From Nitrospiraceae bacterium (lineage in GTDB: Bacteria > Nitrospirota > Nitrospiria > Nitrospirales > Nitrospiraceae): 64,000 bases of DNA. This document shows positions 1 to 64,000 of the stretch, one piece after another. A model generated the notes under the pieces. That model searched no databases. It was not told the origin of the DNA and saw nothing but the letters and a program-made list of their open reading frames with translations. How positions within the stretch are numbered: the stretch's first letter is position 1; each line of letters opens with the position of its first letter. The DNA lies in contig JBBIQV010000005.1 of the NCBI GenBank assembly GCA_037442105.1, positions 1 to 64,000 of the forward strand. Reading direction: 5' to 3'. Position numbers and translations under genes: made by a program.

Positions 1-139
1 GAGCCGGAGCGATCGACGCCAGGATCACTTTTACAGGAAAAAAAGGACTTGACCACTTCCGAGCTACCCGCTGTTCTCTGTTTGCTGTTCGCTTCACTGC
101 TATGAGCTGTTCGCTACCAACTTGACGCGGAGGCGTTGT

Positions 140-1294
140 ATGAATTTCGACCTCACCGATGAGCAACGACTGATTCGGGAAACGGTCCGCCGGTTTGCCG
201 ACCAGGAGATTGCACCGGTCGCTGCTGAAAACGATCGAGCCGGGCGGTTTCCGCGCGAGTTGGTCGACCGCATGGCTGCCATGGGGCTCCTCGGAGGGCC
301 GATCCCGAAAGAGTACGGCGGATCAGGGTTGGATTACATCAGCCATGCCATTATCACTGAAGAAATCGGCCGGGCCGATTCCTCGCTGCGGACGACGCTG
401 TCGGTGCAGGTGTCCCTTGTGGCATTGAGTTTGGCGCGATGGGGGACCGAGGACCAGAAGCGACGCTATCTCCCGGAACTCTGCGCCGGACGGATGCTGG
501 GTTGTTTTGGGCTCACGGAACCAAACGCGGGCAGTGATCCGGCGAGCATGGAGACCACGGCAATCAAACATAGTGGCGGCTGGACACTCAACGGCACGAA
601 GACGTGGATTTCAAATGGCACGGTGGCAGATGTCGCCTTGGTGTTTGCTCAAACCGATCCAGCCAAAGGCCATGACGGGATCGCAGCGTTTCTTGTTGAA
701 AAGGACACGCCGGGCTTCACGACGCGGCCGATCTCTGAGAAGCTGGGACTGCGCGCGTCAGACACCGGCGAGTTGATCTTCGAAGACTGCTCAGTGCCGG
801 AGACTGCCTTATTGGGATCGGTCGGGCAGGGCTTCAAGGTGGCCATGTCTGCTCTAGATAACGGTCGATACAGCGTGGCGGCGGGCTGCGTCGGGATCAT
901 TCAAGGCTGCGTCGATGCCTGCACCGAGTACGCGAGGACGCGCCGGCAGTTCGGTCGTCCGATCGGCAGCTTTCAACTGGTGCAGGACATGATCGCCCGC
1001 ATGGCCGTGGACCTGGACGCAGCACGGCTGCTCGTGTTTCGCGCCGGCCATCTCAAGAATCAAGGACTCCCCAGCACCGTCGAAACCTCCGTCGCCAAAT
1101 ACTTCGCATCTGAGGCCGCAGTTCGCGTCTCCACCGACGCCGTGCAAATCTTCGGAGCCTACGGGTATTCCGAAGAAGCCTCGGTCGCCCGCTACTATCG
1201 CGACGCCAAGGTCGCGACGATCTACGAAGGCACGTCGCAGATTCAGAAGCTGATCATCGGCTCCCACGTGCTGGGAGTGAAAGCGTTTGTATGA
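140..1294 (+). CDS. Acyl-CoA dehydrogenase (short/branched-chain type)
   Basis: Family motifs CFGLTEPNAGSD, LNGTKTWISNG, RRQFGRPIG and IYEGTSQIQ; ATG at 140 follows GGAGG at 129-133. Confidence 0.95.
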   Translation: MNFDLTDEQRLIRETVRRFADQEIAPVAAENDRAGRFPRELVDRMAAMGLLGGPIPKEYGGSGLDYISHAIITEEIGRADSSLRTTLSVQVSLVALSLARWGTEDQKRRYLPELCAGRMLGCFGLTEPNAGSDPASMETTAIKHSGGWTLNGTKTWISNGTVADVALVFAQTDPAKGHDGIAAFLVEKDTPGFTTRPISEKLGLRASDTGELIFEDCSVPETALLGSVGQGFKVAMSALDNGRYSVAAGCVGIIQGCVDACTEYARTRRQFGRPIGSFQLVQDMIARMAVDLDAARLLVFRAGHLKNQGLPSTVETSVAKYFASEAAVRVSTDAVQIFGAYGYSEEASVARYYRDAKVATIYEGTSQIQKLIIGSHVLGVKAFV

Positions 1295-1313
1295 TGAGGG
1301 CGAGGGGCAATTG

Positions 1314-2306
1314 TTATGGGGCTCGGAGCTTCTTCACTGCTTCCGTCAGCAACGGGATGACCTCGAAGAGATCGCCGACGATGCCGTAGGTGGCCAGTTT
1401 GAAGATCGGCGCGTTGGGATTATTGTTGATGGCGACGATGGTTCTGGCCGAGGACATGCCGGCCTGGTGCTGAACCGCGCCGGAAATGCCACAGGCGATG
1501 TAGAGTTGCGGAGAGACGGTCTTGCCCGTCAATCCGATTTGATAGGAATGCGGCTTCCAGCCTGCATCCACCACCGCGCGAGAGGCTCCTACCGCCGCAC
1601 CCAGGGCTGCTGCAAGTTCTTCAATCAACTTGAAGTTCTCCGGTACTTTGAGGCCTCGGCCTCCCGTGACAATGATGGCCGCCTCGGTCAATTCTTTCTT
1701 GTCTCCAGCCGTCTTTTGTATCTCGCGCACCCTCGCTATCGGTCGAACGGCATCGAACGAGACAGTGAGTCTTTCAACGGGAATATCCCGCGCGGGCTGA
1801 GGCTCCAACGGCGAGAAGACGTTCGGGCGCAGCGTCACAATCTGCATCAGCGGATTCGTCGCCTGTATGACTGCACGAAGCTTTCCCCCATAGATCGGAC
1901 GAGTAGCAAGCAGAGAGCCGTCGGTTTCCATCTTCAGCGCCACACAGTCCTGGATCAACGCGCTCGTGAGCCTTGCCGCCAGCTTCGGGGCAAGGTCCTT
2001 ACCCATAGCGGTGGCGCCCATGAGAATCGCGGCCGGCCGTATCCTTATGGCGACATCCGTCAAGATGGCTGTGTAGAGTTCGGCTGAATAATAGGTGAGA
2101 GCGGGATCTTCAGCGATCAGCATGCGCGAGGCGCCGCGCGCAGCAAGTTCCTCCGCGAGCGAACCCACCGATGCCCCGATCACGATAGCGATGACTTCTC
2201 TTGCCGGCTCCTTGCTCAGACGACAGGCTTCGCCTACCGCCTCTAGCCCCACCTTCTTCAGGCGCCCGTCACGCTGCTCGCAGAACACCAGGATCGGATT
2301 GGCCAT
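1314..2306 (-). CDS. etfA: Electron transfer flavoprotein alpha subunit
   Basis: GGRG, GASRAVVDAGW, QIGLTGKTVSPQLYIACGISGAVQHQAGM and AIN..P.APIF motifs. Confidence 0.95.
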   Translation of the reverse strand: MANPILVFCEQRDGRLKKVGLEAVGEACRLSKEPAREVIAIVIGASVGSLAEELAARGASRMLIAEDPALTYYSAELYTAILTDVAIRIRPAAILMGATAMGKDLAPKLAARLTSALIQDCVALKMETDGSLLATRPIYGGKLRAVIQATNPLMQIVTLRPNVFSPLEPQPARDIPVERLTVSFDAVRPIARVREIQKTAGDKKELTEAAIIVTGGRGLKVPENFKLIEELAAALGAAVGASRAVVDAGWKPHSYQIGLTGKTVSPQLYIACGISGAVQHQAGMSSARTIVAINNNPNAPIFKLATYGIVGDLFEVIPLLTEAVKKLRAP

Positions 2307-2311
2307 GGGTT

Positions 2312-2387
2312 ATAGCTCTCAGCTTTCAGCACTCAGCTTTCAGCTTCTGATTTTAAGCCGATGGCTGAGAGCTGAAGGCTGGCCGCT
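2312..2387. repeat. Heptamer-repeat hairpin (CAGCTTT type)
   Basis: ctctcagctttcagcactcagctttcagct followed by inverted gctgagagctgaaggctg. Confidence 0.7.
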
Positions 2388-3190
2388 CAAATAATTTTTG
2401 CTTCCTCATGGAGCAGCCGTACCAGTTCCTTGACTGCAGCGGCTGCGTCGCCCGGTATCATTCGGCCTGCCGGTCTCGCCGGCGGGGGTTCCACGCGCAC
2501 CACTTTGAGCTTCGCGCCGGCAGCGCCGGCCGTTTCTGGTTCTACACCGACCATCGCCCAGTTCCAGATTTCCAACGGTTTCTGCTTGGCCTTCATGATG
2601 CCGGGCAGCGACGGATAGCGCGGTTCGTTCAGGCCCTTCTGGCAGGTAATCAGCGCCGGCAGCGGAGCCTCCACGACTTCGATCCCACCCTCGATTTGGC
2701 GATGGGCCACGATGCGGCGAGCCTGAGCATCGACATCCAGCTTGTTCACCACCGCGACGTGCGGGATACCGAGCAGCTCTGCGACCTGGATTCCCACCGC
2801 CCCTCCGTCATCGTCCACCGTCTGTTTGCCGCACAGCACCAAATCGAAACTCAGTCGCCGCAGGGCCGCGGCCAGCGCCAGTGCGGTTGAAAAGCTATCG
2901 CCTTCTTCGAAGGCTGGATCGCTCAATAAGATCGCCTTGTCAGCCCCCATGGCCAGGCAGGTCCGCAAGGCCTCTTCCGGTTTTTGGGCCGGGTGGGGAC
3001 GAAGCGAAAGTACCGTGACGTCGCCGCTCCCCACTCGCTCCTTGATGCGCAGCGCTTCTTCGACGGCAAACTCGTCGTAAGGGTTCACGACAAAGCTGAG
3101 GCCCGACCGGTCGATGTCCATCCCATCCTCTTTGATGGTGAGCTTGGACTCAGTGGCCGGAACCTGTTTGATGCAGACGATGAGCTTCAT
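2387..3190 (-). CDS. etfB: Electron transfer flavoprotein beta subunit
   Basis: MKLIVCIKQVP, NPYDEFAVEEAL, CGKQTVD and NEPRYPSLPGIMKAK motifs; directly upstream of etfA. Confidence 0.95.
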   Translation of the reverse strand: MKLIVCIKQVPATESKLTIKEDGMDIDRSGLSFVVNPYDEFAVEEALRIKERVGSGDVTVLSLRPHPAQKPEEALRTCLAMGADKAILLSDPAFEEGDSFSTALALAAALRRLSFDLVLCGKQTVDDDGGAVGIQVAELLGIPHVAVVNKLDVDAQARRIVAHRQIEGGIEVVEAPLPALITCQKGLNEPRYPSLPGIMKAKQKPLEIWNWAMVGVEPETAGAAGAKLKVVRVEPPPARPAGRMIPGDAAAAVKELVRLLHEEAKII

Positions 3191-3192
3191 CG

Positions 3193-3411
3193 TGAATAGC
3201 GAGCAGCTAACAGCGAATAGCTGACAGCTCTGAGAATAGCGAGGAGCGAGCAGCAGGATGAAAGAGCGAATAGAGAACAGCGGGTAGCGAGTAGCCAGAA
3301 AGGAAGGGCCTGCCTCTCCCTGGTTTCAGGCTATTCGCTATTGGCTCTGGGCTATTCGCTCCTCTCCGGACGCTATTCGCCTTTCGCTTATGGATTCAAA
3401 GCTATTCGCTG
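3193..3411. repeat. Long heptamer-repeat inverted array (GAATAGC/GCTATTC)
   Basis: More than ten imperfect GAATAGC-like units followed by several GCTATTC units. Confidence 0.8.
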
Positions 3412-3414
3412 TCA

Positions 3415-5124
3415 TTACAGCCCCTGATACCGCGGTCCTCCCTCGGCGGGCGCGCGCCAGACGATGTTCTGTACATGATCTCCCGGAATCACATCGATCG
3501 GGTCCTTGATCACGCAGGTCTTGCAATGCACGCAGTTTGCGAAATTGACCTGGATGCGGCGGGTTGGACCCACACCGACAAGTTCGTAAACGTTCGCGGG
3601 ACAAAAATGCGTGCAGGGTGCGTCGCCATACATGGCGATGCAGTCCGTGAGGCAGCGGGTTGGATTGAGGATTTGGATATGGGACGGTTGATCTTCCCGA
3701 TGTTGGGTGCCCGAGTGATACACATCCGTCAGTTTGTCGACGAGGATGCCGGGATCATATCTGGTTGGTTCGCGCCTCCACCGGCCTTTCGCCACCTTGC
3801 TGAGCGGACGCAGATGCATGAAGTCTGCGCGGACTCCACCGGGCTTCGTGGGGCCCAGTCCTGTCCACATGGTGAGGCTGCCGAGGAGAACACCTGGGAG
3901 CCGACCATAGGTAAAGGCTCGCCGAACGTTGCGGACCCGATAGAGATCGCGCATCACGTAGGAAGAAGAGAGGCGCGCTTCATACGAGGACAATGCTGAA
4001 GCTGAAGCATCGTTCCGCATGAGTGATTCGAACACCGTCTCGGCTGCCAGCATTCCGCTTTTCATGGCGTAATGAATCCCTTTGAGATAGGGCACGTTCA
4101 GGAAGCCGGCCGAATCGCCCACGAGCAAGGCGCCGTCCACACAGAGTCGCGGGACGGCAAAGTATCCGCCCTCCGGCAGCGTTCTGGCTCCGTAGCCGAT
4201 GACGTCGCCTCCTGTAATGAACTGCTGAATGAAGGGATGCTTCTTGAATCGTTGGAGCTGTACATGGACATCCATTTGCGGGTCATCCCAATCAAGCCCG
4301 CAGATCATCCCGACGGCAACGTGGTGCTCATCCACTCCGTAGCAAAATCCTCCGCCGAACACATGGGAGCCGAGCGGATAGCCGATGGTGTGGAGGGCCA
4401 GACCAGGCGACCCACTGTGCTTCACCCGGATGAGTTCCTTCACGCCGAGTGCGTAAGACTGAGGATTCTTGCCTTCGCGCAGCTTGAACTGATGGATCAA
4501 GTCTTCAGTTAACGTCCCGTACGAACCTTCGCCGAAGACTGTCACGTTGGCTCGGATACCGGTGCCTGGTTCGTAGTTGGGTTTCCAACCGCCGCCGGCC
4601 TGCAAGCCCTTGTCGCCCGTTTGCACTCCACAGACTCGTGTTCCATCATAGAGAATGCGCACGCCACAGGTTTCATTGAAGAGAAAGACGCCGGCCGCTT
4701 CTACCTGCTCAGCCAGCCACAGATTCAGTTTTTGAAGGGAGCCGATGTAACAGCGATCCTGGCGGTACGCGGAAGGGATCAGCCTATCAGGAATCGGGAT
4801 AGTCCCTTCGGTGGTCAGGTACCGCAGGCTGTGCCGTGTGACACGCTGCGTGAACGGAAAACCACGGTCACGATAGTCCGGCAGGAGCTCTTCCAGCGCG
4901 ATCGGATCAAAGATGGCGCCGGAGATCGCATGCGCGCCGACATCGCGCCCCTTCTCGATGAGCGCGATCTGAAGGTCAAGGCGCCGACCGGAGATCGTAC
5001 CCGCTGAGACCTGGTCATTATGGTGGGCCATGAGTTGGGTGAGACGCAGCGCCCCGGCAAGATTGGCTGGTCCTCCGCCTACGAACAGCACATCGACGTC
5101 GAGTGGCTGCCGGTCGTCACCCAT
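3415..5124 (-). CDS. ETF:quinone oxidoreductase (FAD plus C-terminal 4Fe-4S)
   Basis: N-terminal VGGGPA FAD motif, GDSAGF..KGIHYAMKSG, C-terminal FCPANVYE..NCVHCKTC..KDP and EGGPRY; same strand as etfBA. Confidence 0.92.
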   Translation of the reverse strand: MGDDRQPLDVDVLFVGGGPANLAGALRLTQLMAHHNDQVSAGTISGRRLDLQIALIEKGRDVGAHAISGAIFDPIALEELLPDYRDRGFPFTQRVTRHSLRYLTTEGTIPIPDRLIPSAYRQDRCYIGSLQKLNLWLAEQVEAAGVFLFNETCGVRILYDGTRVCGVQTGDKGLQAGGGWKPNYEPGTGIRANVTVFGEGSYGTLTEDLIHQFKLREGKNPQSYALGVKELIRVKHSGSPGLALHTIGYPLGSHVFGGGFCYGVDEHHVAVGMICGLDWDDPQMDVHVQLQRFKKHPFIQQFITGGDVIGYGARTLPEGGYFAVPRLCVDGALLVGDSAGFLNVPYLKGIHYAMKSGMLAAETVFESLMRNDASASALSSYEARLSSSYVMRDLYRVRNVRRAFTYGRLPGVLLGSLTMWTGLGPTKPGGVRADFMHLRPLSKVAKGRWRREPTRYDPGILVDKLTDVYHSGTQHREDQPSHIQILNPTRCLTDCIAMYGDAPCTHFCPANVYELVGVGPTRRIQVNFANCVHCKTCVIKDPIDVIPGDHVQNIVWRAPAEGGPRYQGL

Positions 5125-5332
5125 GATGATCCCTCGTCCCTTTGCTGCACATCGGAGTTACTATCTGCACCATCCTGCTGAAAACGGCACACCTTGACAC
5201 ACCGTGGGCTTAGTATATGCAAATCGACGGATCGAATCCTCCCTTTTCTCTAGGAACCTGGCTGGTCTTCATGGCGTGCATCGAGCGAGTACCTCTTGAG
5301 TGTGCGGCCTCCGTCCTCCCACCTTTTTAGAT

Positions 5333-5422
5333 GGGGGGCTGTACGCCCGCGGACTGTGCGTGTCCAAGGAGCACGATTCTGATCGCGCGGCTTGCGCGAG
5401 CATGACGGGTGCACAGCCCCCC
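5333..5422. repeat. Stem-enclosed dispersed repeat, copy 1
   Basis: 17 bp inverted repeat (5333-5349 / 5406-5422, 15 of 17 matched) enclosing a ~50 bp core. Confidence 0.65.
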
Positions 5423-5424
5423 CG

Positions 5425-5454
5425 TTGACTCCTTTCTTTTCGCTTTGTTAGACT
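5425..5454 (+). promoter_or_regulatory. Putative sigma70 promoter for the NHL-guaB transcript
   Basis: TTGACT, 18 bp spacer, TAGACT with a TG extension, about 70 bp before the ATG at 5527. Confidence 0.4.
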
Positions 5455-5526
5455 ACCTAATCCTAACTGCTTGAAAGACGCGCAGTTCTACCCTGTAACC
5501 GACCCGAAAAAACGCGAGGCAACACC

Positions 5527-8493
5527 ATGATGAAAGCGTGGCTGCTGGACGAGATGTTTCAATTCGATCGGCTGGCGTTAAGGATCGAGGGAGGCCAGGA
5601 GGAATGGGGGCCCGGGGATTCTGTGGCTGAAGAGGAGGAACTTCCTCCTCCGCCAACCGGGGTCAAGGCCAAGCCTGGCAATGGCCGCATCACTCTCACC
5701 TGGGATCCTGTGCCGGACGCCATGTATTACAACATCTACTTCATGACCTCGAAAGGCGTCCAGATCAAGTTTTCCGAACTCACCCGCCCCATCGCCGGCC
5801 CGGAGGATTTCAAAACCGTCATCGGCGTGAAGAAAGATAAAGCCACCTGCATTGAAGGCCCCTCCGCTCCCTATGTCCACGACGACCTTGCCAACGGCTC
5901 TTGTTACCACTACGTGGTGACCGCGGTGACGCCGAAGGGAGAAAGCCATGAATCGGATGAGGTGATGGCGATTCCTTCGCCCTACCTGCTCACGCAGGTC
6001 ATCGGCCAGGAAGGGGTGGACGACGGAGAGTTCAGTTCCCCGACGGGCATTGCGCTCGACAAGGATGGCCAGATCTATGTGGCCGATACGGACAACCACT
6101 CTATCCAGAAATTCGACAAGGATGGAAAATTCCTGGCGCGGTGGGGCGGGGAACCGAGTTCTGAGGAAGGACAATACTACTATCCGCGCGGGCTTACGAC
6201 CAATGCCGACGGCCATGTCTATGTGGCGGACAGCGGGAATAACCGGGTGCAAAGGCTGGATGCCGGCGGCGCGCCCATGAAGAGTTGGGGAAAATTCGGC
6301 TTTGCCTGGCGCGGAGCCGACATGGGCAAGTTCGATGTGCCGTGGGGGATCACGACCGATCAGGACGGCAACATCTACGTGTCGGACACCAGCAATGCCC
6401 GCATCCAAAAATTCAAGGGCGACGGGACGCCGCTGCTGAAGTGGGGGCGCGATGGGAGCTTCGACGGTGCGTTCTTCTTTCCCCGTGGGATCGCCGTTGA
6501 CTTCGTCGGAAATATCTTCGTGGCCGATGAGGGGAACAACCGCATTCAGAAGTTCGATGCGCGCGGGAGCTTCCTGGCCAAGTGGGGACGGGAGGGCAGC
6601 GGACCCGGGCAGTTCAAATCGCCGTGGGGTGTGGCCTGCGACGCGCTCGGCAATGTCTACGTGGTCGATCAGGGCAACCACCGCATTCAGAAATTCGACG
6701 GGAACGGGACATTCCTCTGCGCCTGGGGCAATCGTGGGAAAACGGAAGGGCAGCTCAATTTCCCCGCGGGCATTGCTGTGGATAAGGAAGGATGCGTGTA
6801 CGTCGTCGATAGCGGCAACAGCCGCATCCTCAAGTATGTGCCGACTGAAGAGGAGATCAATCGAGGCAAGGAAGATCAGCGGCCGAAAGTCATGACCCAG
6901 CACCCGGCGCCGCGGAGCGTCGCGGTGAAAGCAGGCGACACCGAAACATTCCTGAGCTGGATGGATGTGCCGGGGGCCGCCTCCTACAATCTCTACTTCC
7001 AGACGCAAGCCGGGGTGACCATCCAAGCTGCGACCAAGATCGAAGGCGTGACGAGCCCGTTCACGCATGCGGGCCTCACCAACGACATTCCCTATTTCTA
7101 TGCGCTGAGCGCGGTGTACGAAGGTGGGACAGAGAGTGCCCTGTCGGACGAGGTGACCGCCACGCCGGTTTTGATCGATATGACGGCTCCGCAGACTCCC
7201 AATGCGGTCATCAACCACGGGGCTTTTATGACCAATACGCCGGAAGTCGTGGTGACGATTTCCGCAACGGACGTGGACACGGGAGTCGGTGCCTACTTTA
7301 TTTCCGAGAATCCGATGACACCCGTAGCAGGGACGCCAGGATGGGTTGAGGTTGAGCCGGCCCATAAGTTCGGTTCGACCATCCCGTTCATTCTGTCGCC
7401 GGGCGACGGCCAGAAGACGATCTATGTCTGGTTCAAAGACGTCGGCAACAACGTCTCGACTCCGGCGAGCGCCACCATTCTCGTCAACACGTCGGGCTAT
7501 CTCTGCGTGTCGAAATGGGGCAAGCCGGGCCGCGGCGCCTCGTTGCTCCACGGGGGTGAGTTTACGGCGCCCATGTATGGTTTGGCCATCGACCAGCAGG
7601 GCGGCCTGTTTGTGGTCGACAACGGTAACAACCGTATCCAGAAATTCGACAGCACCGGGAACTTCATCATTCTTTGGGGCAACTTCGGCAGCGCCAACGG
7701 CAACTTCCATAACCCCACCGGCATCGCCTGCGATGGCAAGGGAGATGTGTATGTCGTCGATACGAACAACCACCGGGTGCAGAAGTTCGACGGCAAGCTC
7801 GGCGGGTACATTCTGAAGTTCGGGTCGCGCGGCAACGGCGAAGGGCAGTTCAACGCGCCTTGGGGTATCGCGATCGACCGCGTGCGGGGCTATATCTATG
7901 TTGTCGACAGCGCCAATTTCCGTGTCCAGAAGTTCGATATGACCGGTGAGTTCATCATGTCCTGGGGCAGTTTCGGCAACGGTGACGGCCAGTTCTACTT
8001 TCCCCGCGGGATCGCAGTCGATCAGACCGACGGTACGGTCTATGTAGTGGACATGGGCAATCACCGTATCCAGAAGTTCGACACCAGCACGAACGTGCTG
8101 CCGCAGCTTCTCACGAAGTGGGGCGGCAGTTCGGAAGCCGGGCACGCCAGCAGCCCTTTGGCTCAGGAAGCCGGACAGCTCCGTTCGCCGTGGGGTGTTG
8201 CAGTTGACGGCAATGGGGACGTGTATGTGACCGACACGGGCAATCACCGGGTTGAAAAGTTCGATCGTGAAGGCAACTTCATCACGCAGTGGGGCGGTTT
8301 CGGCAATGGCGACGGCCAGTTCAACTTCCCGTATGGCATCGTCATCGACGCGCGTGGGAGCGTCTTTGTGGTGGACAGCGCCAACACGAGGGTCCAGCAA
8401 TTCATGCCGGCGGATGAAGGCAGCGAGCAACTCCAGGAGCAGGCGGAAATGGCTGCCGAACTGGAGAAGGCCGGGGGTGCGGCGAAGTCGTAA
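5527..8493 (+). CDS. Large FN3 plus double NHL-repeat (six-bladed beta-propeller) protein
   Basis: About 12 repeats of G.F..P.GIA.D..G.VYV.D..N.RIQKFD in two blocks; two FN3-like segments (ITLTWDPVPDAMYYNIY and LSWMDVPGAASYNLY). Confidence 0.9.
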   Translation: MMKAWLLDEMFQFDRLALRIEGGQEEWGPGDSVAEEEELPPPPTGVKAKPGNGRITLTWDPVPDAMYYNIYFMTSKGVQIKFSELTRPIAGPEDFKTVIGVKKDKATCIEGPSAPYVHDDLANGSCYHYVVTAVTPKGESHESDEVMAIPSPYLLTQVIGQEGVDDGEFSSPTGIALDKDGQIYVADTDNHSIQKFDKDGKFLARWGGEPSSEEGQYYYPRGLTTNADGHVYVADSGNNRVQRLDAGGAPMKSWGKFGFAWRGADMGKFDVPWGITTDQDGNIYVSDTSNARIQKFKGDGTPLLKWGRDGSFDGAFFFPRGIAVDFVGNIFVADEGNNRIQKFDARGSFLAKWGREGSGPGQFKSPWGVACDALGNVYVVDQGNHRIQKFDGNGTFLCAWGNRGKTEGQLNFPAGIAVDKEGCVYVVDSGNSRILKYVPTEEEINRGKEDQRPKVMTQHPAPRSVAVKAGDTETFLSWMDVPGAASYNLYFQTQAGVTIQAATKIEGVTSPFTHAGLTNDIPYFYALSAVYEGGTESALSDEVTATPVLIDMTAPQTPNAVINHGAFMTNTPEVVVTISATDVDTGVGAYFISENPMTPVAGTPGWVEVEPAHKFGSTIPFILSPGDGQKTIYVWFKDVGNNVSTPASATILVNTSGYLCVSKWGKPGRGASLLHGGEFTAPMYGLAIDQQGGLFVVDNGNNRIQKFDSTGNFIILWGNFGSANGNFHNPTGIACDGKGDVYVVDTNNHRVQKFDGKLGGYILKFGSRGNGEGQFNAPWGIAIDRVRGYIYVVDSANFRVQKFDMTGEFIMSWGSFGNGDGQFYFPRGIAVDQTDGTVYVVDMGNHRIQKFDTSTNVLPQLLTKWGGSSEAGHASSPLAQEAGQLRSPWGVAVDGNGDVYVTDTGNHRVEKFDREGNFITQWGGFGNGDGQFNFPYGIVIDARGSVFVVDSANTRVQQFMPADEGSEQLQEQAEMAAELEKAGGAAKS

Positions 8494-9984
<1,491 letters not shown>

Positions 9985-10073
9985 TGCTAACTGCGACTAG
10001 CAAATAGCGAATAGCGGAGACAATACAGTTGAAGTTTTAGCTGCTCGCTACCAGCTACCCGCTACTCGCTAAC
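9985..10073. repeat. Heptamer-repeat hairpin between guaB and guaA
   Basis: tagcaaatagcgaatagc ... gctgctcgctaccagctacccgctactcgcta. Confidence 0.75.
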
Positions 10074-10075
10074 TC

Positions 10076-11632
10076 ATGGAACTCTGGCACGATAGAATCC
10101 TCGTTCTCGATTTCGGATCGCAGTACACCCAGCTTATCGCTCGCCGTATTCGCGAGGCACAGGTATATTCTCAAATTTTGCCCTGTACGGCACCGCTTGC
10201 GACCATCCTAGCATACCGTCCCAAAGGCCTCGTTCTCTCCGGCGGACCGGCGAGCGTCTATGACCGCAAGGCCCCACTGGTTCCGAAGCAGCTCCTCGAA
10301 CAGGGCATTCCGATCCTCGGTATTTGCTACGGCATGCAGCTTGTGACGCATCTGCTGGATGGTGAAGTGGCGAAAGCGCTGCATCGCGAATATGGCCGTG
10401 CAGAGCTACGCATCGACGATGGCTCCGACCTTTTCAAGGGCGTGGGGGAAGGAGCGGCGACAACGGTCTGGATGTCGCATGGCGACCGGATCGAGCGGAT
10501 GCCGAAGGGGTTCCGGTCGATAGCGCACACGAACAATTCGCCTGTGGCGGCGATGAAACAGACGACCGGCAATCGCCGGATTTACTGCCTGCAATTCCAT
10601 CCGGAAGTCGCGCACACCGCCGAAGGCACCAAGATACTTCGCAACTTCGTCTATGACATCTGCGGGTGCAAACCGACCTGGACGATGCAGTCCTACGTGG
10701 ATACGGCGGTACAGCAGATTCGCGAGCGAGTCGGCAGCCAGAAGGTCATCTGCGCCCTGAGCGGGGGGGTCGATTCATCGGTGGCGGCGGCGTTGACGCA
10801 TCGTGCCATCGGTAGCCAGCTCACCTGCATGTTCGTGGACAACGGGGTGCTGCGCGCCGGGGAGGGAGAGCAGGTCCAGAAGACCTTTGCGTCGCACCTC
10901 AAACTGAATCTTCGCTTCCTGGATCGCTCGGCACAGTTTCTTACCGCACTGAAGAACGTGACCGATCCGGAGCGCAAGCGGAAAATCATCGGCCGCCTGT
11001 TCATCCGGAACTTTGAGGCGGAGTCGAAAAAGCTGGGGCGGATCACGTTCCTGGTGCAGGGTACGTTGTATCCTGACGTGATTGAGAGCGTGAGTTTCAA
11101 GGGCCCGTCGGCCACCATCAAGACGCATCATAATGTGGGCGGACTGCCGACGAAGATGAAACTGAAGCTTATCGAGCCGTTGCGGGAACTGTTCAAGGAC
11201 GAAGTGCGGGTGCTCGGCAAGGAACTGGGGTTGCCGGACGAGATCATCTGGCGGCAGCCGTTCCCCGGACCGGGATTGGCGATCCGCGTTCTTGGCGCTG
11301 TGACGAGAGAACGACTAGCCATTCTTCGCGGCGCCGAAACGATCGTGGACCAAGAGATCCGCACAGCCGGCTTGTACCGCGACATTTGGCAGGCGTTTGC
11401 CGTGCTGTTGCCCATTCGCACCGTCGGGGTCATGGGCGATCAGCGGACGTATGAGCATGTGATCGCCGTCCGAGCGGTAACGAGCCTGGACGGCATGACG
11501 GCGGATTGGGCGAGAATACCGCCCGAGCTTCTCGGGAAGATGTCGAACCGGATCATCAACGAGGTCAAGGGTGTGAATCGGGTGGTGTACGACATCAGTT
11601 CGAAGCCACCAAGCACGATCGAGTGGGAGTGA
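10076..11632 (+). CDS. guaA: GMP synthase (glutamine-hydrolysing)
   Basis: [43 protein letters not shown], ending KPPSTIEWE. Confidence 0.98.
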
Positions 11633-11718
11633 GCGATGCACTCTCGTGCTCGCGGAGCCCGCGTTTCAGAAAACGCTCGCTCGACGCGCGCAGTAAAGAG
11701 CGCATTGCTCACTCCCAC
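11623..11718. repeat. Stem-enclosed dispersed repeat, copy 2 (opposite orientation)
   Basis: 22 bp inverted repeat (11623-11644 / 11697-11718, 20 of 22 matched) enclosing a core similar to the reverse complement of copy 1. Confidence 0.65.
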
Positions 11719-11733
11719 GGGGGAATTAGGAAA

Positions 11734-12477
11734 GTGGAGATCAGACTGCAAAAACTGATTGCCGGAACCGGTCTCGCGTCGCGGAGGAAGGCGGAACAGA
11801 TGATCGCCGAAGGTCACGTCGTGGTGAACGGCCGCGTCGTCCGGGAACTGGGCACGAAGGTGGATCCGTCCCGCGATCACGTGAAGGTGAACGGCCGGCA
11901 TCTCAAGGCGGCGCAGCCGTACGTGTATCTTATGTTGAATAAGCCCAAGAACGTCATGTCCACGTTGGACGATCCGGAAGGGCGGACGACCGTCAAAGAC
12001 TTTCTCCATGGCGTCAACCTGCGCGTTTTTCCCGTGGGGCGTCTGGACTTCGACAGCGAAGGGTTGATGCTGCTGACCAATCACGGCGACCTAACACAGG
12101 CCCTGTTGCATCCGCGCTACCACGTGCCGAAGACTTACCTGATCAAGGTAAAGGGCATGTTGACGGACGAGGAGATCGCAACCTTGCAGCAGGGCGTGCA
12201 ACTGGACGACGGAATGACGAGTCCGGCTCATGTGAAGAAGGTTCGGAAGGCAGAACAGAATTCCTGGCTGGAGATCACAATACACGAGGGACGCACACAT
12301 CAAGTGAAACGGATGCTCGATGCAGTAGGTCATCCGGTGTTGAAACTCGTGCGCGTGAAAATGGGACCCTTGTCGCTGGGCGATCTGGCGCCGGGCGAGT
12401 TCCGGTACCTCACGGATCGGGAAGCAAATGCGCTGCGCGCACTCGTGCGCGAGCGCACGGAAGGCGACAGGCCATGA
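11734..12477 (+). CDS. rluB: rRNA pseudouridine synthase (RluB/RsuA family)
   Basis: S4 domain [18 protein letters not shown], catalytic [23 protein letters not shown] start at 11734 chosen after AGGAAA. Confidence 0.88.
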
Positions 12478-14237
12478 AAATCAGAACCCATCGGTGCGGT
12501 GAGTTGAAGAAGGTGCATGTCGGCCAAGCCGTCGTCCTGAACGGGTGGGTCCAGCGGCGGCGGGACCACGGCAGTCTCATCTTTATCGACCTCCGCGATC
12601 GGACCGGGGTGACGCAAATCGTGTTCAATGCGGAGCGGAATCCCGACGTTCATCAAGCGGCGCATGGATTGCGGAGCGAATGCGTGGTGGCGGTAGGCGG
12701 GACGGTGGCTGCGCGGCCGGAGGAGTCTAGAAACCCCGATCTTCCGACAGGCGAGATCGAAGTGCTCGTCGATAGCGTGGAGATGTTGAACGAGGCGAAG
12801 ACCCCGCCCTTCCTGATCGAGGACGAGGCGGAGGTGACTGAGGCGATCCGGCTGAAGTATCGGTTCTTGGACCTGCGGCGTCCGAAGATGCAGCGGCTGC
12901 TCGGGCTTCGCCATGCCGTTATGCAATATGTGCGGACGTTCTTCAATGCCGAGGGCTTCCTCGAAGTGGAAACGCCGATGCTGACGAAGAGTACCCCGGA
13001 AGGAGCCAGGGACTATCTGGTGCCGAGCCGGGTGAATCCCGGCAGCTTTTACGCGTTGCCGCAATCGCCGCAGTTATTCAAGCAGGTGCTGATGGTCAGT
13101 GGAGTGGATCGGTACTATCAAATTGCGCGTTGTTTTCGAGACGAGGATTTGCGCAACGACCGCCAGCCGGAATTCACGCAGATCGACGTGGAAATGTCGT
13201 TCGTCGATCGCGAGCAGGTGATGGCCTTGATGGAGCGGATGATTGCGGGACTCTTCCGCGAGACGAGCGGCATTGTGCTGCCTACGCCGTTCCCCCGGAT
13301 GACCTATGCGGAGGCGATGGGGCGCTACGGGTCCGATAAACCTGATCTACGGTTCGGGATGCCGCTCCATGACGTGACGGCATTTGCCGGCAACAGCGAG
13401 TTCAAGGTCTTCAAGGACGCGGTGATGAAGGGCGGCATCGTCAAGGCACTGATCGTGAAAGGCGGCGTCACGATGGCCAGAAGCCGGATCGACGCGCTGG
13501 GCGAGACAGCCAAAAGCTTCGGCGCTAAAGGTCTGGCGTGGGTCAAGATCGTCGGCGAGAGGCAGCTCGAATCCGTGATCGCCAAGTTCCTCGATGCCAA
13601 GAGCCTGCTCGCAGCCCTACCCGACGCGCAGGTGGGCGATTTACTGCTGTTCGGGGCTGATAAGGCCGGGGTGGTGCATGACGTGTTGGGTCGATTGCGT
13701 CTGCTGCTGGGCGAGGAACTCACCTTGATCGACAAGAAAGCCTGGTGTCCGCTCTGGGTGACGGATTTCCCCCTGCTCGAATTCGACCAGGAATCGAAGC
13801 GCTACGTCGCCATTCACCATCCGTTCACGGCGCCGATGGATGATGACCTGCCTTTCTTTGAGTCGGAGCCGCTGAAAGTTCGCGCCAAGGCCTATGACAT
13901 GGTGCTGAACGGGAGCGAGATCGGGGGGGGGAGTATCCGTATTCACCGTCGCGATGTGCAAAGCAAAGTTTTCGATCTGCTTGGCATCGGCAAAGAGGAA
14001 GCGGCGGCGAAGTTCGGTTTCTTGTTGGATGCGCTCGAGTACGGCGCCCCGCCGCACGGCGGCATCGCATTCGGGCTCGACCGCCTCATCATGCTCCTCG
14101 GCGCGACCGACTCGATTCGCGATGTGATCGCCTTCCCCAAAACCCAAAGAGCGCAGTGCCCGATGACTGAAGCACCCTCGCCGGTCAGTCGTGATCAGCT
14201 ACAGGAATTGAAGATCAAGCTGGATCTGATCGAATAG
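12474..14237 (+). CDS. aspS: Aspartyl-tRNA synthetase, probably non-discriminating (Asp/Asn)
   Basis: [44 protein letters not shown] and [16 protein letters not shown] overlap with rluB. Confidence 0.97.
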
Positions 14238-14450
14238 CCCGCCAAGGGAAGATTTGATTACGGCGCGCTTCCGCCCCCGTCCCCCTTCGCTGACTTTTCC
14301 TGAAATCAGTCGTGCCATATCTGTCTGCGAGGATTGAGTCTGTACGGCTCCTGAGGTGGGTCCATCCCCCCACTGTTATCGGGCCCTTGGAAGTGTAAAA
14401 TGGTACTGAGCCTCCAATCAAGAAAGGTCATCCTCACCAGGAGGTGTCCG

Positions 14451-14819
14451 ATGAAAGGACTGCTGATCCTACTCATGTGTGTGGGGAGTGTACTTGTCGG
14501 CTGTTCTCTGTTGATACCGCAAGAGACGACGTACTTGCGATCGGCTTTGAATCATGCAACGCAGGAGGAAGTTCGACAACGGATGGGCTCGCCCAGATAC
14601 ACAATATCCGCGCAGGCCGGCGAGTCGATCTGGATTTATCAGGTGCGTGAAGAAGAACCGGGCAGTCGCTGGACCTCGACGGGGCTGTGGTGCGACGAAT
14701 ATGTGCTCACGTTCGACAGTCAGGCGGTATTGCGGCGGTGGACGCACAAGTCGCACTTCCACGGCGGGGAACGCATGCCGATCTACTGTGTGCCCGGTGG
14801 CTTCCAAGCAGGGTCCTAA
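14451..14819 (+). CDS. Small lipoprotein, BamE/SmpA-like, paralog 1
   Basis: AGGAGG before ATG 14451; lipobox LVGC; ATQEEVRQRMGSP...WIY...YVLTFD pattern. Confidence 0.75.
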   Translation: MKGLLILLMCVGSVLVGCSLLIPQETTYLRSALNHATQEEVRQRMGSPRYTISAQAGESIWIYQVREEEPGSRWTSTGLWCDEYVLTFDSQAVLRRWTHKSHFHGGERMPIYCVPGGFQAGS

Positions 14820-14861
14820 CCCGCATTATTCATGAGCACTTCTGCTGTAATCGCGGAAGAT

Positions 14862-14930
14862 GAGTAGCTGGTAGCGAACAGCCGGAGAGAAAGAAGCCCT
14901 CTTGAGCTATGCGCTACTTGCTATTCGCTG
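14862..14930. repeat. Heptamer-repeat hairpin between the two lipoprotein genes
   Basis: gagtagctggtagcgaacagc ... gctatgcgctacttgctattcgctg. Confidence 0.7.
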
Positions 14931-15015
14931 ATTTCGCGACGAACCGTCATGAGTAATGCGGGCCAAGTCCGGAGAGATCGCGCGCAGTTATGTCCGAGTC
15001 CGGCAAGGGGGTGCT

Positions 15016-15390
15016 ATGAAGAGGTTCATAAGTATGCTTGTGACAGCGGGAATGATCACGTTTGGCTGTAGTGTCTTTATTCCGAAGGAGATGCGCTATC
15101 TCAGATCAGCGCAGAATCAAGCTACGCAAGATGAAGTGCGGCAGGAATTGGGCGAACCTCACTTGACGGCATCGACCCAAACGGGGGAGGCCGTATGGGT
15201 CTATGAAGTACGGGGACTTGAGCCAGGCAGTCAGAGTAGTTGGTCCGCGTTTGGCTCCTGGTGTGACGAATACGTGCTGACCTTCGACACACAAGGTACG
15301 CTGCGCCGCTGGACACACAAATCCCAGAAACACGGCGGCGAGACAATGCCGACATATTGCGTGGACGATGGATTCAGGTCTGCGTTCTGA
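15016..15390 (+). CDS. Small lipoprotein, BamE/SmpA-like, paralog 2
   Basis: Lipobox-like TFGC; shares WCDEYVLTFD..LRRWTHKS..HGGE.MP.YCV with paralog 1. Confidence 0.75.
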   Translation: MKRFISMLVTAGMITFGCSVFIPKEMRYLRSAQNQATQDEVRQELGEPHLTASTQTGEAVWVYEVRGLEPGSQSSWSAFGSWCDEYVLTFDTQGTLRRWTHKSQKHGGETMPTYCVDDGFRSAF

Positions 15391-15471
15391 GCTGTGACGG
15401 TCTCGCCTTCGCGGTTGGCCTCGATCAGGCCATTGAGGACAGGGTTCCGCACTTTTTGTGGCCAGCCCGAG

Positions 15472-16521
15472 TCAGCCCCCGCCAAGTGTAATGGGCAATG
15501 TCAGCTCGATGTCTTGCCGTAGCACGCGCAGCATGATCCGTTGCCCAGGTGTCGTGCGCTCGATCAGGTAGTTCTTGAGTTGAGCCGCATCAATAATATC
15601 GGTCCCATCAATCGCCAGAAGGATGTCGGTCTTCTGAATGCCGGCCGATTTCGCAGGTTCACTCACATCTCGCACAGCGATCCGCCACCGCGTCTCTACC
15701 TTGACCGCCATCATGTGAATGCCCAGCCTGGAGAAGGTCAACGGTTTGCCCTCCAGTGCTGCGTTTACGATCCGGTGGGCCAAGCGGCCGGGAACGGCAA
15801 AAGCAAATCGACTGCAATGGGCCTCCTCCGACTCCTTCTCGGTTTGGAGGATGGCGTGCATCACCCCCACGATCTCACCGGCGTTGTTGAATAGCCCGCC
15901 GCCGGAGTTTCCGCTGCATACCGAGAGGTCTGCCTGAAGAAGGCGGGTGTCCACGGTTTGGAGAAAAGTGTTGATGTTGCCGATCCGCCCGAACGCGATG
16001 GCCGGCCCCCAGCCAAGAGGGTAACCGACGGTAAAGACCTGATCGCCTGGCGCGACGTCGGCCTCTGCAAAAGCTGCGGTGGCGACCAGCGCGGCACGAT
16101 GTTTCTCGGCTATGCGATAGACGACGACATCCATGTATGCACTGTCTCCCTGTAATTCCGCGGGCAGTTCGTGTAAGTCCGTTGTCATTACGCTGATGCG
16201 CTTAGGAGCGACCTTCTGCCCCATCTCATTCCGCTCGACGGCATGCCTGGCTGTCACGATGTAACCGTCGCGTAAATGGAAACCGGTGCCGCGAATCGAG
16301 AAGCGGGTTTGGCGGTCGGTGTCTTTCGCTTCGCCGACCTCGTTCAGGATTCCTACCGTTGCGCGCTTGGCGCGCTCCAGTGCGTCGGCGAGTTGGGAAG
16401 AAGAGATAGAGTCGCCCTTTACCATTCCAGGGTTCAATTGGCACAGCAGGGCGACAAGCAGGGCCGTGAATCGCGTGTGCCGGCGCGCGGATTTCTTTTC
16501 TCGTGATGATGACATGGCCAT
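15472..16521 (-). CDS. Trypsin-like serine protease with one PDZ domain (HtrA/DegS-like)
   Basis: GTGF..IVTARH, GYPLG, CSGNSGGGLFN catalytic serine motif, C-terminal PAKSAGIQKTDILLAIDG PDZ; hydrophobic N-terminal segment. Confidence 0.88.
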   Translation of the reverse strand: MAMSSSREKKSARRHTRFTALLVALLCQLNPGMVKGDSISSSQLADALERAKRATVGILNEVGEAKDTDRQTRFSIRGTGFHLRDGYIVTARHAVERNEMGQKVAPKRISVMTTDLHELPAELQGDSAYMDVVVYRIAEKHRAALVATAAFAEADVAPGDQVFTVGYPLGWGPAIAFGRIGNINTFLQTVDTRLLQADLSVCSGNSGGGLFNNAGEIVGVMHAILQTEKESEEAHCSRFAFAVPGRLAHRIVNAALEGKPLTFSRLGIHMMAVKVETRWRIAVRDVSEPAKSAGIQKTDILLAIDGTDIIDAAQLKNYLIERTTPGQRIMLRVLRQDIELTLPITLGGG

Positions 16522-16924
16522 CCTTTCGTGAGCGGAGCCTCCAGTATAGTCCAGACCCCGACTGTTTGTTGCGAGCGTAAGTGAAAAGTTCAAAAATCGT
16601 CAGGTTTATGGACGGTGAATGGACGAGTTTATGCACTTGATGAGATGGGGTGAACCCTCCTTACGCGCCGATATTCTCGTGTGAAAGTAATTTCCCGCCG
16701 TTGAGAGAAATTCCTCAAAGTGCTTGTCAGAACGCAAGTTATTTCGGCATGGCCTTTGCTGGAGAACCGCCGTTCCCATCGTAGCCACTTTCGCATGTTG
16801 GCTCACACGATCCTGTCCATACTCCAAAATGCGCTGTGCATTTTGCTGAGAAACTTGCCAGATTTCCAGAACCATCTACACTTGGTGAATGCATCATCAA
16901 CGATTAAATCGCAAGGAGGACGGT

Positions 16925-17659
16925 ATGAGGTCACGAATCTCTGCGTTGAAGGTTGGCAGCGGGTTGCTGCTCTCCATCGTACTGTTCGCCGCACCACTCA
17001 AGGCAGCTGATGAAGCCGAAACAGCAGAGCTTCTCATCACCCTGCTCAAGGTGGGACGCGGCGTCGTCTCAGAACATCAGGCCCTGATTAACGACGCCGC
17101 CAAAGGAAATAAGGGATTCACCGATGAGTTTCTGGCAAGCCAGGTTATTGAGCGTTTCAAGAAGCAGACGAGGATCGATCTGAGCCGTCCGAGTGCGACT
17201 CCTCAGTCAGGGGTGCTGTTGAGCTTGCTCGAATCGGAAAAGGAAGTGGTGGCGGAAAGCCAGCCGGTCATCAACAAGCAGGGGGTTGCCTTCAAGGGGT
17301 TCTTGCCGGCGGTGTTTGCCAGGAAGTCGGGAGAAAAATTTTATCGGAAGACGGGTGTCCGTCTGAAATTGACAAGCCTCGACTACCGATTTCCAGGAAA
17401 CAAGCCGGACGACTTTGAATCTGAGGTCCTGAGAATGTTTGCCGACCCACGCCATCCGAAAGGGCAACAGTATACCAAGGCGACTATCGTCGGGGGGAAG
17501 CCGGTCCTGCGTGTGATGGACCCTGAGTACGCCGGAGCTTCCTGTCTGACTTGCCATGGGGGACCCAAGGGTGAGCGTGATGTCACCGGGATGAAGAAAG
17601 AAGGATGGAAGGAAGGGGAACTCGCGGGCGCCATCAGCTTAGTGATGCCCATGAAGTAA
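16925..17659 (+). CDS. Secreted monohaem c protein (DUF3365/Tll0287-like)
   Basis: Signal peptide ending LKA, NKPDDFE, CLTCH haem motif, G.K.GELAGAIS C-terminus; AGGAGG RBS. Confidence 0.8.
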   Translation: MRSRISALKVGSGLLLSIVLFAAPLKAADEAETAELLITLLKVGRGVVSEHQALINDAAKGNKGFTDEFLASQVIERFKKQTRIDLSRPSATPQSGVLLSLLESEKEVVAESQPVINKQGVAFKGFLPAVFARKSGEKFYRKTGVRLKLTSLDYRFPGNKPDDFESEVLRMFADPRHPKGQQYTKATIVGGKPVLRVMDPEYAGASCLTCHGGPKGERDVTGMKKEGWKEGELAGAISLVMPMK

Positions 17660-17743
17660 TTCGCTCGCTGGGCGTACCCCGGTAGGCGGAACGATCAAGA
17701 CAAGAATCGGTGACTGATCCAAAACGACAAGGAGGAACGAAAT

Positions 17744-18106
17744 ATGAGCAAGATCGTCGTCGTCGATGATTCCTATGCCGAGCTGCAAATGATCGAGGGA
17801 TATCTGAAATCGGTCAATCACTCCGTGGTGTCCTATCCGAACACCGACAAGCTCGAAGATAAGCTTGCAGCCGATAAGCCTGACTTGATTGTGTTGGATG
17901 TCGTCATGCCGGGACGGAACGGGTTTCAGACCTGTCGCGATCTCAAGAACGATGATCGATTCAAGAATATTCCCATTGTGTTATGCACGTCAAAGGGACA
18001 GGAGAGCGACAAGTTTTGGGGACAACAGCAAGGCGCGAACGGCTACGTCGTAAAGCCGTTCAAAGCGGAAGACCTTCTTGCTGCCGTCAAGCGGGCTCTG
18101 AACTGA
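17744..18106 (+). CDS. Single-domain CheY-like response regulator (PilH-like)
   Basis: VVDDS, LDVVMP, CTSK..ESDKFWG.QQGA.GYVVKPF. Confidence 0.92.
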   Translation: MSKIVVVDDSYAELQMIEGYLKSVNHSVVSYPNTDKLEDKLAADKPDLIVLDVVMPGRNGFQTCRDLKNDDRFKNIPIVLCTSKGQESDKFWGQQQGANGYVVKPFKAEDLLAAVKRALN

Positions 18107-18134
18107 TCTGAGCATAGAAGAGGGACGTCCCGCC

Positions 18135-18641
18135 ATGGGCTCCATAGAAACAGTTGCTAAACCGGATCAGGGACAAGCTTCCGATTCTCCTTCGACAACC
18201 ACGACCCCACTCCGTGTCTGTCTGATTAGTCTGGCCAATGAACTGTTCGCGATTGACCTGAGGAACGTGCGGGAGGTCTTTGAGGTCGAAGCGGTGACTC
18301 CGGTGCCCGGCATGCCACAGACATTGACCGGAGTGGCGAACCTCAGAGGAACCGTGATTCCACTTGCCGATCTTCGGTCGGCGCTCGGATTGTCCGTGAC
18401 CGGCCCGGACCCTCGGTATGCGGTGGTTCTCCGGCACGGGTCGCAGCAGGTCGGCGTATTGGTCGATACAGTACCGGAGATTCAAACGGTCCATCCTGAT
18501 GAATTTCTCGCCGCGCCAGCGCGGGGCGTCGACGGCTCTCGTCCATTTGTATCATCTATTCTGAGAATTGCCGATCGCATGAGTGGCGTCGTCGAGGTCC
18601 CGAGTCTGATGGCATGCGTGGAACAGGGAGGAAGATACTAG
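18135..18641 (+). CDS. cheW: CheW adaptor (PilI-like)
   Basis: FAIDLRNVREV, TPVPGMP..LTGVANLRGTVIPLADL and VGVLVD. Confidence 0.92.
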   Translation: MGSIETVAKPDQGQASDSPSTTTTPLRVCLISLANELFAIDLRNVREVFEVEAVTPVPGMPQTLTGVANLRGTVIPLADLRSALGLSVTGPDPRYAVVLRHGSQQVGVLVDTVPEIQTVHPDEFLAAPARGVDGSRPFVSSILRIADRMSGVVEVPSLMACVEQGGRY

Positions 18642-18741
18642 CTGGTTCGAGGGCTGCACGGCCGACATTTCCCATGAAGCACGTTCAACAATCGTACATC
18701 TCAACGGCGAAGCATCGCGCGCAGGCTAAAGGAGGGGAGCC

Positions 18742-20628
18742 ATGGCTCGGCAAAGTTCACCGAAGTGGAAGATAACCACGTGGTTTAACGACCTCAAGAC
18801 GTTGCCCAAGCTCATTTTGGGATTCTCGAGCGTGGGCGCCATCATGATCGTGGTCGGCATCATCGGCTTGTATGGGCTTCAACAGCTACGAGGCGAGCTG
18901 CGGACCATTTACGAAAGCTCGACGCTGGCTCTTGCGAACGTCGGAACGACCAGCACATACCTAGGTCTCTACCATGACGCGCTGCTGAGTGCCGGGCGAT
19001 CCACGAGAAAGTCCGAGTTTGACGACTCGATGCAGCCGCTGGCGGAACTCAAGCGGAAGGTGCAGGAGCCGCTCGCGATCTATTCCAGCTTGGAACTGCG
19101 CCAATCCTCCAGCGGTCGATCAGAATCGGGAGACCTCCAAGCCCTGCAGAAGGCCCTCAATACCTACTTTTCCGCAGCCGATGGTGCTCTGAGCGCCTAT
19201 GCCGATGCGTTTGCCCCAAACCTGGGTGACGAGCAGCGGCAAATGATGCGAGACCTCGGTACCCTGGCTCTGTCGGTCGAAGTCGCGAACAAGTACAACG
19301 CAGCCACCACGCGCGTGAACGAGCTGCTGACGACCATTCGAGAAGTTGCCAAGGACTTGAACGAAGCAGGGCAGGCGGAAGCGGACTATCGAACAAACGT
19401 CGTGCTCGCGGGCGCCGCACTGGCGCTCATTCTGGGCGCATTGATCGGGTTTCGGCTGGCGAAAGCGCTATCGGGCGGTATTGTTCACATCGCTCAGGTC
19501 GCTGAGCAAGCGGCTGCCGGCAACCTCCAAGCCCGCGCGAAGGTGGAGAGCGGAGACGAACTCGGCCAGATGGCCAAATCCTTCAACGCCATGCTTGACC
19601 GAATCACGACTCTGGTTCAGACGGAGGAAGAACGAGACATCATGCAAAAGCGACTCATGCAGTTCCTCGTGCTGGTCTCGGACGTAGGTAAAGGAGACCT
19701 GACTAAGCGAGGAGAAGTGACGGCCGACATGTTTGGAAACCTGGCGGATGGTTTCAATCTGATGTTGGGACGGTTCTCCCAGTTGATGAAACAAGTCCGT
19801 GAAGCGGCGGAAAAAGTAAACAAGTCAGCCGGCTCCTTGCGGGATTCAGCCGGACAGATGGCCGGCACAGCCAAACATCAGGCAGAGGAATCGGTCCGGA
19901 CGCTGAGTGCGGTCGAAGGGTTGGCCACATCCATGCGTCAAGTCGCCGAAACAGCGGGCGCGTCCTCCGAGAGCGCCAAGCAAGTGTTGCAAGCGACGGA
20001 GCGTGGTCGTGAAGCGGTGCAAGAGACGGTGGAAGACATGCAGAGCATTCGCGCTGCGGTGCAACGTATGTCGAAGCAGGTCAAGGCGCTTGGTGATCGG
20101 TCGTTGGAAATCTCACAAATCGTGTCGACGATCCGAGAAATCGCCAACCAAACCAACCTGTTGGCGCTGAACGCCGCCATCGAGGCCGCCGGAGCCGGCG
20201 AGGCGGGAGCGCGATTCGCAGTCGTCGCCGATCAGGTCAGAAAACTGGCCGAAAGCTCCACTCAGGCAACACGCGAAATCGCGGATCTGGTGAAAGTGAT
20301 TCAAACTGAAACCCAAGATGCCGTGGTCGCTATGGAACACGAAACCCAGGCCGTGGAAGCAGGCTCTGCCTCGGCGCTGAAAACCGGTGACGTGTTTAAG
20401 GAAATTTCGTCGATTGCCCAACGTTCTGCGGAGTTGGCGCAAAGCATCGCGAGCTCGGCAACCGAGCAAACTGCGTCAACCGATAAAGTCGGTCGATCGA
20501 TCAAAGACTTTACCGGCGGTGCGGTGGCGACCCAAAAAGCGACCGATGCAACACGCCATACGATCGAAGACATGGCGAAATTGGCCGAAGGTCTTACGGC
20601 GTCGGTCGCGCAATTTAAGGTGGCTTAG
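18742..20628 (+). CDS. Methyl-accepting chemotaxis protein (PilJ-like)
   Basis: Two transmembrane segments around a periplasmic helical domain, HAMP ([13 protein letters not shown]), hairpin tip [37 protein letters not shown]. Confidence 0.95.
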
Positions 20629-20672
20629 CAGGCGGCGCGTTTCTTTTCGCCAGGTCGAGGAAGGAACGGTGT

Positions 20673-23600
20673 ATGAGCTCGGAATTTGATCGCCAGGCGC
20701 TGATCGACATTTTCGTGACGGAAGCCACCGACGGCATGGCCACCATATGGACGGCCTTGCATCCAGCAAATGGGGCCGTTCCCTCCCAGGAGGTGATGCA
20801 GGAACACTACATCGTCGCGCATCGGATACGAGGCGCCGCGGCCCTCTATGGATTTACGGCCGTCGCCAAGTTGAGCGAGTTGCTGGAAACACTGTTCGAG
20901 CAAGTTACAGCGATTGCCGAGCCCGATTGGCCTCGTGCAGTGGAGCTCCTTCGCGATCTTGTGAAGGTGTGCAGAGAGCAGGTGGATGCGATCGCACGAG
21001 AAGGGCAGGATGATCTGCGTATCGCGGAGAAGTGGTATGCCCGGTGTGCGGCCGGGCTCCCTCAACCAGGTGAGCTGGAGGCGGCTGGTTCGGCAGAGGC
21101 CTCCCTGTCTTCAGACTATCTTATTCCCCACTTGGACCCGGAGGTGTTGTCCTATTTTGCTCCGGAAGCGCAGGAATATGTGGAAGTCATGGAGACGCTT
21201 CTGGGTCGTCTCAAAGAGTCGCCGGAAGATCGGGAAAACATCCAGAAGTTGTTCAGAACGGCTCATACACTCAAGGGTTCGGCTAATACGGTCGGTTTTC
21301 AGGTGATCGGCGATGTTGCGTTGCCGATCGAAGATACGCTCGGGATCATCCGCGATAACCAGTTGGAGATTTCTCCGATTCTTCTGAAGCTCGTCGCCGG
21401 CGCGGTAGAAGTGATCCGAGTATTACTCAAACGTGACCCCGATAAGTTGGCGCAACTCCAGCATGATGTGCCGCTCATCACGGATGCGCTTAAACGGTTC
21501 CAGCGGGGAGAGGACGTCGAGTGTCCGACCATCGGGGTGCTCGCTACGGAGGCGATTTCAGTGCAGGGCCCGCAGGCGGTACTTCCGCCGCCACAAGAAC
21601 CTGTCCAAGCTCAAGTGGTCGAGTCGGCGGTGGTAGAGGCGCCTGTGGCGGATGACTATCTGATTCCCGATCTTGACGCGGAGGTGCTCTCCTACTTCGG
21701 GCCCGAGGCACAGGAGTATGTGGAGGCGCTCGAATCGCATTTGTTGCGACTCGAAAAAGAACCAGAGAACCTGGAGACGATCCATCAACTTTTCCGCACT
21801 GCTCACACTCTCAAGGGCTCAGCGTACACTGTCGGGTTCCAGGCGATCGGGGATCTGGTTCACCACATCGAAGATTTCATGGGCGCGGTGCGCGAAGGGC
21901 GCACGCGCGTAAGGCCCGGCGTAGCCGACTTGGTTCTGAAGGCGGTCGATCTTGTGAAGGTCCTTATGCGGCGAGATCATAGCCATGTGGGGAAGACCAG
22001 GAGCCGCTTCATGGCGGTGATGCGGGACCTCAAGAGGCTGGAACAAGGTTTGCCCCTGGAATCCGCGGCGCCTGCCGAGGTCGAAGACCCAGCTCGCAGA
22101 GCGGCTATTGCACAGTCGCAGGAGCAGCGACCACAGCAGGATGCTGACCCGACGAGGACTCATGAGGCGAAAGGGGGGGAAGAGCGAGAGGTCATCAGGG
22201 TCAGCCGGGACCGATTGGAGCGTCTGCTCAATCTCGTGGGAGAGCTGGTTATCGGTCGCGGCCGTTTGGAACAACGGCTGGTCATGCTGGAGCGGTTGTC
22301 GAGTCAGGTGCAGGCCTGCAAGACCCGTTTGCTGGACGCCGTCAGAAACTTCGAAGATAAACATGCTTTTACCTTCCCCACCGTTTCGAAGAGCGACAGC
22401 GAGTCGTCAGGGCCAACATTCGCCGGACTGAGCGACTTCGGTGCCCTGGAATTCGACAAGTATGACAACTTCAACATCCTCGCCAGACGAATCAGCGAGG
22501 TGACAGCCGACATCAGCGAATCCATGTCGCAATTGAGCGGGTCCATTCGACATGCGCATGAGGATATGGGCCAGCTCCAGCAATTGACATTGGGCATGCG
22601 GGATGAGATTGCGCGGGCGCGAATGGTTCCGATCGGCACCCCGTTTACCCGGTTCCGCCGCGCGGTCAGAGAAATGGTCCGAACGACGGGCAAGGAAGTC
22701 ACGTTAGTGACGTCCGGTGAACACACCGAAGTTGATACCAACGTCGTAGAGCGGTTGGTCGATCCGTTGATCCATTTGGTCAGAAATGCCGTCTATCACG
22801 GCATCGAGCCGGCGACTGTCCGTATCGCTAAGGGGAAACCGGCTAGCGGCGCCGTGTATCTGCATGCGGCGCACCGAGGCAATGCAGTCGTCGTCGAGGT
22901 GGAGGATGACGGCGCCGGGCTCGATCTCGAAAGGATTAAGGCGAAGGCGATTGCGCGGGGCTTGGTCCGGGCCGATGCCGCGGCTGGTCTCTCCGATGCC
23001 GATATCATCAAGTTCATCTTCATGCCAGGTTTTTCGACTGCCGAACAGGTCGGAGATCAGGCCGGTCGAGGGGTTGGCCTGGATGTCGTGAAGCGCGTGA
23101 TCGAGTCCATGAACGGGCATATCGAAGTGGAGTCGGTTCGTGACGTCGGCACCAAGTTCACCTTGCACCTCCCCTTAACTCTCTTGATCGCGACGGCGCT
23201 CATGGTGCGGGTAGGGAACGAGCGGTATGCTATTCCGCTGCCGTCCGTGCGTGAGGTCACGATGCCGTCAGCCGGATCCGTGCAGCGGGTCGGGGATCGC
23301 ACGTTGCTTCATCTCGGGGATGAGGCGATCGAAGTGCAATCCTTGCTAGGGCTGCTGAGGCGTGGTTCCGGCGCATCGGAAGGCGTCACGCCCATCGTGA
23401 TCGTACGGGCCGCGACCGGTCCACTCGGACTCGCGGTGGATGAATTGCTGGGACGCCAAGAAATCGTGATCAAGCCTCTTGGAGGGCTGAGGCCGCTTCA
23501 GCGGTCGTGTTTCGGCGGTGCGACGATCGATCCGGAAGGACGAGTGATCTTGGTGGTCGATGTCGGCCGTCTCACGGCCGGTCCTGCCCAGGAAGCAGCG

Positions 23601-24065
23601 GCCTTGGTTGAGCCGCAGATCCCGCAACTCATCACCGAAAAGACTGTGTCGGAAGAAGCGATTCCGGAGGCCAAACCTTCCGAGCTGCCGATCCTGCTGA
23701 TCGATGACTCGCTCAGCATCAGAAAATTCGTCGGTCGCATGCTGGAATCCGCCGGCTATCAGGTCGACACCGCCGTGGACGGCGAAGAAGGGTTGCGCAA
23801 AGCGTCGGCGCAGGCGTACCGCTTGATCATTACTGATCTGGAGATGCCCAAGTTGAACGGTTTTGAAGTCATTCAAGCCCTGCGCGGGCGCCCGCAGACG
23901 GCCTCGACGCCGATCGTGGTGATGACGACTCGAGCCGGCGACAAGCATCGTCAGCTCGCCATCAATATCGGCGCTACTGCCTACATTGCCAAGCCGGTGG
24001 AAGAACGGGCGTTGATTCGGGAAGTCGAACAGTGGACTAGTCGGGAGGCAGGGGTTCGCAAGTGA
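20673..24065 (+). CDS. cheA: Hybrid CheA/ChpA-like kinase: three Hpt, dimerisation, HATPase, CheW and REC domains
   Basis: AHRIRGAA, AHTLKGSA twice, HLVRNAVYHGIE, DDGAGLD, PGFSTA..GRGVGLDVV, C-terminal IDDS..TDLEMP..KP. Confidence 0.93.
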   Translation: MSSEFDRQALIDIFVTEATDGMATIWTALHPANGAVPSQEVMQEHYIVAHRIRGAAALYGFTAVAKLSELLETLFEQVTAIAEPDWPRAVELLRDLVKVCREQVDAIAREGQDDLRIAEKWYARCAAGLPQPGELEAAGSAEASLSSDYLIPHLDPEVLSYFAPEAQEYVEVMETLLGRLKESPEDRENIQKLFRTAHTLKGSANTVGFQVIGDVALPIEDTLGIIRDNQLEISPILLKLVAGAVEVIRVLLKRDPDKLAQLQHDVPLITDALKRFQRGEDVECPTIGVLATEAISVQGPQAVLPPPQEPVQAQVVESAVVEAPVADDYLIPDLDAEVLSYFGPEAQEYVEALESHLLRLEKEPENLETIHQLFRTAHTLKGSAYTVGFQAIGDLVHHIEDFMGAVREGRTRVRPGVADLVLKAVDLVKVLMRRDHSHVGKTRSRFMAVMRDLKRLEQGLPLESAAPAEVEDPARRAAIAQSQEQRPQQDADPTRTHEAKGGEEREVIRVSRDRLERLLNLVGELVIGRGRLEQRLVMLERLSSQVQACKTRLLDAVRNFEDKHAFTFPTVSKSDSESSGPTFAGLSDFGALEFDKYDNFNILARRISEVTADISESMSQLSGSIRHAHEDMGQLQQLTLGMRDEIARARMVPIGTPFTRFRRAVREMVRTTGKEVTLVTSGEHTEVDTNVVERLVDPLIHLVRNAVYHGIEPATVRIAKGKPASGAVYLHAAHRGNAVVVEVEDDGAGLDLERIKAKAIARGLVRADAAAGLSDADIIKFIFMPGFSTAEQVGDQAGRGVGLDVVKRVIESMNGHIEVESVRDVGTKFTLHLPLTLLIATALMVRVGNERYAIPLPSVREVTMPSAGSVQRVGDRTLLHLGDEAIEVQSLLGLLRRGSGASEGVTPIVIVRAATGPLGLAVDELLGRQEIVIKPLGGLRPLQRSCFGGATIDPEGRVILVVDVGRLTAGPAQEAAALVEPQIPQLITEKTVSEEAIPEAKPSELPILLIDDSLSIRKFVGRMLESAGYQVDTAVDGEEGLRKASAQAYRLIITDLEMPKLNGFEVIQALRGRPQTASTPIVVMTTRAGDKHRQLAINIGATAYIAKPVEERALIREVEQWTSREAGVRK

Positions 24066-24147
24066 CGTCCTGTCGCGGAGCCAAGGGTAGGGCTCCACGC
24101 CAATTGTCCACTCGTGTCGTGGCGCATGTACCACCCGGGAGTCTCCT

Positions 24148-24759
24148 ATGAGCTTGCGTGGGCGTAGGGTGGCGGTAAGATCGGCGGCCCAGTCGACCAG
24201 GCATCTCGTCGTGGTCTGCGGCTCTGCCGTGCTTGCGTTTCCCGCCGATTTGGTCCACGGAATTCTCACAGCATTTGACGTGGGATCGCAGACCGCTCTG
24301 ACGGTCTTAAACGAGACGTACCCTGTAGCCGAACTGCGAGTGCAACTGGGATTACCGCTTGCTGCCGGCAGTTCCCCGGAGGCGCGAACCGTGTTGTGTT
24401 CGAGCGGCGTCTGCCGCCGAGCATTTCGTGTCGATCAGGTGTTGGGATTGACTGAAGTGGAGCACATGCAGGTGCTTCCGTTGCCGTCGCACTTTCGCGG
24501 AGCCGAACGTGAATGGTTTGCCGGGCTGTTCTTGTATCTCGATGTGGTTGCACTGATCGTGAATCCGGACTGGCTTTTGAACGGGCGCTTATCGCCGTTG
24601 CCGAGCGGTGCGATTGCTGATAGGCAAGTGACGAACGCACGCGAGAAAGCGATCGTGATGGATACTGAGAAGTCTCATCCCGCGGTTCTCGTGTCGTCGT
24701 TATCGGCGGATCTCAAGGAAGCGAATGATGCAGAGGATACGCCCTGGGCTCAAGTCTAG
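24148..24759 (+). CDS. Divergent CheW-like protein
   Basis: RAFRVDQVLG..VLPLPSHF..WFAGLF..LIVNPDWL pattern; directly after cheA. Confidence 0.7.
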   Translation: MSLRGRRVAVRSAAQSTRHLVVVCGSAVLAFPADLVHGILTAFDVGSQTALTVLNETYPVAELRVQLGLPLAAGSSPEARTVLCSSGVCRRAFRVDQVLGLTEVEHMQVLPLPSHFRGAEREWFAGLFLYLDVVALIVNPDWLLNGRLSPLPSGAIADRQVTNAREKAIVMDTEKSHPAVLVSSLSADLKEANDAEDTPWAQV

Positions 24760-25204
24760 TTCCCAACGAGCGCGAGGCATCATCGTGTTCGCCGTTGGTG
24801 GAAAGCGGTTGGCGGCTTGCGCCGAGGAGGTGGAGAGCGTCATGCCTTGGCCCGACTTCATGCCGGTTCCCAGCCGGACACCCTATGTCAATGCCGTGAT
24901 CCGGCGTGACCGAGCTGTCCTGCCTGTCTTCGACCTGGCGGCCCGGCTGCAAGTTGAGGCGCTCGGCAACGCATCCTTGTGCCTGGTTGCCAAACACAAG
25001 GATGGTCCTCTCGCGATCCGGATCGACCAGGATGTGCCCGCTTTGCACATGGTCGAGCCTACAGCGATTCGGCCGCATCGAGACGCCGATTCCGATATTC
25101 TGGGCGCCTATGTCTATGAGGCCGAAGCAATCCCGGTGTTGTCACTGGCCAAGTTGGGGACAACTCGCGGGGAGATCTCACTGCTGGCAAAGAGCGGACG
25201 GTAG
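24725..25204 (+). CDS. CheW-like protein
   Basis: VFAVGGKRLA, PVPSRTPYVNAVI..VLPVFDLA and LAIRID. Confidence 0.75.
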   Translation: MMQRIRPGLKSSSQRARGIIVFAVGGKRLAACAEEVESVMPWPDFMPVPSRTPYVNAVIRRDRAVLPVFDLAARLQVEALGNASLCLVAKHKDGPLAIRIDQDVPALHMVEPTAIRPHRDADSDILGAYVYEAEAIPVLSLAKLGTTRGEISLLAKSGR

Positions 25205-25217
25205 GGAGAAAGGGACG

Positions 25218-26519
25218 ATGCCGAACATTCTCGTGGCAGACGACAGTATTGCGGTCAGGAAGGTGGCCGAGCGACTCCTCGCGGAAGCCGGGCTCAAGGT
25301 GACGCTGGCTGCCAATGGGGAAGAGGCGCTCGCGTTGCTGGGGAAGGAACGGCCGGATGTCATCGTCTCGGATGTCATCATGCCGGACAAGAGCGGGTAT
25401 GAAGTCTGTGCCTATGTGAGATCACAATCCGCCCTGGAGCGGATTCCTGTGCTGCTCATCTCGGGCATCGTCAACGATGAAGTGACCCGCCAAGCCTCCG
25501 CCTGTCTCGCCGACGGCGTCCTGAAGAAGCCCTTCCAGGGAACCTCCTTGAAGGATCGCGTGTTGGAGCTGTTGTTGAAACGACAGCAGCAGGCGCAGCC
25601 TGTGGACAGTGGTGCGGCCAATGGGAATGGGCTGGTTGCGCAAGCAGCTAATGGGCCTAAGGTCTACAAGATCTCCGAAGAACAGGTGCAAGAATTTCGA
25701 CGCACGGCGGCAAAGCTCAAAGAAATCGAGGGCGCGCTCGAACAAGAACGGAGTAAGACGGCCCAATTGTCGGAGCGTCTGGCTGAATTGGATCGAGACA
25801 CAGCTCGTATCAAGGGCTTGGAGGCGGAACTGGAGACGGAGCGGGTCAGGTCGGCGCAGTTGTCGGAGCGGTTAGCCGAGCTGGATTGTGAAGCCGCACG
25901 AGTCAGAAGCTTGGAAGAGGAATTGAGGGTGGAACGGACCAAATCGGCCCAGTTGTCTGATCAAGTCGCCAGGCTGGAGCAGGATGTGGGTCGTCTCAAA
26001 GAGATCGAAGCACTGCTGGCAGCCGAGCGGGATCGATCGGCGCAGACGACCAAGCGGGCCGTTGAAGCGGATCGACTGAGGACTCGCGTGGAAGAACTCG
26101 ATGCCACCTTAATTGCGGAAAGGGATGCCGCAAGCCAGCTCGTCCAACAATTGAACGTATCCGAACAGATGGCTGCTCGTGCGGCGAACCTTGAGGCAGC
26201 ATTGTCTGCTGAGCGACACAAGGTCACTGAGCTCGGTCGGCGGCTGAGCGAAGCGGAACGGGAAATTGCTCGTGGCAAGGAACAGGTGCCCACACTTTCG
26301 GCCGAGCGTGTCGCACAATTGGAGCAGGCCATGGAACGGGTCAAGGAATTGGAACGAGCACTCGCGTCCGAGCAGGGGCGTACCAGCCAACATGCCCACC
26401 GCGCGAGCGAGGCAGAACACATGGCACAACAGGCGAATCGTCGACTGGAAGACATGGTTCGCAAGTTGTCCGAGATTGCCGGATTGGCCTCTCAGCTTGG
26501 CCAGAGCAAGGTCCGGTAA
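25218..26519 (+). CDS. REC domain fused to a long repetitive coiled coil (FrzS/AglZ-like architecture)
   Basis: ILVADDS, SDVIMP, LISG, KKPF, followed by a 31-residue coiled-coil repeat; ATG 25218 after a purine-rich RBS. Confidence 0.85.
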   Translation: MPNILVADDSIAVRKVAERLLAEAGLKVTLAANGEEALALLGKERPDVIVSDVIMPDKSGYEVCAYVRSQSALERIPVLLISGIVNDEVTRQASACLADGVLKKPFQGTSLKDRVLELLLKRQQQAQPVDSGAANGNGLVAQAANGPKVYKISEEQVQEFRRTAAKLKEIEGALEQERSKTAQLSERLAELDRDTARIKGLEAELETERVRSAQLSERLAELDCEAARVRSLEEELRVERTKSAQLSDQVARLEQDVGRLKEIEALLAAERDRSAQTTKRAVEADRLRTRVEELDATLIAERDAASQLVQQLNVSEQMAARAANLEAALSAERHKVTELGRRLSEAEREIARGKEQVPTLSAERVAQLEQAMERVKELERALASEQGRTSQHAHRASEAEHMAQQANRRLEDMVRKLSEIAGLASQLGQSKVR

Positions 26520-26541
26520 CTCTGGTGGGGGAGCAGCGCGC

Positions 26542-27471
26542 ATGGCATTGGTTCCCGACGGCGACGACGACTTCCAGAAAGAAATCCTTGAGCTCTTTGC
26601 CCAAGAAGCCCGAGAATGGTTAGGTCATATCCATCAGGCGTTGCAGGAACTTAGGACACAACCGGATGCTGACCGCCACGTGGCGCTCATCAAGACCATC
26701 ACGCAAGGGTTGACCAATCTCGGCGGTTCAGCGGCGACGGTGAATCTTCCCGAAGTCGAGCGCGCTACCTTCGCACTCCTACCGTTTGTCGAAAGTATCC
26801 GGGATCCGGTGTCGGCTCCCACCCGAGAGGACCTTGCGAGTATCCAGCAGAACTTCCAGTACATCACCACGGCGCTCACTGAAGCCACCGGCGTGTCCGT
26901 AACGTTCTCATGCGGTCCGTCGCTCAATGAGATTCCGCTCGACTCATTTCTCAATCAACTTCGGAACTTGGGCATGACGCGAAAGCAAGCGGCAGAGCCA
27001 GGCCGAAATCTCGCGCATCTGATTATCCAGAAAATCGAACAAGACGCGCAGGGTGGCGTCAGTCAATTGGACCGCCCAACCGTGGAGGCATTGCTCAAAG
27101 GAGTAGCCGACGCCGATGACGCGTTTCTGTCGGTCGTCAAGCAACGCCTCCCCGTGATCTCGCGCGGTGTGGCTCGCTTGAAAACCAAGGCGCAGGATGC
27201 AGGATTTTCGGCCGGTGAGTTTGACTCGACCTTTCGTGAAATGAGCGCATTGCAGGCGGCTGCCCAGAACGTGTGCGCGGCCTCAGTCATGGAATTTTTG
27301 AACGGACTGCGAAGTTTCTTGACGATCGTGTTGCAACGTCGCATCACGGTGGCGTCCAAGAAAATCGAGGCGGTGGAGTCGCGACTCACCGTCGTGCTCG
27401 CAATGGCACAGGAATGGGTCCAGGTTGGGCGAGCGGAACTCGCGGCCATTAGCAAACTTTTGCCTACCTGA
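26542..27471 (+). CDS. Hpt-like helical protein with Thr at the phospho-His position
   Basis: EILELFAQEAREWL...GLTNLGGSAATV aligns to the CheA motif TAHTLKGSANTV. Confidence 0.75.
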   Translation: MALVPDGDDDFQKEILELFAQEAREWLGHIHQALQELRTQPDADRHVALIKTITQGLTNLGGSAATVNLPEVERATFALLPFVESIRDPVSAPTREDLASIQQNFQYITTALTEATGVSVTFSCGPSLNEIPLDSFLNQLRNLGMTRKQAAEPGRNLAHLIIQKIEQDAQGGVSQLDRPTVEALLKGVADADDAFLSVVKQRLPVISRGVARLKTKAQDAGFSAGEFDSTFREMSALQAAAQNVCAASVMEFLNGLRSFLTIVLQRRITVASKKIEAVESRLTVVLAMAQEWVQVGRAELAAISKLLPT

Positions 27472-27597
27472 CTTGCCCCCGCCCCCGACGTTCCGGCTGG
27501 CCGGTACTGACCGTGATCGGCGCGATTCTTGACTTGCCGTTGTCGTGCGGACTACGTGTAATAACAGTCTCTATTCGGGAAGGGTAGCGGAAGCGGC

Positions 27598-28392
27598 ATG
27601 CACTATGAAGAGCACTGGGGGCTTGTAGCTCCCCCCTTCGACAATGTGCCGGATCCTCACTATTACTTTCCTTCTGCGAAGCACGAAACGGCCCGACAGC
27701 GATTGCTCTACGGGATTCAGGCACGCAAAGGGGCCGTAATGTTGACGGGGGAAATCGGATGCGGGAAGACGCTCCTGAGCCGTGCGCTCATTCTCAATTT
27801 GCCGCGGGCTACGTACGATGTGGCGCTTGTCGCCAATCCCGCATTGTCGCGGACCGAGTTTCTTGCTGAAGTTCTGTATCAGTTCGGGCTCGATAGCCGG
27901 GGGTCCAAGGCGGACGCGCTTCGTCGCTTGAACGATCACCTCTTGGCAAACCAGCGCGACGGACTGGATTCGGTGCTGGTCGTCGACGAAGCGCAGGCCA
28001 TTGAGGATGACCGGGCATTCGAGGACCTGCGGCTCTTGTGCAACTTCCAGTTGAATCATCGGTTTCTGCTGACTCTAGTGCTGTTGGGCCAGCCGGAACT
28101 CAAGAGCCGGGTCGAGGGTATCACGCAACTGAATCAACGGATTGCCATTCGCTATCATCTGAATCCGTTCACTGCCGAGGAGACCGGCGCATACATCGCG
28201 GCGCGCATGCAGGCGGCCGGCTGCGCTCGTGAGGTGTTCACGAAGGATGCGTGCTATCAGGTGTTCGAGCGAAGCCGGGGCGTCTGCCGGTTGATCAATT
28301 CATTGTGCGATCTCTCTCTGCTGCTCGGATGCGAAGAGAAAGCAATCTGCATCGATGCATCGCTCGTGGAGCGCGCCGGTCTGGCGATGTAG
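27598..28392 (+). CDS. ExeA/GspA/MshM-like AAA ATPase (ATPase domain only)
   Basis: MHYEEHWGL..PF..PDP..YF, Walker A GEIGCGKT, Walker B VVDEAQ, LLGQPEL and RLINSLCD. Confidence 0.88.
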   Translation: MHYEEHWGLVAPPFDNVPDPHYYFPSAKHETARQRLLYGIQARKGAVMLTGEIGCGKTLLSRALILNLPRATYDVALVANPALSRTEFLAEVLYQFGLDSRGSKADALRRLNDHLLANQRDGLDSVLVVDEAQAIEDDRAFEDLRLLCNFQLNHRFLLTLVLLGQPELKSRVEGITQLNQRIAIRYHLNPFTAEETGAYIAARMQAAGCAREVFTKDACYQVFERSRGVCRLINSLCDLSLLLGCEEKAICIDASLVERAGLAM

Positions 28393-28410
28393 CGATCTCG
28401 ATACGGACCA

Positions 28411-30522
28411 TTGGTCGTGACGAATGTGGATGAAAACTGGTATCACCAAGCTCAAGAATCGCTCACGCGTGCCGCGACGGCAGTTCAGGAGCAGCGAACT
28501 GTCGATCTGAATGAGCTGGCTCGGCTGGCAGAGGGCATTGTGCGCTCTCTGCAGCGGACCGATCAATTGGTCGTCGAAGCGCTCTCCAGCCCTCCGGGAT
28601 CGCCGCTGATTACGAATCTGGTGAATGTCAGCATCCTGGCCACAAAAGTCGGTCTAGGGTTGGAATACCACGGCCAAGAACTTGAACGCTTGGCGCTGGC
28701 AGGGTTGGTCCACGATATTGGTATCTTTGCCGTTCCCCAATCGCTCCTGACGAAGTCTGCCAGATTGACAACCGACGAGCGGGCCTTGATCGAGCGCCAC
28801 CCGGAGCTCGGCTGTCGCGTGGTTGAACAGGCCGGCGACGCCTATCGATGGCTTTCGCCCATCGTTCTGCAGGCCCATGAACGATGGGCGGGCCAGGGCT
28901 ATCCCTCCCGGCTGAAGGGGCGGCAGATTGCTGAATTCGCTCAAATCATCGGAGTCGTCGATGTTTTCGATGCGCTCGTCAGCCCTCGTCCATACAGGAA
29001 GCGGCTCCTCCCGCACGAGGCGATTCATGAGCTTGTGGTCGTCGAACGGACGGCGTTCCCACGCGAAGCGATCAGGGCCTTGGTCGAGCAGTTGTCTGTG
29101 TATCCATTAGGGACCATCGTTCGGTTGACCACAGGAGAGAACGGGGTGGTCACGCGCGTGAATCCTCGCTATCCATTCCGACCGGTCGTGCGGGTTGAAG
29201 CGTCAAGCAAGGATCAGATGCGCGGTTCAGGCCGGTCGATGGATCTGAGTCTCACGCCCTTGGTCTCTGTGCTTGAAGCCGTCAATGGTCCGGCGGTGGA
29301 ACGCGTCACCTTTACTTGCTGTAATGAGGCGCATGGCAACGAGCCTCGGCTCACAAAAGATGCTTCGAGCCAGTTCCCCACGCTGATCGAGAGCTTGGAT
29401 TCCATCGCGTCCGCGATCCAACAGGTGGTGGAAACGAAATCGAAGGGAGATCATCTCGACAGGAGCAGCAGTGACTCCAAACAGGCCGCCTTCTCGGTGC
29501 GCCTATCAGACAGCGACTCAGAGTTCCGAAAAGAAGTGGTGGGTCTCTTTGCTTTGGAAGCGCGGGAATGGTTGGGGCAGATTCAGCGGGCCCTGCGAAA
29601 ATTGGAAGGTATGCCGCCGCCTCATTTACAGGCGAAGCTCGTGGATATCGTTCTGCACGGCATTACCAACCTGGCGCGCTCTGCGGCAACGGTCCAGTTA
29701 CCTGCCATTGAAGAAATGGCGATCGGCCTCGTGCCTCTCCTGCAGACGACAGGAGGTCAAGCCTTCGTTCCGGCCGAGGCGCAGATCTCGTCTCTCCAGG
29801 CTGGGTTGGAACGCATTACCGCGGCGGTTCAAGAGCTGTCCATCAAATCCTCGCAGATCACTCCGTCGGAATTGGTGCTGGATTCGTTCACGGTATCTTC
29901 GACACAGAAAGGACCACCGCAGCACGCGGATGCAGGAGTGTCTGTTGAGACGGCGTTACAGGAAAGGAAACCGGCCGTCGCGGCGGGCGTTCCTCCCATC
30001 CTGGAATCCTTGCGATCACTCCAACTCGCTCGGGTGCGTTCTCTCGAGCCGACCCGCGATGTGTTGCAAGCGGTCATCCAGCGGGCGGAATACGAACTTA
30101 ACCGGGGTGGTGGAGCGGTGGATGTCCACATGATCGAGCGGATTCTGCAGGATCTCGACGCATTGGATCAGCGGTTGTTGGACGAAGTTGAAATGCGCGT
30201 CCCCGCGATGCTCCACACACTCTCTGCCCTTAGGTCTGAGGCTGAAGCGTCCGGTGTATCGGAAGAACGGCTCATGTCGGTTCTACGGGAAGTGGAAGCA
30301 CTTTACGAGATTGCAAAATCCGTGAATGCCTCCACTATTGTGCTGTTCTTGGACGGGCTGCGCTCCTTCATGACGGTGGCCGTCTATCGTAAGGTGACGA
30401 TGGCGATCAGGCGCCTTGAAGCCGTCGAATCGCGCCTCGGCGTACTTATTCAGATGGCTGCGCAATGGGTCGATGAGGGGCGAATCGAGCGGGCCGCCAT
30501 CGAGCAAATTCTTCCCAGTTAA
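28411..30522 (+). CDS. HD-GYP domain protein fused to a pseudo-Hpt module
   Basis: HDIG, HPELG, HERWAGQGYP, DVFDALVSPRPYRK, YPLGT.VRL; C-terminal half paralogous to 26542-27471; start codon uncertain (TTG 28411 or GTG 28417). Confidence 0.85.
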   Translation: MVVTNVDENWYHQAQESLTRAATAVQEQRTVDLNELARLAEGIVRSLQRTDQLVVEALSSPPGSPLITNLVNVSILATKVGLGLEYHGQELERLALAGLVHDIGIFAVPQSLLTKSARLTTDERALIERHPELGCRVVEQAGDAYRWLSPIVLQAHERWAGQGYPSRLKGRQIAEFAQIIGVVDVFDALVSPRPYRKRLLPHEAIHELVVVERTAFPREAIRALVEQLSVYPLGTIVRLTTGENGVVTRVNPRYPFRPVVRVEASSKDQMRGSGRSMDLSLTPLVSVLEAVNGPAVERVTFTCCNEAHGNEPRLTKDASSQFPTLIESLDSIASAIQQVVETKSKGDHLDRSSSDSKQAAFSVRLSDSDSEFRKEVVGLFALEAREWLGQIQRALRKLEGMPPPHLQAKLVDIVLHGITNLARSAATVQLPAIEEMAIGLVPLLQTTGGQAFVPAEAQISSLQAGLERITAAVQELSIKSSQITPSELVLDSFTVSSTQKGPPQHADAGVSVETALQERKPAVAAGVPPILESLRSLQLARVRSLEPTRDVLQAVIQRAEYELNRGGGAVDVHMIERILQDLDALDQRLLDEVEMRVPAMLHTLSALRSEAEASGVSEERLMSVLREVEALYEIAKSVNASTIVLFLDGLRSFMTVAVYRKVTMAIRRLEAVESRLGVLIQMAAQWVDEGRIERAAIEQILPS

Positions 30523-31167
30523 AACAACCTTTAGCGCCAATCATCTCTGTGGCCATCGTGAGAAGCCTGCGGCTTACGCGGGCTTCGTCTGCAGGGTGGC
30601 ACGGTACCTGAAGTGTTGTGCATGACAAGATGTTGGGGTATCCGGAAATGGAAACACTAGCGCACATATCTGATTGAAACCGCACGTGTTTCACAGCCCA
30701 AATCTTGGGCAGGTTGCCCGTGCCCGCTCCTTATCGCTTGATCGTCGCTCGTTCCACAGGGTTACTCACAACCAGTCCACAAAAGGTGTGAACACCGCTC
30801 GATCATCAGATGGAAGGGCGCATGCGACCGGCGAATGTTGATGGGGTGACGGCGATCTGATTTTCCTCCAACCGTTGATGACAGCCAGTTCACAAGGATC
30901 TCGTTGCGATTTCAGTAGCCGCTTCAGGACGAAACTGATCTCATCGCAACGACAGGCTTGTCACAGGCGAAAATTCGCGTTTGCGGTTACGAATCCACCG
31001 ATCTGTTCACGCAGATTGCAACGGGCGTGGCGACGGTCGTCCAATTTCGGAATGCACGCTCTTGTATGTCTATGTGGCGGGGCATCGTGTTCCAACCCAC
31101 CAAGGGGCGGTATAATCATACGCTAAATTCCACGAAATCGATTAGTCTGACCTGAGGGGGACGTACG

Positions 31168-31707
31168 ATGCCAAAGTTAGTGACCGTCAAGCGGCTGGAA
31201 GGCAATATTGAACGAGCAAGGGAGTATGTCAGAACGTACATTTTGTTCCCCTCCGGTCTCTTGGGGTTGATCTTTCTGGTCTCCGGCACAGCCTCCCTGG
31301 GATATCAAATAATGGCAACCGACACCTATACGGGGCACACCTTCTTTGAAAGCATGGGGTTTCTGGTGCTCGGTGGCTTTCTGGGGTGGCTCCAGACCCG
31401 GTATCAACGGTACTTGTTGCAAGAGTATCCCGATCATTTCGCCGCACGAATGAAGAGCGTTTCCAGGGGGAGCCGCGCTCGTTCGAAGCGGGATGAGCTG
31501 GACAAGGTGACACTCCACCCGGGCCGTCAATGGGTTCCCTTGGCCTATGCGATGGGGGCCTTCACTATTCTCACAGCCTCCGCTCTTAGTTCGATGTTCG
31601 GTCACGTCTATTATGTGGCAGCGTATCTGTTGCCCTGGGCAGGTTTCTTTTGGGCGAAGATATTTTTTTGGCGTGGAGTATTGCCGGTCGAGATGGGAAG
31701 GGTATGA
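31168..31707 (+). CDS. Hypothetical four-TM membrane protein
   Basis: Four hydrophobic segments, GAGGGG RBS, TATAAT at 31111-31116. Confidence 0.75.
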   Translation: MPKLVTVKRLEGNIERAREYVRTYILFPSGLLGLIFLVSGTASLGYQIMATDTYTGHTFFESMGFLVLGGFLGWLQTRYQRYLLQEYPDHFAARMKSVSRGSRARSKRDELDKVTLHPGRQWVPLAYAMGAFTILTASALSSMFGHVYYVAAYLLPWAGFFWAKIFFWRGVLPVEMGRV

Positions 31708-31719
31708 CCCAGGAAGAGG

Positions 31720-32790
31720 CTAACGGAGTCGTTTCTTTTTCTTGGATTTCGCCTTCGCTGCGGATTCGAGCGATTGGAGCCGGCTTTCGAACTCACGCAA
31801 TTGCTGGCGAAATTCTGGCAAACGGGTCAAGAGAGGCTGCAGCCGTAACCACTCGGTGTGGGGTATGGCAGGAGTGCCCGATACGATTTGTTTGGATTCC
31901 ACGTCCCGGGCCACGCCTGAGCGGGCGGCGATCATGACCTGGTCGCCGATATGAATGTGATCCGACAGGCCGGCCTGTCCGCCGACGACCACATGGTGTC
32001 CTAAGGATGTGCTGCCGGCGATTCCCACCTGGGCGACGAGAATATTGTCTTCTCCCACCACCACGTTATGCGCGACCTGGACGAGATTATCGATCTTGGT
32101 CCCTCGTTTGATCACCGTCTGCCCGAAGGTTGCCCGATCCACCGTCACGTTGGCTCCCAATTCGACGTCGTCCTCGATCGTGACTCCTCCTAACTGAGGA
32201 ATTTTCTGATGGCGACCTTGGTGTTGCGCATAGCCGAAACCGTCACTGCCGATCACCGTGCCGCTGTGGATGATGACCCGAGCTCCAACACGACAGCCCT
32301 CGCGCACGACGACGTTCGGGTAGAGGATGGAATCGTCGCCGATCACCGAGTCTGCGCCGATAAAGACGCCGGGATAGAGAGTCACTCGTGCGCCGATCCG
32401 AGCCCGGTCGTCTAACGTGACAAAGGACCAGATCGAAACCTCGGGACCGATCTGGATATCCTGTCCGCGAACGACTTCTGCGGCGACCCCACGCGGGATG
32501 TAGCGGGCGGTGAAGAACCGCTGAGCGATGAGTGCAAAGCTGTAGGCCGGATTTGCGACAACCAGTTGCGGCTTTTTCAGAGTCTCAATCGGGCGGCTGA
32601 CTACGAACGCACCGGCCTGCGATGCCAAGGCGGTCTTCAGAAACCGGTCGGAGGCCACATAGGCGAGGTCACCGTCGCCGGCCAGCTCCAAACTTGACAC
32701 GCCGGAAATCCTGGCGTCTGCCGCGCCATGCAGTTCCGCACCGACGAATTCTCCGATCAGTGTCAATGTAAAGGAGAGCGGTTCCACCAT
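31720..32790 (-). CDS. lpxD: UDP-3-O-acyl-glucosamine N-acyltransferase
   Basis: Hexapeptide repeats, GSDGFGY, KIPQLGGV.IEDDVELGAN..DR and KIDNLVQVAHN. Confidence 0.96.
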   Translation of the reverse strand: MVEPLSFTLTLIGEFVGAELHGAADARISGVSSLELAGDGDLAYVASDRFLKTALASQAGAFVVSRPIETLKKPQLVVANPAYSFALIAQRFFTARYIPRGVAAEVVRGQDIQIGPEVSIWSFVTLDDRARIGARVTLYPGVFIGADSVIGDDSILYPNVVVREGCRVGARVIIHSGTVIGSDGFGYAQHQGRHQKIPQLGGVTIEDDVELGANVTVDRATFGQTVIKRGTKIDNLVQVAHNVVVGEDNILVAQVGIAGSTSLGHHVVVGGQAGLSDHIHIGDQVMIAARSGVARDVESKQIVSGTPAIPHTEWLRLQPLLTRLPEFRQQLREFESRLQSLESAAKAKSKKKKRLR

Positions 32791-33113
32791 TACGACCTCG
32801 ATGAGGATTTTTTGCGCGTGTTGCCGCGGCGAGTTCCCGTTGCGCGAGTTGCCGGCCGCGGCGTAACAGTGGCGGTTTTCTGTTGCACGTAGCGGACGAC
32901 ATCACCTACGGTTCTGAGACCGGGAAGGTCCTGGTCGGGGATCTGTAAGTCGAACGCTTCCTCGATTCTGTACAGCAGCTCAATCGTCGCCATTGAGTCC
33001 AGACCCAGGTCTTCCCGCAAGCGAGCGGTCTGTTTGATCGACCGGGTGTCGCACTTCAGATGTTCCGCCAGCGCGGTCACAATCCGACTTGAAATCGCGG
33101 CCTCAGCTCCCAT
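32790..33113 (-). CDS. Acyl carrier protein with a basic C-terminal tail
   Basis: EDLGLDSMATIEL..IEEAFDLQIPD..TVGDVV; start overlaps the fabF stop and stop overlaps the lpxD start. Confidence 0.9.
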   Translation of the reverse strand: MGAEAAISSRIVTALAEHLKCDTRSIKQTARLREDLGLDSMATIELLYRIEEAFDLQIPDQDLPGLRTVGDVVRYVQQKTATVTPRPATRATGTRRGNTRKKSSSRS

Positions 33114-34384
33114 CACTCCGCCTCCGACTTCAACAAGACTTTCTTGAAGACGACCGTGGCGTTGTTGCTTCCAAAGCCGAACGCATTCACCAATCCGACG
33201 CTCACAGAACAATCCTGAGCCGTCTTGGAAATTCCACCGAGCGCACAAGCCGGATCTGGATCGTCATAGTTAACGGTGGGGTGAACCTGCCCGGTCTGGA
33301 GCGTCAGCGCGGTCACGACGCCTCCGATAGCGCCCGCAGCTCCCAGGGTGTGCCCAATCAGAGATTTCGTCGCCGAGACGGCCAGCCTCTCTGCGCGGGT
33401 TCGAAAGACCTGCCGCAACGCGCTCGCTTCAACGGTATCGCCGATTTGCGTGGCGGTTGCATGGGCGTTGATGTAGTCGACTTGTGCCGGGCGGACTCGC
33501 GCATCCTCCAGCGCCAGGCGGATAGTGCGTGCGACGTCGGAGCCATCTTCTCTGGGAATAACCAGATGATAGGCTTCACTGGTTGCGGCATAGCCGGCCA
33601 CTTCGGCATAGAGGCGGGCTTTCCGTCGGCGTGCGTGAGACCACGATTCCAGGACGAGAGCACCGGCGCCCTCGCCCATGACGAAGCCATCCCTAGCCCG
33701 GTCAAACGGCCGCGAAGCCCGATGCGGCGTGTCATTGAATCCTGTCGAGAGCGTGCGGAGCGAGCAGAATCCGGCAAAGACCAGCGGCGTAATACTGGCG
33801 TCGGCGCCGACGACGATGACGACATCGGCTTGTCCTGTCCGGATGCAGGTGAGTCCTTGGCCGATCGCATGCGCGCTGGAAGAGCAGGCGGTCGAAATGG
33901 TCAGATTCGGGCCCTTTGCGCCAAAAGCCATTGCCACAATGCCAGAGGCCGAGTTCAGCGTAATCGTAGGGATGAAATTCGGATGTACACGCTGCGGCTT
34001 CTGCCGGTGATAGAGCTGCGTGATCTCCCGTTCCCCTATGATCATCCCGCCCATGCCGGCTCCGACGATCACGCCTATACGCTCGGGGGGCTCGCGGTCC
34101 AGGCGAAGCCCCGCGTCGGCCACGGCTTCCTTGGCGGCAACGAGCGCGAACTGCGCATAACGATCGACCCGCTCCCATTGGCCGGACTCCAGAAACTCGC
34201 CAGGATTGAAATCATGGATTTGGCCGGCGACGCGGGAGCGGTAAGCATCGAGGGGGAAAGGATCAAAGGCGCGCAGCGCGGAGATGCCGGATTGTCCCGC
34301 CACAGCCGCTTTCCAGAAAGAGCCGACCCCGATGCCGATCGGGGACACGATGCCGAGACCGGTCACCACGGCTCGCGAGATCAT
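33113..34384 (-). CDS. fabF: 3-oxoacyl-ACP synthase II
   Basis: VVTGLG..SPIG, TACSSS, SRPFDRARDGFVMGEG, NAHATAT, KSLIGHTLGAAG and FGFG. Confidence 0.92.
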   Translation of the reverse strand: MISRAVVTGLGIVSPIGIGVGSFWKAAVAGQSGISALRAFDPFPLDAYRSRVAGQIHDFNPGEFLESGQWERVDRYAQFALVAAKEAVADAGLRLDREPPERIGVIVGAGMGGMIIGEREITQLYHRQKPQRVHPNFIPTITLNSASGIVAMAFGAKGPNLTISTACSSSAHAIGQGLTCIRTGQADVVIVVGADASITPLVFAGFCSLRTLSTGFNDTPHRASRPFDRARDGFVMGEGAGALVLESWSHARRRKARLYAEVAGYAATSEAYHLVIPREDGSDVARTIRLALEDARVRPAQVDYINAHATATQIGDTVEASALRQVFRTRAERLAVSATKSLIGHTLGAAGAIGGVVTALTLQTGQVHPTVNYDDPDPACALGGISKTAQDCSVSVGLVNAFGFGSNNATVVFKKVLLKSEAE

Positions 34385-34501
34385 AACTCGACCACAGACG
34401 ATCTGAAACCGGAAGACATGTGTGTCTTCTTACAGGAAGGCGCCAGGCCAGTCAACGTACCTTGCGATCCGTGCCAGCGCTCGGTGGCATGATACTGTTG
34501 C

Positions 34502-35593
34502 TCAATAGCGAACTTTGAGAAACAAATAGAATCCCAAGGTCAGGAAGACCATGTTGGCCAGCCATCCGGCAACTGCGGGCATAAGGGCGCCGCTGCGTCC
34601 CAAGGCGATGGCGAGCGAATGGGTCACCCAGTAACAGAAGCCGAGCAAGAGTGCTTGGCCGATTCCCACCGCCAGACTGCCCCCACGCACCCCGCTCCGG
34701 CGCAAGCTGAGAGCAATGCCGACGATGACCAGGACGATGGTCACGAACGGAAATGCGATGCGTCCATAGTAATCCGTCTGTAGTCGAGAGAAGCCGATAC
34801 CGTCGCGGCCGAGCCGGTTCACGAATTGCCGAATGTCGTGCAAGGTCATGGTTTCAGGATCGACCGAGAGCCACCGTGCGAAATCCTCCGGAATTTGTGA
34901 GAGTTGAACAGGCAAGATGTGAAACTCGCTGGCTATCACGCTGCCGTCGGGAAGAAATTGCCGTCGCACACCCTCGACCAGTGTCCACCCGTTGTCGGTG
35001 TAGCGGGCTTCCTTCGCTTCCATCAGCTCATCGAGGTGAAAGGTCGAAGATAAGTGGTATAGGTGCACGCCGGACAGTCTCGCGCCACCCGGTGCGATGC
35101 TCTCAATGTTCATCAGCGTTTGATTGCCGATTCGCGCCCAGGATTGGACCGGTTTCACCGACAGGGGCTCGACTCTTTTCTCGATCTTTACCGAACGCAC
35201 CTGTTCGGCTTGCGCGTTCGAAAGCGGAATGACGGTGGCGCTGAAGATTAATAGGAAGAAGCTCACCAGGAGAGACAGGAAAAGGAAGGGAGAGGCCAGC
35301 CAGTAAAGGCTGATGCCGCAACTCCGCATAGCGGTGATTTCGTGATTCCGCGAAAGGGTACCGAGGGTCAGGAGCGTTGCCATAAGCAGCGCCAGCGGTG
35401 CGATCTGAAAGAAAATACCGGGCATGCGGAGGATGAAGTAGATCAGCACGTCCGGCAGCTCCGCGTCGAAGTGGAGGAAGCGCCGGACCTTCTCGAAAAA
35501 GTCGATCACCACATAGATCGTCATGAGGGCGGAACCGCACATCGCGAAGATCTTGAAATACTCGCGAATTACGTATCGGAAGAGAATGCTCAT
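34502..35593 (-). CDS. lptG: LPS export ABC permease LptG
   Basis: YjgP/YjgQ pattern (LSRNHEITAMRSCGIS; RIAFPF; AGWLAN); downstream of lptF. Confidence 0.88.
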   Translation of the reverse strand: MSILFRYVIREYFKIFAMCGSALMTIYVVIDFFEKVRRFLHFDAELPDVLIYFILRMPGIFFQIAPLALLMATLLTLGTLSRNHEITAMRSCGISLYWLASPFLFLSLLVSFFLLIFSATVIPLSNAQAEQVRSVKIEKRVEPLSVKPVQSWARIGNQTLMNIESIAPGGARLSGVHLYHLSSTFHLDELMEAKEARYTDNGWTLVEGVRRQFLPDGSVIASEFHILPVQLSQIPEDFARWLSVDPETMTLHDIRQFVNRLGRDGIGFSRLQTDYYGRIAFPFVTIVLVIVGIALSLRRSGVRGGSLAVGIGQALLLGFCYWVTHSLAIALGRSGALMPAVAGWLANMVFLTLGFYLFLKVRY

Positions 35594-35597
35594 CGAG

Positions 35598-36689
35598 CTA
35601 TCGTCGGTTCATGTGTTGGAACGAGACAGCCGCGATCAGGGCGAAAAGACCGTTCGGGAGCCACGCGCCGGCAAAGGGTGGCAACACCAGTGTGGTGACC
35701 AGAAACTCGCAGAGCACGTTCATGACGTAGTAGGCGATGACGACTCCCACCCCGACCGCGAATCCCCCCATCCGTCCAGACCGTTTCGAGACGATGCCGA
35801 CGGGAATGCCTAAGATGCATAAGATCAAGGCGGCTGTCGGGAACGCGAGGTCTTTGTAGTATTCCATCAACCGCCGCAAGGCTGGTGGATCACGCCAGTC
35901 AGACTGTTTCAGTTGTTTCAGGATGGCGTCCAGAGTGGGGCGTTCTTCGATGGTCCCATAGGCACTCTGATCGAGGCTCATGGAGAGGGCATACGTTGAG
36001 AAGGATGCATGCTGATACTGCTCGACCTCCGCCGCCTTGCTGTGAATGACTCCTTCCCGGAGGCGCAGCGCCACCTGACTGCTGGTGGGATCAGTAAGGA
36101 CGACATAGTCGCGCGCCACGATGATGCGTGGCTCGTCCGGATTGCGCTCGTCGGATACGAAGATCCCCCGGACTCCCTCAGCTTCGCGGACTTCCGGCAC
36201 GTAGATGACCATACGCGGAACGGGCTCGTTGAATACGCCCTTGTCCAAAGCCAGTACCAGTTGATCCCGAAGGAGGTTCAATGCGACCTTTTTCAAGTTT
36301 ACACTTGTCCAAGGCTGCCCCCATTGTGACAGGAAGAGTGTCAGGCCGAAGACCAGGATTGAAAACAGAAAGACCGGGCGGGAGAGCCGAAGCAAGCTCA
36401 GGCCGGCCGCTCGCATGGCGACGAGTTCCTTGTCGAAGGATAAGCGGCCGAATGCGGTGATCGAGGCGATGATGCCGGCAATAGGGAGCGTCAGGACGAA
36501 AAAGGAGGGGAGCAAGTGAGCAAATACATTGAACACGGCCATCAGGCCGACCCCTTTCGCGACCAGTAGTTCCACGAGCCGGAGGAGTTCCTTCGTGAGC
36601 ATGACAAAGCAGAGGGCTCCCAAGCTCACCGAGAAAGGCGTGAGTAACTCCATGAAAATATAGCGATCGAGGATAGTTCGTAAGAACAC
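35598..36689 (-). CDS. lptF: LPS export ABC permease LptF
   Basis: ILDRYIFMELLTPF, FGRLSFDKELVAMRAAGLS and AWLPN. Confidence 0.88.
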   Translation of the reverse strand: MFLRTILDRYIFMELLTPFSVSLGALCFVMLTKELLRLVELLVAKGVGLMAVFNVFAHLLPSFFVLTLPIAGIIASITAFGRLSFDKELVAMRAAGLSLLRLSRPVFLFSILVFGLTLFLSQWGQPWTSVNLKKVALNLLRDQLVLALDKGVFNEPVPRMVIYVPEVREAEGVRGIFVSDERNPDEPRIIVARDYVVLTDPTSSQVALRLREGVIHSKAAEVEQYQHASFSTYALSMSLDQSAYGTIEERPTLDAILKQLKQSDWRDPPALRRLMEYYKDLAFPTAALILCILGIPVGIVSKRSGRMGGFAVGVGVVIAYYVMNVLCEFLVTTLVLPPFAGAWLPNGLFALIAAVSFQHMNRR

Positions 36690-36782
36690 GGGATTTGATC
36701 GGGTTCGAGGGCTCGCGTGACACTATAAGAAACTTGCAGGGGGTTGTAAATGGACCAATGGGACTGGTCGGCAAAGATTCGC

Positions 36783-36811
36783 TTGACAAGATTAGAAACC
36801 CTATGTTACAT
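36783..36811 (+). promoter_or_regulatory. Putative sigma70 promoter of the csp gene
   Basis: TTGACA, 17 bp spacer, TTACAT, about 190 bp before the GTG at 36999. Confidence 0.4.
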
Positions 36812-36998
36812 GCGTCGCGTCTTTTTTTATTACCACGATGGCTTATCTTACCGTTTCCCATCCCCTCGCGGTCCCGTCGGTCCATCTTTCCGTACATCTT
36901 CTGGTTGTTCCCTTACATCGTGGTGGTGTTTTAGGTGGTGTTTTGTCCAAGGTACCGGCTGCTCGTGTTGAAGCGGCTGTTGAGGAAAGGAGGGGGTT

Positions 36999-37220
36999 GT
37001 GAAGACAAAAGGCACTGTGAAGTGGTTCAATGATCGGAAAGGCTTCGGCTTTATCCGTTTAGACAGTGGCGAGGATGTGTTTGTGCATTATTCCGCGCTC
37101 CAAGGCGACGGATTTAAGACCTTGAAGGAAGGGGAAAATGTCGAGTTCGACATCGTTCAGGGGGCTAAGGGACCGCAAGCGGCCAACGTGATGAAGACGA
37201 CGGCTCCAGCGGTATCCTAG
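36999..37220 (+). CDS. Cold-shock protein (CspA family)
   Basis: [21 protein letters not shown] and GPQAANV; strong AGGAGG RBS. Confidence 0.97.
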
Positions 37221-37249
37221 GTCGACCTTCTATCGTTGCAGGTTTTCTT

Positions 37250-37296
37250 GGGGCGGTCCGCAGGGTAAATCGATGCGGCCGCCCCAGTTGTTTCTG
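37250..37296 (+). terminator. Probable intrinsic terminator after csp
   Basis: GGGGCGGTCCGCA...TGCGGCCGCCCC stem followed by AGTTGTTTCT. Confidence 0.55.
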
Positions 37297-37387
37297 TATC
37301 AGTTCAGCTCCACGTGTTCTGTATTCCATTGGTTTTCTTGACAAAAATTAGAGGCCGGTTTAGCGTTGACTTGTTACGGAGGTCCGA

Positions 37388-39433
37388 GTGGGGGTTGATC
37401 GTACCGCCGTCCTGCACAACGCACAGCTCTTTGCATCCAGGGGCCAGTTCGATGCCGCGATCAGCGAGTGGAAGAAGCTCGTTGCGGAATCGCCCACGGA
37501 TGGGAGCATTTTCAATACCATCGGTGATCTGCATCTGAAGCGGAATTCGGCCGCCGAGGCGATCACCGCCTACCTGCAGGCTGCCGCAGCCTTCCGGAGC
37601 GAAGGTGCGACTCTCAAGGCCATTGCTGCTTACAAGAAAGTCCTCAAGGTCGATCCATCCAGGTACGAAGTCTATCGTCATCTCGGCGATCTAAACGCTG
37701 AGCGTGGTCTGCTCAGTAGCGCCGTTCAAGACTATCTCACGCTCGGTAAGCATTACCTGAAAGAACGAAAAACCAAAGAAGCGCTCGATGTGTACCGCAA
37801 GATCGTGAGCCAGGATCCTGCTAACCTCGATGCGCAGGAACGCGTGGCCGAACTCTGCCTGCAGGAAAATTTGCAAGGCGAAGCGGTGCAAACCTACCTG
37901 CAGTTGGGGCGAGAACGTTCAGCGCAACAGCGGTATGACGAGGCGAAGGACGCCTACCTCGCTGTGCTGCGGATCGATCCGAAGAATAGTGAAGCCGCTC
38001 AGTATGTCCAGAATTTCGGCAAGAGCACGCCGAAGACCGTGACCGTATTCCGCTCCGACGGAGCCCGGTCTCCGGGGCTGCCGAAGGCCACTGAACCTTT
38101 GAATATGTTGGTCGAGGCGACTCGGCGGATGGAGGAGGGACAGTATGCCGGTGCGGAGGCGATCCTCACGCAAATTCTCACCCGGGAGCCCGGCAACCCC
38201 CAGGTGTGTCAGTTGTTGGCTAGGCTCCATTTATTGCGGGGAGATCTCCGGGTGGCGCTGGGGGAATATCGTTTTCTCGCCGGGGCCGCGCTCCGCGCAC
38301 AGGACTATGCATTGACAGAGTCGCTCATCAACGAGTATCTCCAGGTAGAGCCAAACTGTGTGCCGCTCTTGGAGCTGCTTGGCGAGTTGTACAAAGAGCA
38401 GGGGGACGTCTCCACAGCCGTCGTTCATTACGGCAAGGCCGTTGAAGTGCTCTTGGAACACCCCGAACCGGGTATGCCGACGCTCCCAGCGGAACTCTAT
38501 GAAAAAATCGTACAGCTCGCGCCCACCGGTCCTGTTGCTATCAAGCTGGCATCTCGATTTGAGCCGTCTGCAGCGGCGCCTCCGGTGGGAGAGGAAGAGA
38601 GCTCAGCTCCATTCCAGAACATTTCGACGCCATCCCAGGCGATCCTTCAAAGCCAGGCTTTCGGTGTTGAGGCCAACCCGGCGGACGGAGATTCTTCAGG
38701 GTCGCCCAAGACGGCGTTAGAGCAGGCACAAACCCTCATGGCGAAGGGATCGCTGGTTGAAGCGGAGGGCATGCTGGCGCAGTTTCTGCGGGACCAACCG
38801 GACCACATCGAGGCGCGACATCTCTTCGGGCGGCTCTATGAAGAACGGGGAGATGGTCCGAGCGCGGCGCTGCAATATGCGCGGGCCCTGGACCTTCTTC
38901 TAGAGGACCCATCACAAGGGGCGCAGCATCTACCGGCTGAGTTATATCAAAAGATCAAGGCGCTCGCTCCAGCGAGCCCGATCATAGGCCGTCTCGCCTC
39001 TCGATTTGACCAGCCGGCCAGCCAAAAAACGCAGCCTCCGGTATCGCAACAGGCCGGGCCAACCCCGGACGAATGCGAGACACATTATGCCCTCGGGGTA
39101 GCCTTTAAGAACATGGGATTGTTCGATGAAGCCAAAGAAGAATTTGAGGTATCGATCCAAGGGGCTGACTACTTCATCGATTCCTCCCTGATGCTGGCGC
39201 GCTGCTGCAAAGATCAAGGGCGGCTTCAACTCGCGATCGCTCAGCTAGAGCGGCTCCTTTCTGACCCGCGGTGCAGTGGCCAGAAGGCGCTGGCTATCCG
39301 GTATGAATTGGGGGTTCTTTACGAAAGCGCCGGCTTCTTGGACCAAGCTCTGCAAGCATACGAAACAATTCCCTCCTTTCACGACGTGCCGCATCGTCTG
39401 GAAGCCCTCAAGGCGAAAAGCCAGATCGCTTAG
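37388..39433 (+). CDS. Multi-TPR protein
   Basis: Many TPR-like repeats (AIAAYKKVLKVDP; THYALGVAFKNMGLFDEA; IRYELGVLYE); TTGACA-17 bp-TAGCGT upstream at 37338. Confidence 0.88.
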   Translation: MGVDRTAVLHNAQLFASRGQFDAAISEWKKLVAESPTDGSIFNTIGDLHLKRNSAAEAITAYLQAAAAFRSEGATLKAIAAYKKVLKVDPSRYEVYRHLGDLNAERGLLSSAVQDYLTLGKHYLKERKTKEALDVYRKIVSQDPANLDAQERVAELCLQENLQGEAVQTYLQLGRERSAQQRYDEAKDAYLAVLRIDPKNSEAAQYVQNFGKSTPKTVTVFRSDGARSPGLPKATEPLNMLVEATRRMEEGQYAGAEAILTQILTREPGNPQVCQLLARLHLLRGDLRVALGEYRFLAGAALRAQDYALTESLINEYLQVEPNCVPLLELLGELYKEQGDVSTAVVHYGKAVEVLLEHPEPGMPTLPAELYEKIVQLAPTGPVAIKLASRFEPSAAAPPVGEEESSAPFQNISTPSQAILQSQAFGVEANPADGDSSGSPKTALEQAQTLMAKGSLVEAEGMLAQFLRDQPDHIEARHLFGRLYEERGDGPSAALQYARALDLLLEDPSQGAQHLPAELYQKIKALAPASPIIGRLASRFDQPASQKTQPPVSQQAGPTPDECETHYALGVAFKNMGLFDEAKEEFEVSIQGADYFIDSSLMLARCCKDQGRLQLAIAQLERLLSDPRCSGQKALAIRYELGVLYESAGFLDQALQAYETIPSFHDVPHRLEALKAKSQIA

Positions 39434-39442
39434 TCCGCGTTG

Positions 39443-40402
39443 TCAGTTCACTCGGTGTGGGGCTGGGCGGCCGGCCAAGACGGCCTCTATGTTCTCGACA
39501 CAGATCATCCCCATCCTGACTCGTGTGCGAAGGGTGGCCGAGCCCAAGTGGGGGAGGAGTACCACCTGCTTCAGCGATAACAGACCAGGGTGCACTGCAG
39601 GTTCCCGCTCGTACACGTCCAGCCCCGCGCCGGCGAGGGATCCCTCCCGCAGCGCCTCGACCAACGCCTCCTCATCCACGATAGGACCCCGCGCCGTGTT
39701 GATCAGAAAGGAAGTCGGCTTCATCAGACGGAACTCCTCTCGGCCGATCAGGTGCCTCGTCTCAGGGGAGAGGGGAGCGTGGAGACAGACGAAATCCGAC
39801 TCAGCCAGAAGCTCGCGCAAGGGCCGGGCAGTCCAGTGGGTATTCGGCGGCATGGAGCGCAGCGGCGTCCGGCTGTGATAGAGCACCGGCATGTTGAAGC
39901 CGGCAGCTCGTGCGGCGACGGCTTGGCCGATCCGGCCCATGCCGATGATTCCCAGCGTTTGACCGGCTACGTCGGCACCCAGCAATTGCGTCGGTGCCCA
40001 GCCGGACCATTGAGACGAGCGAACCATCGCATCGCCCTCCACCACACGACGGGCGACAGCCAGGATCAACGTCCATGTGAGGTCAGCGGTCGTGTCGGTC
40101 AACACGTCCGGCGTGTTCGTCACTACCACGCCGCGGGCGCGGGCAGACCGGATGTCGATGTTGTTGTACCCCACGGCGCAGTTCGCCAGAATTTTCAACT
40201 GAGGTGCCGCGGCCAACACGTCTCCATCAATCGTTTCGGTCAATGTGCAAATTGCTGCCTCCGCCTCGCGCAAACCTTGCAGCAGGTCCTGCCTGGTTGG
40301 AACAAGCTCGCGCGGGTTGTTGAGCAAGAGGAACCGTTCCCGGATCACCGCCATGACAGGATCCGGCAACAAGCGCGAGACGTAAAGGCGTGGCAGGGGC
40401 AT
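39443..40402 (-). CDS. D-2-hydroxyacid dehydrogenase (glyoxylate/hydroxypyruvate reductase family)
   Basis: AVGYNNID, TNTPDVLTDTTAD, GIIGMGRIG, NTARG, LDVYEREP and PHLGSAT. Confidence 0.93.
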   Translation of the reverse strand: MPLPRLYVSRLLPDPVMAVIRERFLLLNNPRELVPTRQDLLQGLREAEAAICTLTETIDGDVLAAAPQLKILANCAVGYNNIDIRSARARGVVVTNTPDVLTDTTADLTWTLILAVARRVVEGDAMVRSSQWSGWAPTQLLGADVAGQTLGIIGMGRIGQAVAARAAGFNMPVLYHSRTPLRSMPPNTHWTARPLRELLAESDFVCLHAPLSPETRHLIGREEFRLMKPTSFLINTARGPIVDEEALVEALREGSLAGAGLDVYEREPAVHPGLLSLKQVVLLPHLGSATLRTRVRMGMICVENIEAVLAGRPAPHRVN

Positions 40403-40491
40403 CTCCGTATCTTGCTGATCGAGGGGCGCGCTATCTTATCGGATCGTCGCCCGACCAACAACCTCCCCTTGTTCTCATCTCCGCGCTACGA

Positions 40492-40699
40492 CTAGCAGGC
40501 TGTAGAAAACTATTATGGGCCCCCGGAAACACAGGACGGCACAAGATCACCCATGAAATCGGAAGAGCCCGCAGGATGTTCAAAAAGGCCGTCCAGCAAG
40601 GCCGCAGCGAGCGAAGAGGCGAGGCGTACTCTGTGCGATACGGTGAGCCTCTGAGCGATGCGAGAACGCCGCTGGCGGACTTTTTCAACGTCCTGCTAG
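40492..40699. mobile_element. MITE-like non-coding element bounded by CTAG and imperfect terminal inverted repeats
   Basis: CTAG-CAGGCTGTAGAAAA ... TTTTCAACGTCCTG-CTAG, with a second internal left end GCAGGATGTTCAAAAAG at 40571. Confidence 0.65.
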
Positions 40700-40732
40700 A
40701 ATGAACGCACATTTCGCATTGGAGCTGATGAC

Positions 40733-43576
40733 ATGCCTCTCTTGCTTCCCGAAAAGTCCCGCGCCATTGCCGCAGACCTTCGCCGGTTGCTCGGTGGTGA
40801 GAAGGTCAAAGACGACATTCCGACCCGCACCGCCTATGCCGTGGATGCCGGCATCTATCGCGTGACACCCGCCGTGGTGGTGATGGCCGAGTCGGAAGCC
40901 AACGTCCAAACCGTCATCACCTATGCTGTGAAGCGCGGGATCGCACTGACTCCCCGGGCTGCCGGAACCAACCTCACGGGATCGGCGATCGGGTCCGGCA
41001 TCATCCTCGACGTGTCCCGCCTCGATCGGATTATCGAGGTCAACCGGGAGGAACGGTGGGCGAGGGTTCAGCCCGGCATCGTGCTGGCAGAGCTCAACAA
41101 GCGTCTTGCGCCGGAGGGGCTCTTGTTCGGTCCGGATCCTTCAAGCGGCGATATGTGCAAGTTGGGGGGGATGATTGCCAACAATTCCAGCGGTCCCCAC
41201 ACGCTCCGCTATGGGTCGGTGAAGGATAATGTGCAGAGCCTGCGCGTGTGCTTGACGTCCGGTCACTGGATCGACGCGCGACCCTATTCGCTGGATGAGC
41301 CTGCGCTGGAACGATTGTTGATCGACTTCCCGGCGTTGCGGGACACGTTCGTCTTGACGCAATCCCATTCGGAACTCATTGCCGCGAGGCGCCCGACGGT
41401 CAGCAAGAACAGTTGCGGCTACAATCTGTTCGACCTTGCGGACGGTCTAAAACGAGGACGGTTCGATCTGCCGAAGCTCTTTGTGGGTAGCGAGGGGACG
41501 CTTGCTGTGGTCGGCGAGGCGACAATCAGGCTGGTCAAGAAACCGTACGCCAGTCTGACGGCGTTGATCCATTTCCGGAATCTTGAGGATGTAGGTGAAG
41601 CAGTGCCGCAGTTGTTGCAACTCGCGCCCAGCGCGCTGGAAGTGATGGACGGCAATACGTTGGATCTGATCGGCCGTATCCGCTACGGCATTCCGGCGGA
41701 TGCGGCTGCGACGCTCCTGGCAGAGGTGGATGCCGACGACGGCGGGAACGACCTGCGGGAGCACGCGGATAAAATGGCGGTGATCTGCCGGCGCTACCGG
41801 CTGGCAGCCGATCTTACGGTCGCCTTCGACCGAGCGCAACGAGATGAACTGTGGCAGGCGAGGAAGGCGCTGTATCCCACCCTGTACCGATTTGATTTGC
41901 GGAAGAAGCCGATCAATTTTGTGGATGATGTGGTGGTGCGGGCGGAGCGCATCAGCGAGCTGATCCGTTATCTGGAAGAGTTCTTTGCGGGGCAACGAGT
42001 ACCGGTGGCGATCTTCGGCCACATCGGAAACGGCAATGCCCATATTGTGCCCCTGCTTGATGTGAATGATCGGCAGGATTTCGACAAAATGGTCGAAGGA
42101 TACCGTGAGATCCATCAGACCGTCCTCACTCGATTCGGCGGCTCAATTTGCGGCGAACACGGCGATGGGCGCGTGCGTGCCGAGTTCGTACGCAAGATGT
42201 TCGGCGAGGAGCTGTATGAGCTGTTCGTGCAGGTGAAGCGCGCGCTCGATCCGTCCGGCGTCATGAATCCGGGGGTGAAACTCAGCGACGCGCCGTTCAC
42301 GGAGCATATCGACTATCAGCGGCTCTCCAAATCCTGCGCGACCTGCGCCAAGTGCAACTCGGTCTGTCCGGTCTACGACGTGTTTCAATCGGAGGACATG
42401 AGTTCGCGGGGCTGGTTCGAAATCGTCACGGCGAAGGATTACAGCTATCTGAACTCGAAACGAGTGGTGGAGGCTTGCCTGAATTGCAAGTCTTGCCGGA
42501 CGATCTGCCCGGCCGGCGTGGACGTGTCCGATCTCATTCTGAAGCGACGAGCCGAACGGCCCAATCGGATGGCGGGGCTTATCTTCCGATTGCATGCACG
42601 GCCTCGGTTGTTCGAGCCGCTGCTCAAGCTCCTGGCTATGACACAGCCGGGATGGGATCGACCTTGGCCGCGCATGGCGGTCGAATGGCTTACACGGCCC
42701 TTCTTGCGGCGGATTGCCGACACGGCTCGCATTCCAAGAGATATGGTCCTGCCCAAGCTGGCCCGTCGGCACCTGCGCGAGCGGTATCCTGAGCTGGTTC
42801 GGAAGGGGAGTGAACCACAGCAGAACGACGTGGCTTATTTTCACGGCTGCGCGGCGAACTACTTTGACGACGGGGTGGGAGACGCGGTGATCGCAGTTCT
42901 GCGGAGACACGGTGTGGAGCCGGCGCTTCCGCCTCAGCGCTGCTCCGGTACGCCGATCGAAACGTATGGGCATCTGGACCTCGTGAGGGAGGGAGCACGG
43001 TTCAACCTGCAGTCTCTTGCACCTTATCGCACTATCGTGACGGGCTGCGCTTCCTGCACGCTCATGCTGAAAGATTATCCCAAGCTCTTCGAGGATGGAC
43101 TTGAACGGCAAGCGGCTGAAGCGTTGGCTAAGCGAGTCCGGCATATCTCCGAGTTTGTGGCCCAGTCCGCGGGCTCGCCTGCGAAGGGAGCCGCAGCATC
43201 GTCCCCGCGGCGTGTCACGTACCATTCATCCTGCCACTTGCGGGCAGCGGGAGTGACCAAGGAACCGAGAACGATTCTTGCCGGCCTGCCGGGTGTCGAG
43301 TTTGTAGAGATGCCGGATGCGGATCGCTGTGCCGGCGGGGCTGGGACTTACATCGTGAAAGATTATGGGACGTCTCAGAAGATTTTTGCGCGGAAACGAC
43401 GGGCGATCGAAGAGAGCGGCGCCGAGGTGGTGGCCACCAGTTGTCCGGCCTGCATGATCCAGTTAAAGAACGGATTACAGGGGCGAGCGGAAGTCAAGCA
43501 TGTGGCGGAGGTGCTGAACGAGGCTTATGAGGCCGCCGTGCGCCAATCGGGCGAGCACGAAAGGACGAGGCGCTGA
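40733..43576 (+). CDS. Fused FAD-linked/Fe-S oxidoreductase (GlcD+GlcF, D-lactate dehydrogenase-like)
   Basis: PRAAGTNLTG, FGPDPSS..GGMIANNSSG, GSEGTL, GHIGNGNAH, GEHGDG, two CxxCxxCxxxCP motifs and two CCG-like domains. Confidence 0.9.
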   Translation: MPLLLPEKSRAIAADLRRLLGGEKVKDDIPTRTAYAVDAGIYRVTPAVVVMAESEANVQTVITYAVKRGIALTPRAAGTNLTGSAIGSGIILDVSRLDRIIEVNREERWARVQPGIVLAELNKRLAPEGLLFGPDPSSGDMCKLGGMIANNSSGPHTLRYGSVKDNVQSLRVCLTSGHWIDARPYSLDEPALERLLIDFPALRDTFVLTQSHSELIAARRPTVSKNSCGYNLFDLADGLKRGRFDLPKLFVGSEGTLAVVGEATIRLVKKPYASLTALIHFRNLEDVGEAVPQLLQLAPSALEVMDGNTLDLIGRIRYGIPADAAATLLAEVDADDGGNDLREHADKMAVICRRYRLAADLTVAFDRAQRDELWQARKALYPTLYRFDLRKKPINFVDDVVVRAERISELIRYLEEFFAGQRVPVAIFGHIGNGNAHIVPLLDVNDRQDFDKMVEGYREIHQTVLTRFGGSICGEHGDGRVRAEFVRKMFGEELYELFVQVKRALDPSGVMNPGVKLSDAPFTEHIDYQRLSKSCATCAKCNSVCPVYDVFQSEDMSSRGWFEIVTAKDYSYLNSKRVVEACLNCKSCRTICPAGVDVSDLILKRRAERPNRMAGLIFRLHARPRLFEPLLKLLAMTQPGWDRPWPRMAVEWLTRPFLRRIADTARIPRDMVLPKLARRHLRERYPELVRKGSEPQQNDVAYFHGCAANYFDDGVGDAVIAVLRRHGVEPALPPQRCSGTPIETYGHLDLVREGARFNLQSLAPYRTIVTGCASCTLMLKDYPKLFEDGLERQAAEALAKRVRHISEFVAQSAGSPAKGAAASSPRRVTYHSSCHLRAAGVTKEPRTILAGLPGVEFVEMPDADRCAGGAGTYIVKDYGTSQKIFARKRRAIEESGAEVVATSCPACMIQLKNGLQGRAEVKHVAEVLNEAYEAAVRQSGEHERTRR

Positions 43577-43818
43577 TGTTCAGGAAAGCCGATCTGATCT
43601 TTGTAGCCTTGGCGGTGCTCGTGGTGGTCGGCGTCACTCTTCTGCCTTCGCCGAAAGATCAAAATCCCGCCGTGCCCAAGAACGCTGCGCACCAAGGAAT
43701 GGCCGTTGAAAAGGATTGCCTCAGGTGCCATGTTGTTGGAGGGGTGCAGCCACTGTCAGTGCGGCATCCCAAGCGGCAGGATTGCTTCCGGTGTCATCGG
43801 ACGAATAAGGATTCGTAA
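43576..43818 (+). CDS. Small membrane-anchored dihaem cytochrome c
   Basis: N-terminal hydrophobic helix, CLRCH and CFRCH, extra His residues (AAH, RHP); TGATG overlap with the upstream gene. Confidence 0.8.
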   Translation: MFRKADLIFVALAVLVVVGVTLLPSPKDQNPAVPKNAAHQGMAVEKDCLRCHVVGGVQPLSVRHPKRQDCFRCHRTNKDS

Positions 43819-43830
43819 GGGGGAGCGGTT

Positions 43831-44109
43831 ATGGTTACGATCATGATGTTCGGCCACGCATTGCGAGAGTGCGTGGAAGAGCCGGAGGTTGAAGTGAAAA
43901 TCGCTGCGCCGATGACCGTGAAAGCCGTTCTCGAAGCCAACCAGGACAAGCTCGGCGGCGCACTGAGCCTTGCCAACAAAAGCGAAATCCTTGTGACCAT
44001 CAACAAGAAGGTTGGTACGTTGGATTCCATCGTGAAAGACGGCGATACAGTTAAGCTGACCCACCAATTCAATCCTTCCTACGACGGCGCCCGCTGGCAC
44101 AACCCGTGA
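43831..44109 (+). CDS. MoaD/ThiS-like beta-grasp protein without a C-terminal GG
   Basis: VTIMMFG..LRE, TVKAVL, ILVTIN...LDSIVKDGDTVKL; ends FNPSYDGARWHNP. Confidence 0.75.
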   Translation: MVTIMMFGHALRECVEEPEVEVKIAAPMTVKAVLEANQDKLGGALSLANKSEILVTINKKVGTLDSIVKDGDTVKLTHQFNPSYDGARWHNP

Positions 44110-44146
44110 GAGGGTTAAGAAAGCATAAAGTATTGGGGATAGTGGA

Positions 44147-44347
44147 ATGGCTGATTTGAAGTGGACAACGGACAAACCGACGACGGCCGGTTGGTACTGG
44201 TACCGCGGCCAGGCGCACGAAGCTGACCCATTCATCGTTCAGGTGGATGAGGTGGGGCAATTTCAGTGGCCGGACGGGGGATTTCAGGAGGTGACCCTTG
44301 CAAAAGGAGAATGGGCCGGGCCGATCGATCCACCGGAGGAGTCGTGA
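44147..44347 (+). CDS. Small Trp-rich acidic hypothetical protein
   Basis: 66 aa ORF, W..KP..AGWYWYR...WAGPI.PP; purine-rich upstream region; co-oriented with the operon. Confidence 0.65.
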   Translation: MADLKWTTDKPTTAGWYWYRGQAHEADPFIVQVDEVGQFQWPDGGFQEVTLAKGEWAGPIDPPEES

Positions 44348-44374
44348 GCTGATCGCAGGAGTCAGGAGTATGGG

Positions 44375-44734
44375 TCAGCTTTCCATCATCTCCAGCCTGG
44401 CGTCGAACTCGTGATCGCACTGGGCGCAGCGTAGGCAATCCCGTTCAACAGTACCTTCCTCGATCCGGATGCCCATGCCTCCGCAATCCGGGCATCGGGC
44501 CAGATGCGGTTGGTGCTCGTCCAGCGTCTCATAGCGTACGCCGTGCAAGCAGTACACCGGCTGTCCATTGATCTCCCAGGACCGGCCCTGATTGTCCATT
44601 TCCGGCAAAACGATGTAATGGCGTGCGGCATAGTCCTCTATGGCCTGGCGCGTGGCAAGCCCGTCCTTGATGAGCTTGCCGGTCCGGGCGTCGTAGAGCG
44701 CATCACCCTCGATGCTCACCTTCGTAGGACCCAT
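44375..44734 (-). CDS. Hypothetical protein with C-terminal zinc ribbon
   Basis: CPDCGG...RCAQCDHEF; AGAGGTG upstream of ATG 44734. Confidence 0.7.
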   Translation of the reverse strand: MGPTKVSIEGDALYDARTGKLIKDGLATRQAIEDYAARHYIVLPEMDNQGRSWEINGQPVYCLHGVRYETLDEHQPHLARCPDCGGMGIRIEEGTVERDCLRCAQCDHEFDARLEMMES

Positions 44735-44839
44735 AAGGCACCTCTCTTGAAATAACGATAATGCAACCTTACTCCGGTTGCAGTTCTGAATCAACGGCGG
44801 ACATGTGTCCGGGTGAAGGCCAGTAACTGCCGCGTGCCA

Positions 44840-45230
44840 TCAGCCCGGACCCCATAGGCCACGAGCAGCTGCACGCGCTTGCGGCCGCCCGGCGGTCCAA
44901 GCGCGCAAGGTGCCGAGGCGGGGGACAAACTCGCGCTCGTAAAACCCGTTCCGGGCATCGGCCCGCGCCGGACGCCGTTCGTACTCCCGCACCCCCAGAG
45001 ACCGATCCCGGGCCTCCAGCGACAGCCGCCCTAACCAGTCTTGCCAACTCTGCCGGGTGGGCTGGGCGAGATCGCCCCAAAACTGCTCGCGGAGTTCGGA
45101 ACGGAAATGTTGCCACTGCTTGGTCCACGGTGCTCGCGTCGGCATAGGTGCACGCCTCCTTTGGTGGAGATTGGTGGAGAATGGGTTCGCCTCGTCAGCG
45201 CCCAGCTTACACCCTTCGTCTTTGACACAG
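44840..45230 (-). pseudogene. Truncated IS256-family transposase with its left end
   Basis: ORF 45145-44840 contains LGVREYERRPARADARNGFYEREFVPRLGTL (IS256 N-terminal signature), then unrelated sequence; GTGTCAAAGACGAAGGGTGTAA at 45228-45207 resembles an IS256 terminal repeat. Confidence 0.75.
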
Positions 45231-45329
45231 AGAAGATTACATCACCAACGGCGACCATCCCTTGCGCCGCTGATGGGCCTATGGTACGTTACGCGTCGCT
45301 CTCCGAGCATGAGCGCACGAGGGATCGTC

Positions 45330-45761
45330 ATGGGTGGCGAGGAGGAACAGGGGTTCATCATCCGTGACCGTCGGGGGCGCGCAGAGCAGGATGCCGGCTC
45401 TGCGGCAGCTCAGGCGCGTCCTTCTGCCTCAAGCACGGCACCGTCGTCCGGTCAGGCACAACAGGCCCAGAGTGCTCCGACACAGGAGCCCGGCATGCCG
45501 GTGACCTTCTCGTCGTTCGTGATTTCGGTCGGCACCTCTGCCTTGATGCTCCTCGGGGAACAGATTGATCCCCAACAGCCTCCCGTACCGGTGAACTTGC
45601 CGCAGGCCAAAGAGATCATCGATCTGCTGTCGGTTCTGGAAGAGAAAACACGGAGCAATCTTACAACGGAGGAACAGACGGTGTTGCGCGACATGCTCTA
45701 TGCGCTCCGGATGAAGTACGTCAGCCTGGCATCAGGGCAACCATCCTCCCGCCAGTCCTAA
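45330..45761 (+). CDS. DUF1844-like protein
   Basis: FSSFVISVGTSALMLLG...NLPQAKEIIDLLSVLEEKTRSNLTTEE..L..LYALRMKYV. Confidence 0.8.
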   Translation: MGGEEEQGFIIRDRRGRAEQDAGSAAAQARPSASSTAPSSGQAQQAQSAPTQEPGMPVTFSSFVISVGTSALMLLGEQIDPQQPPVPVNLPQAKEIIDLLSVLEEKTRSNLTTEEQTVLRDMLYALRMKYVSLASGQPSSRQS

Positions 45762-45941
45762 CTCCGGTTGCGGGCCTGTCGCGCAACTGATCCATCTCCG
45801 TCCTCATCAGTCGTTCCGCCGAGGAACCAGTCTCGATCGCCCAGGAAATTCCCGGCAGGTGGACGGCGAGGGGGAACCGGTTGCATGAATTGTAAGGCCC
45901 CTTGCAGGATTCGGGTATAGTGCCTGATGATAGGCACATGA

Positions 45942-48299
45942 ATGGGTGTATTGGATCAGTCCATGGCTGACTCCGGTGGTGCCGACATCAACAATTTGGG
46001 GGAGAAGAAGTCCGGTGGTGCATTGCCGGAGATGGCCAAGTTTGCCGGTGGAGCTGTACGGCCGGCTTGGGAGTCGGCTGATGAGCAGGATCGTCGGAAA
46101 CTGCACGTGCGTCCTGTCTGGATCGTCCTTGTACTGCTGGCCCTCTGCCTCGGCCTCACTGTGTATTATGCCCAGTATGGAGTATCCGGAGTCGATGACG
46201 CAGGAACGTTTTTGCCGAGCACGAGCTATGCCTTCGTTCTGTTGCTGATCAACCTGGATCTGATCGGGTTCGTCGTCCTCACGCTCCTGCTGTCTCGGAA
46301 CCTCATCAAAGCCTATTTCGAGCGTAGGCATCGGATGATGGGATCGGGGTTCCGAGCCAAACTCGTGGCGGCGTTTATTGGGTTCTCGCTGATTCCGACC
46401 GTGTTGCTGGCGGTTGTCGCCAGCGGTTTGGTGAACAAGGCGGTGGATGTTTGGTTCAGCGATCAGATCGAGCGGGTCATGAAGGACTCTTACGAGGTGG
46501 CTCGGATGCAGCACGCCGGGCATATCACACTCGCCGTCAACAGTGCCCGCGCGATCAGCCATGAAATCTTTCGCGAAGATCTGCTCACCCAGGAACAACG
46601 CGATCTGTTGGTGGCTGCCATGATCCGGAAACGCGCCGAGTATGGCGTGGCCGGCGTCGAGGTCTATTCGGCGAAAATGGAGACCATGACCAAGGCGTTG
46701 GATCCGGAAGCGCCGTCGGCAGTCCTGGATCTTCCAAGTGGCCAGCTCGTTCTGCAGGTCATCACGGGCAAGCAGGAGTTGACCTCGGTTCAAGAGGCGC
46801 AGAGCGGGCGGCTCGTACGCGCGGCGATGCCGATTGCTTCCAATATTCGTCGCGGTGAAATCGATGGAGTGGTCGTTGTGGATGCGTATGTGCCGGAGTC
46901 GTTGCTCGCCAAAATGGAAGGCATCGGCCGGCAGTACGCCGAATACAAACAGATCAAGGCGATGAAGAACCCGATCAAGGCCGGTGCGTATCTGTTCGTC
47001 GCCGTGATTACCGTGTTGATCCTTTTCAGCGCGACGTGGTTCGGCTTCTATGTGGCGCGTGGTATCACCGTGCCGATCCAACGGTTGGCGGAAGCCACCG
47101 AGTCGATCGCGCACGGCGATCTTTCAGTCAGGATCGAGGCGAAGGCGGCCGATGAGATCGGTACGCTGGTCGAGTCGTTCAACCGGATGACGGAGGATTT
47201 GCGCTCGAGCAAAACCAAGCTCGAGGAGGCCAACATCTCGCTCCGGCAGTCCAACGTAGAGCTGGATCAACGCCGCGCTTATATCGAGATCGTCGTGGAC
47301 ACGATTGCGGCAGGGCTTGTCTCGATTGATCGAAGCGGCGTGCTCACCACCTTTAATCCGTCCGCGGAGCGTATCCTAGGACTGCGGGGCGACCGGCTCC
47401 GCGGCCGTCAGGTGAATGAGGCGTTCAAGGAATACGGGCTCGACCTATTCCAGACCGCCTACGACCGGATGCTGGTCGATCAGCGGGACAACCTCTCACT
47501 GGAAGGACAGGTCGAGGTTCAGGGAAAGTTTTTGACCATCGGGCTCAATTGCACTCGCATGTGCGATGAGGCGAATCGCGACCTGGGGTTTGTGCTCATT
47601 TTCGAGGACCTGACCGAGCTTATCAAGGCTCAGAAAGCCGCGGCGTGGCGGGAAGTCGCGCAGCGGATCGCGCATGAAATCAAAAACCCGCTGACGCCGA
47701 TCCAATTGTCGGCTCAGCGCCTCCGCAAAAAGTTCTTCGACAAGGCGCCGGACTTCGAGCGTATTTTCGACGATTCCACGCAAGTAATCGTCAACGAGGT
47801 GGCCAGTCTCAAACAGATGGTGGACGAGTTTTCCAAGTTTGCCCGCATGCCGGCGCCGCAACTGGCTGTAAACTCGATTCATGACGTCGTCAAGGAAGTC
47901 GTCACACTCTATCGGAGCGCCCACAAGGACGTGGAGTTTATCGTCGATCTGGATCAAGACCTGCCGTCTCTCAACTTCGATCGAGAACAGCTCAAGCGCG
48001 TCTTTGTGAACTTGTTCGATAATGCCATTCAGGCGATGAACCAGAAGGGCCGGCTCTGGGTCACGACGCGCTACGATACGAAGCCGCGTCGCGCGGTTGT
48101 GAGTATCGCGGACGAAGGAAGCGGTATCGCGCCGGAGGACCAGGAGAAACTCTTCGTGCCCTATTTCTCCCGAAAGAAGACGGGTACGGGCTTGGGACTC
48201 GCAATCGTGCGGCGTATCATCACGGATCACGAAGGGCAGATCCAAGCGGCGAACAATCAGCCGAAAGGGGCCGTGTTCACGTTCGAATTGCCAGTGTAA
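45942..48299 (+). CDS. ntrY: NtrY-like HAMP/PAS sensor histidine kinase
   Basis: GSGFRAKLV, HAMP DEIGTLVESFNRMT, PAS, AAWREVAQRIAHEIKNPLTPIQLSAQRL and GTGLGLAIV; start codon uncertain. Confidence 0.88.
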   Translation: MGVLDQSMADSGGADINNLGEKKSGGALPEMAKFAGGAVRPAWESADEQDRRKLHVRPVWIVLVLLALCLGLTVYYAQYGVSGVDDAGTFLPSTSYAFVLLLINLDLIGFVVLTLLLSRNLIKAYFERRHRMMGSGFRAKLVAAFIGFSLIPTVLLAVVASGLVNKAVDVWFSDQIERVMKDSYEVARMQHAGHITLAVNSARAISHEIFREDLLTQEQRDLLVAAMIRKRAEYGVAGVEVYSAKMETMTKALDPEAPSAVLDLPSGQLVLQVITGKQELTSVQEAQSGRLVRAAMPIASNIRRGEIDGVVVVDAYVPESLLAKMEGIGRQYAEYKQIKAMKNPIKAGAYLFVAVITVLILFSATWFGFYVARGITVPIQRLAEATESIAHGDLSVRIEAKAADEIGTLVESFNRMTEDLRSSKTKLEEANISLRQSNVELDQRRAYIEIVVDTIAAGLVSIDRSGVLTTFNPSAERILGLRGDRLRGRQVNEAFKEYGLDLFQTAYDRMLVDQRDNLSLEGQVEVQGKFLTIGLNCTRMCDEANRDLGFVLIFEDLTELIKAQKAAAWREVAQRIAHEIKNPLTPIQLSAQRLRKKFFDKAPDFERIFDDSTQVIVNEVASLKQMVDEFSKFARMPAPQLAVNSIHDVVKEVVTLYRSAHKDVEFIVDLDQDLPSLNFDREQLKRVFVNLFDNAIQAMNQKGRLWVTTRYDTKPRRAVVSIADEGSGIAPEDQEKLFVPYFSRKKTGTGLGLAIVRRIITDHEGQIQAANNQPKGAVFTFELPV

Positions 48300-48402
48300 G
48301 GGAACTGTGACGAGTGACAGGTGAAGGGTGACAAGTTGGCTCACGAAATCGATCTCGGACCTTGCGTCCCGCGCGTCACGCGTCGCCGATCACGAGGTCT
48401 GA

Positions 48403-49803
48403 ATGTCCGCATCCATCCTTATCGTTGACGACGAAGTGTCCATCCTGAATTCCCTGAGCAGCATCTTGGAGGATGAGGGCTACGAAGTGACCGCCGCCAA
48501 GAGCGGCGCCGAAGCCTTAAAGCTCTATACCACTGAACCACCGGACTTGATGCTGTTGGATATCTGGATGCCGGAAATGGACGGGCTCGAGACGCTGCGG
48601 CGGGTGCGCGAGTTGGTGCCGACCGCGCAGGTCATGATGATGTCCGGCCACGGCTCGATCGAGACAGCGGTCAAGGCTATCAAGCTCGGGGCCTACGATT
48701 ACATTGAAAAGCCGCTGTCGCTGGAGAACGTTACGCTCCGCGTCAAGCACGCGCTGGATCAACATCGGCTGGAACAGGAGAATTTGTCGCTGCGTACGAA
48801 GGTCGAGCGCAAGTTCGAACTAGTGGGAACGGCGCCGTCGATGCAACAGCTTCGGCAATTGATCGGGACAGCGGGGCCGACCAACAGCCGTGTCCTGATC
48901 GGCGGAGAGAACGGTACGGGCAAGGAGCTCGTGGCGCGAGCCATCCACCAGAACAGCGTGCGGGCCGACAAACCGTTCGTAGCCGTCAATTGCGCAGCTA
49001 TTCCGGAAACGTTGATCGAAAGCGAGTTGTTCGGCCACGAGAAGGGTTCGTTCAGCGGCGCTACGTCGATGAAGCGCGGGCAATTCGAACAAGCGGATGG
49101 CGGCACTCTCTTTCTGGACGAAATCGGGGACATGAGCTTGAACACGCAAGCCAAAGTGCTTCGCGCCCTGCAGGAGCAGCAATTCACGCGTGTGGGGGGT
49201 ACCAAGCTTCTCAAGGTCGATGTGCGTGTCCTCGCGGCGTCGAATAAGGATCTGCTGAAGGAAATCGAGAAGGGAACGTTTCGGGAGGACCTGTATTACC
49301 GCCTCAACGTCGTGCCGATTGTCGTGCCGCCTCTGCGCGAGCGGCGGGGAGACATTCCGCTCCTCGTGAGACACTTCATGCGGCTGCACGCGGAAGAACA
49401 GGGCTTGAAGCTCAAGGAGGTGTCACCCGAGGCGATAGAGATCTTTCAACAGTACGAGTGGCCGGGCAACATCCGCGAACTGCGTAATCTGATCGAGCGG
49501 CTTATGATCATGGTGCCGGGGCTGGTTATCGACGCCTCACACGCTGCCCTAGCTTTACAATCTCGCCCTGGCAGCACCGGTGCTCAGTCGGCCATGGCTG
49601 CTCAGTCAGGCAGTCCTCTCCTCAGCAAACACTTCGACTCGCTCCGCGATGCGCGGAATGCCTTCGAGAAGGAGTACATCTCTAAGAAACTCCGCGAGCA
49701 CCATTGGAACATCTCTCGTACGGCCGAGGACCTGAAGATCGAGCGCAGCCATCTCCACAGAAAAATCAAAATGCTGGATGTGGAGATGAGGCCCGAAGGA
49801 TGA
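48403..49803 (+). CDS. ntrX: NtrX-like sigma54-family response regulator
   Basis: LDIWMP, MSGHGSIETAV, GENGTGKE, ESELFGHEKGSFSGA, WPGNIRELRN, C-terminal HTH. Confidence 0.88.
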   Translation: MSASILIVDDEVSILNSLSSILEDEGYEVTAAKSGAEALKLYTTEPPDLMLLDIWMPEMDGLETLRRVRELVPTAQVMMMSGHGSIETAVKAIKLGAYDYIEKPLSLENVTLRVKHALDQHRLEQENLSLRTKVERKFELVGTAPSMQQLRQLIGTAGPTNSRVLIGGENGTGKELVARAIHQNSVRADKPFVAVNCAAIPETLIESELFGHEKGSFSGATSMKRGQFEQADGGTLFLDEIGDMSLNTQAKVLRALQEQQFTRVGGTKLLKVDVRVLAASNKDLLKEIEKGTFREDLYYRLNVVPIVVPPLRERRGDIPLLVRHFMRLHAEEQGLKLKEVSPEAIEIFQQYEWPGNIRELRNLIERLMIMVPGLVIDASHAALALQSRPGSTGAQSAMAAQSGSPLLSKHFDSLRDARNAFEKEYISKKLREHHWNISRTAEDLKIERSHLHRKIKMLDVEMRPEG

Positions 49804-49863
49804 GGGGTGTGGAAGAGCCTGTGAGCTTTCTTTGCTCACGGTCGTTCGACACACGGTATTTAT

Positions 49864-50085
49864 TCATGCGGCTCGGTGCGAAACCGCCGAGACGTGACGT
49901 GAGCCTCCCGGAGGACGCCGGGCGCTTGAAGTCACGATCGGGATCGAGGTGTACCTCACGCGGTGTGTTAAAGAGCTGGGCGGTGGGACCACCCGGCTGC
50001 GAATGCTTTCGATGAGGAGTACCAGCTCATAGGTGAAGTACCCTGTGAGGGCTGTGAGGCCGATCAGGTAAATCAAATCGAACAT
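49864..50085 (-). CDS. Small single-TM hypothetical protein
   Basis: MFDLIYLIGLTALTGYFTYELVLL hydrophobic start; AAGGAAG RBS. Confidence 0.55.
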   Translation of the reverse strand: MFDLIYLIGLTALTGYFTYELVLLIESIRSRVVPPPSSLTHRVRYTSIPIVTSSARRPPGGSRHVSAVSHRAA

Positions 50086-50364
50086 CGCGCCACTTCCTTT
50101 GCCGCCGGGCCTGCTAGTCAGGTATCTGCTAAGAAGAATAGCGGAACAAGGCCACTCGCGATATTCCTCAAAAGAACATGCCTGTTTCCCTCGAAAGAGG
50201 GAGATCGAGAGGAGATGTCAAGGAAGCATTATCGACGACGCAGGAGAGGGAAGGATTTGACAATCCCCTGAAAAAGCAACGGCTTGTCTGGTCGGATGTT
50301 CACGGTACTGCGAACCGGCTGTGAGGTGAAGCAGGGAAAGCCACGGTGCCCGTTATTTTGCCGG

Positions 50365-51099
50365 TCAGTAGTCGACTCGCACGAGGTAGAGGCCATGAGG
50401 AGGGGCAGTCTGGCCGGCGGTGGACCGGTCATGGGCATTGAGAACGTCTTTCACACTTCCTGACGAACGTTTCCCCAGCCCCACCTCGACTAAGGTCCCG
50501 ACGATCGCGCGCACCATTTGTTTGAGAAAGCGGTCTGCATAGACTTGCAGACTGATAAGATCTTGGTCTTGCGAGATGTCGAGGCGTTGCAGGTCGCAAA
50601 CGGGGTTCTCGTTGTCGGTGGGCGAGCCTTGGAAGGACGAGAAATCGTGCCGACCAAGCAGGGCGCACGCGGCATCACGCATCGCCGCGATGTCGAGCCG
50701 TTTGCGGATATGCCAGGCACGGTTGCGGTCCAGCGCGGAGCGCTCCAACCTGTTTAGCAGGCGATACTCGTAGAGCTTGCCTAGGGCAGAATAACGGGCG
50801 TGGAAATCGTCCTGGACTTGTTGAACCTCCCGCACGCCGATGTTGTCGGGCAGGAGGCCGTTCAGTCCACGGAGCCATTCCTGCTCGGAGAATTGCCGGG
50901 CGGTCCGAAAACTGGCGATCTGTCCTAGTGCGTGGACGCCGGCGTCGGTCCGTCCAGCCCCGATGACCGAAGTCGGGGTCTGGGTCATCCGAAGAATCGC
51001 AGATTCGAGGGCCTCTTGAATGGTCGGCCGATTGGGTTGCCGCTGCCAGCCAGCGTAATCGGCGCCGTCATATTCAATGATGAGCTTGATGGTTGGCAT
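50365..51099 (-). CDS. truA: tRNA pseudouridine(38-40) synthase
   Basis: EYDGADYAGWQRQ, GAGRTDAGVHALGQ, FHARYSA, HDFSSF, FLKQMVRAIVG and TAPPHGLYL. Confidence 0.97.
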   Translation of the reverse strand: MPTIKLIIEYDGADYAGWQRQPNRPTIQEALESAILRMTQTPTSVIGAGRTDAGVHALGQIASFRTARQFSEQEWLRGLNGLLPDNIGVREVQQVQDDFHARYSALGKLYEYRLLNRLERSALDRNRAWHIRKRLDIAAMRDAACALLGRHDFSSFQGSPTDNENPVCDLQRLDISQDQDLISLQVYADRFLKQMVRAIVGTLVEVGLGKRSSGSVKDVLNAHDRSTAGQTAPPHGLYLVRVDY

Positions 51100-51144
51100 G
51101 AGGAAGCCGGGCGCAAGGCCTTCTACCTGGACGGGCCGATGCAG

Positions 51145-52431
51145 TTACCTGCCGGTTTGTCGGTTGGCGCTGAAGAATGCTTTCACCCCCTCGAACAGGG
51201 CTTCTGCCACCTGAAGCTGAAAAGATCTGGTTCGCAATAACTCTTCTTCGGCTGGATTGGATACGAACGCGATTTCCGCCAGAATGCTCGGCATACTGGT
51301 GTAGCGCAGGACATAGAACGGAGCGGTCTTGACACCGTGGTCCACGGTGTTATAGCGCCCGTTCAAGTGGCCGACCATCGCCTCCTTCGTGGCCCAGGCC
51401 AGCTCCAGGGATTCTGCGATCTTCTTCGTCGTCAGCAGGTCTGCCACCAGGTACTCCCACCCTACCCCGGTGCTGTTGAGGGGCGTGCCGTTTTCTCGGG
51501 CGGCCACTTCGAGCGCCCGCTGGTCCTTTGCCTCACCGAAGTGGTAGATCTCCAACCCCTTCACGTTGCGCTGTGGATGCGAATTGACGTGGATGGAGAC
51601 GAAGAGGTCGGCTTCATTGCTATTCGCAAACTTGGCACGATCTTCGAGCTCGACAAAGACATCGCGCTCGCGCGTCATCAATACACGCGTACTGCCGAGC
51701 TTGGCTAAGAGGTCACGCAGCCGGAGCCCGATCTGCAGCGTGACGTCTTTTTCTTCCGTGCCATGATGTCCTTTTGCGCCGGGGTCCTTGCCGCCGTGGC
51801 CGGGATCGATGACGATTGTCCTGAATACTTTCTGAGGAGGAGACGACGGTCTTGCCGGTATCTCGCTCAGGCTCGGAGTGGCGGCGGGAGGTGCGGTCTC
51901 AGATATGCGGCGTACCGGCTCGGGGGATCGAGGATATACGTCCACAACCAGGCGCGGCGGGTGTGACAACGGCAGTACTTTATAGGTGGAGATCGAGGTC
52001 GGTTTCAGGGCTACTGTCACAGCGCGATGGGGCGACTGTATCACGGTGAATGGATGAGGGATTGTGCCGGAAGAGGCCTGCGTACGGGCGGTTTTTCCGA
52101 GTGTGGCGTTCTTTAGTTTGATAATGATCCGGTCGGGATTGGCGTGGCGGCTCTCGGTGAAGCGGACGTGCCGGTCTAGATCCAGTACCAGGCGAGTGAG
52201 GTTCGCGTATGTCGCCACCCGCAGATTCTGAATCAGCGCCGGCACGCCCGAATTGGCTCCCGGCTTATACTTGATTGGATGAACGGACGGCTTAACAAGG
52301 GGTCGAACGCGATGAGTCTCGGCCGGTTGAGGTCCGGAGACGGTGGCTGAAGCAGATTCCGTGAATGCCGGCGCTGTCCCAACGAGCAGTGTTGTCAGGA
52401 GCAAGACACCGATCCGGTCAAGGACCTTCAC
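51145..52431 (-). CDS. N-acetylmuramoyl-L-alanine amidase with AMIN domain
   Basis: Signal peptide, TRLVLDL and PPRLVVDV, IDPGHGGKDPGA, EKDV, FVSIHVNS and PSILAEIAF; GTG start at 52431. Confidence 0.92.
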   Translation of the reverse strand: MKVLDRIGVLLLTTLLVGTAPAFTESASATVSGPQPAETHRVRPLVKPSVHPIKYKPGANSGVPALIQNLRVATYANLTRLVLDLDRHVRFTESRHANPDRIIIKLKNATLGKTARTQASSGTIPHPFTVIQSPHRAVTVALKPTSISTYKVLPLSHPPRLVVDVYPRSPEPVRRISETAPPAATPSLSEIPARPSSPPQKVFRTIVIDPGHGGKDPGAKGHHGTEEKDVTLQIGLRLRDLLAKLGSTRVLMTRERDVFVELEDRAKFANSNEADLFVSIHVNSHPQRNVKGLEIYHFGEAKDQRALEVAARENGTPLNSTGVGWEYLVADLLTTKKIAESLELAWATKEAMVGHLNGRYNTVDHGVKTAPFYVLRYTSMPSILAEIAFVSNPAEEELLRTRSFQLQVAEALFEGVKAFFSANRQTGR

Positions 52432-52578
52432 GACAAAGCCTTTCTCTTGGGTGAAGGCGAAGCAGAGGAATAAAAACTTTCTCTCAGATGCCCGGCCCAT
52501 TGTCAAGGGGAAGTGCTGGACGTGCGTGGAGTTTCGACGAATTGACAGGATGGCAGGAGTCGGCTAGGGTCGAGAGCG

Positions 52579-53118
52579 ATGGCCACCCACCTGATCATCG
52601 ACGGGTATAACCTGCTGGGGGTACGCCGGCGAGGGGCAGCAGAGGAAGGGGCGCGATTAGAATTCGCGCGAGAACAACTGCTCCGCGACCTCGCCGCCTA
52701 CCACCATCGAAGGGGCCACGCGATCACTGTCGTTTTCGATGCATGGCAAACGGGGCTCGGGTTCGAGCGGCAGGAACACCGGTCCGGTGTCGAAGTGGTC
52801 TATTCGCGCCGGGGGGAGCGGGCGGACCAGGTGATTCAACGGCTCGCGCAGGAGTTCGGCCGCGACTGTGCGATCGTGTCGTCGGATCAGGAGGTGATCC
52901 GTAGCGCCCGAGCGCAGGGGGCGTTTGTCCTTTCGTCGGCGGAGTTCGAGTCTCGATTGCGGATCCCGCCGGCGTCGCACCATGTAGGGCGCTCGGTGGA
53001 AAAGGATGTGGATCGCAATGAAGAGGATCTTCCCCGACGCAACCCAGAGAAGAAGGGCAATCCGCGTAAGCTTCCCAAGGCGTTGCGTAAGCGTAGTCAG
53101 CAGCTCAGGAGATTTTGA
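52579..53118 (+). CDS. NYN-domain ribonuclease (YacP/Rae1-like)
   Basis: LIIDGYNL, VVFDA, ADQVI and VSSDQEV acidic motifs. Confidence 0.85.
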   Translation: MATHLIIDGYNLLGVRRRGAAEEGARLEFAREQLLRDLAAYHHRRGHAITVVFDAWQTGLGFERQEHRSGVEVVYSRRGERADQVIQRLAQEFGRDCAIVSSDQEVIRSARAQGAFVLSSAEFESRLRIPPASHHVGRSVEKDVDRNEEDLPRRNPEKKGNPRKLPKALRKRSQQLRRF

Positions 53119-53884
53119 AGAGACGGCGGGCGTTGTCCGTGGTGATACGGCCGATGTCTTCGACCGAGAGCGGCACCTCGACGGATTTGAGTTCGGCCAA
53201 CCGCTCCGCGACCAACCTCACATAGGCCGGCTCATTACGCTTGCCACGATGGGGCATCGGCGTTAAGTAGGGACAATCAGTCTCGATCAGTAGGCGGTCG
53301 ATCGGGACTGTTTTGGCGATCTCGCGCAACATCGCGGCATTCTGAAAAGTGAGGATACCTGAGAATGACAGGTAGAAGCCAAGATCCAACGCATGCTTCG
53401 CCAGCCACGCGTCTCCCGAGAAACAGTGAAATACCCCGCCGACTTCCGACGCGTTCTCTTCTCGAAGGATCGCGATCGTGTCTTCTTGCGCCTCCCTCGT
53501 GTGGATCACAATCGGGAGTTTGAGCTCTCGTGCCAAACCGATTTGTTCACGGAAGCGAGTGCGCTGTTCGTTCGGAGGCGAGTAATGGTAGTGGTAATCA
53601 AGGCCGATTTCCCCGTATGCCACTACTTTCCGATGCGTCGCGAGCCGGTGTAGTTCGTCGTACCAGCCGTCCGCGATATATTTCACTTCGTGTGGGTGGA
53701 CGCCGATAGTGGCGTAGACAAAGGGGTATTGTTCGGCAAGCGCCACCGCTGCGTGACTCGTGGTCAGGTCGCAGCCGATCGTAATGAAGGTCTCCACCCC
53801 GGCTTCCCGTGCGCGGGCGATCATGGCCTCGCGATCTCCGTCGTAACGAGCGTCATCGAGATGCATATGGGTATCGATCAACAT
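53105..53884 (-). CDS. tatD: TatD family hydrolase
   Basis: IDTHMHL, GVHPH, GEIGLDY, IHTREA, HCFSG, ETDCPYL and NEPA. Confidence 0.95.
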   Translation of the reverse strand: MLIDTHMHLDDARYDGDREAMIARAREAGVETFITIGCDLTTSHAAVALAEQYPFVYATIGVHPHEVKYIADGWYDELHRLATHRKVVAYGEIGLDYHYHYSPPNEQRTRFREQIGLARELKLPIVIHTREAQEDTIAILREENASEVGGVFHCFSGDAWLAKHALDLGFYLSFSGILTFQNAAMLREIAKTVPIDRLLIETDCPYLTPMPHRGKRNEPAYVRLVAERLAELKSVEVPLSVEDIGRITTDNARRLFKIS

Positions 53885-53950
53885 AGCGGTTGTTATGCTA
53901 ACACGACCAGGGCTCCTCGGAGAAGAAACGGTTCGTCGGCGATGCGTTGA

Positions 53951-53979
53951 TTGACAGTAGTCGGTTGCTATGGTACTAA
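53951..53979 (+). promoter_or_regulatory. Sigma70 promoter immediately before the RAPP leader ORF
   Basis: Perfect TTGACA, 17 bp spacer, TACTAA with TG extension; ATG follows only 10 bp after the -10 box. Confidence 0.6.
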
Positions 53980-53989
53980 ATTCGCCCCT

Positions 53990-54322
53990 ATGAAATGGTC
54001 TCAACACATCTCGATCCTCGGGCAAGTCGGTCGGTTCTGGCTTGCGAGCAGTTTGGTGCTGCTCCTGCTGGTGCTGGCGCCGTTTGCGGTGGCACAGGAC
54101 GTCCACCATGAACTGGCAGCGGCCGATCAAGACGGGCATGAGCACTCCGATACGGACCTCTGTCAGTGGGTGCAGCATCACACCACCGGCTCGCTCGTCC
54201 TTGCGATTCCGCCGTTAGCCTCCTGGTCGCCGATCAGTGTGCATGAATGGGTTCCTGTCACAGTTCTCGTCTCCTCTTATTCCCTTTCCGTCGGGCCGTC
54301 CCGCGCTCCTCCACGCTCCTGA
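53990..54322 (+). CDS. His-rich exported leader protein ending in RAPP (DUF2946/CruR/CutF-like arrest peptide)
   Basis: Hydrophobic signal segment, HHE..DGHEHSDTDLCQWVQHH, C-terminal PSRAPPRS-stop; directly upstream of a TonB-dependent receptor. Confidence 0.8.
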   Translation: MKWSQHISILGQVGRFWLASSLVLLLLVLAPFAVAQDVHHELAAADQDGHEHSDTDLCQWVQHHTTGSLVLAIPPLASWSPISVHEWVPVTVLVSSYSLSVGPSRAPPRS

Positions 54323-54428
54323 CAAGCGAACTAATTATCGTGCGCTCTGCTGCGTCGGCGGACTCTGTCCGTTTTCTTCCGTGCGGACGCACGCTTCATT
54401 ATGGCTGTTCAGTGACCCGGAGGAACGG

Positions 54429-56849
54429 ATGCAAGGCCATGCATGGGTCAGCGTCTTATTGCTCTTTTCGCTTATCCTGACCGGTGTGATGGAAACTGCC
54501 ACGGCGGCAGCGAGCGAGAGGCGAACTATTACGGGATCGGTTCAGAACCAGGACCTGCGCCGGGTCCCGCAGGTGGTCGTGGAGGTTAAGGATCAGGAAG
54601 GGACGGTCGTGGCGACAGGAGTCAGCAACGATGCCGGCGAGTTTTCGATTGCGATCTCGAAGGAAGGGACCTATTCGGTCAGCGCCGTCCAGGAGACTTA
54701 CCGAAGCGAGTATGTCGTTCTGAATGTGGGGGCGGACCAGCCCAAGCCGGTCGTATTGACGCTGGCTAAGACAAAAGAGATTGCGCTGGAAGTGGTGTCT
54801 CCGTTGCCGCCTATCCAATACAAGGCGTCCAGCGAAACCTACTCGGTCAGCCGGAAAGAAATCGAAGCTCTTCCCCGGGGAAACAACAACGAACTGCATG
54901 ATGTGTTGATCACGATTCCCAGTGCGACCTATGGGGCGTTGAAGCAAGTCCATATCCGGCAGGACCATGCGAACCTTCAACTCCGCATCGACGGCGTCCC
55001 TATCCCGGACACCGTGTCTTCGACGTTCTCCGATGTCATCACACCTCGGGCGTGGGAGCGGGTCGATATCATCCTCGGCGGTATGGAGGCGCAGTACGGA
55101 AACAAGACGGCTGCGGTACTCGACATCACAACCAAGAGCGGGACCAAGCCGGGATTTGGGTCGCTTCAGATGTTCGGCGGGTCGAACCAGACGATCAATC
55201 CGTCAGTCGAGTACGGAGGTGCGGTTGGGGAGAAGTTCCGGTACTATGTGCTGCATAGTTACACGTCTACGAACCGGGGTATCGAGCCGCCGACGCTGGG
55301 CCATTCCGTGTTCCACGGGCAGAGCGAGCGGCAGCAGACATTCATCCGCGGGGACTATCAGCGCGACAACCGGAACAACTTCACCTGGCTGCTCCTGAAT
55401 TCCGTCGCCAAGTACCAGATTCCGACCACGCCGGGGTTGGACCTCGATCCGAGCGGAAAAATTCTACCGCTGCTTCAGGCGAGCCGACCGGGTTTTGCAC
55501 CGGTCGCGTCCCAGGCGATCGATGAATTCCAGAACGAGGACAATCAATACGGTCACATGGTATGGCGGCATGATGTGAACGCCAATAACTTCTTCGGTCT
55601 GGCCGGTTATGTCCGCCATACGCGGGCGACCTTCAAGACCGATCCCTTCAACGTGCTGGCTTATACGGCAAATCCGGCGGAACCGTTTTCCGCGGCGGAT
55701 CAAGACCGGAACGCCTATTCAGCCGGCGTCCGGCTGGACTATACCTACACGCCGACGAAGGAGCACTTGATCAAGACCGGATTTCAAATCGACCGGACGC
55801 AGGCCGTGAATAAGACGCGCATCTTCACATTTGCCGACGATGGAGCCGGTAATCCGACCGGCAATGTCCTCAACCTCAATGCGGACAACCGCTTGATCGG
55901 CTGGCGCCAGGAATTGTGGGTTCAGGATCAATGGACTCCCAGCGACCGTTGGACCTTCAACGTGGGCGTGCGCGGGGACGCCGTGCAGTATCTCCGGAGC
56001 GAAGGGCAGATCAGTCCGCGCGCGGGTGTGACCTACAAGTATAACCAGGCCAACGTCTTCCATGCATTCTATGGACGGCAGTTTACGCCGCCGAACCTGG
56101 AAGCGATCTCCTTTGCCAAACTGAATACGGTCGGCACCAAAGCCGCACCCGAAGATACGACGAACAACACCGTGCGCGCTGAACGGGCGCACTATTTCGA
56201 GGTCGGCAGTTACCATGCGCTCAACCGCTCCGCTACGTTGGAGCTGACCGGGTATTATAAGATCAGTCACTTCCTGTCGGATGCGGGGCAGTTCGGCACA
56301 ACACCGTTGCTCAACTATTTCGCGTTTGAACGGGGCTGGCAGCGTGGTATTGACGGAGCCCTGAAACTCCAGCTCATGGACAATCTGACTGCTCGCGGCA
56401 ACGTGGCGTGGGGGCAGTGTAAAGGCTACGGGCTGCAATCCGGCCACTTCCTCCTCGATGCCAAGGAGATCGCCGACATCCAGTCGCGCGGTGGTGTATT
56501 CTGTGATCACACGCAAATGCTGACGAGTTCCGCTGTCGTGAGTTATAAATTCAAGGAGCGGACGACGGTGACCGGCCAGATGCTGTTCGGATCCGGCTTG
56601 AGAACAGCGGCGGACGAGGATGCGAAAACCAATTCTACGCATAGTCCGTCGTATACGATTTATAATTTATCGATTGCTCATGTGATTCCGCTTCCGTGGG
56701 ATCAACAGAAATTTATGCTGGGCTTCGACGTGATTAATCTGCTCGATCAAAAATACTTCATCAATCAAGGAGAGGGCAGCATCGGGCTGGGCGTGGCTCA
56801 CGCCGGCATGCCACGGTCGTATTTCTTCAGAGGGCAGTGGTTCTTCTGA
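54429..56849 (+). CDS. TonB-dependent outer-membrane receptor
   Basis: Signal peptide, carboxypeptidase-regulatory-like N-domain, plug (IDGVPI..AQYG..AVLDITTK), SPRAG, NLLDQKY, C-terminal Phe; GGAGGA RBS. Confidence 0.92.
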   Translation: MQGHAWVSVLLLFSLILTGVMETATAAASERRTITGSVQNQDLRRVPQVVVEVKDQEGTVVATGVSNDAGEFSIAISKEGTYSVSAVQETYRSEYVVLNVGADQPKPVVLTLAKTKEIALEVVSPLPPIQYKASSETYSVSRKEIEALPRGNNNELHDVLITIPSATYGALKQVHIRQDHANLQLRIDGVPIPDTVSSTFSDVITPRAWERVDIILGGMEAQYGNKTAAVLDITTKSGTKPGFGSLQMFGGSNQTINPSVEYGGAVGEKFRYYVLHSYTSTNRGIEPPTLGHSVFHGQSERQQTFIRGDYQRDNRNNFTWLLLNSVAKYQIPTTPGLDLDPSGKILPLLQASRPGFAPVASQAIDEFQNEDNQYGHMVWRHDVNANNFFGLAGYVRHTRATFKTDPFNVLAYTANPAEPFSAADQDRNAYSAGVRLDYTYTPTKEHLIKTGFQIDRTQAVNKTRIFTFADDGAGNPTGNVLNLNADNRLIGWRQELWVQDQWTPSDRWTFNVGVRGDAVQYLRSEGQISPRAGVTYKYNQANVFHAFYGRQFTPPNLEAISFAKLNTVGTKAAPEDTTNNTVRAERAHYFEVGSYHALNRSATLELTGYYKISHFLSDAGQFGTTPLLNYFAFERGWQRGIDGALKLQLMDNLTARGNVAWGQCKGYGLQSGHFLLDAKEIADIQSRGGVFCDHTQMLTSSAVVSYKFKERTTVTGQMLFGSGLRTAADEDAKTNSTHSPSYTIYNLSIAHVIPLPWDQQKFMLGFDVINLLDQKYFINQGEGSIGLGVAHAGMPRSYFFRGQWFF

Positions 56850-56897
56850 AACCATAAAGGCTTAGGCTGAGGTCTAGGTTAAGGGGGGAGGGAATCG

Positions 56898-57344
56898 ATG
56901 TTCGTGCGTTACGCACTCTTGTGGCTGGTTGTGTGCCTCAACCTGAACCTCAGCCTTAGCCTGAACCTTGGCTTGGCCGCCGAGGGGGATCGCGCGACGC
57001 ATGAATCTGATCATGAAGAAGATGTGTTGGAACTGCCCGAAGTCCATGTCCATGGCCTGCCACTGAACAAAGACCAGCAATTCGGGCCTGTTCCCAAATC
57101 GACCCCTTGGCCACAAATTCCGTCAATGCTAGACGGCAAGGATCTGGATGACTGGATGAAAGCGCGCATGCTGGTCTCCAGGGATGCGAAGGTGACGGTT
57201 GTCGTGCTTGAACCGGCGAAGCATCGCGAACTCACCTTGGCCGGTATTGCGGCGTTGAGCAAGTGGACCTTCGATCCGCAGTTGAAAGGTGAAGATCCTG
57301 TCGATGGAGAACTTACCGTCCGCATCCATTTTCGCACTCGATAA
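56898..57344 (+). CDS. Short TonB C-terminal-domain protein
   Basis: AGIAALSKWTFDPQLKGEDPVDGELTVRIHF resembles TonB_C; N-terminal hydrophobic segment and HESDHEE; follows the receptor. Confidence 0.7.
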   Translation: MFVRYALLWLVVCLNLNLSLSLNLGLAAEGDRATHESDHEEDVLELPEVHVHGLPLNKDQQFGPVPKSTPWPQIPSMLDGKDLDDWMKARMLVSRDAKVTVVVLEPAKHRELTLAGIAALSKWTFDPQLKGEDPVDGELTVRIHFRTR

Positions 57345-57439
57345 GCCACGTCAATCGTCATTGGTCATTCGTCACACGAACGAATCGAGAGTCCGCTTAA
57401 CGGTTGACGAATGACGGTGGACGTTTTATCGTCGCTCTT

Positions 57440-58015
57440 ATGAACTTGGACGAGATACTTTTTCGCGCCGTCAACGGGCTGGCCGGTCGCGCTTCGGGTG
57501 TCGATGCGCTGATGCTGGCGGTTGCCGACCCCACGCTCCTCTGGGCACCTGGCATCTTGCTCGGTGGCTATTGGCTCTGGCTGAATTGGCGAGAAGTGAT
57601 GATCGCGGCGCCGGGTCTTGCCGGGACCATCGGTGCGAGCGATTTTGTCGGTGCCCGCATCAAAGACCTGATTGCCCGCCCACGCCCCTGTATGGTCTTG
57701 AGTCAGCTTCATCAACTTGAAGCCTGCGGCAAAGTCTTCAGCTTTCCCTCCAACCACGCCCTCAACACGGCCACGGCCGCAGCGTTCTTTCAGATACTCT
57801 ATCCGCGATCCGGTTGGGTGAGCTGGCCGATCGTGGCGCTGATCGGCTTTGCCCGTGTTTACATCGGGGCGCATTATGTCACGGATATCATCGGCGGCTG
57901 GCTCATTGGTGGGCTTTTCGGGGTTGGAGCCGCATGGCTCCTGCTCTGCTGGTCCCGGTTCAGAACCGCAAAGGCTGCCGCGACCTTTCCGCAGCTCTCC
58001 TCGACGGAGAAGTAG
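57440..58015 (+). CDS. PAP2-family membrane phosphatase
   Basis: KDLIARPRP, SFPSNH and ARVYIGAHYVTD. Confidence 0.9.
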   Translation: MNLDEILFRAVNGLAGRASGVDALMLAVADPTLLWAPGILLGGYWLWLNWREVMIAAPGLAGTIGASDFVGARIKDLIARPRPCMVLSQLHQLEACGKVFSFPSNHALNTATAAAFFQILYPRSGWVSWPIVALIGFARVYIGAHYVTDIIGGWLIGGLFGVGAAWLLLCWSRFRTAKAAATFPQLSSTEK

Positions 58016-58028
58016 CCCGCGTCTGTTC

Positions 58029-59000
58029 CTACCGCTCTCTCTCGACACAGGCGAGCAACTCCTCGCGACATCGATCCTGGTCATAGTCTCTGCCGATCAA
58101 AATGACCACCGGCTCCGGTTCATCGAGCAAAGTCACCGGCGCGATTGTGTTGGTGTGTGGAGGGAAAAGCTGGAACTCCTGAAGTTCCGACTCCTTGGTG
58201 AACCGAAAGAATCCCTTGGCTCGTTCGAGACCTTCCGGCAGTTGCGTGAGCCATCGGAGAAATCGTTCGCGGTCGAGCGAACCGGGTAGTTTTATGGTGA
58301 GTATCATGGGATGGCGCGGCTTAGGTTTCGCGAGGACGAATGAAAGAGATGACGACTCGCCGAACTCGACATTGGGTGGGACCGGCAGTGCCGCCCGTTG
58401 CAGCGGTTGAAGTAAGGCCGGTATATCCAGACGCGCGTGGCTGGTCTCCCAGAGGCGGGCGTACGGATTCTGTTCAAGCACGACGGTCTTGAACCGCTCC
58501 CAATGGCCCGGCACGTAGAGGTCTCGCTTGTTAAGAATCAGATCGTCGGCGTACCGGATCGAATGACGGGTGACAAGATCTTCGATCGTGCCCTCAGACG
58601 TTGTGACTGGATGCAAAAGCGCAATGATGCGCTCTAAGCGCGTAAGGCGTGAGACGTACACATCGGTCAGGCCGTCTACGACCTCGGCGGGGTCGGCCAT
58701 GCCGGAACACTCGAGGACGATCACGTCGGATGCATAGTCTTGCACGAGTTGGGCGATCCCCCAGGCGAGATCGTCCTTCGTGTCGCAGCACACGCATCCA
58801 CCGGCTAGATTGAGGACCTGTTCGGCTAAGGTTCCCGCGCGCGGCCCGTCGATACTGACGGCGCCCGCCTCGTTCATCAGCACACCGGTCCGGCGACCCT
58901 GTTGTTTCCAATGTTCGAGCAACCGCATGAGGAGCGTGGTTTTGCCGGCGCCGAGCGATCCGCACAGGACATAGAATGGAACCGGCTCTTTCATCTGCAT
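58029..59000 (-). CDS. COG0523 (CobW/ZigA-like) G3E metallochaperone GTPase
   Basis: GSLGAGKTT, NEAG, GGCVCC, ECSGMADP, LNKRDL and C-terminal RAKGF. Confidence 0.9.
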   Translation of the reverse strand: MQMKEPVPFYVLCGSLGAGKTTLLMRLLEHWKQQGRRTGVLMNEAGAVSIDGPRAGTLAEQVLNLAGGCVCCDTKDDLAWGIAQLVQDYASDVIVLECSGMADPAEVVDGLTDVYVSRLTRLERIIALLHPVTTSEGTIEDLVTRHSIRYADDLILNKRDLYVPGHWERFKTVVLEQNPYARLWETSHARLDIPALLQPLQRAALPVPPNVEFGESSSLSFVLAKPKPRHPMILTIKLPGSLDRERFLRWLTQLPEGLERAKGFFRFTKESELQEFQLFPPHTNTIAPVTLLDEPEPVVILIGRDYDQDRCREELLACVERER

Positions 59001-59076
59001 CCTGGCCTGTCCTTTGTCGGGATGAAATGCGTATACAGGCGACTATTGTAGCTGGCTCGACAGTCGGGGGAAAGAT

Positions 59077-60018
59077 TCAGTGTTGAGCGTGTAGATGGTC
59101 GGCTAAGTGGGGGTGATCGGTCAACTGGTTCAAGTCGCAGTGGACTGCAACAGGGTGGCAGCCCTGCACTTCCATTTGAACGGTCACATGTTTGATCCCG
59201 AATTCGGATGCGACTCGCGCTCGAATGGTTTGGAGCAGCGCGTCCGTGAGGGCGTTGTCGTCTCCGTCCACCAGCACGTGACAGGTGAGCATGACGAGGC
59301 GAGGCTCAACGGCCCAGATATGAAGGTCGTGCACATTCCTGACGCCGGGGATCGATTCGATGGTTGCGGCGACGTGGGACGCGCTGATTCCGGGCGGCGT
59401 GGATTCCAGGAGTACCTCAAGTGATTCGCGGAAAAGCGGCCAGGCCCCTCGCACGATCGCGCCCACCACCAGCAAGCTGACCAGCGGGTCCAGCATGGTC
59501 CAGCCGGTCAACAGAATGAATCCGCCGCTGACGAAAACGCCGAGCGAGACCCAAGCATCGGATAGCATGTGCCAGAACGCGCTCTTGATATTAAGATCAT
59601 CCTTCGCTCCCCGCTGAAGCAACAGCGCGATACTGAGATTCGCGGTGAAACTCGCCAATGCGATGACCATGACCAAGCCGCCGGAGATCGGTACCGGATG
59701 GAGGAGCCGTTTGATGCTCACGAGACTGATGCCGACCGCGGTGAGGAGAAGCAGGAAAGAGTTGAGAAAGGCTGCCACAATCCCGGCCCGGTGGTAACCG
59801 AACGTGCGCGTTTCCGTCGCCGGTCGGGCGGTCAGAATATGGGCGTAGAGTGCAAGGAACAGAGAGCCTTGGTCGATGAGGTTGTGTCCGGCGTCGCTCA
59901 TCAGGCCGATACTGTCGATGAGGAGTCCGCCGATGAACTCAGCCAGGATGATTACGGCATTCAGCCCGAGCGCCATCCGCAATCGATCGCGCAGTTTACA
60001 GTAAGACGCGTTGTGCAT
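59077..60018 (-). CDS. Cation diffusion facilitator (CzcD/ZitB-like exporter)
   Basis: SDAGHNLID, TFGYHR, NIKSAFWHMLSD, VHDLHIW, HVTVQ and His-rich tail. Confidence 0.93.
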   Translation of the reverse strand: MHNASYCKLRDRLRMALGLNAVIILAEFIGGLLIDSIGLMSDAGHNLIDQGSLFLALYAHILTARPATETRTFGYHRAGIVAAFLNSFLLLLTAVGISLVSIKRLLHPVPISGGLVMVIALASFTANLSIALLLQRGAKDDLNIKSAFWHMLSDAWVSLGVFVSGGFILLTGWTMLDPLVSLLVVGAIVRGAWPLFRESLEVLLESTPPGISASHVAATIESIPGVRNVHDLHIWAVEPRLVMLTCHVLVDGDDNALTDALLQTIRARVASEFGIKHVTVQMEVQGCHPVAVHCDLNQLTDHPHLADHLHAQH

Positions 60019-60098
60019 GGGACTCAGTCTCGCATGGATCAGACACGGGAGCAAGCCGAGTTGTTGTGATGGACGGCGGCGAAGTCGCGTTTATGAGT

Positions 60099-61805
60099 TC
60101 ATGAATGGTCTGTCGAGAGGCGCTTCGCCAAGCGCTTTGCCAGGCGGACCATGGCCGGCGAGCGATCGGCGGGATCAAGGAGGACATTCAGCACGTACAT
60201 CTGGCCCGGATCAGCCAGCGCCGTCTTGATGGCGTCCACAAACTCGCCGTAGGTGGCGATGCGGCGGCTGACGCCGCCGCCCACGAGATCGCAGATTTTC
60301 TCGTATCGCCATTCATGGACGTCGTTGAACGGCCCTTCGAGAATCTCCCGCTCGGTCGAATAGCCACGATTGTTGAGGATGATCACGACCGGGCTCTGGC
60401 CGTAACGTACGCAGGTAGACAGTTCGGAACCGGTCATCTGGAACGCACCGTCGCCGACAAGCACGATCGGGCGAAGCGATGGAGCGGCGAAGCCCGCCCC
60501 AACGGCGGCCGGCACGGCGAATCCCATCGAGGTGTAATAGGCGGGAGACAGAAATTCGAAGCGTCCATGCACATGCAGGTCGGTCGCCGCAAACAACGAC
60601 TCGCCGACATCGGCGATCACGAGCGTTTTATCATCCAGTACACTGTCGAGGTGGCGGAACATGCTCTCGATCGTGATCGGGGTGTGAGCGGGAAGCGAGG
60701 GGATGGCTGAACGAGGCGCGGTGGGCAGCTCTCGTATTCCAAAAGAGGGTAGCGGCGCGGCGACCAGCGCACGGACGAAGTCCTCAAAACGGATGGAATC
60801 GTACCGATGATGCTTGATGGCAACCCGATCGGCGGTGACATGAATCGCGCGTCCCTCCGTCAGAAGCGGTGACTGGGTGTCGATATCCTCGACATCGGAG
60901 AGGATCGACCCAAGGATCAACAGGCAGTCAGATTCATTGACGAATCGCTGGACCTCCTCGCGAGCGACGAGGCCGCTATAGACGCCGATGTACAGCGGAT
61001 GCACCTCGCGGATGATGGATTTGCCTAAGAGGGTTGACGCGATGGGAATGTTGAGGCGTTCGACCAGCCGGATCAAATCGTCCTGGAGGCCAAAGCGGCC
61101 GATTTCCGCTCCCGCGAGGATCACTGGTCGCCTGGCGGCGGACAGCATGGCGCGGACCTCCGATATGGCTTCCGAAATCGCCGCCTGATCGCTGGGCTGG
61201 TCCTCCACACAGGATGAGCGGGAAGAGCGGTTGAGCCGGACATACACCATGTCGCGCGGGATTTCGATATAAATGGGGCGGCGGTATCGGAGCAGAGCCG
61301 CGAACGCGCGATCCATTTCCCGTTCCGCCGTATGCGCATCGTCCAATGTGACGGCGGCCACTGTCATTTTTTCAAAGACCTCCCGCTGCGTCGAAAAATG
61401 GCGCACCATGTGATGAAGGTAGGGATTTCTGGTGCATTCCGCTATTCCGGGAGAACCGGTCAACACGATGACCGGCGAACGTTCGGCATAGGCGCAAGCC
61501 ACGGCGTTGACGGTGTTGAGGCCTCCGACACAGTAAGTCACGCAGAGGGCACCGACTCCGTTGATTCGCGCATAGGCATCGGCCGCGAAGCCGGCGCAAT
61601 CTTCTCGGGAGGTCCCTACGAGCCGAATCGGTGAGGTCTCGAGTAGCTTATAGAGACTCAGCACATAGTCACCGGGAATTCCGAAGATGTGCCGCACTCC
61701 CAGTTTGTGCAGCCGATCGATTACGGCGGAACCGATGGTAAGGTCATTCGTCGTGTCGGGCATGATCTCATTCGTGATAGTGTGACGGATCGGGGTTGCA
61801 GACAT
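60099..61805 (-). CDS. ThDP-dependent 2-oxoacid decarboxylase (pyruvate/indolepyruvate decarboxylase family)
   Basis: FGIPGDY, AGFAADAYAR, YLHH, GDGAFQMT..LNNRGYSTE. Confidence 0.9.
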   Translation of the reverse strand: MSATPIRHTITNEIMPDTTNDLTIGSAVIDRLHKLGVRHIFGIPGDYVLSLYKLLETSPIRLVGTSREDCAGFAADAYARINGVGALCVTYCVGGLNTVNAVACAYAERSPVIVLTGSPGIAECTRNPYLHHMVRHFSTQREVFEKMTVAAVTLDDAHTAEREMDRAFAALLRYRRPIYIEIPRDMVYVRLNRSSRSSCVEDQPSDQAAISEAISEVRAMLSAARRPVILAGAEIGRFGLQDDLIRLVERLNIPIASTLLGKSIIREVHPLYIGVYSGLVAREEVQRFVNESDCLLILGSILSDVEDIDTQSPLLTEGRAIHVTADRVAIKHHRYDSIRFEDFVRALVAAPLPSFGIRELPTAPRSAIPSLPAHTPITIESMFRHLDSVLDDKTLVIADVGESLFAATDLHVHGRFEFLSPAYYTSMGFAVPAAVGAGFAAPSLRPIVLVGDGAFQMTGSELSTCVRYGQSPVVIILNNRGYSTEREILEGPFNDVHEWRYEKICDLVGGGVSRRIATYGEFVDAIKTALADPGQMYVLNVLLDPADRSPAMVRLAKRLAKRLSTDHS

Positions 61806-61983
61806 GGCCGCCTCTTTCGATGAAGCAAACCACAGGTCTATGCATACGTCAAGCTGCAGAGCTGTTCGATCCACAGATAACCGCAGGGGAGCGATTCGTA
61901 AATCGGTTCTTGCCGGATGGGTTTAAAGGGGGTCGAGGTGAATGGGCTTGACGCGGACGGCAGGGCGAATGGATAAGGCCCCC

Positions 61984-63180
61984 ATGACTCGGTGCAAGGA
62001 GGAGCCGACAGGTCGGGTTCGTCTCGCCCGTCCGCGTAGCGGCGCTGATTTCTCAAGCCATCTCTGGATTTACGCCGGACAGGTTGAGGGGGTTGCGGGG
62101 ACTTCCCAACCCGGCGATGTCGTCGATGTGTACACCCATGAGGGCAAGTTCTTTGCTCGGGGGCTCTTCAACCCGAGATCCAAGATTCAAGTGAGGATTT
62201 TGACGTTTCAGGAAGAACCGATCGATGACCGGTTCTGGTCCGCACGAGTGGATCGTTCTGTGGCCTTGCGCGCGCGGGTGGTAAGGGACACGGATGCTTA
62301 CCGTGTCGTCCACGGCGAGGCGGATTTGTTGCCCGGGCTCGTCGTGGACCGATACGCGGATGTGTTGGTCATGCAGGCCCTTGCGGCAGGGATGGATCGG
62401 CGGAGAGATTTCCTCGCAGATCTGTTGCTCAAAGCCACGGGGGCGGAACGGCTCTATCTTCGAAATGATCCGAAGAGCCGGACGCTGGAAGGGTTGCCGC
62501 TCGAACGGGCATTCCTCCGTGGAGGGGGGGAGACGACGGTTGAGATTTACGAGCATGGCGCAACTTTCCGGGTTGACTTCGAACGGGGGCAGAAAACCGG
62601 GTGGTTTTGCGATCAGCGAGACAACAGAATCGCGGCCGCCAGTTTTGCCAAGGATGCAGACGTGCTTGAGGTGTTCTGTCACACCGGCGCGTTTGGCATC
62701 CATGCTGCGCGCAACGGGGCCCGATCGGTCGAGGGCTATGATGTCAGCGCCGATGCGCTGGCTTTGGCCCGCGACCATGCGGCTATGAACGGGGTGGAGG
62801 GGCGGTGCACTTATCGGGAGAGCGATGCGTTCGACGCGTTGCAGCAACTTGATCGAGAGGGCCGGCGGTACGATCTAGTGATCCTCGATCCTCCCGCGTT
62901 CGCGCGCAGCCGACAAGCGGTAGCTCACGCCCTCGCTGGCTACAAGGATATCAACCTCCGAGCATTGCGGGTCTTGCGGCCTGATGGATTCCTCGTCACC
63001 TGCTCGTGTTCGCATCATGTGAGTGAGGACCAATTGTGGCAGGCCATCGTGGATGCCGCGCGCGATGCCCGTAAACAGCTTCGGTTGATTGAATCCCGGT
63101 CGCAGGGCCGTGATCATCCCGTGCTCGCTTCGATGCCTGAAACGCGTTATCTAAAATGTTTCATTCTGCAAGTCCTGTAA
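61984..63180 (+). CDS. rlmI: RlmI-like SAM-dependent rRNA methyltransferase with PUA domain
   Basis: HLWIY, HGEADLLPGLVVDRY, GQKTGWFCDQRDNR, FCHTGAF, LDPPAF, TCSCS and PETRYLK; start codon uncertain. Confidence 0.85.
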   Translation: MTRCKEEPTGRVRLARPRSGADFSSHLWIYAGQVEGVAGTSQPGDVVDVYTHEGKFFARGLFNPRSKIQVRILTFQEEPIDDRFWSARVDRSVALRARVVRDTDAYRVVHGEADLLPGLVVDRYADVLVMQALAAGMDRRRDFLADLLLKATGAERLYLRNDPKSRTLEGLPLERAFLRGGGETTVEIYEHGATFRVDFERGQKTGWFCDQRDNRIAAASFAKDADVLEVFCHTGAFGIHAARNGARSVEGYDVSADALALARDHAAMNGVEGRCTYRESDAFDALQQLDREGRRYDLVILDPPAFARSRQAVAHALAGYKDINLRALRVLRPDGFLVTCSCSHHVSEDQLWQAIVDAARDARKQLRLIESRSQGRDHPVLASMPETRYLKCFILQVL

Positions 63181-63185
63181 CGAGC

Positions 63186-64000
63186 GTGGCACCCTCCTCC
63201 GGCAGCGCACCGCCTGAAATCACTATCAAGGCACTGGTGCTCTCGATTATTCTCTCTGCGGTGCTTGCAGGGGCGAATGCCTACCTCGGTTTGTTTGCCG
63301 GCATGACGGTGTCGGCGTCAATCCCGGCGGCGGTGGTTTCGATGGCGGTCCTCCGTTGCTTTCGCCGCTCTAATATTCTCGAGAACAACATTGTGCAGAC
63401 TGCCGCATCGTCCGGGGAAGCGCTGGCCGCGGGGGTGATTTTCACTATCCCGGCGCTCCTGCTCATCGGGCACTGGCAGGCGTTCGACTACTGGCAGACG
63501 ACGCTTGTGTCCCTCGTCGGGGGACTACTGGGCGTTCTGTTCACCATTCCACTGCGCAGAGCCTTGATAGTGGGCGCGCAATTACGTTTCCCGGAAGGGG
63601 TTGCGACGGCAGAGGTGTTGAAGGTGGGGGCGACGAGCGGCGTCACCGCTGCCAAGGGCTTTCGAACCTTACTCGCCGCGGCCTGCTGGGGCGGGGGGAT
63701 GAAACTGTGCGAAAGCGGGCTGCGGTTGTGGAATGAATCGCTCGAAGGCGCTGTTCTGCTTGGGCGAACCGTGGTCTACGGAGGCGTCAACCTTTCTCCG
63801 GCATTGGTCGGGGTGGGGTTCATCGTCGGGCTGAATACTGCTGTCGTGGTGTTTCTCGGTGGAGTCATCGGCTGGTTGCTGCTCCTGCCTCTGTACGGGG
63901 CCATTATCGGGGTGCCGAACGATCTGAACGGTGTTGCGGCAGCCAAGGCAGTCTGGAGTCAACATATCCGGTATGTCGGTATCGGGGCCATGCTGGTCGG
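63186..64000 (+). CDS. OPT-family oligopeptide transporter, 5' part, runs off the window
   Basis: Manual translation from GTG 63186: PEITIKALVL..ANAYLGLFAGMTVSASIPAAVVSM..ILENNIVQTAASSGE..FTIPAL..FPEGVATAEVL; absent from the ORF track because it has no stop in the window. Confidence 0.88.
   Translation, partial: MAPSSGSAPPEITIKALVLSIILSAVLAGANAYLGLFAGMTVSASIPAAVVSMAVLRCFRRSNILENNIVQTAASSGEALAAGVIFTIPALLLIGHWQAFDYWQTTLVSLVGGLLGVLFTIPLRRALIVGAQLRFPEGVATAEVLKVGATSGVTAAKGFRTLLAAACWGGGMKLCESGLRLWNESLEGAVLLGRTVVYGGVNLSPALVGVGFIVGLNTAVVVFLGGVIGWLLLLPLYGAIIGVPNDLNGVAAAKAVWSQHIRYVGIGAMLV

Follow-up and report, generated by a model that had tools for sequence, protein, structure and literature searches.

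Metal-sensing arrest peptides are, to our knowledge, known experimentally for copper only, the 2 cases being CruR and CutF. CruR (Bp2923 of Bordetella pertussis), the prototype of the DUF2946 family (PF11162), is an exported small protein whose gene comes first in its operon; according to the consulted passages of PMC9426467, its Cys motif lies 45 ± 2 residues from RAPP in over 2000 members, and release of the arrest leads to Rho-dependent termination, the one mechanism that those passages demonstrate where a RAPP leader precedes a TonB-dependent receptor. The CruR arrest was shown in vitro, as stated in the available part of PMC12992588. CutF of Rhodobacter capsulatus carries CxxxC and PPP motifs, stalls in the presence of copper, and controls a detoxifying oxidase; the available portion of its description proposes that a stall at the C-terminal proline motif during co-translational export opens an mRNA structure hiding the Shine-Dalgarno sequence (bioRxiv 10.1101/2025.02.05.636593). 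RAPP/RGPP small secreted uORFs ahead of TonB-dependent receptor genes were surveyed by Fujiwara et al. 2025 (PMC12992588), who report in the part available that proteomes strongly avoid RAPP outside arrest peptides and that the earliest RAPP arrest peptides to be described act as monitors of protein localisation. In the same part of that survey, Nitrospirota appear only within the legend of a proteome-bias figure, a zinc-linked or His-cluster family is not named, and no mechanism is given for these uORFs.

The window, a stretch of 64,000 nucleotides from a Nitrospiraceae bacterium (contig JBBIQV010000005.1), encodes a protein that fits the surveyed uORF class as the available part of the survey defines it (shorter than 300 aa, with a signal sequence, RAPP near the C-terminus, and a TonB receptor downstream). 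We designate this ORF (positions 53990–54322, forward strand) the leader. Its stop-to-stop frame opens with TTG at 53951 and ends with the stop codon TGA at 54320–54322, and ATG 53990 is the likely start, giving 110 aa. The leader consists of an export signal, a His/Asp/Cys cluster, a variable linker of fixed length, and the terminus SRAPP-RS-stop. Residues 1–35 form a basic and hydrophobic N-terminus ending in AVA|QD; by inspection, this reads as an export signal whose n-region is basic, whose core is hydrophobic, and whose AVA|QD site is conserved as LAPFAVAQD. The cluster DVHHELAAADQDGHEHSDTDLCQWVQHH contains 6 His residues and Cys58, the sole Cys of the protein; on the basis of the family alignment (described below), residues 39–64 (codons 54104–54181, forward strand) are predicted to bind metal. 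RAPP (residues 105–108), the predicted arrest site, is encoded by CGC GCT CCT CCA at 54302–54313 of the forward strand and is followed by Arg, Ser, and the stop codon. In the AlphaFold2 model (mean pLDDT 73.7), the leader comprises a helix (residues 5–46), a loop, a second helix (residues 55–65), and a coil (residues 66–110). The first-pass annotation had described a 110-aa ORF with an export-type segment, a His/acid cluster with 6 His, 1 Cys, and no CxxC, and RAPP 2 codons from the stop, lying 106 nt upstream of a TonB-dependent receptor, and the sequence bears out this description, with the receptor start at ATG 54429. Judged from sequence, we give an even chance to the proposal that the leader is a metal-sensing, probably zinc-sensing, ribosome-arrest peptide controlling translation of the receptor 106 nt downstream.

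Relatives of the leader were represented by 1044 database matches at E ≤ 0.01 and by 81 representatives at 50% identity; the window ORF and 49 of these 81 representatives were combined in alignment A2. The family was present in 99 of the 401 Nitrospirota genomes searched, and its sequences identify it as a real gene family of the order Nitrospirales. The divergent relatives in A2 show no variation at H40, H52, D56, C58, W60, R105, P107, and P108, and conservation reaches 90% or more at D48, H50, S53, and L57. RAPP occurs in 81 of 81 Nitrospiraceae leader copies, kinship among the loci meaning that such counts overstate the independent support, and the tail after RAPP has 2 residues in 74 copies, 3 in 6, and 6 in 1; the sister-family copies carry R[AGP]PP in 16 of 16. 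Thus, the conservation of the His cluster and RAPP, which had been left to be checked, holds across the family. The distance from Cys to the Arg of RAPP is exactly 43 residues in all 81 Nitrospiraceae copies, and in the sister families it is 43 residues in 11 of 16 copies and 44 in the other 5. Of the 200 database relatives examined, 176 bear the motif, which reads C-x-W-[VIML] in every one; in 162 of these motif-bearing proteins 43 residues separate Cys from Arg, and in 12 the distance is 44. The linker between the cluster and RAPP, that is to say, varies freely in sequence at a fixed length, and it is modelled as coil.

Comparison between the leader and CruR revealed that (i) both are exported small proteins whose genes come first in an operon; (ii) both keep a metal-ligand motif and a C-terminal RAPP a fixed distance apart (45 ± 2 residues in CruR and 43 here); (iii) both are followed by a long spacer and a TonB-dependent receptor, an importer being the presumed target of control here as in CruR; and (iv) in place of the CxxC of CruR, the leader has 6 His, a conserved Asp, and 1 Cys. 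Neither the CxxC motif of CruR nor the CxxxC motif of CutF is present in the leader, with its single Cys. With CutF the leader would share the proposed unmasking of the Shine-Dalgarno sequence of the next gene by a stall at a proline motif; it differs in that an importer rather than a detoxifying oxidase would be controlled, and in that the arrest codons themselves are the anti-Shine-Dalgarno element. Membership of DUF2946, for which the first-pass annotation had suggested an HMM search, is not borne out by that search: the window ORF scores 12.5 bits (E 0.26) against a Pfam gathering score of 23.7 bits, and an unrelated family scores as well. DUF2946 matches 21 of 50 family members at E ≤ 1 (best 0.0026), and the unrelated RecA_dep_nuc model matches 19 of the 50 (best 3.5e-4). 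At E ≤ 1e-4 the DUF2946 search had no hit in 75 genomes from the family to which the window belongs, and of 401 Nitrospirota genomes 1 exceeded the cut-off; profile–profile comparison of the leader family with the family of this lone true DUF2946 member gave a probability of 33% and an E of 4.5e-4. Of the 30 nearest ESM Atlas clusters, one belongs to DUF2946 (score 0.95), which is a lead only. The leader had also been proposed as an undescribed variant of its regulatory class. The class of RAPP uORFs before TonB receptors is already published (PMC12992588), and what looks undescribed, judged against the available part of that survey, is the His-cluster, zinc-linked family alone.

The receptor gene (54429–56849, forward strand; 806 aa) encodes an N-terminal CarboxypepD_reg domain, which also matched its Pfam model, followed by a plug (27.6 bits) and a TonB_dep_Rec_b-barrel (69 bits), both above cut-off. 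The linkage across relatives, a further point raised for checking, is complete: of the 76 loci that extend at least 600 nt downstream, all 76 have a receptor behind the leader. When the receptor was compared with the PDB by phmmer (E ≤ 1e-3), solved ZnuD and OprC chains gave no match and only weak matches to YncD and PqqU appeared; the substrate is likely a zinc species. The receptor gene is followed by a gene for a small TonB_C-domain protein (56898–57344, forward strand; 148 aa), which was present in 61 of 63 loci of sufficient length and which had been called a mini-TonB. The TonB_C match in the window falls just under the cut-off (22.2 against 24.6 bits) and the ortholog in locus L113 passes it (26.4 bits). 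The TonB_C fold of this protein is preceded by an N-terminus of the signal type and by a His/acid motif, ATHESDH...HVHG, that is conserved; the protein probably partners the receptor in the periplasm rather than serving as a classical energy transducer. A PAP2-family phosphatase gene (57404–58015, forward strand; Pfam PAP2, E 9e-21; 58 of 61 loci) may be the last gene of the operon. Convergent to the operon lies a gene for a CobW/COG0523-type metallochaperone GTPase with a GCVCC motif (58029–59000, reverse strand; Pfam cobW and CobW_C; 56 of 59 loci), of which the nearest NCBIfam models, a YjiA-type GTPase and ZigA, are both under cut-off, and it is accompanied by a cation diffusion facilitator (CDF) exporter gene (59077–60054, reverse strand; CDF superfamily 253 bits; 32 of 52 loci), of which the best named model is ZitB (214.9 bits, below the 408-bit cut-off). 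Synteny with the COG0523 and CDF genes inside Nitrospiraceae says little on its own, because unrelated genes of this block (TatD, an NYN-domain gene, and an amidase) are conserved as well.

Upstream of the leader, a promoter-like site was recognized at 53951–53979 (forward strand), composed of a -35 element TTGACA (53951–53956), a 17-nt spacer, and a -10 element TACTAA (53974–53979) preceded by TGg; the TTG that opens the leader frame is itself part of the TTGACA hexamer. The -10 element ends in A instead of T, and for this reason an automatic consensus scan missed the site. A -35 element of the TTGACA or TTGCAA type lies at the same distance from the leader start in most of 73 related loci. 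Only 10 nt separate the end of the site from ATG 53990, and this gap contains no Shine-Dalgarno sequence; therefore, the leader mRNA would be nearly leaderless. No conserved repressor-type palindrome was seen in the leader promoter region.

The spacer between leader and receptor (54323–54428, forward strand; 106 nt) contains two small hairpins at 54357–54369 and 54380–54393 and the receptor Shine-Dalgarno sequence GGAGG at 54419–54423. The Ala-Pro-Pro codons of the leader, GCUCCUCC (54305–54312), are complementary to this sequence, constituting an anti-Shine-Dalgarno element, and in the minimum-energy fold UCCUCC (54307–54312) pairs with GGAGGA (54419–54424). The pairing of the Shine-Dalgarno sequence with the RAPP-to-stop codons has a probability of 0.98 in the window, and across 66 loci with a placeable receptor start it averages 0.56, compared with 0.28 after shuffling of the segment. 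The first Pro codon of RAPP is CCT in 63 of 81 copies, compared with 13.6% CCT among Pro codons genome-wide; slow decoding instead of pairing could be the selective cause. When the footprint of a stalled ribosome was blocked in the 66-locus analysis, the energy for opening the Shine-Dalgarno-to-start region fell from 12.5 to 7.9 kcal/mol, compared with 12.4 kcal/mol for a control block placed in the middle of the spacer, and a drop of at least 2 kcal/mol was obtained in 51 of 66 loci with the footprint block and in 5 of 66 with the control. The sister families behaved alike (13.0 to 8.1, control 12.8; 10 of 14 loci compared with 0 of 14), and the gain in the window itself is modest (13.6 to 10.7, control 12.2). 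Despite the blocked footprint, the Shine-Dalgarno sequence is predicted to remain paired at 0.78 on average, with a drop of more than 0.3 in only 10 of 66 loci. The fold of the whole spacer has no extra stability over shuffled sequences (z = -0.70).

The metal is suggested by the sister families, in which the gene behind the leader is either the ortholog of the receptor or one for a porin-like protein, with a ZnuABC importer of the zinc type next in line; the order leader, porin-like protein, ZnuA, ZnuC, ZnuB was found in 12 of the 20 sister-family loci fetched. This arrangement indicates zinc rather than copper. Among solved proteins, the zinc-binding protein of Synechocystis is the best relative of the sister-family ZnuA (E 8.5e-26), the alignment placing His against His at 3 sites, and the best models for the linked permease and ATPase are the zinc proteins AztB and AztA. 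In 3 loci the TonB_C gene is followed by Fur-family and MerC genes, a fourth locus carries them about 3 kb farther on, and in the window the leader operon neighbors the COG0523 and ZitB-like CDF genes. Whereas the operon genes of CruR are of the copper type, the leader has TonB_C, PAP2, COG0523, CDF, ZnuABC, Fur-family, and MerC partners, pointing to zinc. Copper-linked partners (PepSY_TM, PCuAC, Sco, YcnI, and CopC) were found neither in the window nor in the scanned sister-family loci. The earlier proposal of a metal other than copper (zinc, nickel, or cobalt) is thereby narrowed to zinc, nickel and cobalt having no specific support.

In the proposed mechanism, the ribosome would pause when the first Pro codon of RAPP occupies the P site and the second one the A site, the position toeprinted for CruR, and the cluster, 47–68 residues back in the chain, would have newly emerged through SecYEG into the periplasm. 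The stalled ribosome would keep the anti-Shine-Dalgarno stretch inside, making the ribosome-binding site of the receptor easier to open, and the receptor and the TonB_C partner encoded behind it would be translated. Plentiful metal would be bound by the cluster as it emerges, and folding of the helix-loop-helix would exert a pull that ends the arrest; after termination the ribosome would leave, CCUCC would pair again with GGAGG, and uptake would be turned off. Since the controlled gene is for an importer, we assume this polarity, with release of the arrest by metal, on the model of CruR, and for the same reason expect it to be opposite to that of CutF. The fullest form of this reading is a zinc-sensing nascent-chain switch, the first non-copper metal-sensing arrest peptide, in which the cluster reads periplasmic zinc, the Pro-Pro codons are the anti-Shine-Dalgarno element, and the leader gates zinc entry at the outer membrane through a TonB receptor or a porin and, in sister lineages, the whole ZnuABC importer, from a near-leaderless and apparently unregulated promoter; we advance it tentatively, as falling slightly short of an even chance. 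A conserved zinc-linked family of this kind would reveal sensing during export as a general way of reading periplasmic metals, with an arrest motif that doubles as the RNA element hiding the next start site. Nitrospira are key nitrifiers and genetically hard to handle, and the switch would account for how they adjust zinc uptake at a locus in whose promoter region no conserved repressor-type palindrome was seen. With its fixed 43-residue ruler, 1 Cys, and few invariant ligands, the leader family offers a clean test case.

The same switch could sense copper, nickel, cobalt, or manganese instead of zinc, which we regard as unlikely. Both characterized relatives are copper sensors, the predicted His/Asp/Cys site could bind copper, nickel, or cobalt too, a site of His and 1 Cys being plausible for copper or nickel, and Nitrospira require copper enzymes; moreover, COG0523 and cluster A-I binding proteins serve further metals, and MntC models score close behind ZnuA. 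Against these points stand the absence of copper-linked partner genes from the window and scanned sister-family loci, the kinship of the linked binding protein to zinc ZnuA with its 3 matched His sites, and the AztB and AztA models, and copper could be served by the separate CxWxC-type RGPP leaders in the genome. An arrest leader of the CruR kind, in which the stalled ribosome blocks Rho loading and its release leads to Rho-dependent termination in the spacer rather than to masking of the ribosome-binding site, seems quite unlikely, even with the precedent of CruR (PMC9426467, as consulted). In its favor, the spacer (87–114 nt across the 66 loci) is long for genes of one operon, and blocking the footprint leaves most of the pairing at the ribosome-binding site in place. 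Typical Rho loading sites are C-rich, whereas these spacers are G-rich (mean C 25.1% and G 30.5%; G exceeds C in 60 of 66 loci and C exceeds G in only 6), and the anti-Shine-Dalgarno complementarity and the CCT bias would be left without a role. The G-rich spacer and the pairing of the RAPP codons with the next ribosome-binding site lead us to predict translational unmasking here, in place of the Rho-dependent termination of CruR. Termination and unmasking could coexist.

Readings without metal-dependent arrest fare less well. The mature leader might serve in the periplasm as a metal-binding peptide, either a chaperone or a metal shuttle for the receptor, with RAPP merely slowing synthesis or being incidental and regulating nothing. 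The very strong conservation of the cluster, as in a functional binding site, and the co-transcription with uptake genes would suit this reading, but variable coil makes up two thirds of the mature chain and its length is exactly fixed, as expected of a ruler rather than of a folded protein; RAPP lies 2 residues from the stop in most copies and is avoided in proteomes outside arrest peptides (PMC12992588, in the part available), and the pairing with the ribosome-binding site of the next gene is left unexplained, making a shuttle very unlikely. Hardly probable at all is a secretion monitor of the SecM/ApcA kind, reporting Sec activity and not metal, for which the localisation-monitoring role of the earliest RAPP arrest peptides (described in the same part of PMC12992588) is the precedent: the downstream genes are for metal uptake, not sec or yidC, and the invariant part of the leader is the His/Asp/Cys cluster.

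The 110-residue leader probably represents a zinc-linked form of the RAPP arrest leaders; its translational arrest and its regulatory role are predicted from sequence. The leader ORF (53990–54322, forward strand) most likely starts at the ATG at 53990 and ends at the TGA stop at 54320–54322. Its export-type N-terminus is basic and then hydrophobic, ending AVA/QD; the mature protein begins DVHHELAAADQDGHEHSDTDLCQWVQHH, which includes six His residues and the only Cys of the protein (C58), and the C-terminal end reads SRAPP-RS. The description in the first-pass annotation, including a TonB-dependent receptor gene 106 nt further on, was thus accurate. A word-indexed search at E ≤ 0.01 returned 1044 relatives, all of which, where the source was named, came from Nitrospira or Nitrospiraceae, and an exhaustive search gave 81 representatives at 50% identity. 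The His/Asp/Cys cluster (residues 39–64) and the GPSRAPP motif were invariant among 41 close relatives. In a divergent alignment of the window ORF and 49 representatives (the other 32 of the 81 were omitted, their match ending short of the C-terminus), H40, H52, D56, C58, W60, R105, P107, and P108 were invariant and D48, H50, S53, and L57 were at least 90% conserved, and the signal region and linker varied freely.

Both motifs were present in 176 of 200 leader-family proteins, with the arrest motif being RAPP (154), RGPP (18), RPPP (3), or RSPP (1) and lying 43 residues from the Cys in 162 proteins and 44 in 12. The remaining 24 lack at least one motif, probably through truncation or faulty gene calling. 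The divergent alignment could not serve as a genome-scan query, as no stretch of it was conserved enough; the alignment of closer relatives, used instead, located 252 relative-encoding stretches in species-representative genomes. Among the best 80 of these 252 loci together with the window, RAPP and a spacing of exactly 43 residues were each found in 81 of 81 copies. These counts and the invariant cluster of the close relatives bear out the conservation of RAPP and the His cluster on which the first-pass reading depended. The family occurs in 99 of 401 Nitrospirota genomes: 74 of 75 in the window's own family, 22 of 40 and 2 of 2 in two sister families, also of Nitrospirales, and no genome of any further family sampled. 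The leader is a genuine and strongly conserved gene.

The RAPP arrest-leader class has already been published, in reports on CruR (2022) and CutF (2023 and 2025) and in a 2025 survey; among the papers covered by our literature searches, outside the supplementary tables of two surveys, none described a RAPP leader that was zinc-linked or from Nitrospira. The leader shares with CruR, as laid out in PMC9426467, an export signal, a metal motif, a fixed spacer, RAPP, and a long intergenic spacer before a receptor gene, but it lacks the CxxC of DUF2946 (PF11162). Membership of that family was not upheld by the HMM search: the leader scored 12.5 bits against a Pfam cut-off of 23.7, and the DUF2946 model matched 21 of 50 leader-family members at E ≤ 1, where an unrelated model did equally well. 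Among the 75 genomes from the window's family the DUF2946 model found nothing, and of all 401 genomes it exceeded its cut-off in one. A profile comparison with the family of that single member gave a 33% probability, with Cys aligned to Cys, RAPP to RGPP, and an ungapped linker. The leader would thus work like CruR and CutF; it is at best a remote relative.

The receptor gene (54429–56849, forward strand) starts behind a GGAGG and encodes a plug, a barrel, and an N-terminal CarboxypepD_reg domain. It is followed on the same strand by a 148-aa TonB_C-type gene (56898–57344) and a PAP2 gene; genes for a CDF exporter and for a COG0523 (CobW-type) GTPase are convergent to these. In the 80 Nitrospiraceae loci, with each gene scored only where the sequence reached far enough, the receptor followed the leader in 76 of 76, which agrees with the proposed receptor linkage, and TonB_C, PAP2, COG0523, and CDF genes were present in 61 of 63, 58 of 61, 56 of 59, and 32 of 52, respectively. 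Upstream genes of an unrelated kind (TatD, an NYN-domain gene, and an amidase) are likewise conserved, and therefore the neighbourhood inside one family is weak evidence of function. The N-terminus of the TonB_C protein is of the signal type, and the motif ATHESDH...HVHG ahead of its TonB_C domain is retained by at least 90% of 68 orthologs. The protein resembles a His-rich periplasmic partner more than an ordinary TonB. Conserved His, Cys, and Met residues in the receptor were considered as a clue to the metal, and the orthologs proved too alike (mean top-residue share 0.79) to say much.

In the 20 loci sampled from the two sister families, the leader stands first in operons of two kinds. In 8 loci, it precedes a receptor 56–63% identical to that of the window, with a TonB_C gene next in 4 of the 8. 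Directly 3′ of the TonB_C gene in 3 of these loci, on the same strand, are genes for a Fur-family regulator and two MerC-like membrane proteins (4105–5547, reverse strand, in locus L113; also in L114 and L116, and about 3 kb further on in L119), which may be the regulator and inner-membrane leg of the same uptake route. In the other 12 loci, the leader is followed by a protein of roughly 500–590 aa and then by ZnuA, ZnuC, and ZnuB. Scanning 8 of these proteins gave one weak OmpL-like porin match and no Pfam family for the other 7. The example in locus L117 (7130–8911, reverse strand), which has counterparts in the 11 others, has a His/acid-rich N-terminus, and this protein may be a zinc-specific outer-membrane channel. 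In locus L122, an IS1595-type transposase gene (6451–7404, forward strand) has inserted 3′ of the leader and ahead of the gene for the porin-like protein, parting the leader from its presumed target.

The nearest solved relative of the sister-family ZnuA is the Synechocystis zinc-binding protein (E 8.5e-26), and their alignment places His opposite His at three sites, which are presumably the zinc ligands. The nearest NCBIfam models of the binding protein, permease, and ATPase were ZnuA, AztC, AztB, and AztA, with MntC close behind and all below cut-off. No copper-linked partner family was seen in the leader loci scanned. Zinc is favoured as the sensed metal mainly because of the ZnuABC operons and this lack of a copper-linked partner, and the leader family is probably zinc-linked.

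The lengths of the ribosomal tunnel and the translocation channel set the geometry of arrest: the cluster would lie 47–68 residues from the peptidyl-transferase centre, just outside SecYEG. In an AlphaFold2 model of the leader (mean pLDDT 73.7), the cluster sits in a helix-loop-helix and everything from residue 66 onwards is coil, a predicted fold that fits metal-induced folding at one end and a passive ruler at the other. Fujiwara et al. (PMC12992588) showed in vitro arrest of CruR with the P site occupied by the first Pro codon of RAPP, and an enrichment of small secreted RAPP/RGPP uORFs 5′ of TonB receptor genes. In the leader, the codons GCU-CCU-CCA form an anti-Shine-Dalgarno sequence, and the minimum-energy fold pairs UCCUCC (54307–54312) with GGAGGA (54419–54424). 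Of the 81 copies, 63 use CCT for the first Pro of RAPP, a codon that makes up 13.6% of the Pro codons in the window's genome.

The unmasking of the receptor ribosome-binding site by a RAPP-stalled ribosome is a plausible mechanism, examined here by folding. Because the spacers were too divergent in a multiple alignment to trust a shared fold, folding was done locus by locus. Of the 76 loci with a receptor frame, 66 had a receptor start that could be placed; the 10 in which placement failed (spacer over 200 nt) were excluded. The Shine-Dalgarno sequence paired with the RAPP-to-stop codons at a mean probability of 0.56 (0.98 in the window), compared with 0.28 when that segment was shuffled. With the footprint of the stalled ribosome blocked, opening the ribosome-binding site took 7.9 instead of 12.5 kcal/mol, and with an equal mid-spacer block 12.4 kcal/mol. 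The drop was at least 2 kcal/mol in 51 of the 66 loci and, with the control block, in 5 of 66, counts that are not independent as the loci are kin. The sister families, with other downstream genes, behaved alike (13.0 to 8.1 kcal/mol, control 12.8; such a drop in 10 of 14 loci and, with the control block, in none of the 14), with 2 of 16 leaders unscored and doubtful starts in L114 and L116. However, the Shine-Dalgarno sequence remained mostly paired with the footprint blocked (0.78), the effect in the window itself was modest (13.6 to 10.7), and the whole region folded no better than shuffles, all of which count against unmasking. A Rho-type mechanism, as in CruR, may operate instead of or beside unmasking; it seems less likely here, as the spacers are G-rich and C exceeds G in only 6 of 66. 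An intrinsic terminator was also considered for the spacer, and its two weak hairpin-plus-T sites belong to a kind no commoner than in shuffles (4 vs 4.2).

A promoter-like −35/−10 pair (within 53951–53992) lies very near the leader ATG, with no Shine-Dalgarno sequence in the gap, which would leave the leader mRNA with almost no 5′ untranslated region. The −35 lies at the same distance from the leader start in related loci; the sites listed by an automated promoter scan did not include this one. No conserved palindrome was seen by eye between the −35 and −10 in 73 related loci. A perfect palindrome, TGTTATGCTAACA (53891–53903), beside the tatD start was rejected as a Zur-type operator; it occurs once in the genome, and no regulon can therefore be built on it. 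In many related loci, an element absent from the window, ATAGCGnATAT...GAAATATCCAC or AACGAAT...AAAAGTCCATA, is conserved 70–100 nt 5′ of the −35. It sits in the short gap before a divergent DAHP synthase gene, to which it may belong and which the window lacks. This gene lies on the other strand between tatD and the leader at 5740–6798 in locus L017 and 5728–6789 in L063. Most other loci have a tatD–leader gap of similar size; the window (53888–53989) and its closest relative (L004) have none, and tatD therefore abuts the leader promoter.

The window's genome also encodes three exported small ORFs in series (109, 101, and 103 aa) on the reverse strand of contig C40 (about 15170–17903). All three contain a His-rich stretch and a C-x-W-x-C motif and carry RGPP 4–5 residues before the stop. 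The last copy (1495–1806, reverse strand, in the fetched locus L003) is flanked by two outer-membrane protein genes of about 356–359 aa. The divergent leader profile matched one of the three (E 4e-5). These ORFs look like a second set of arrest leaders, perhaps of a copper type.
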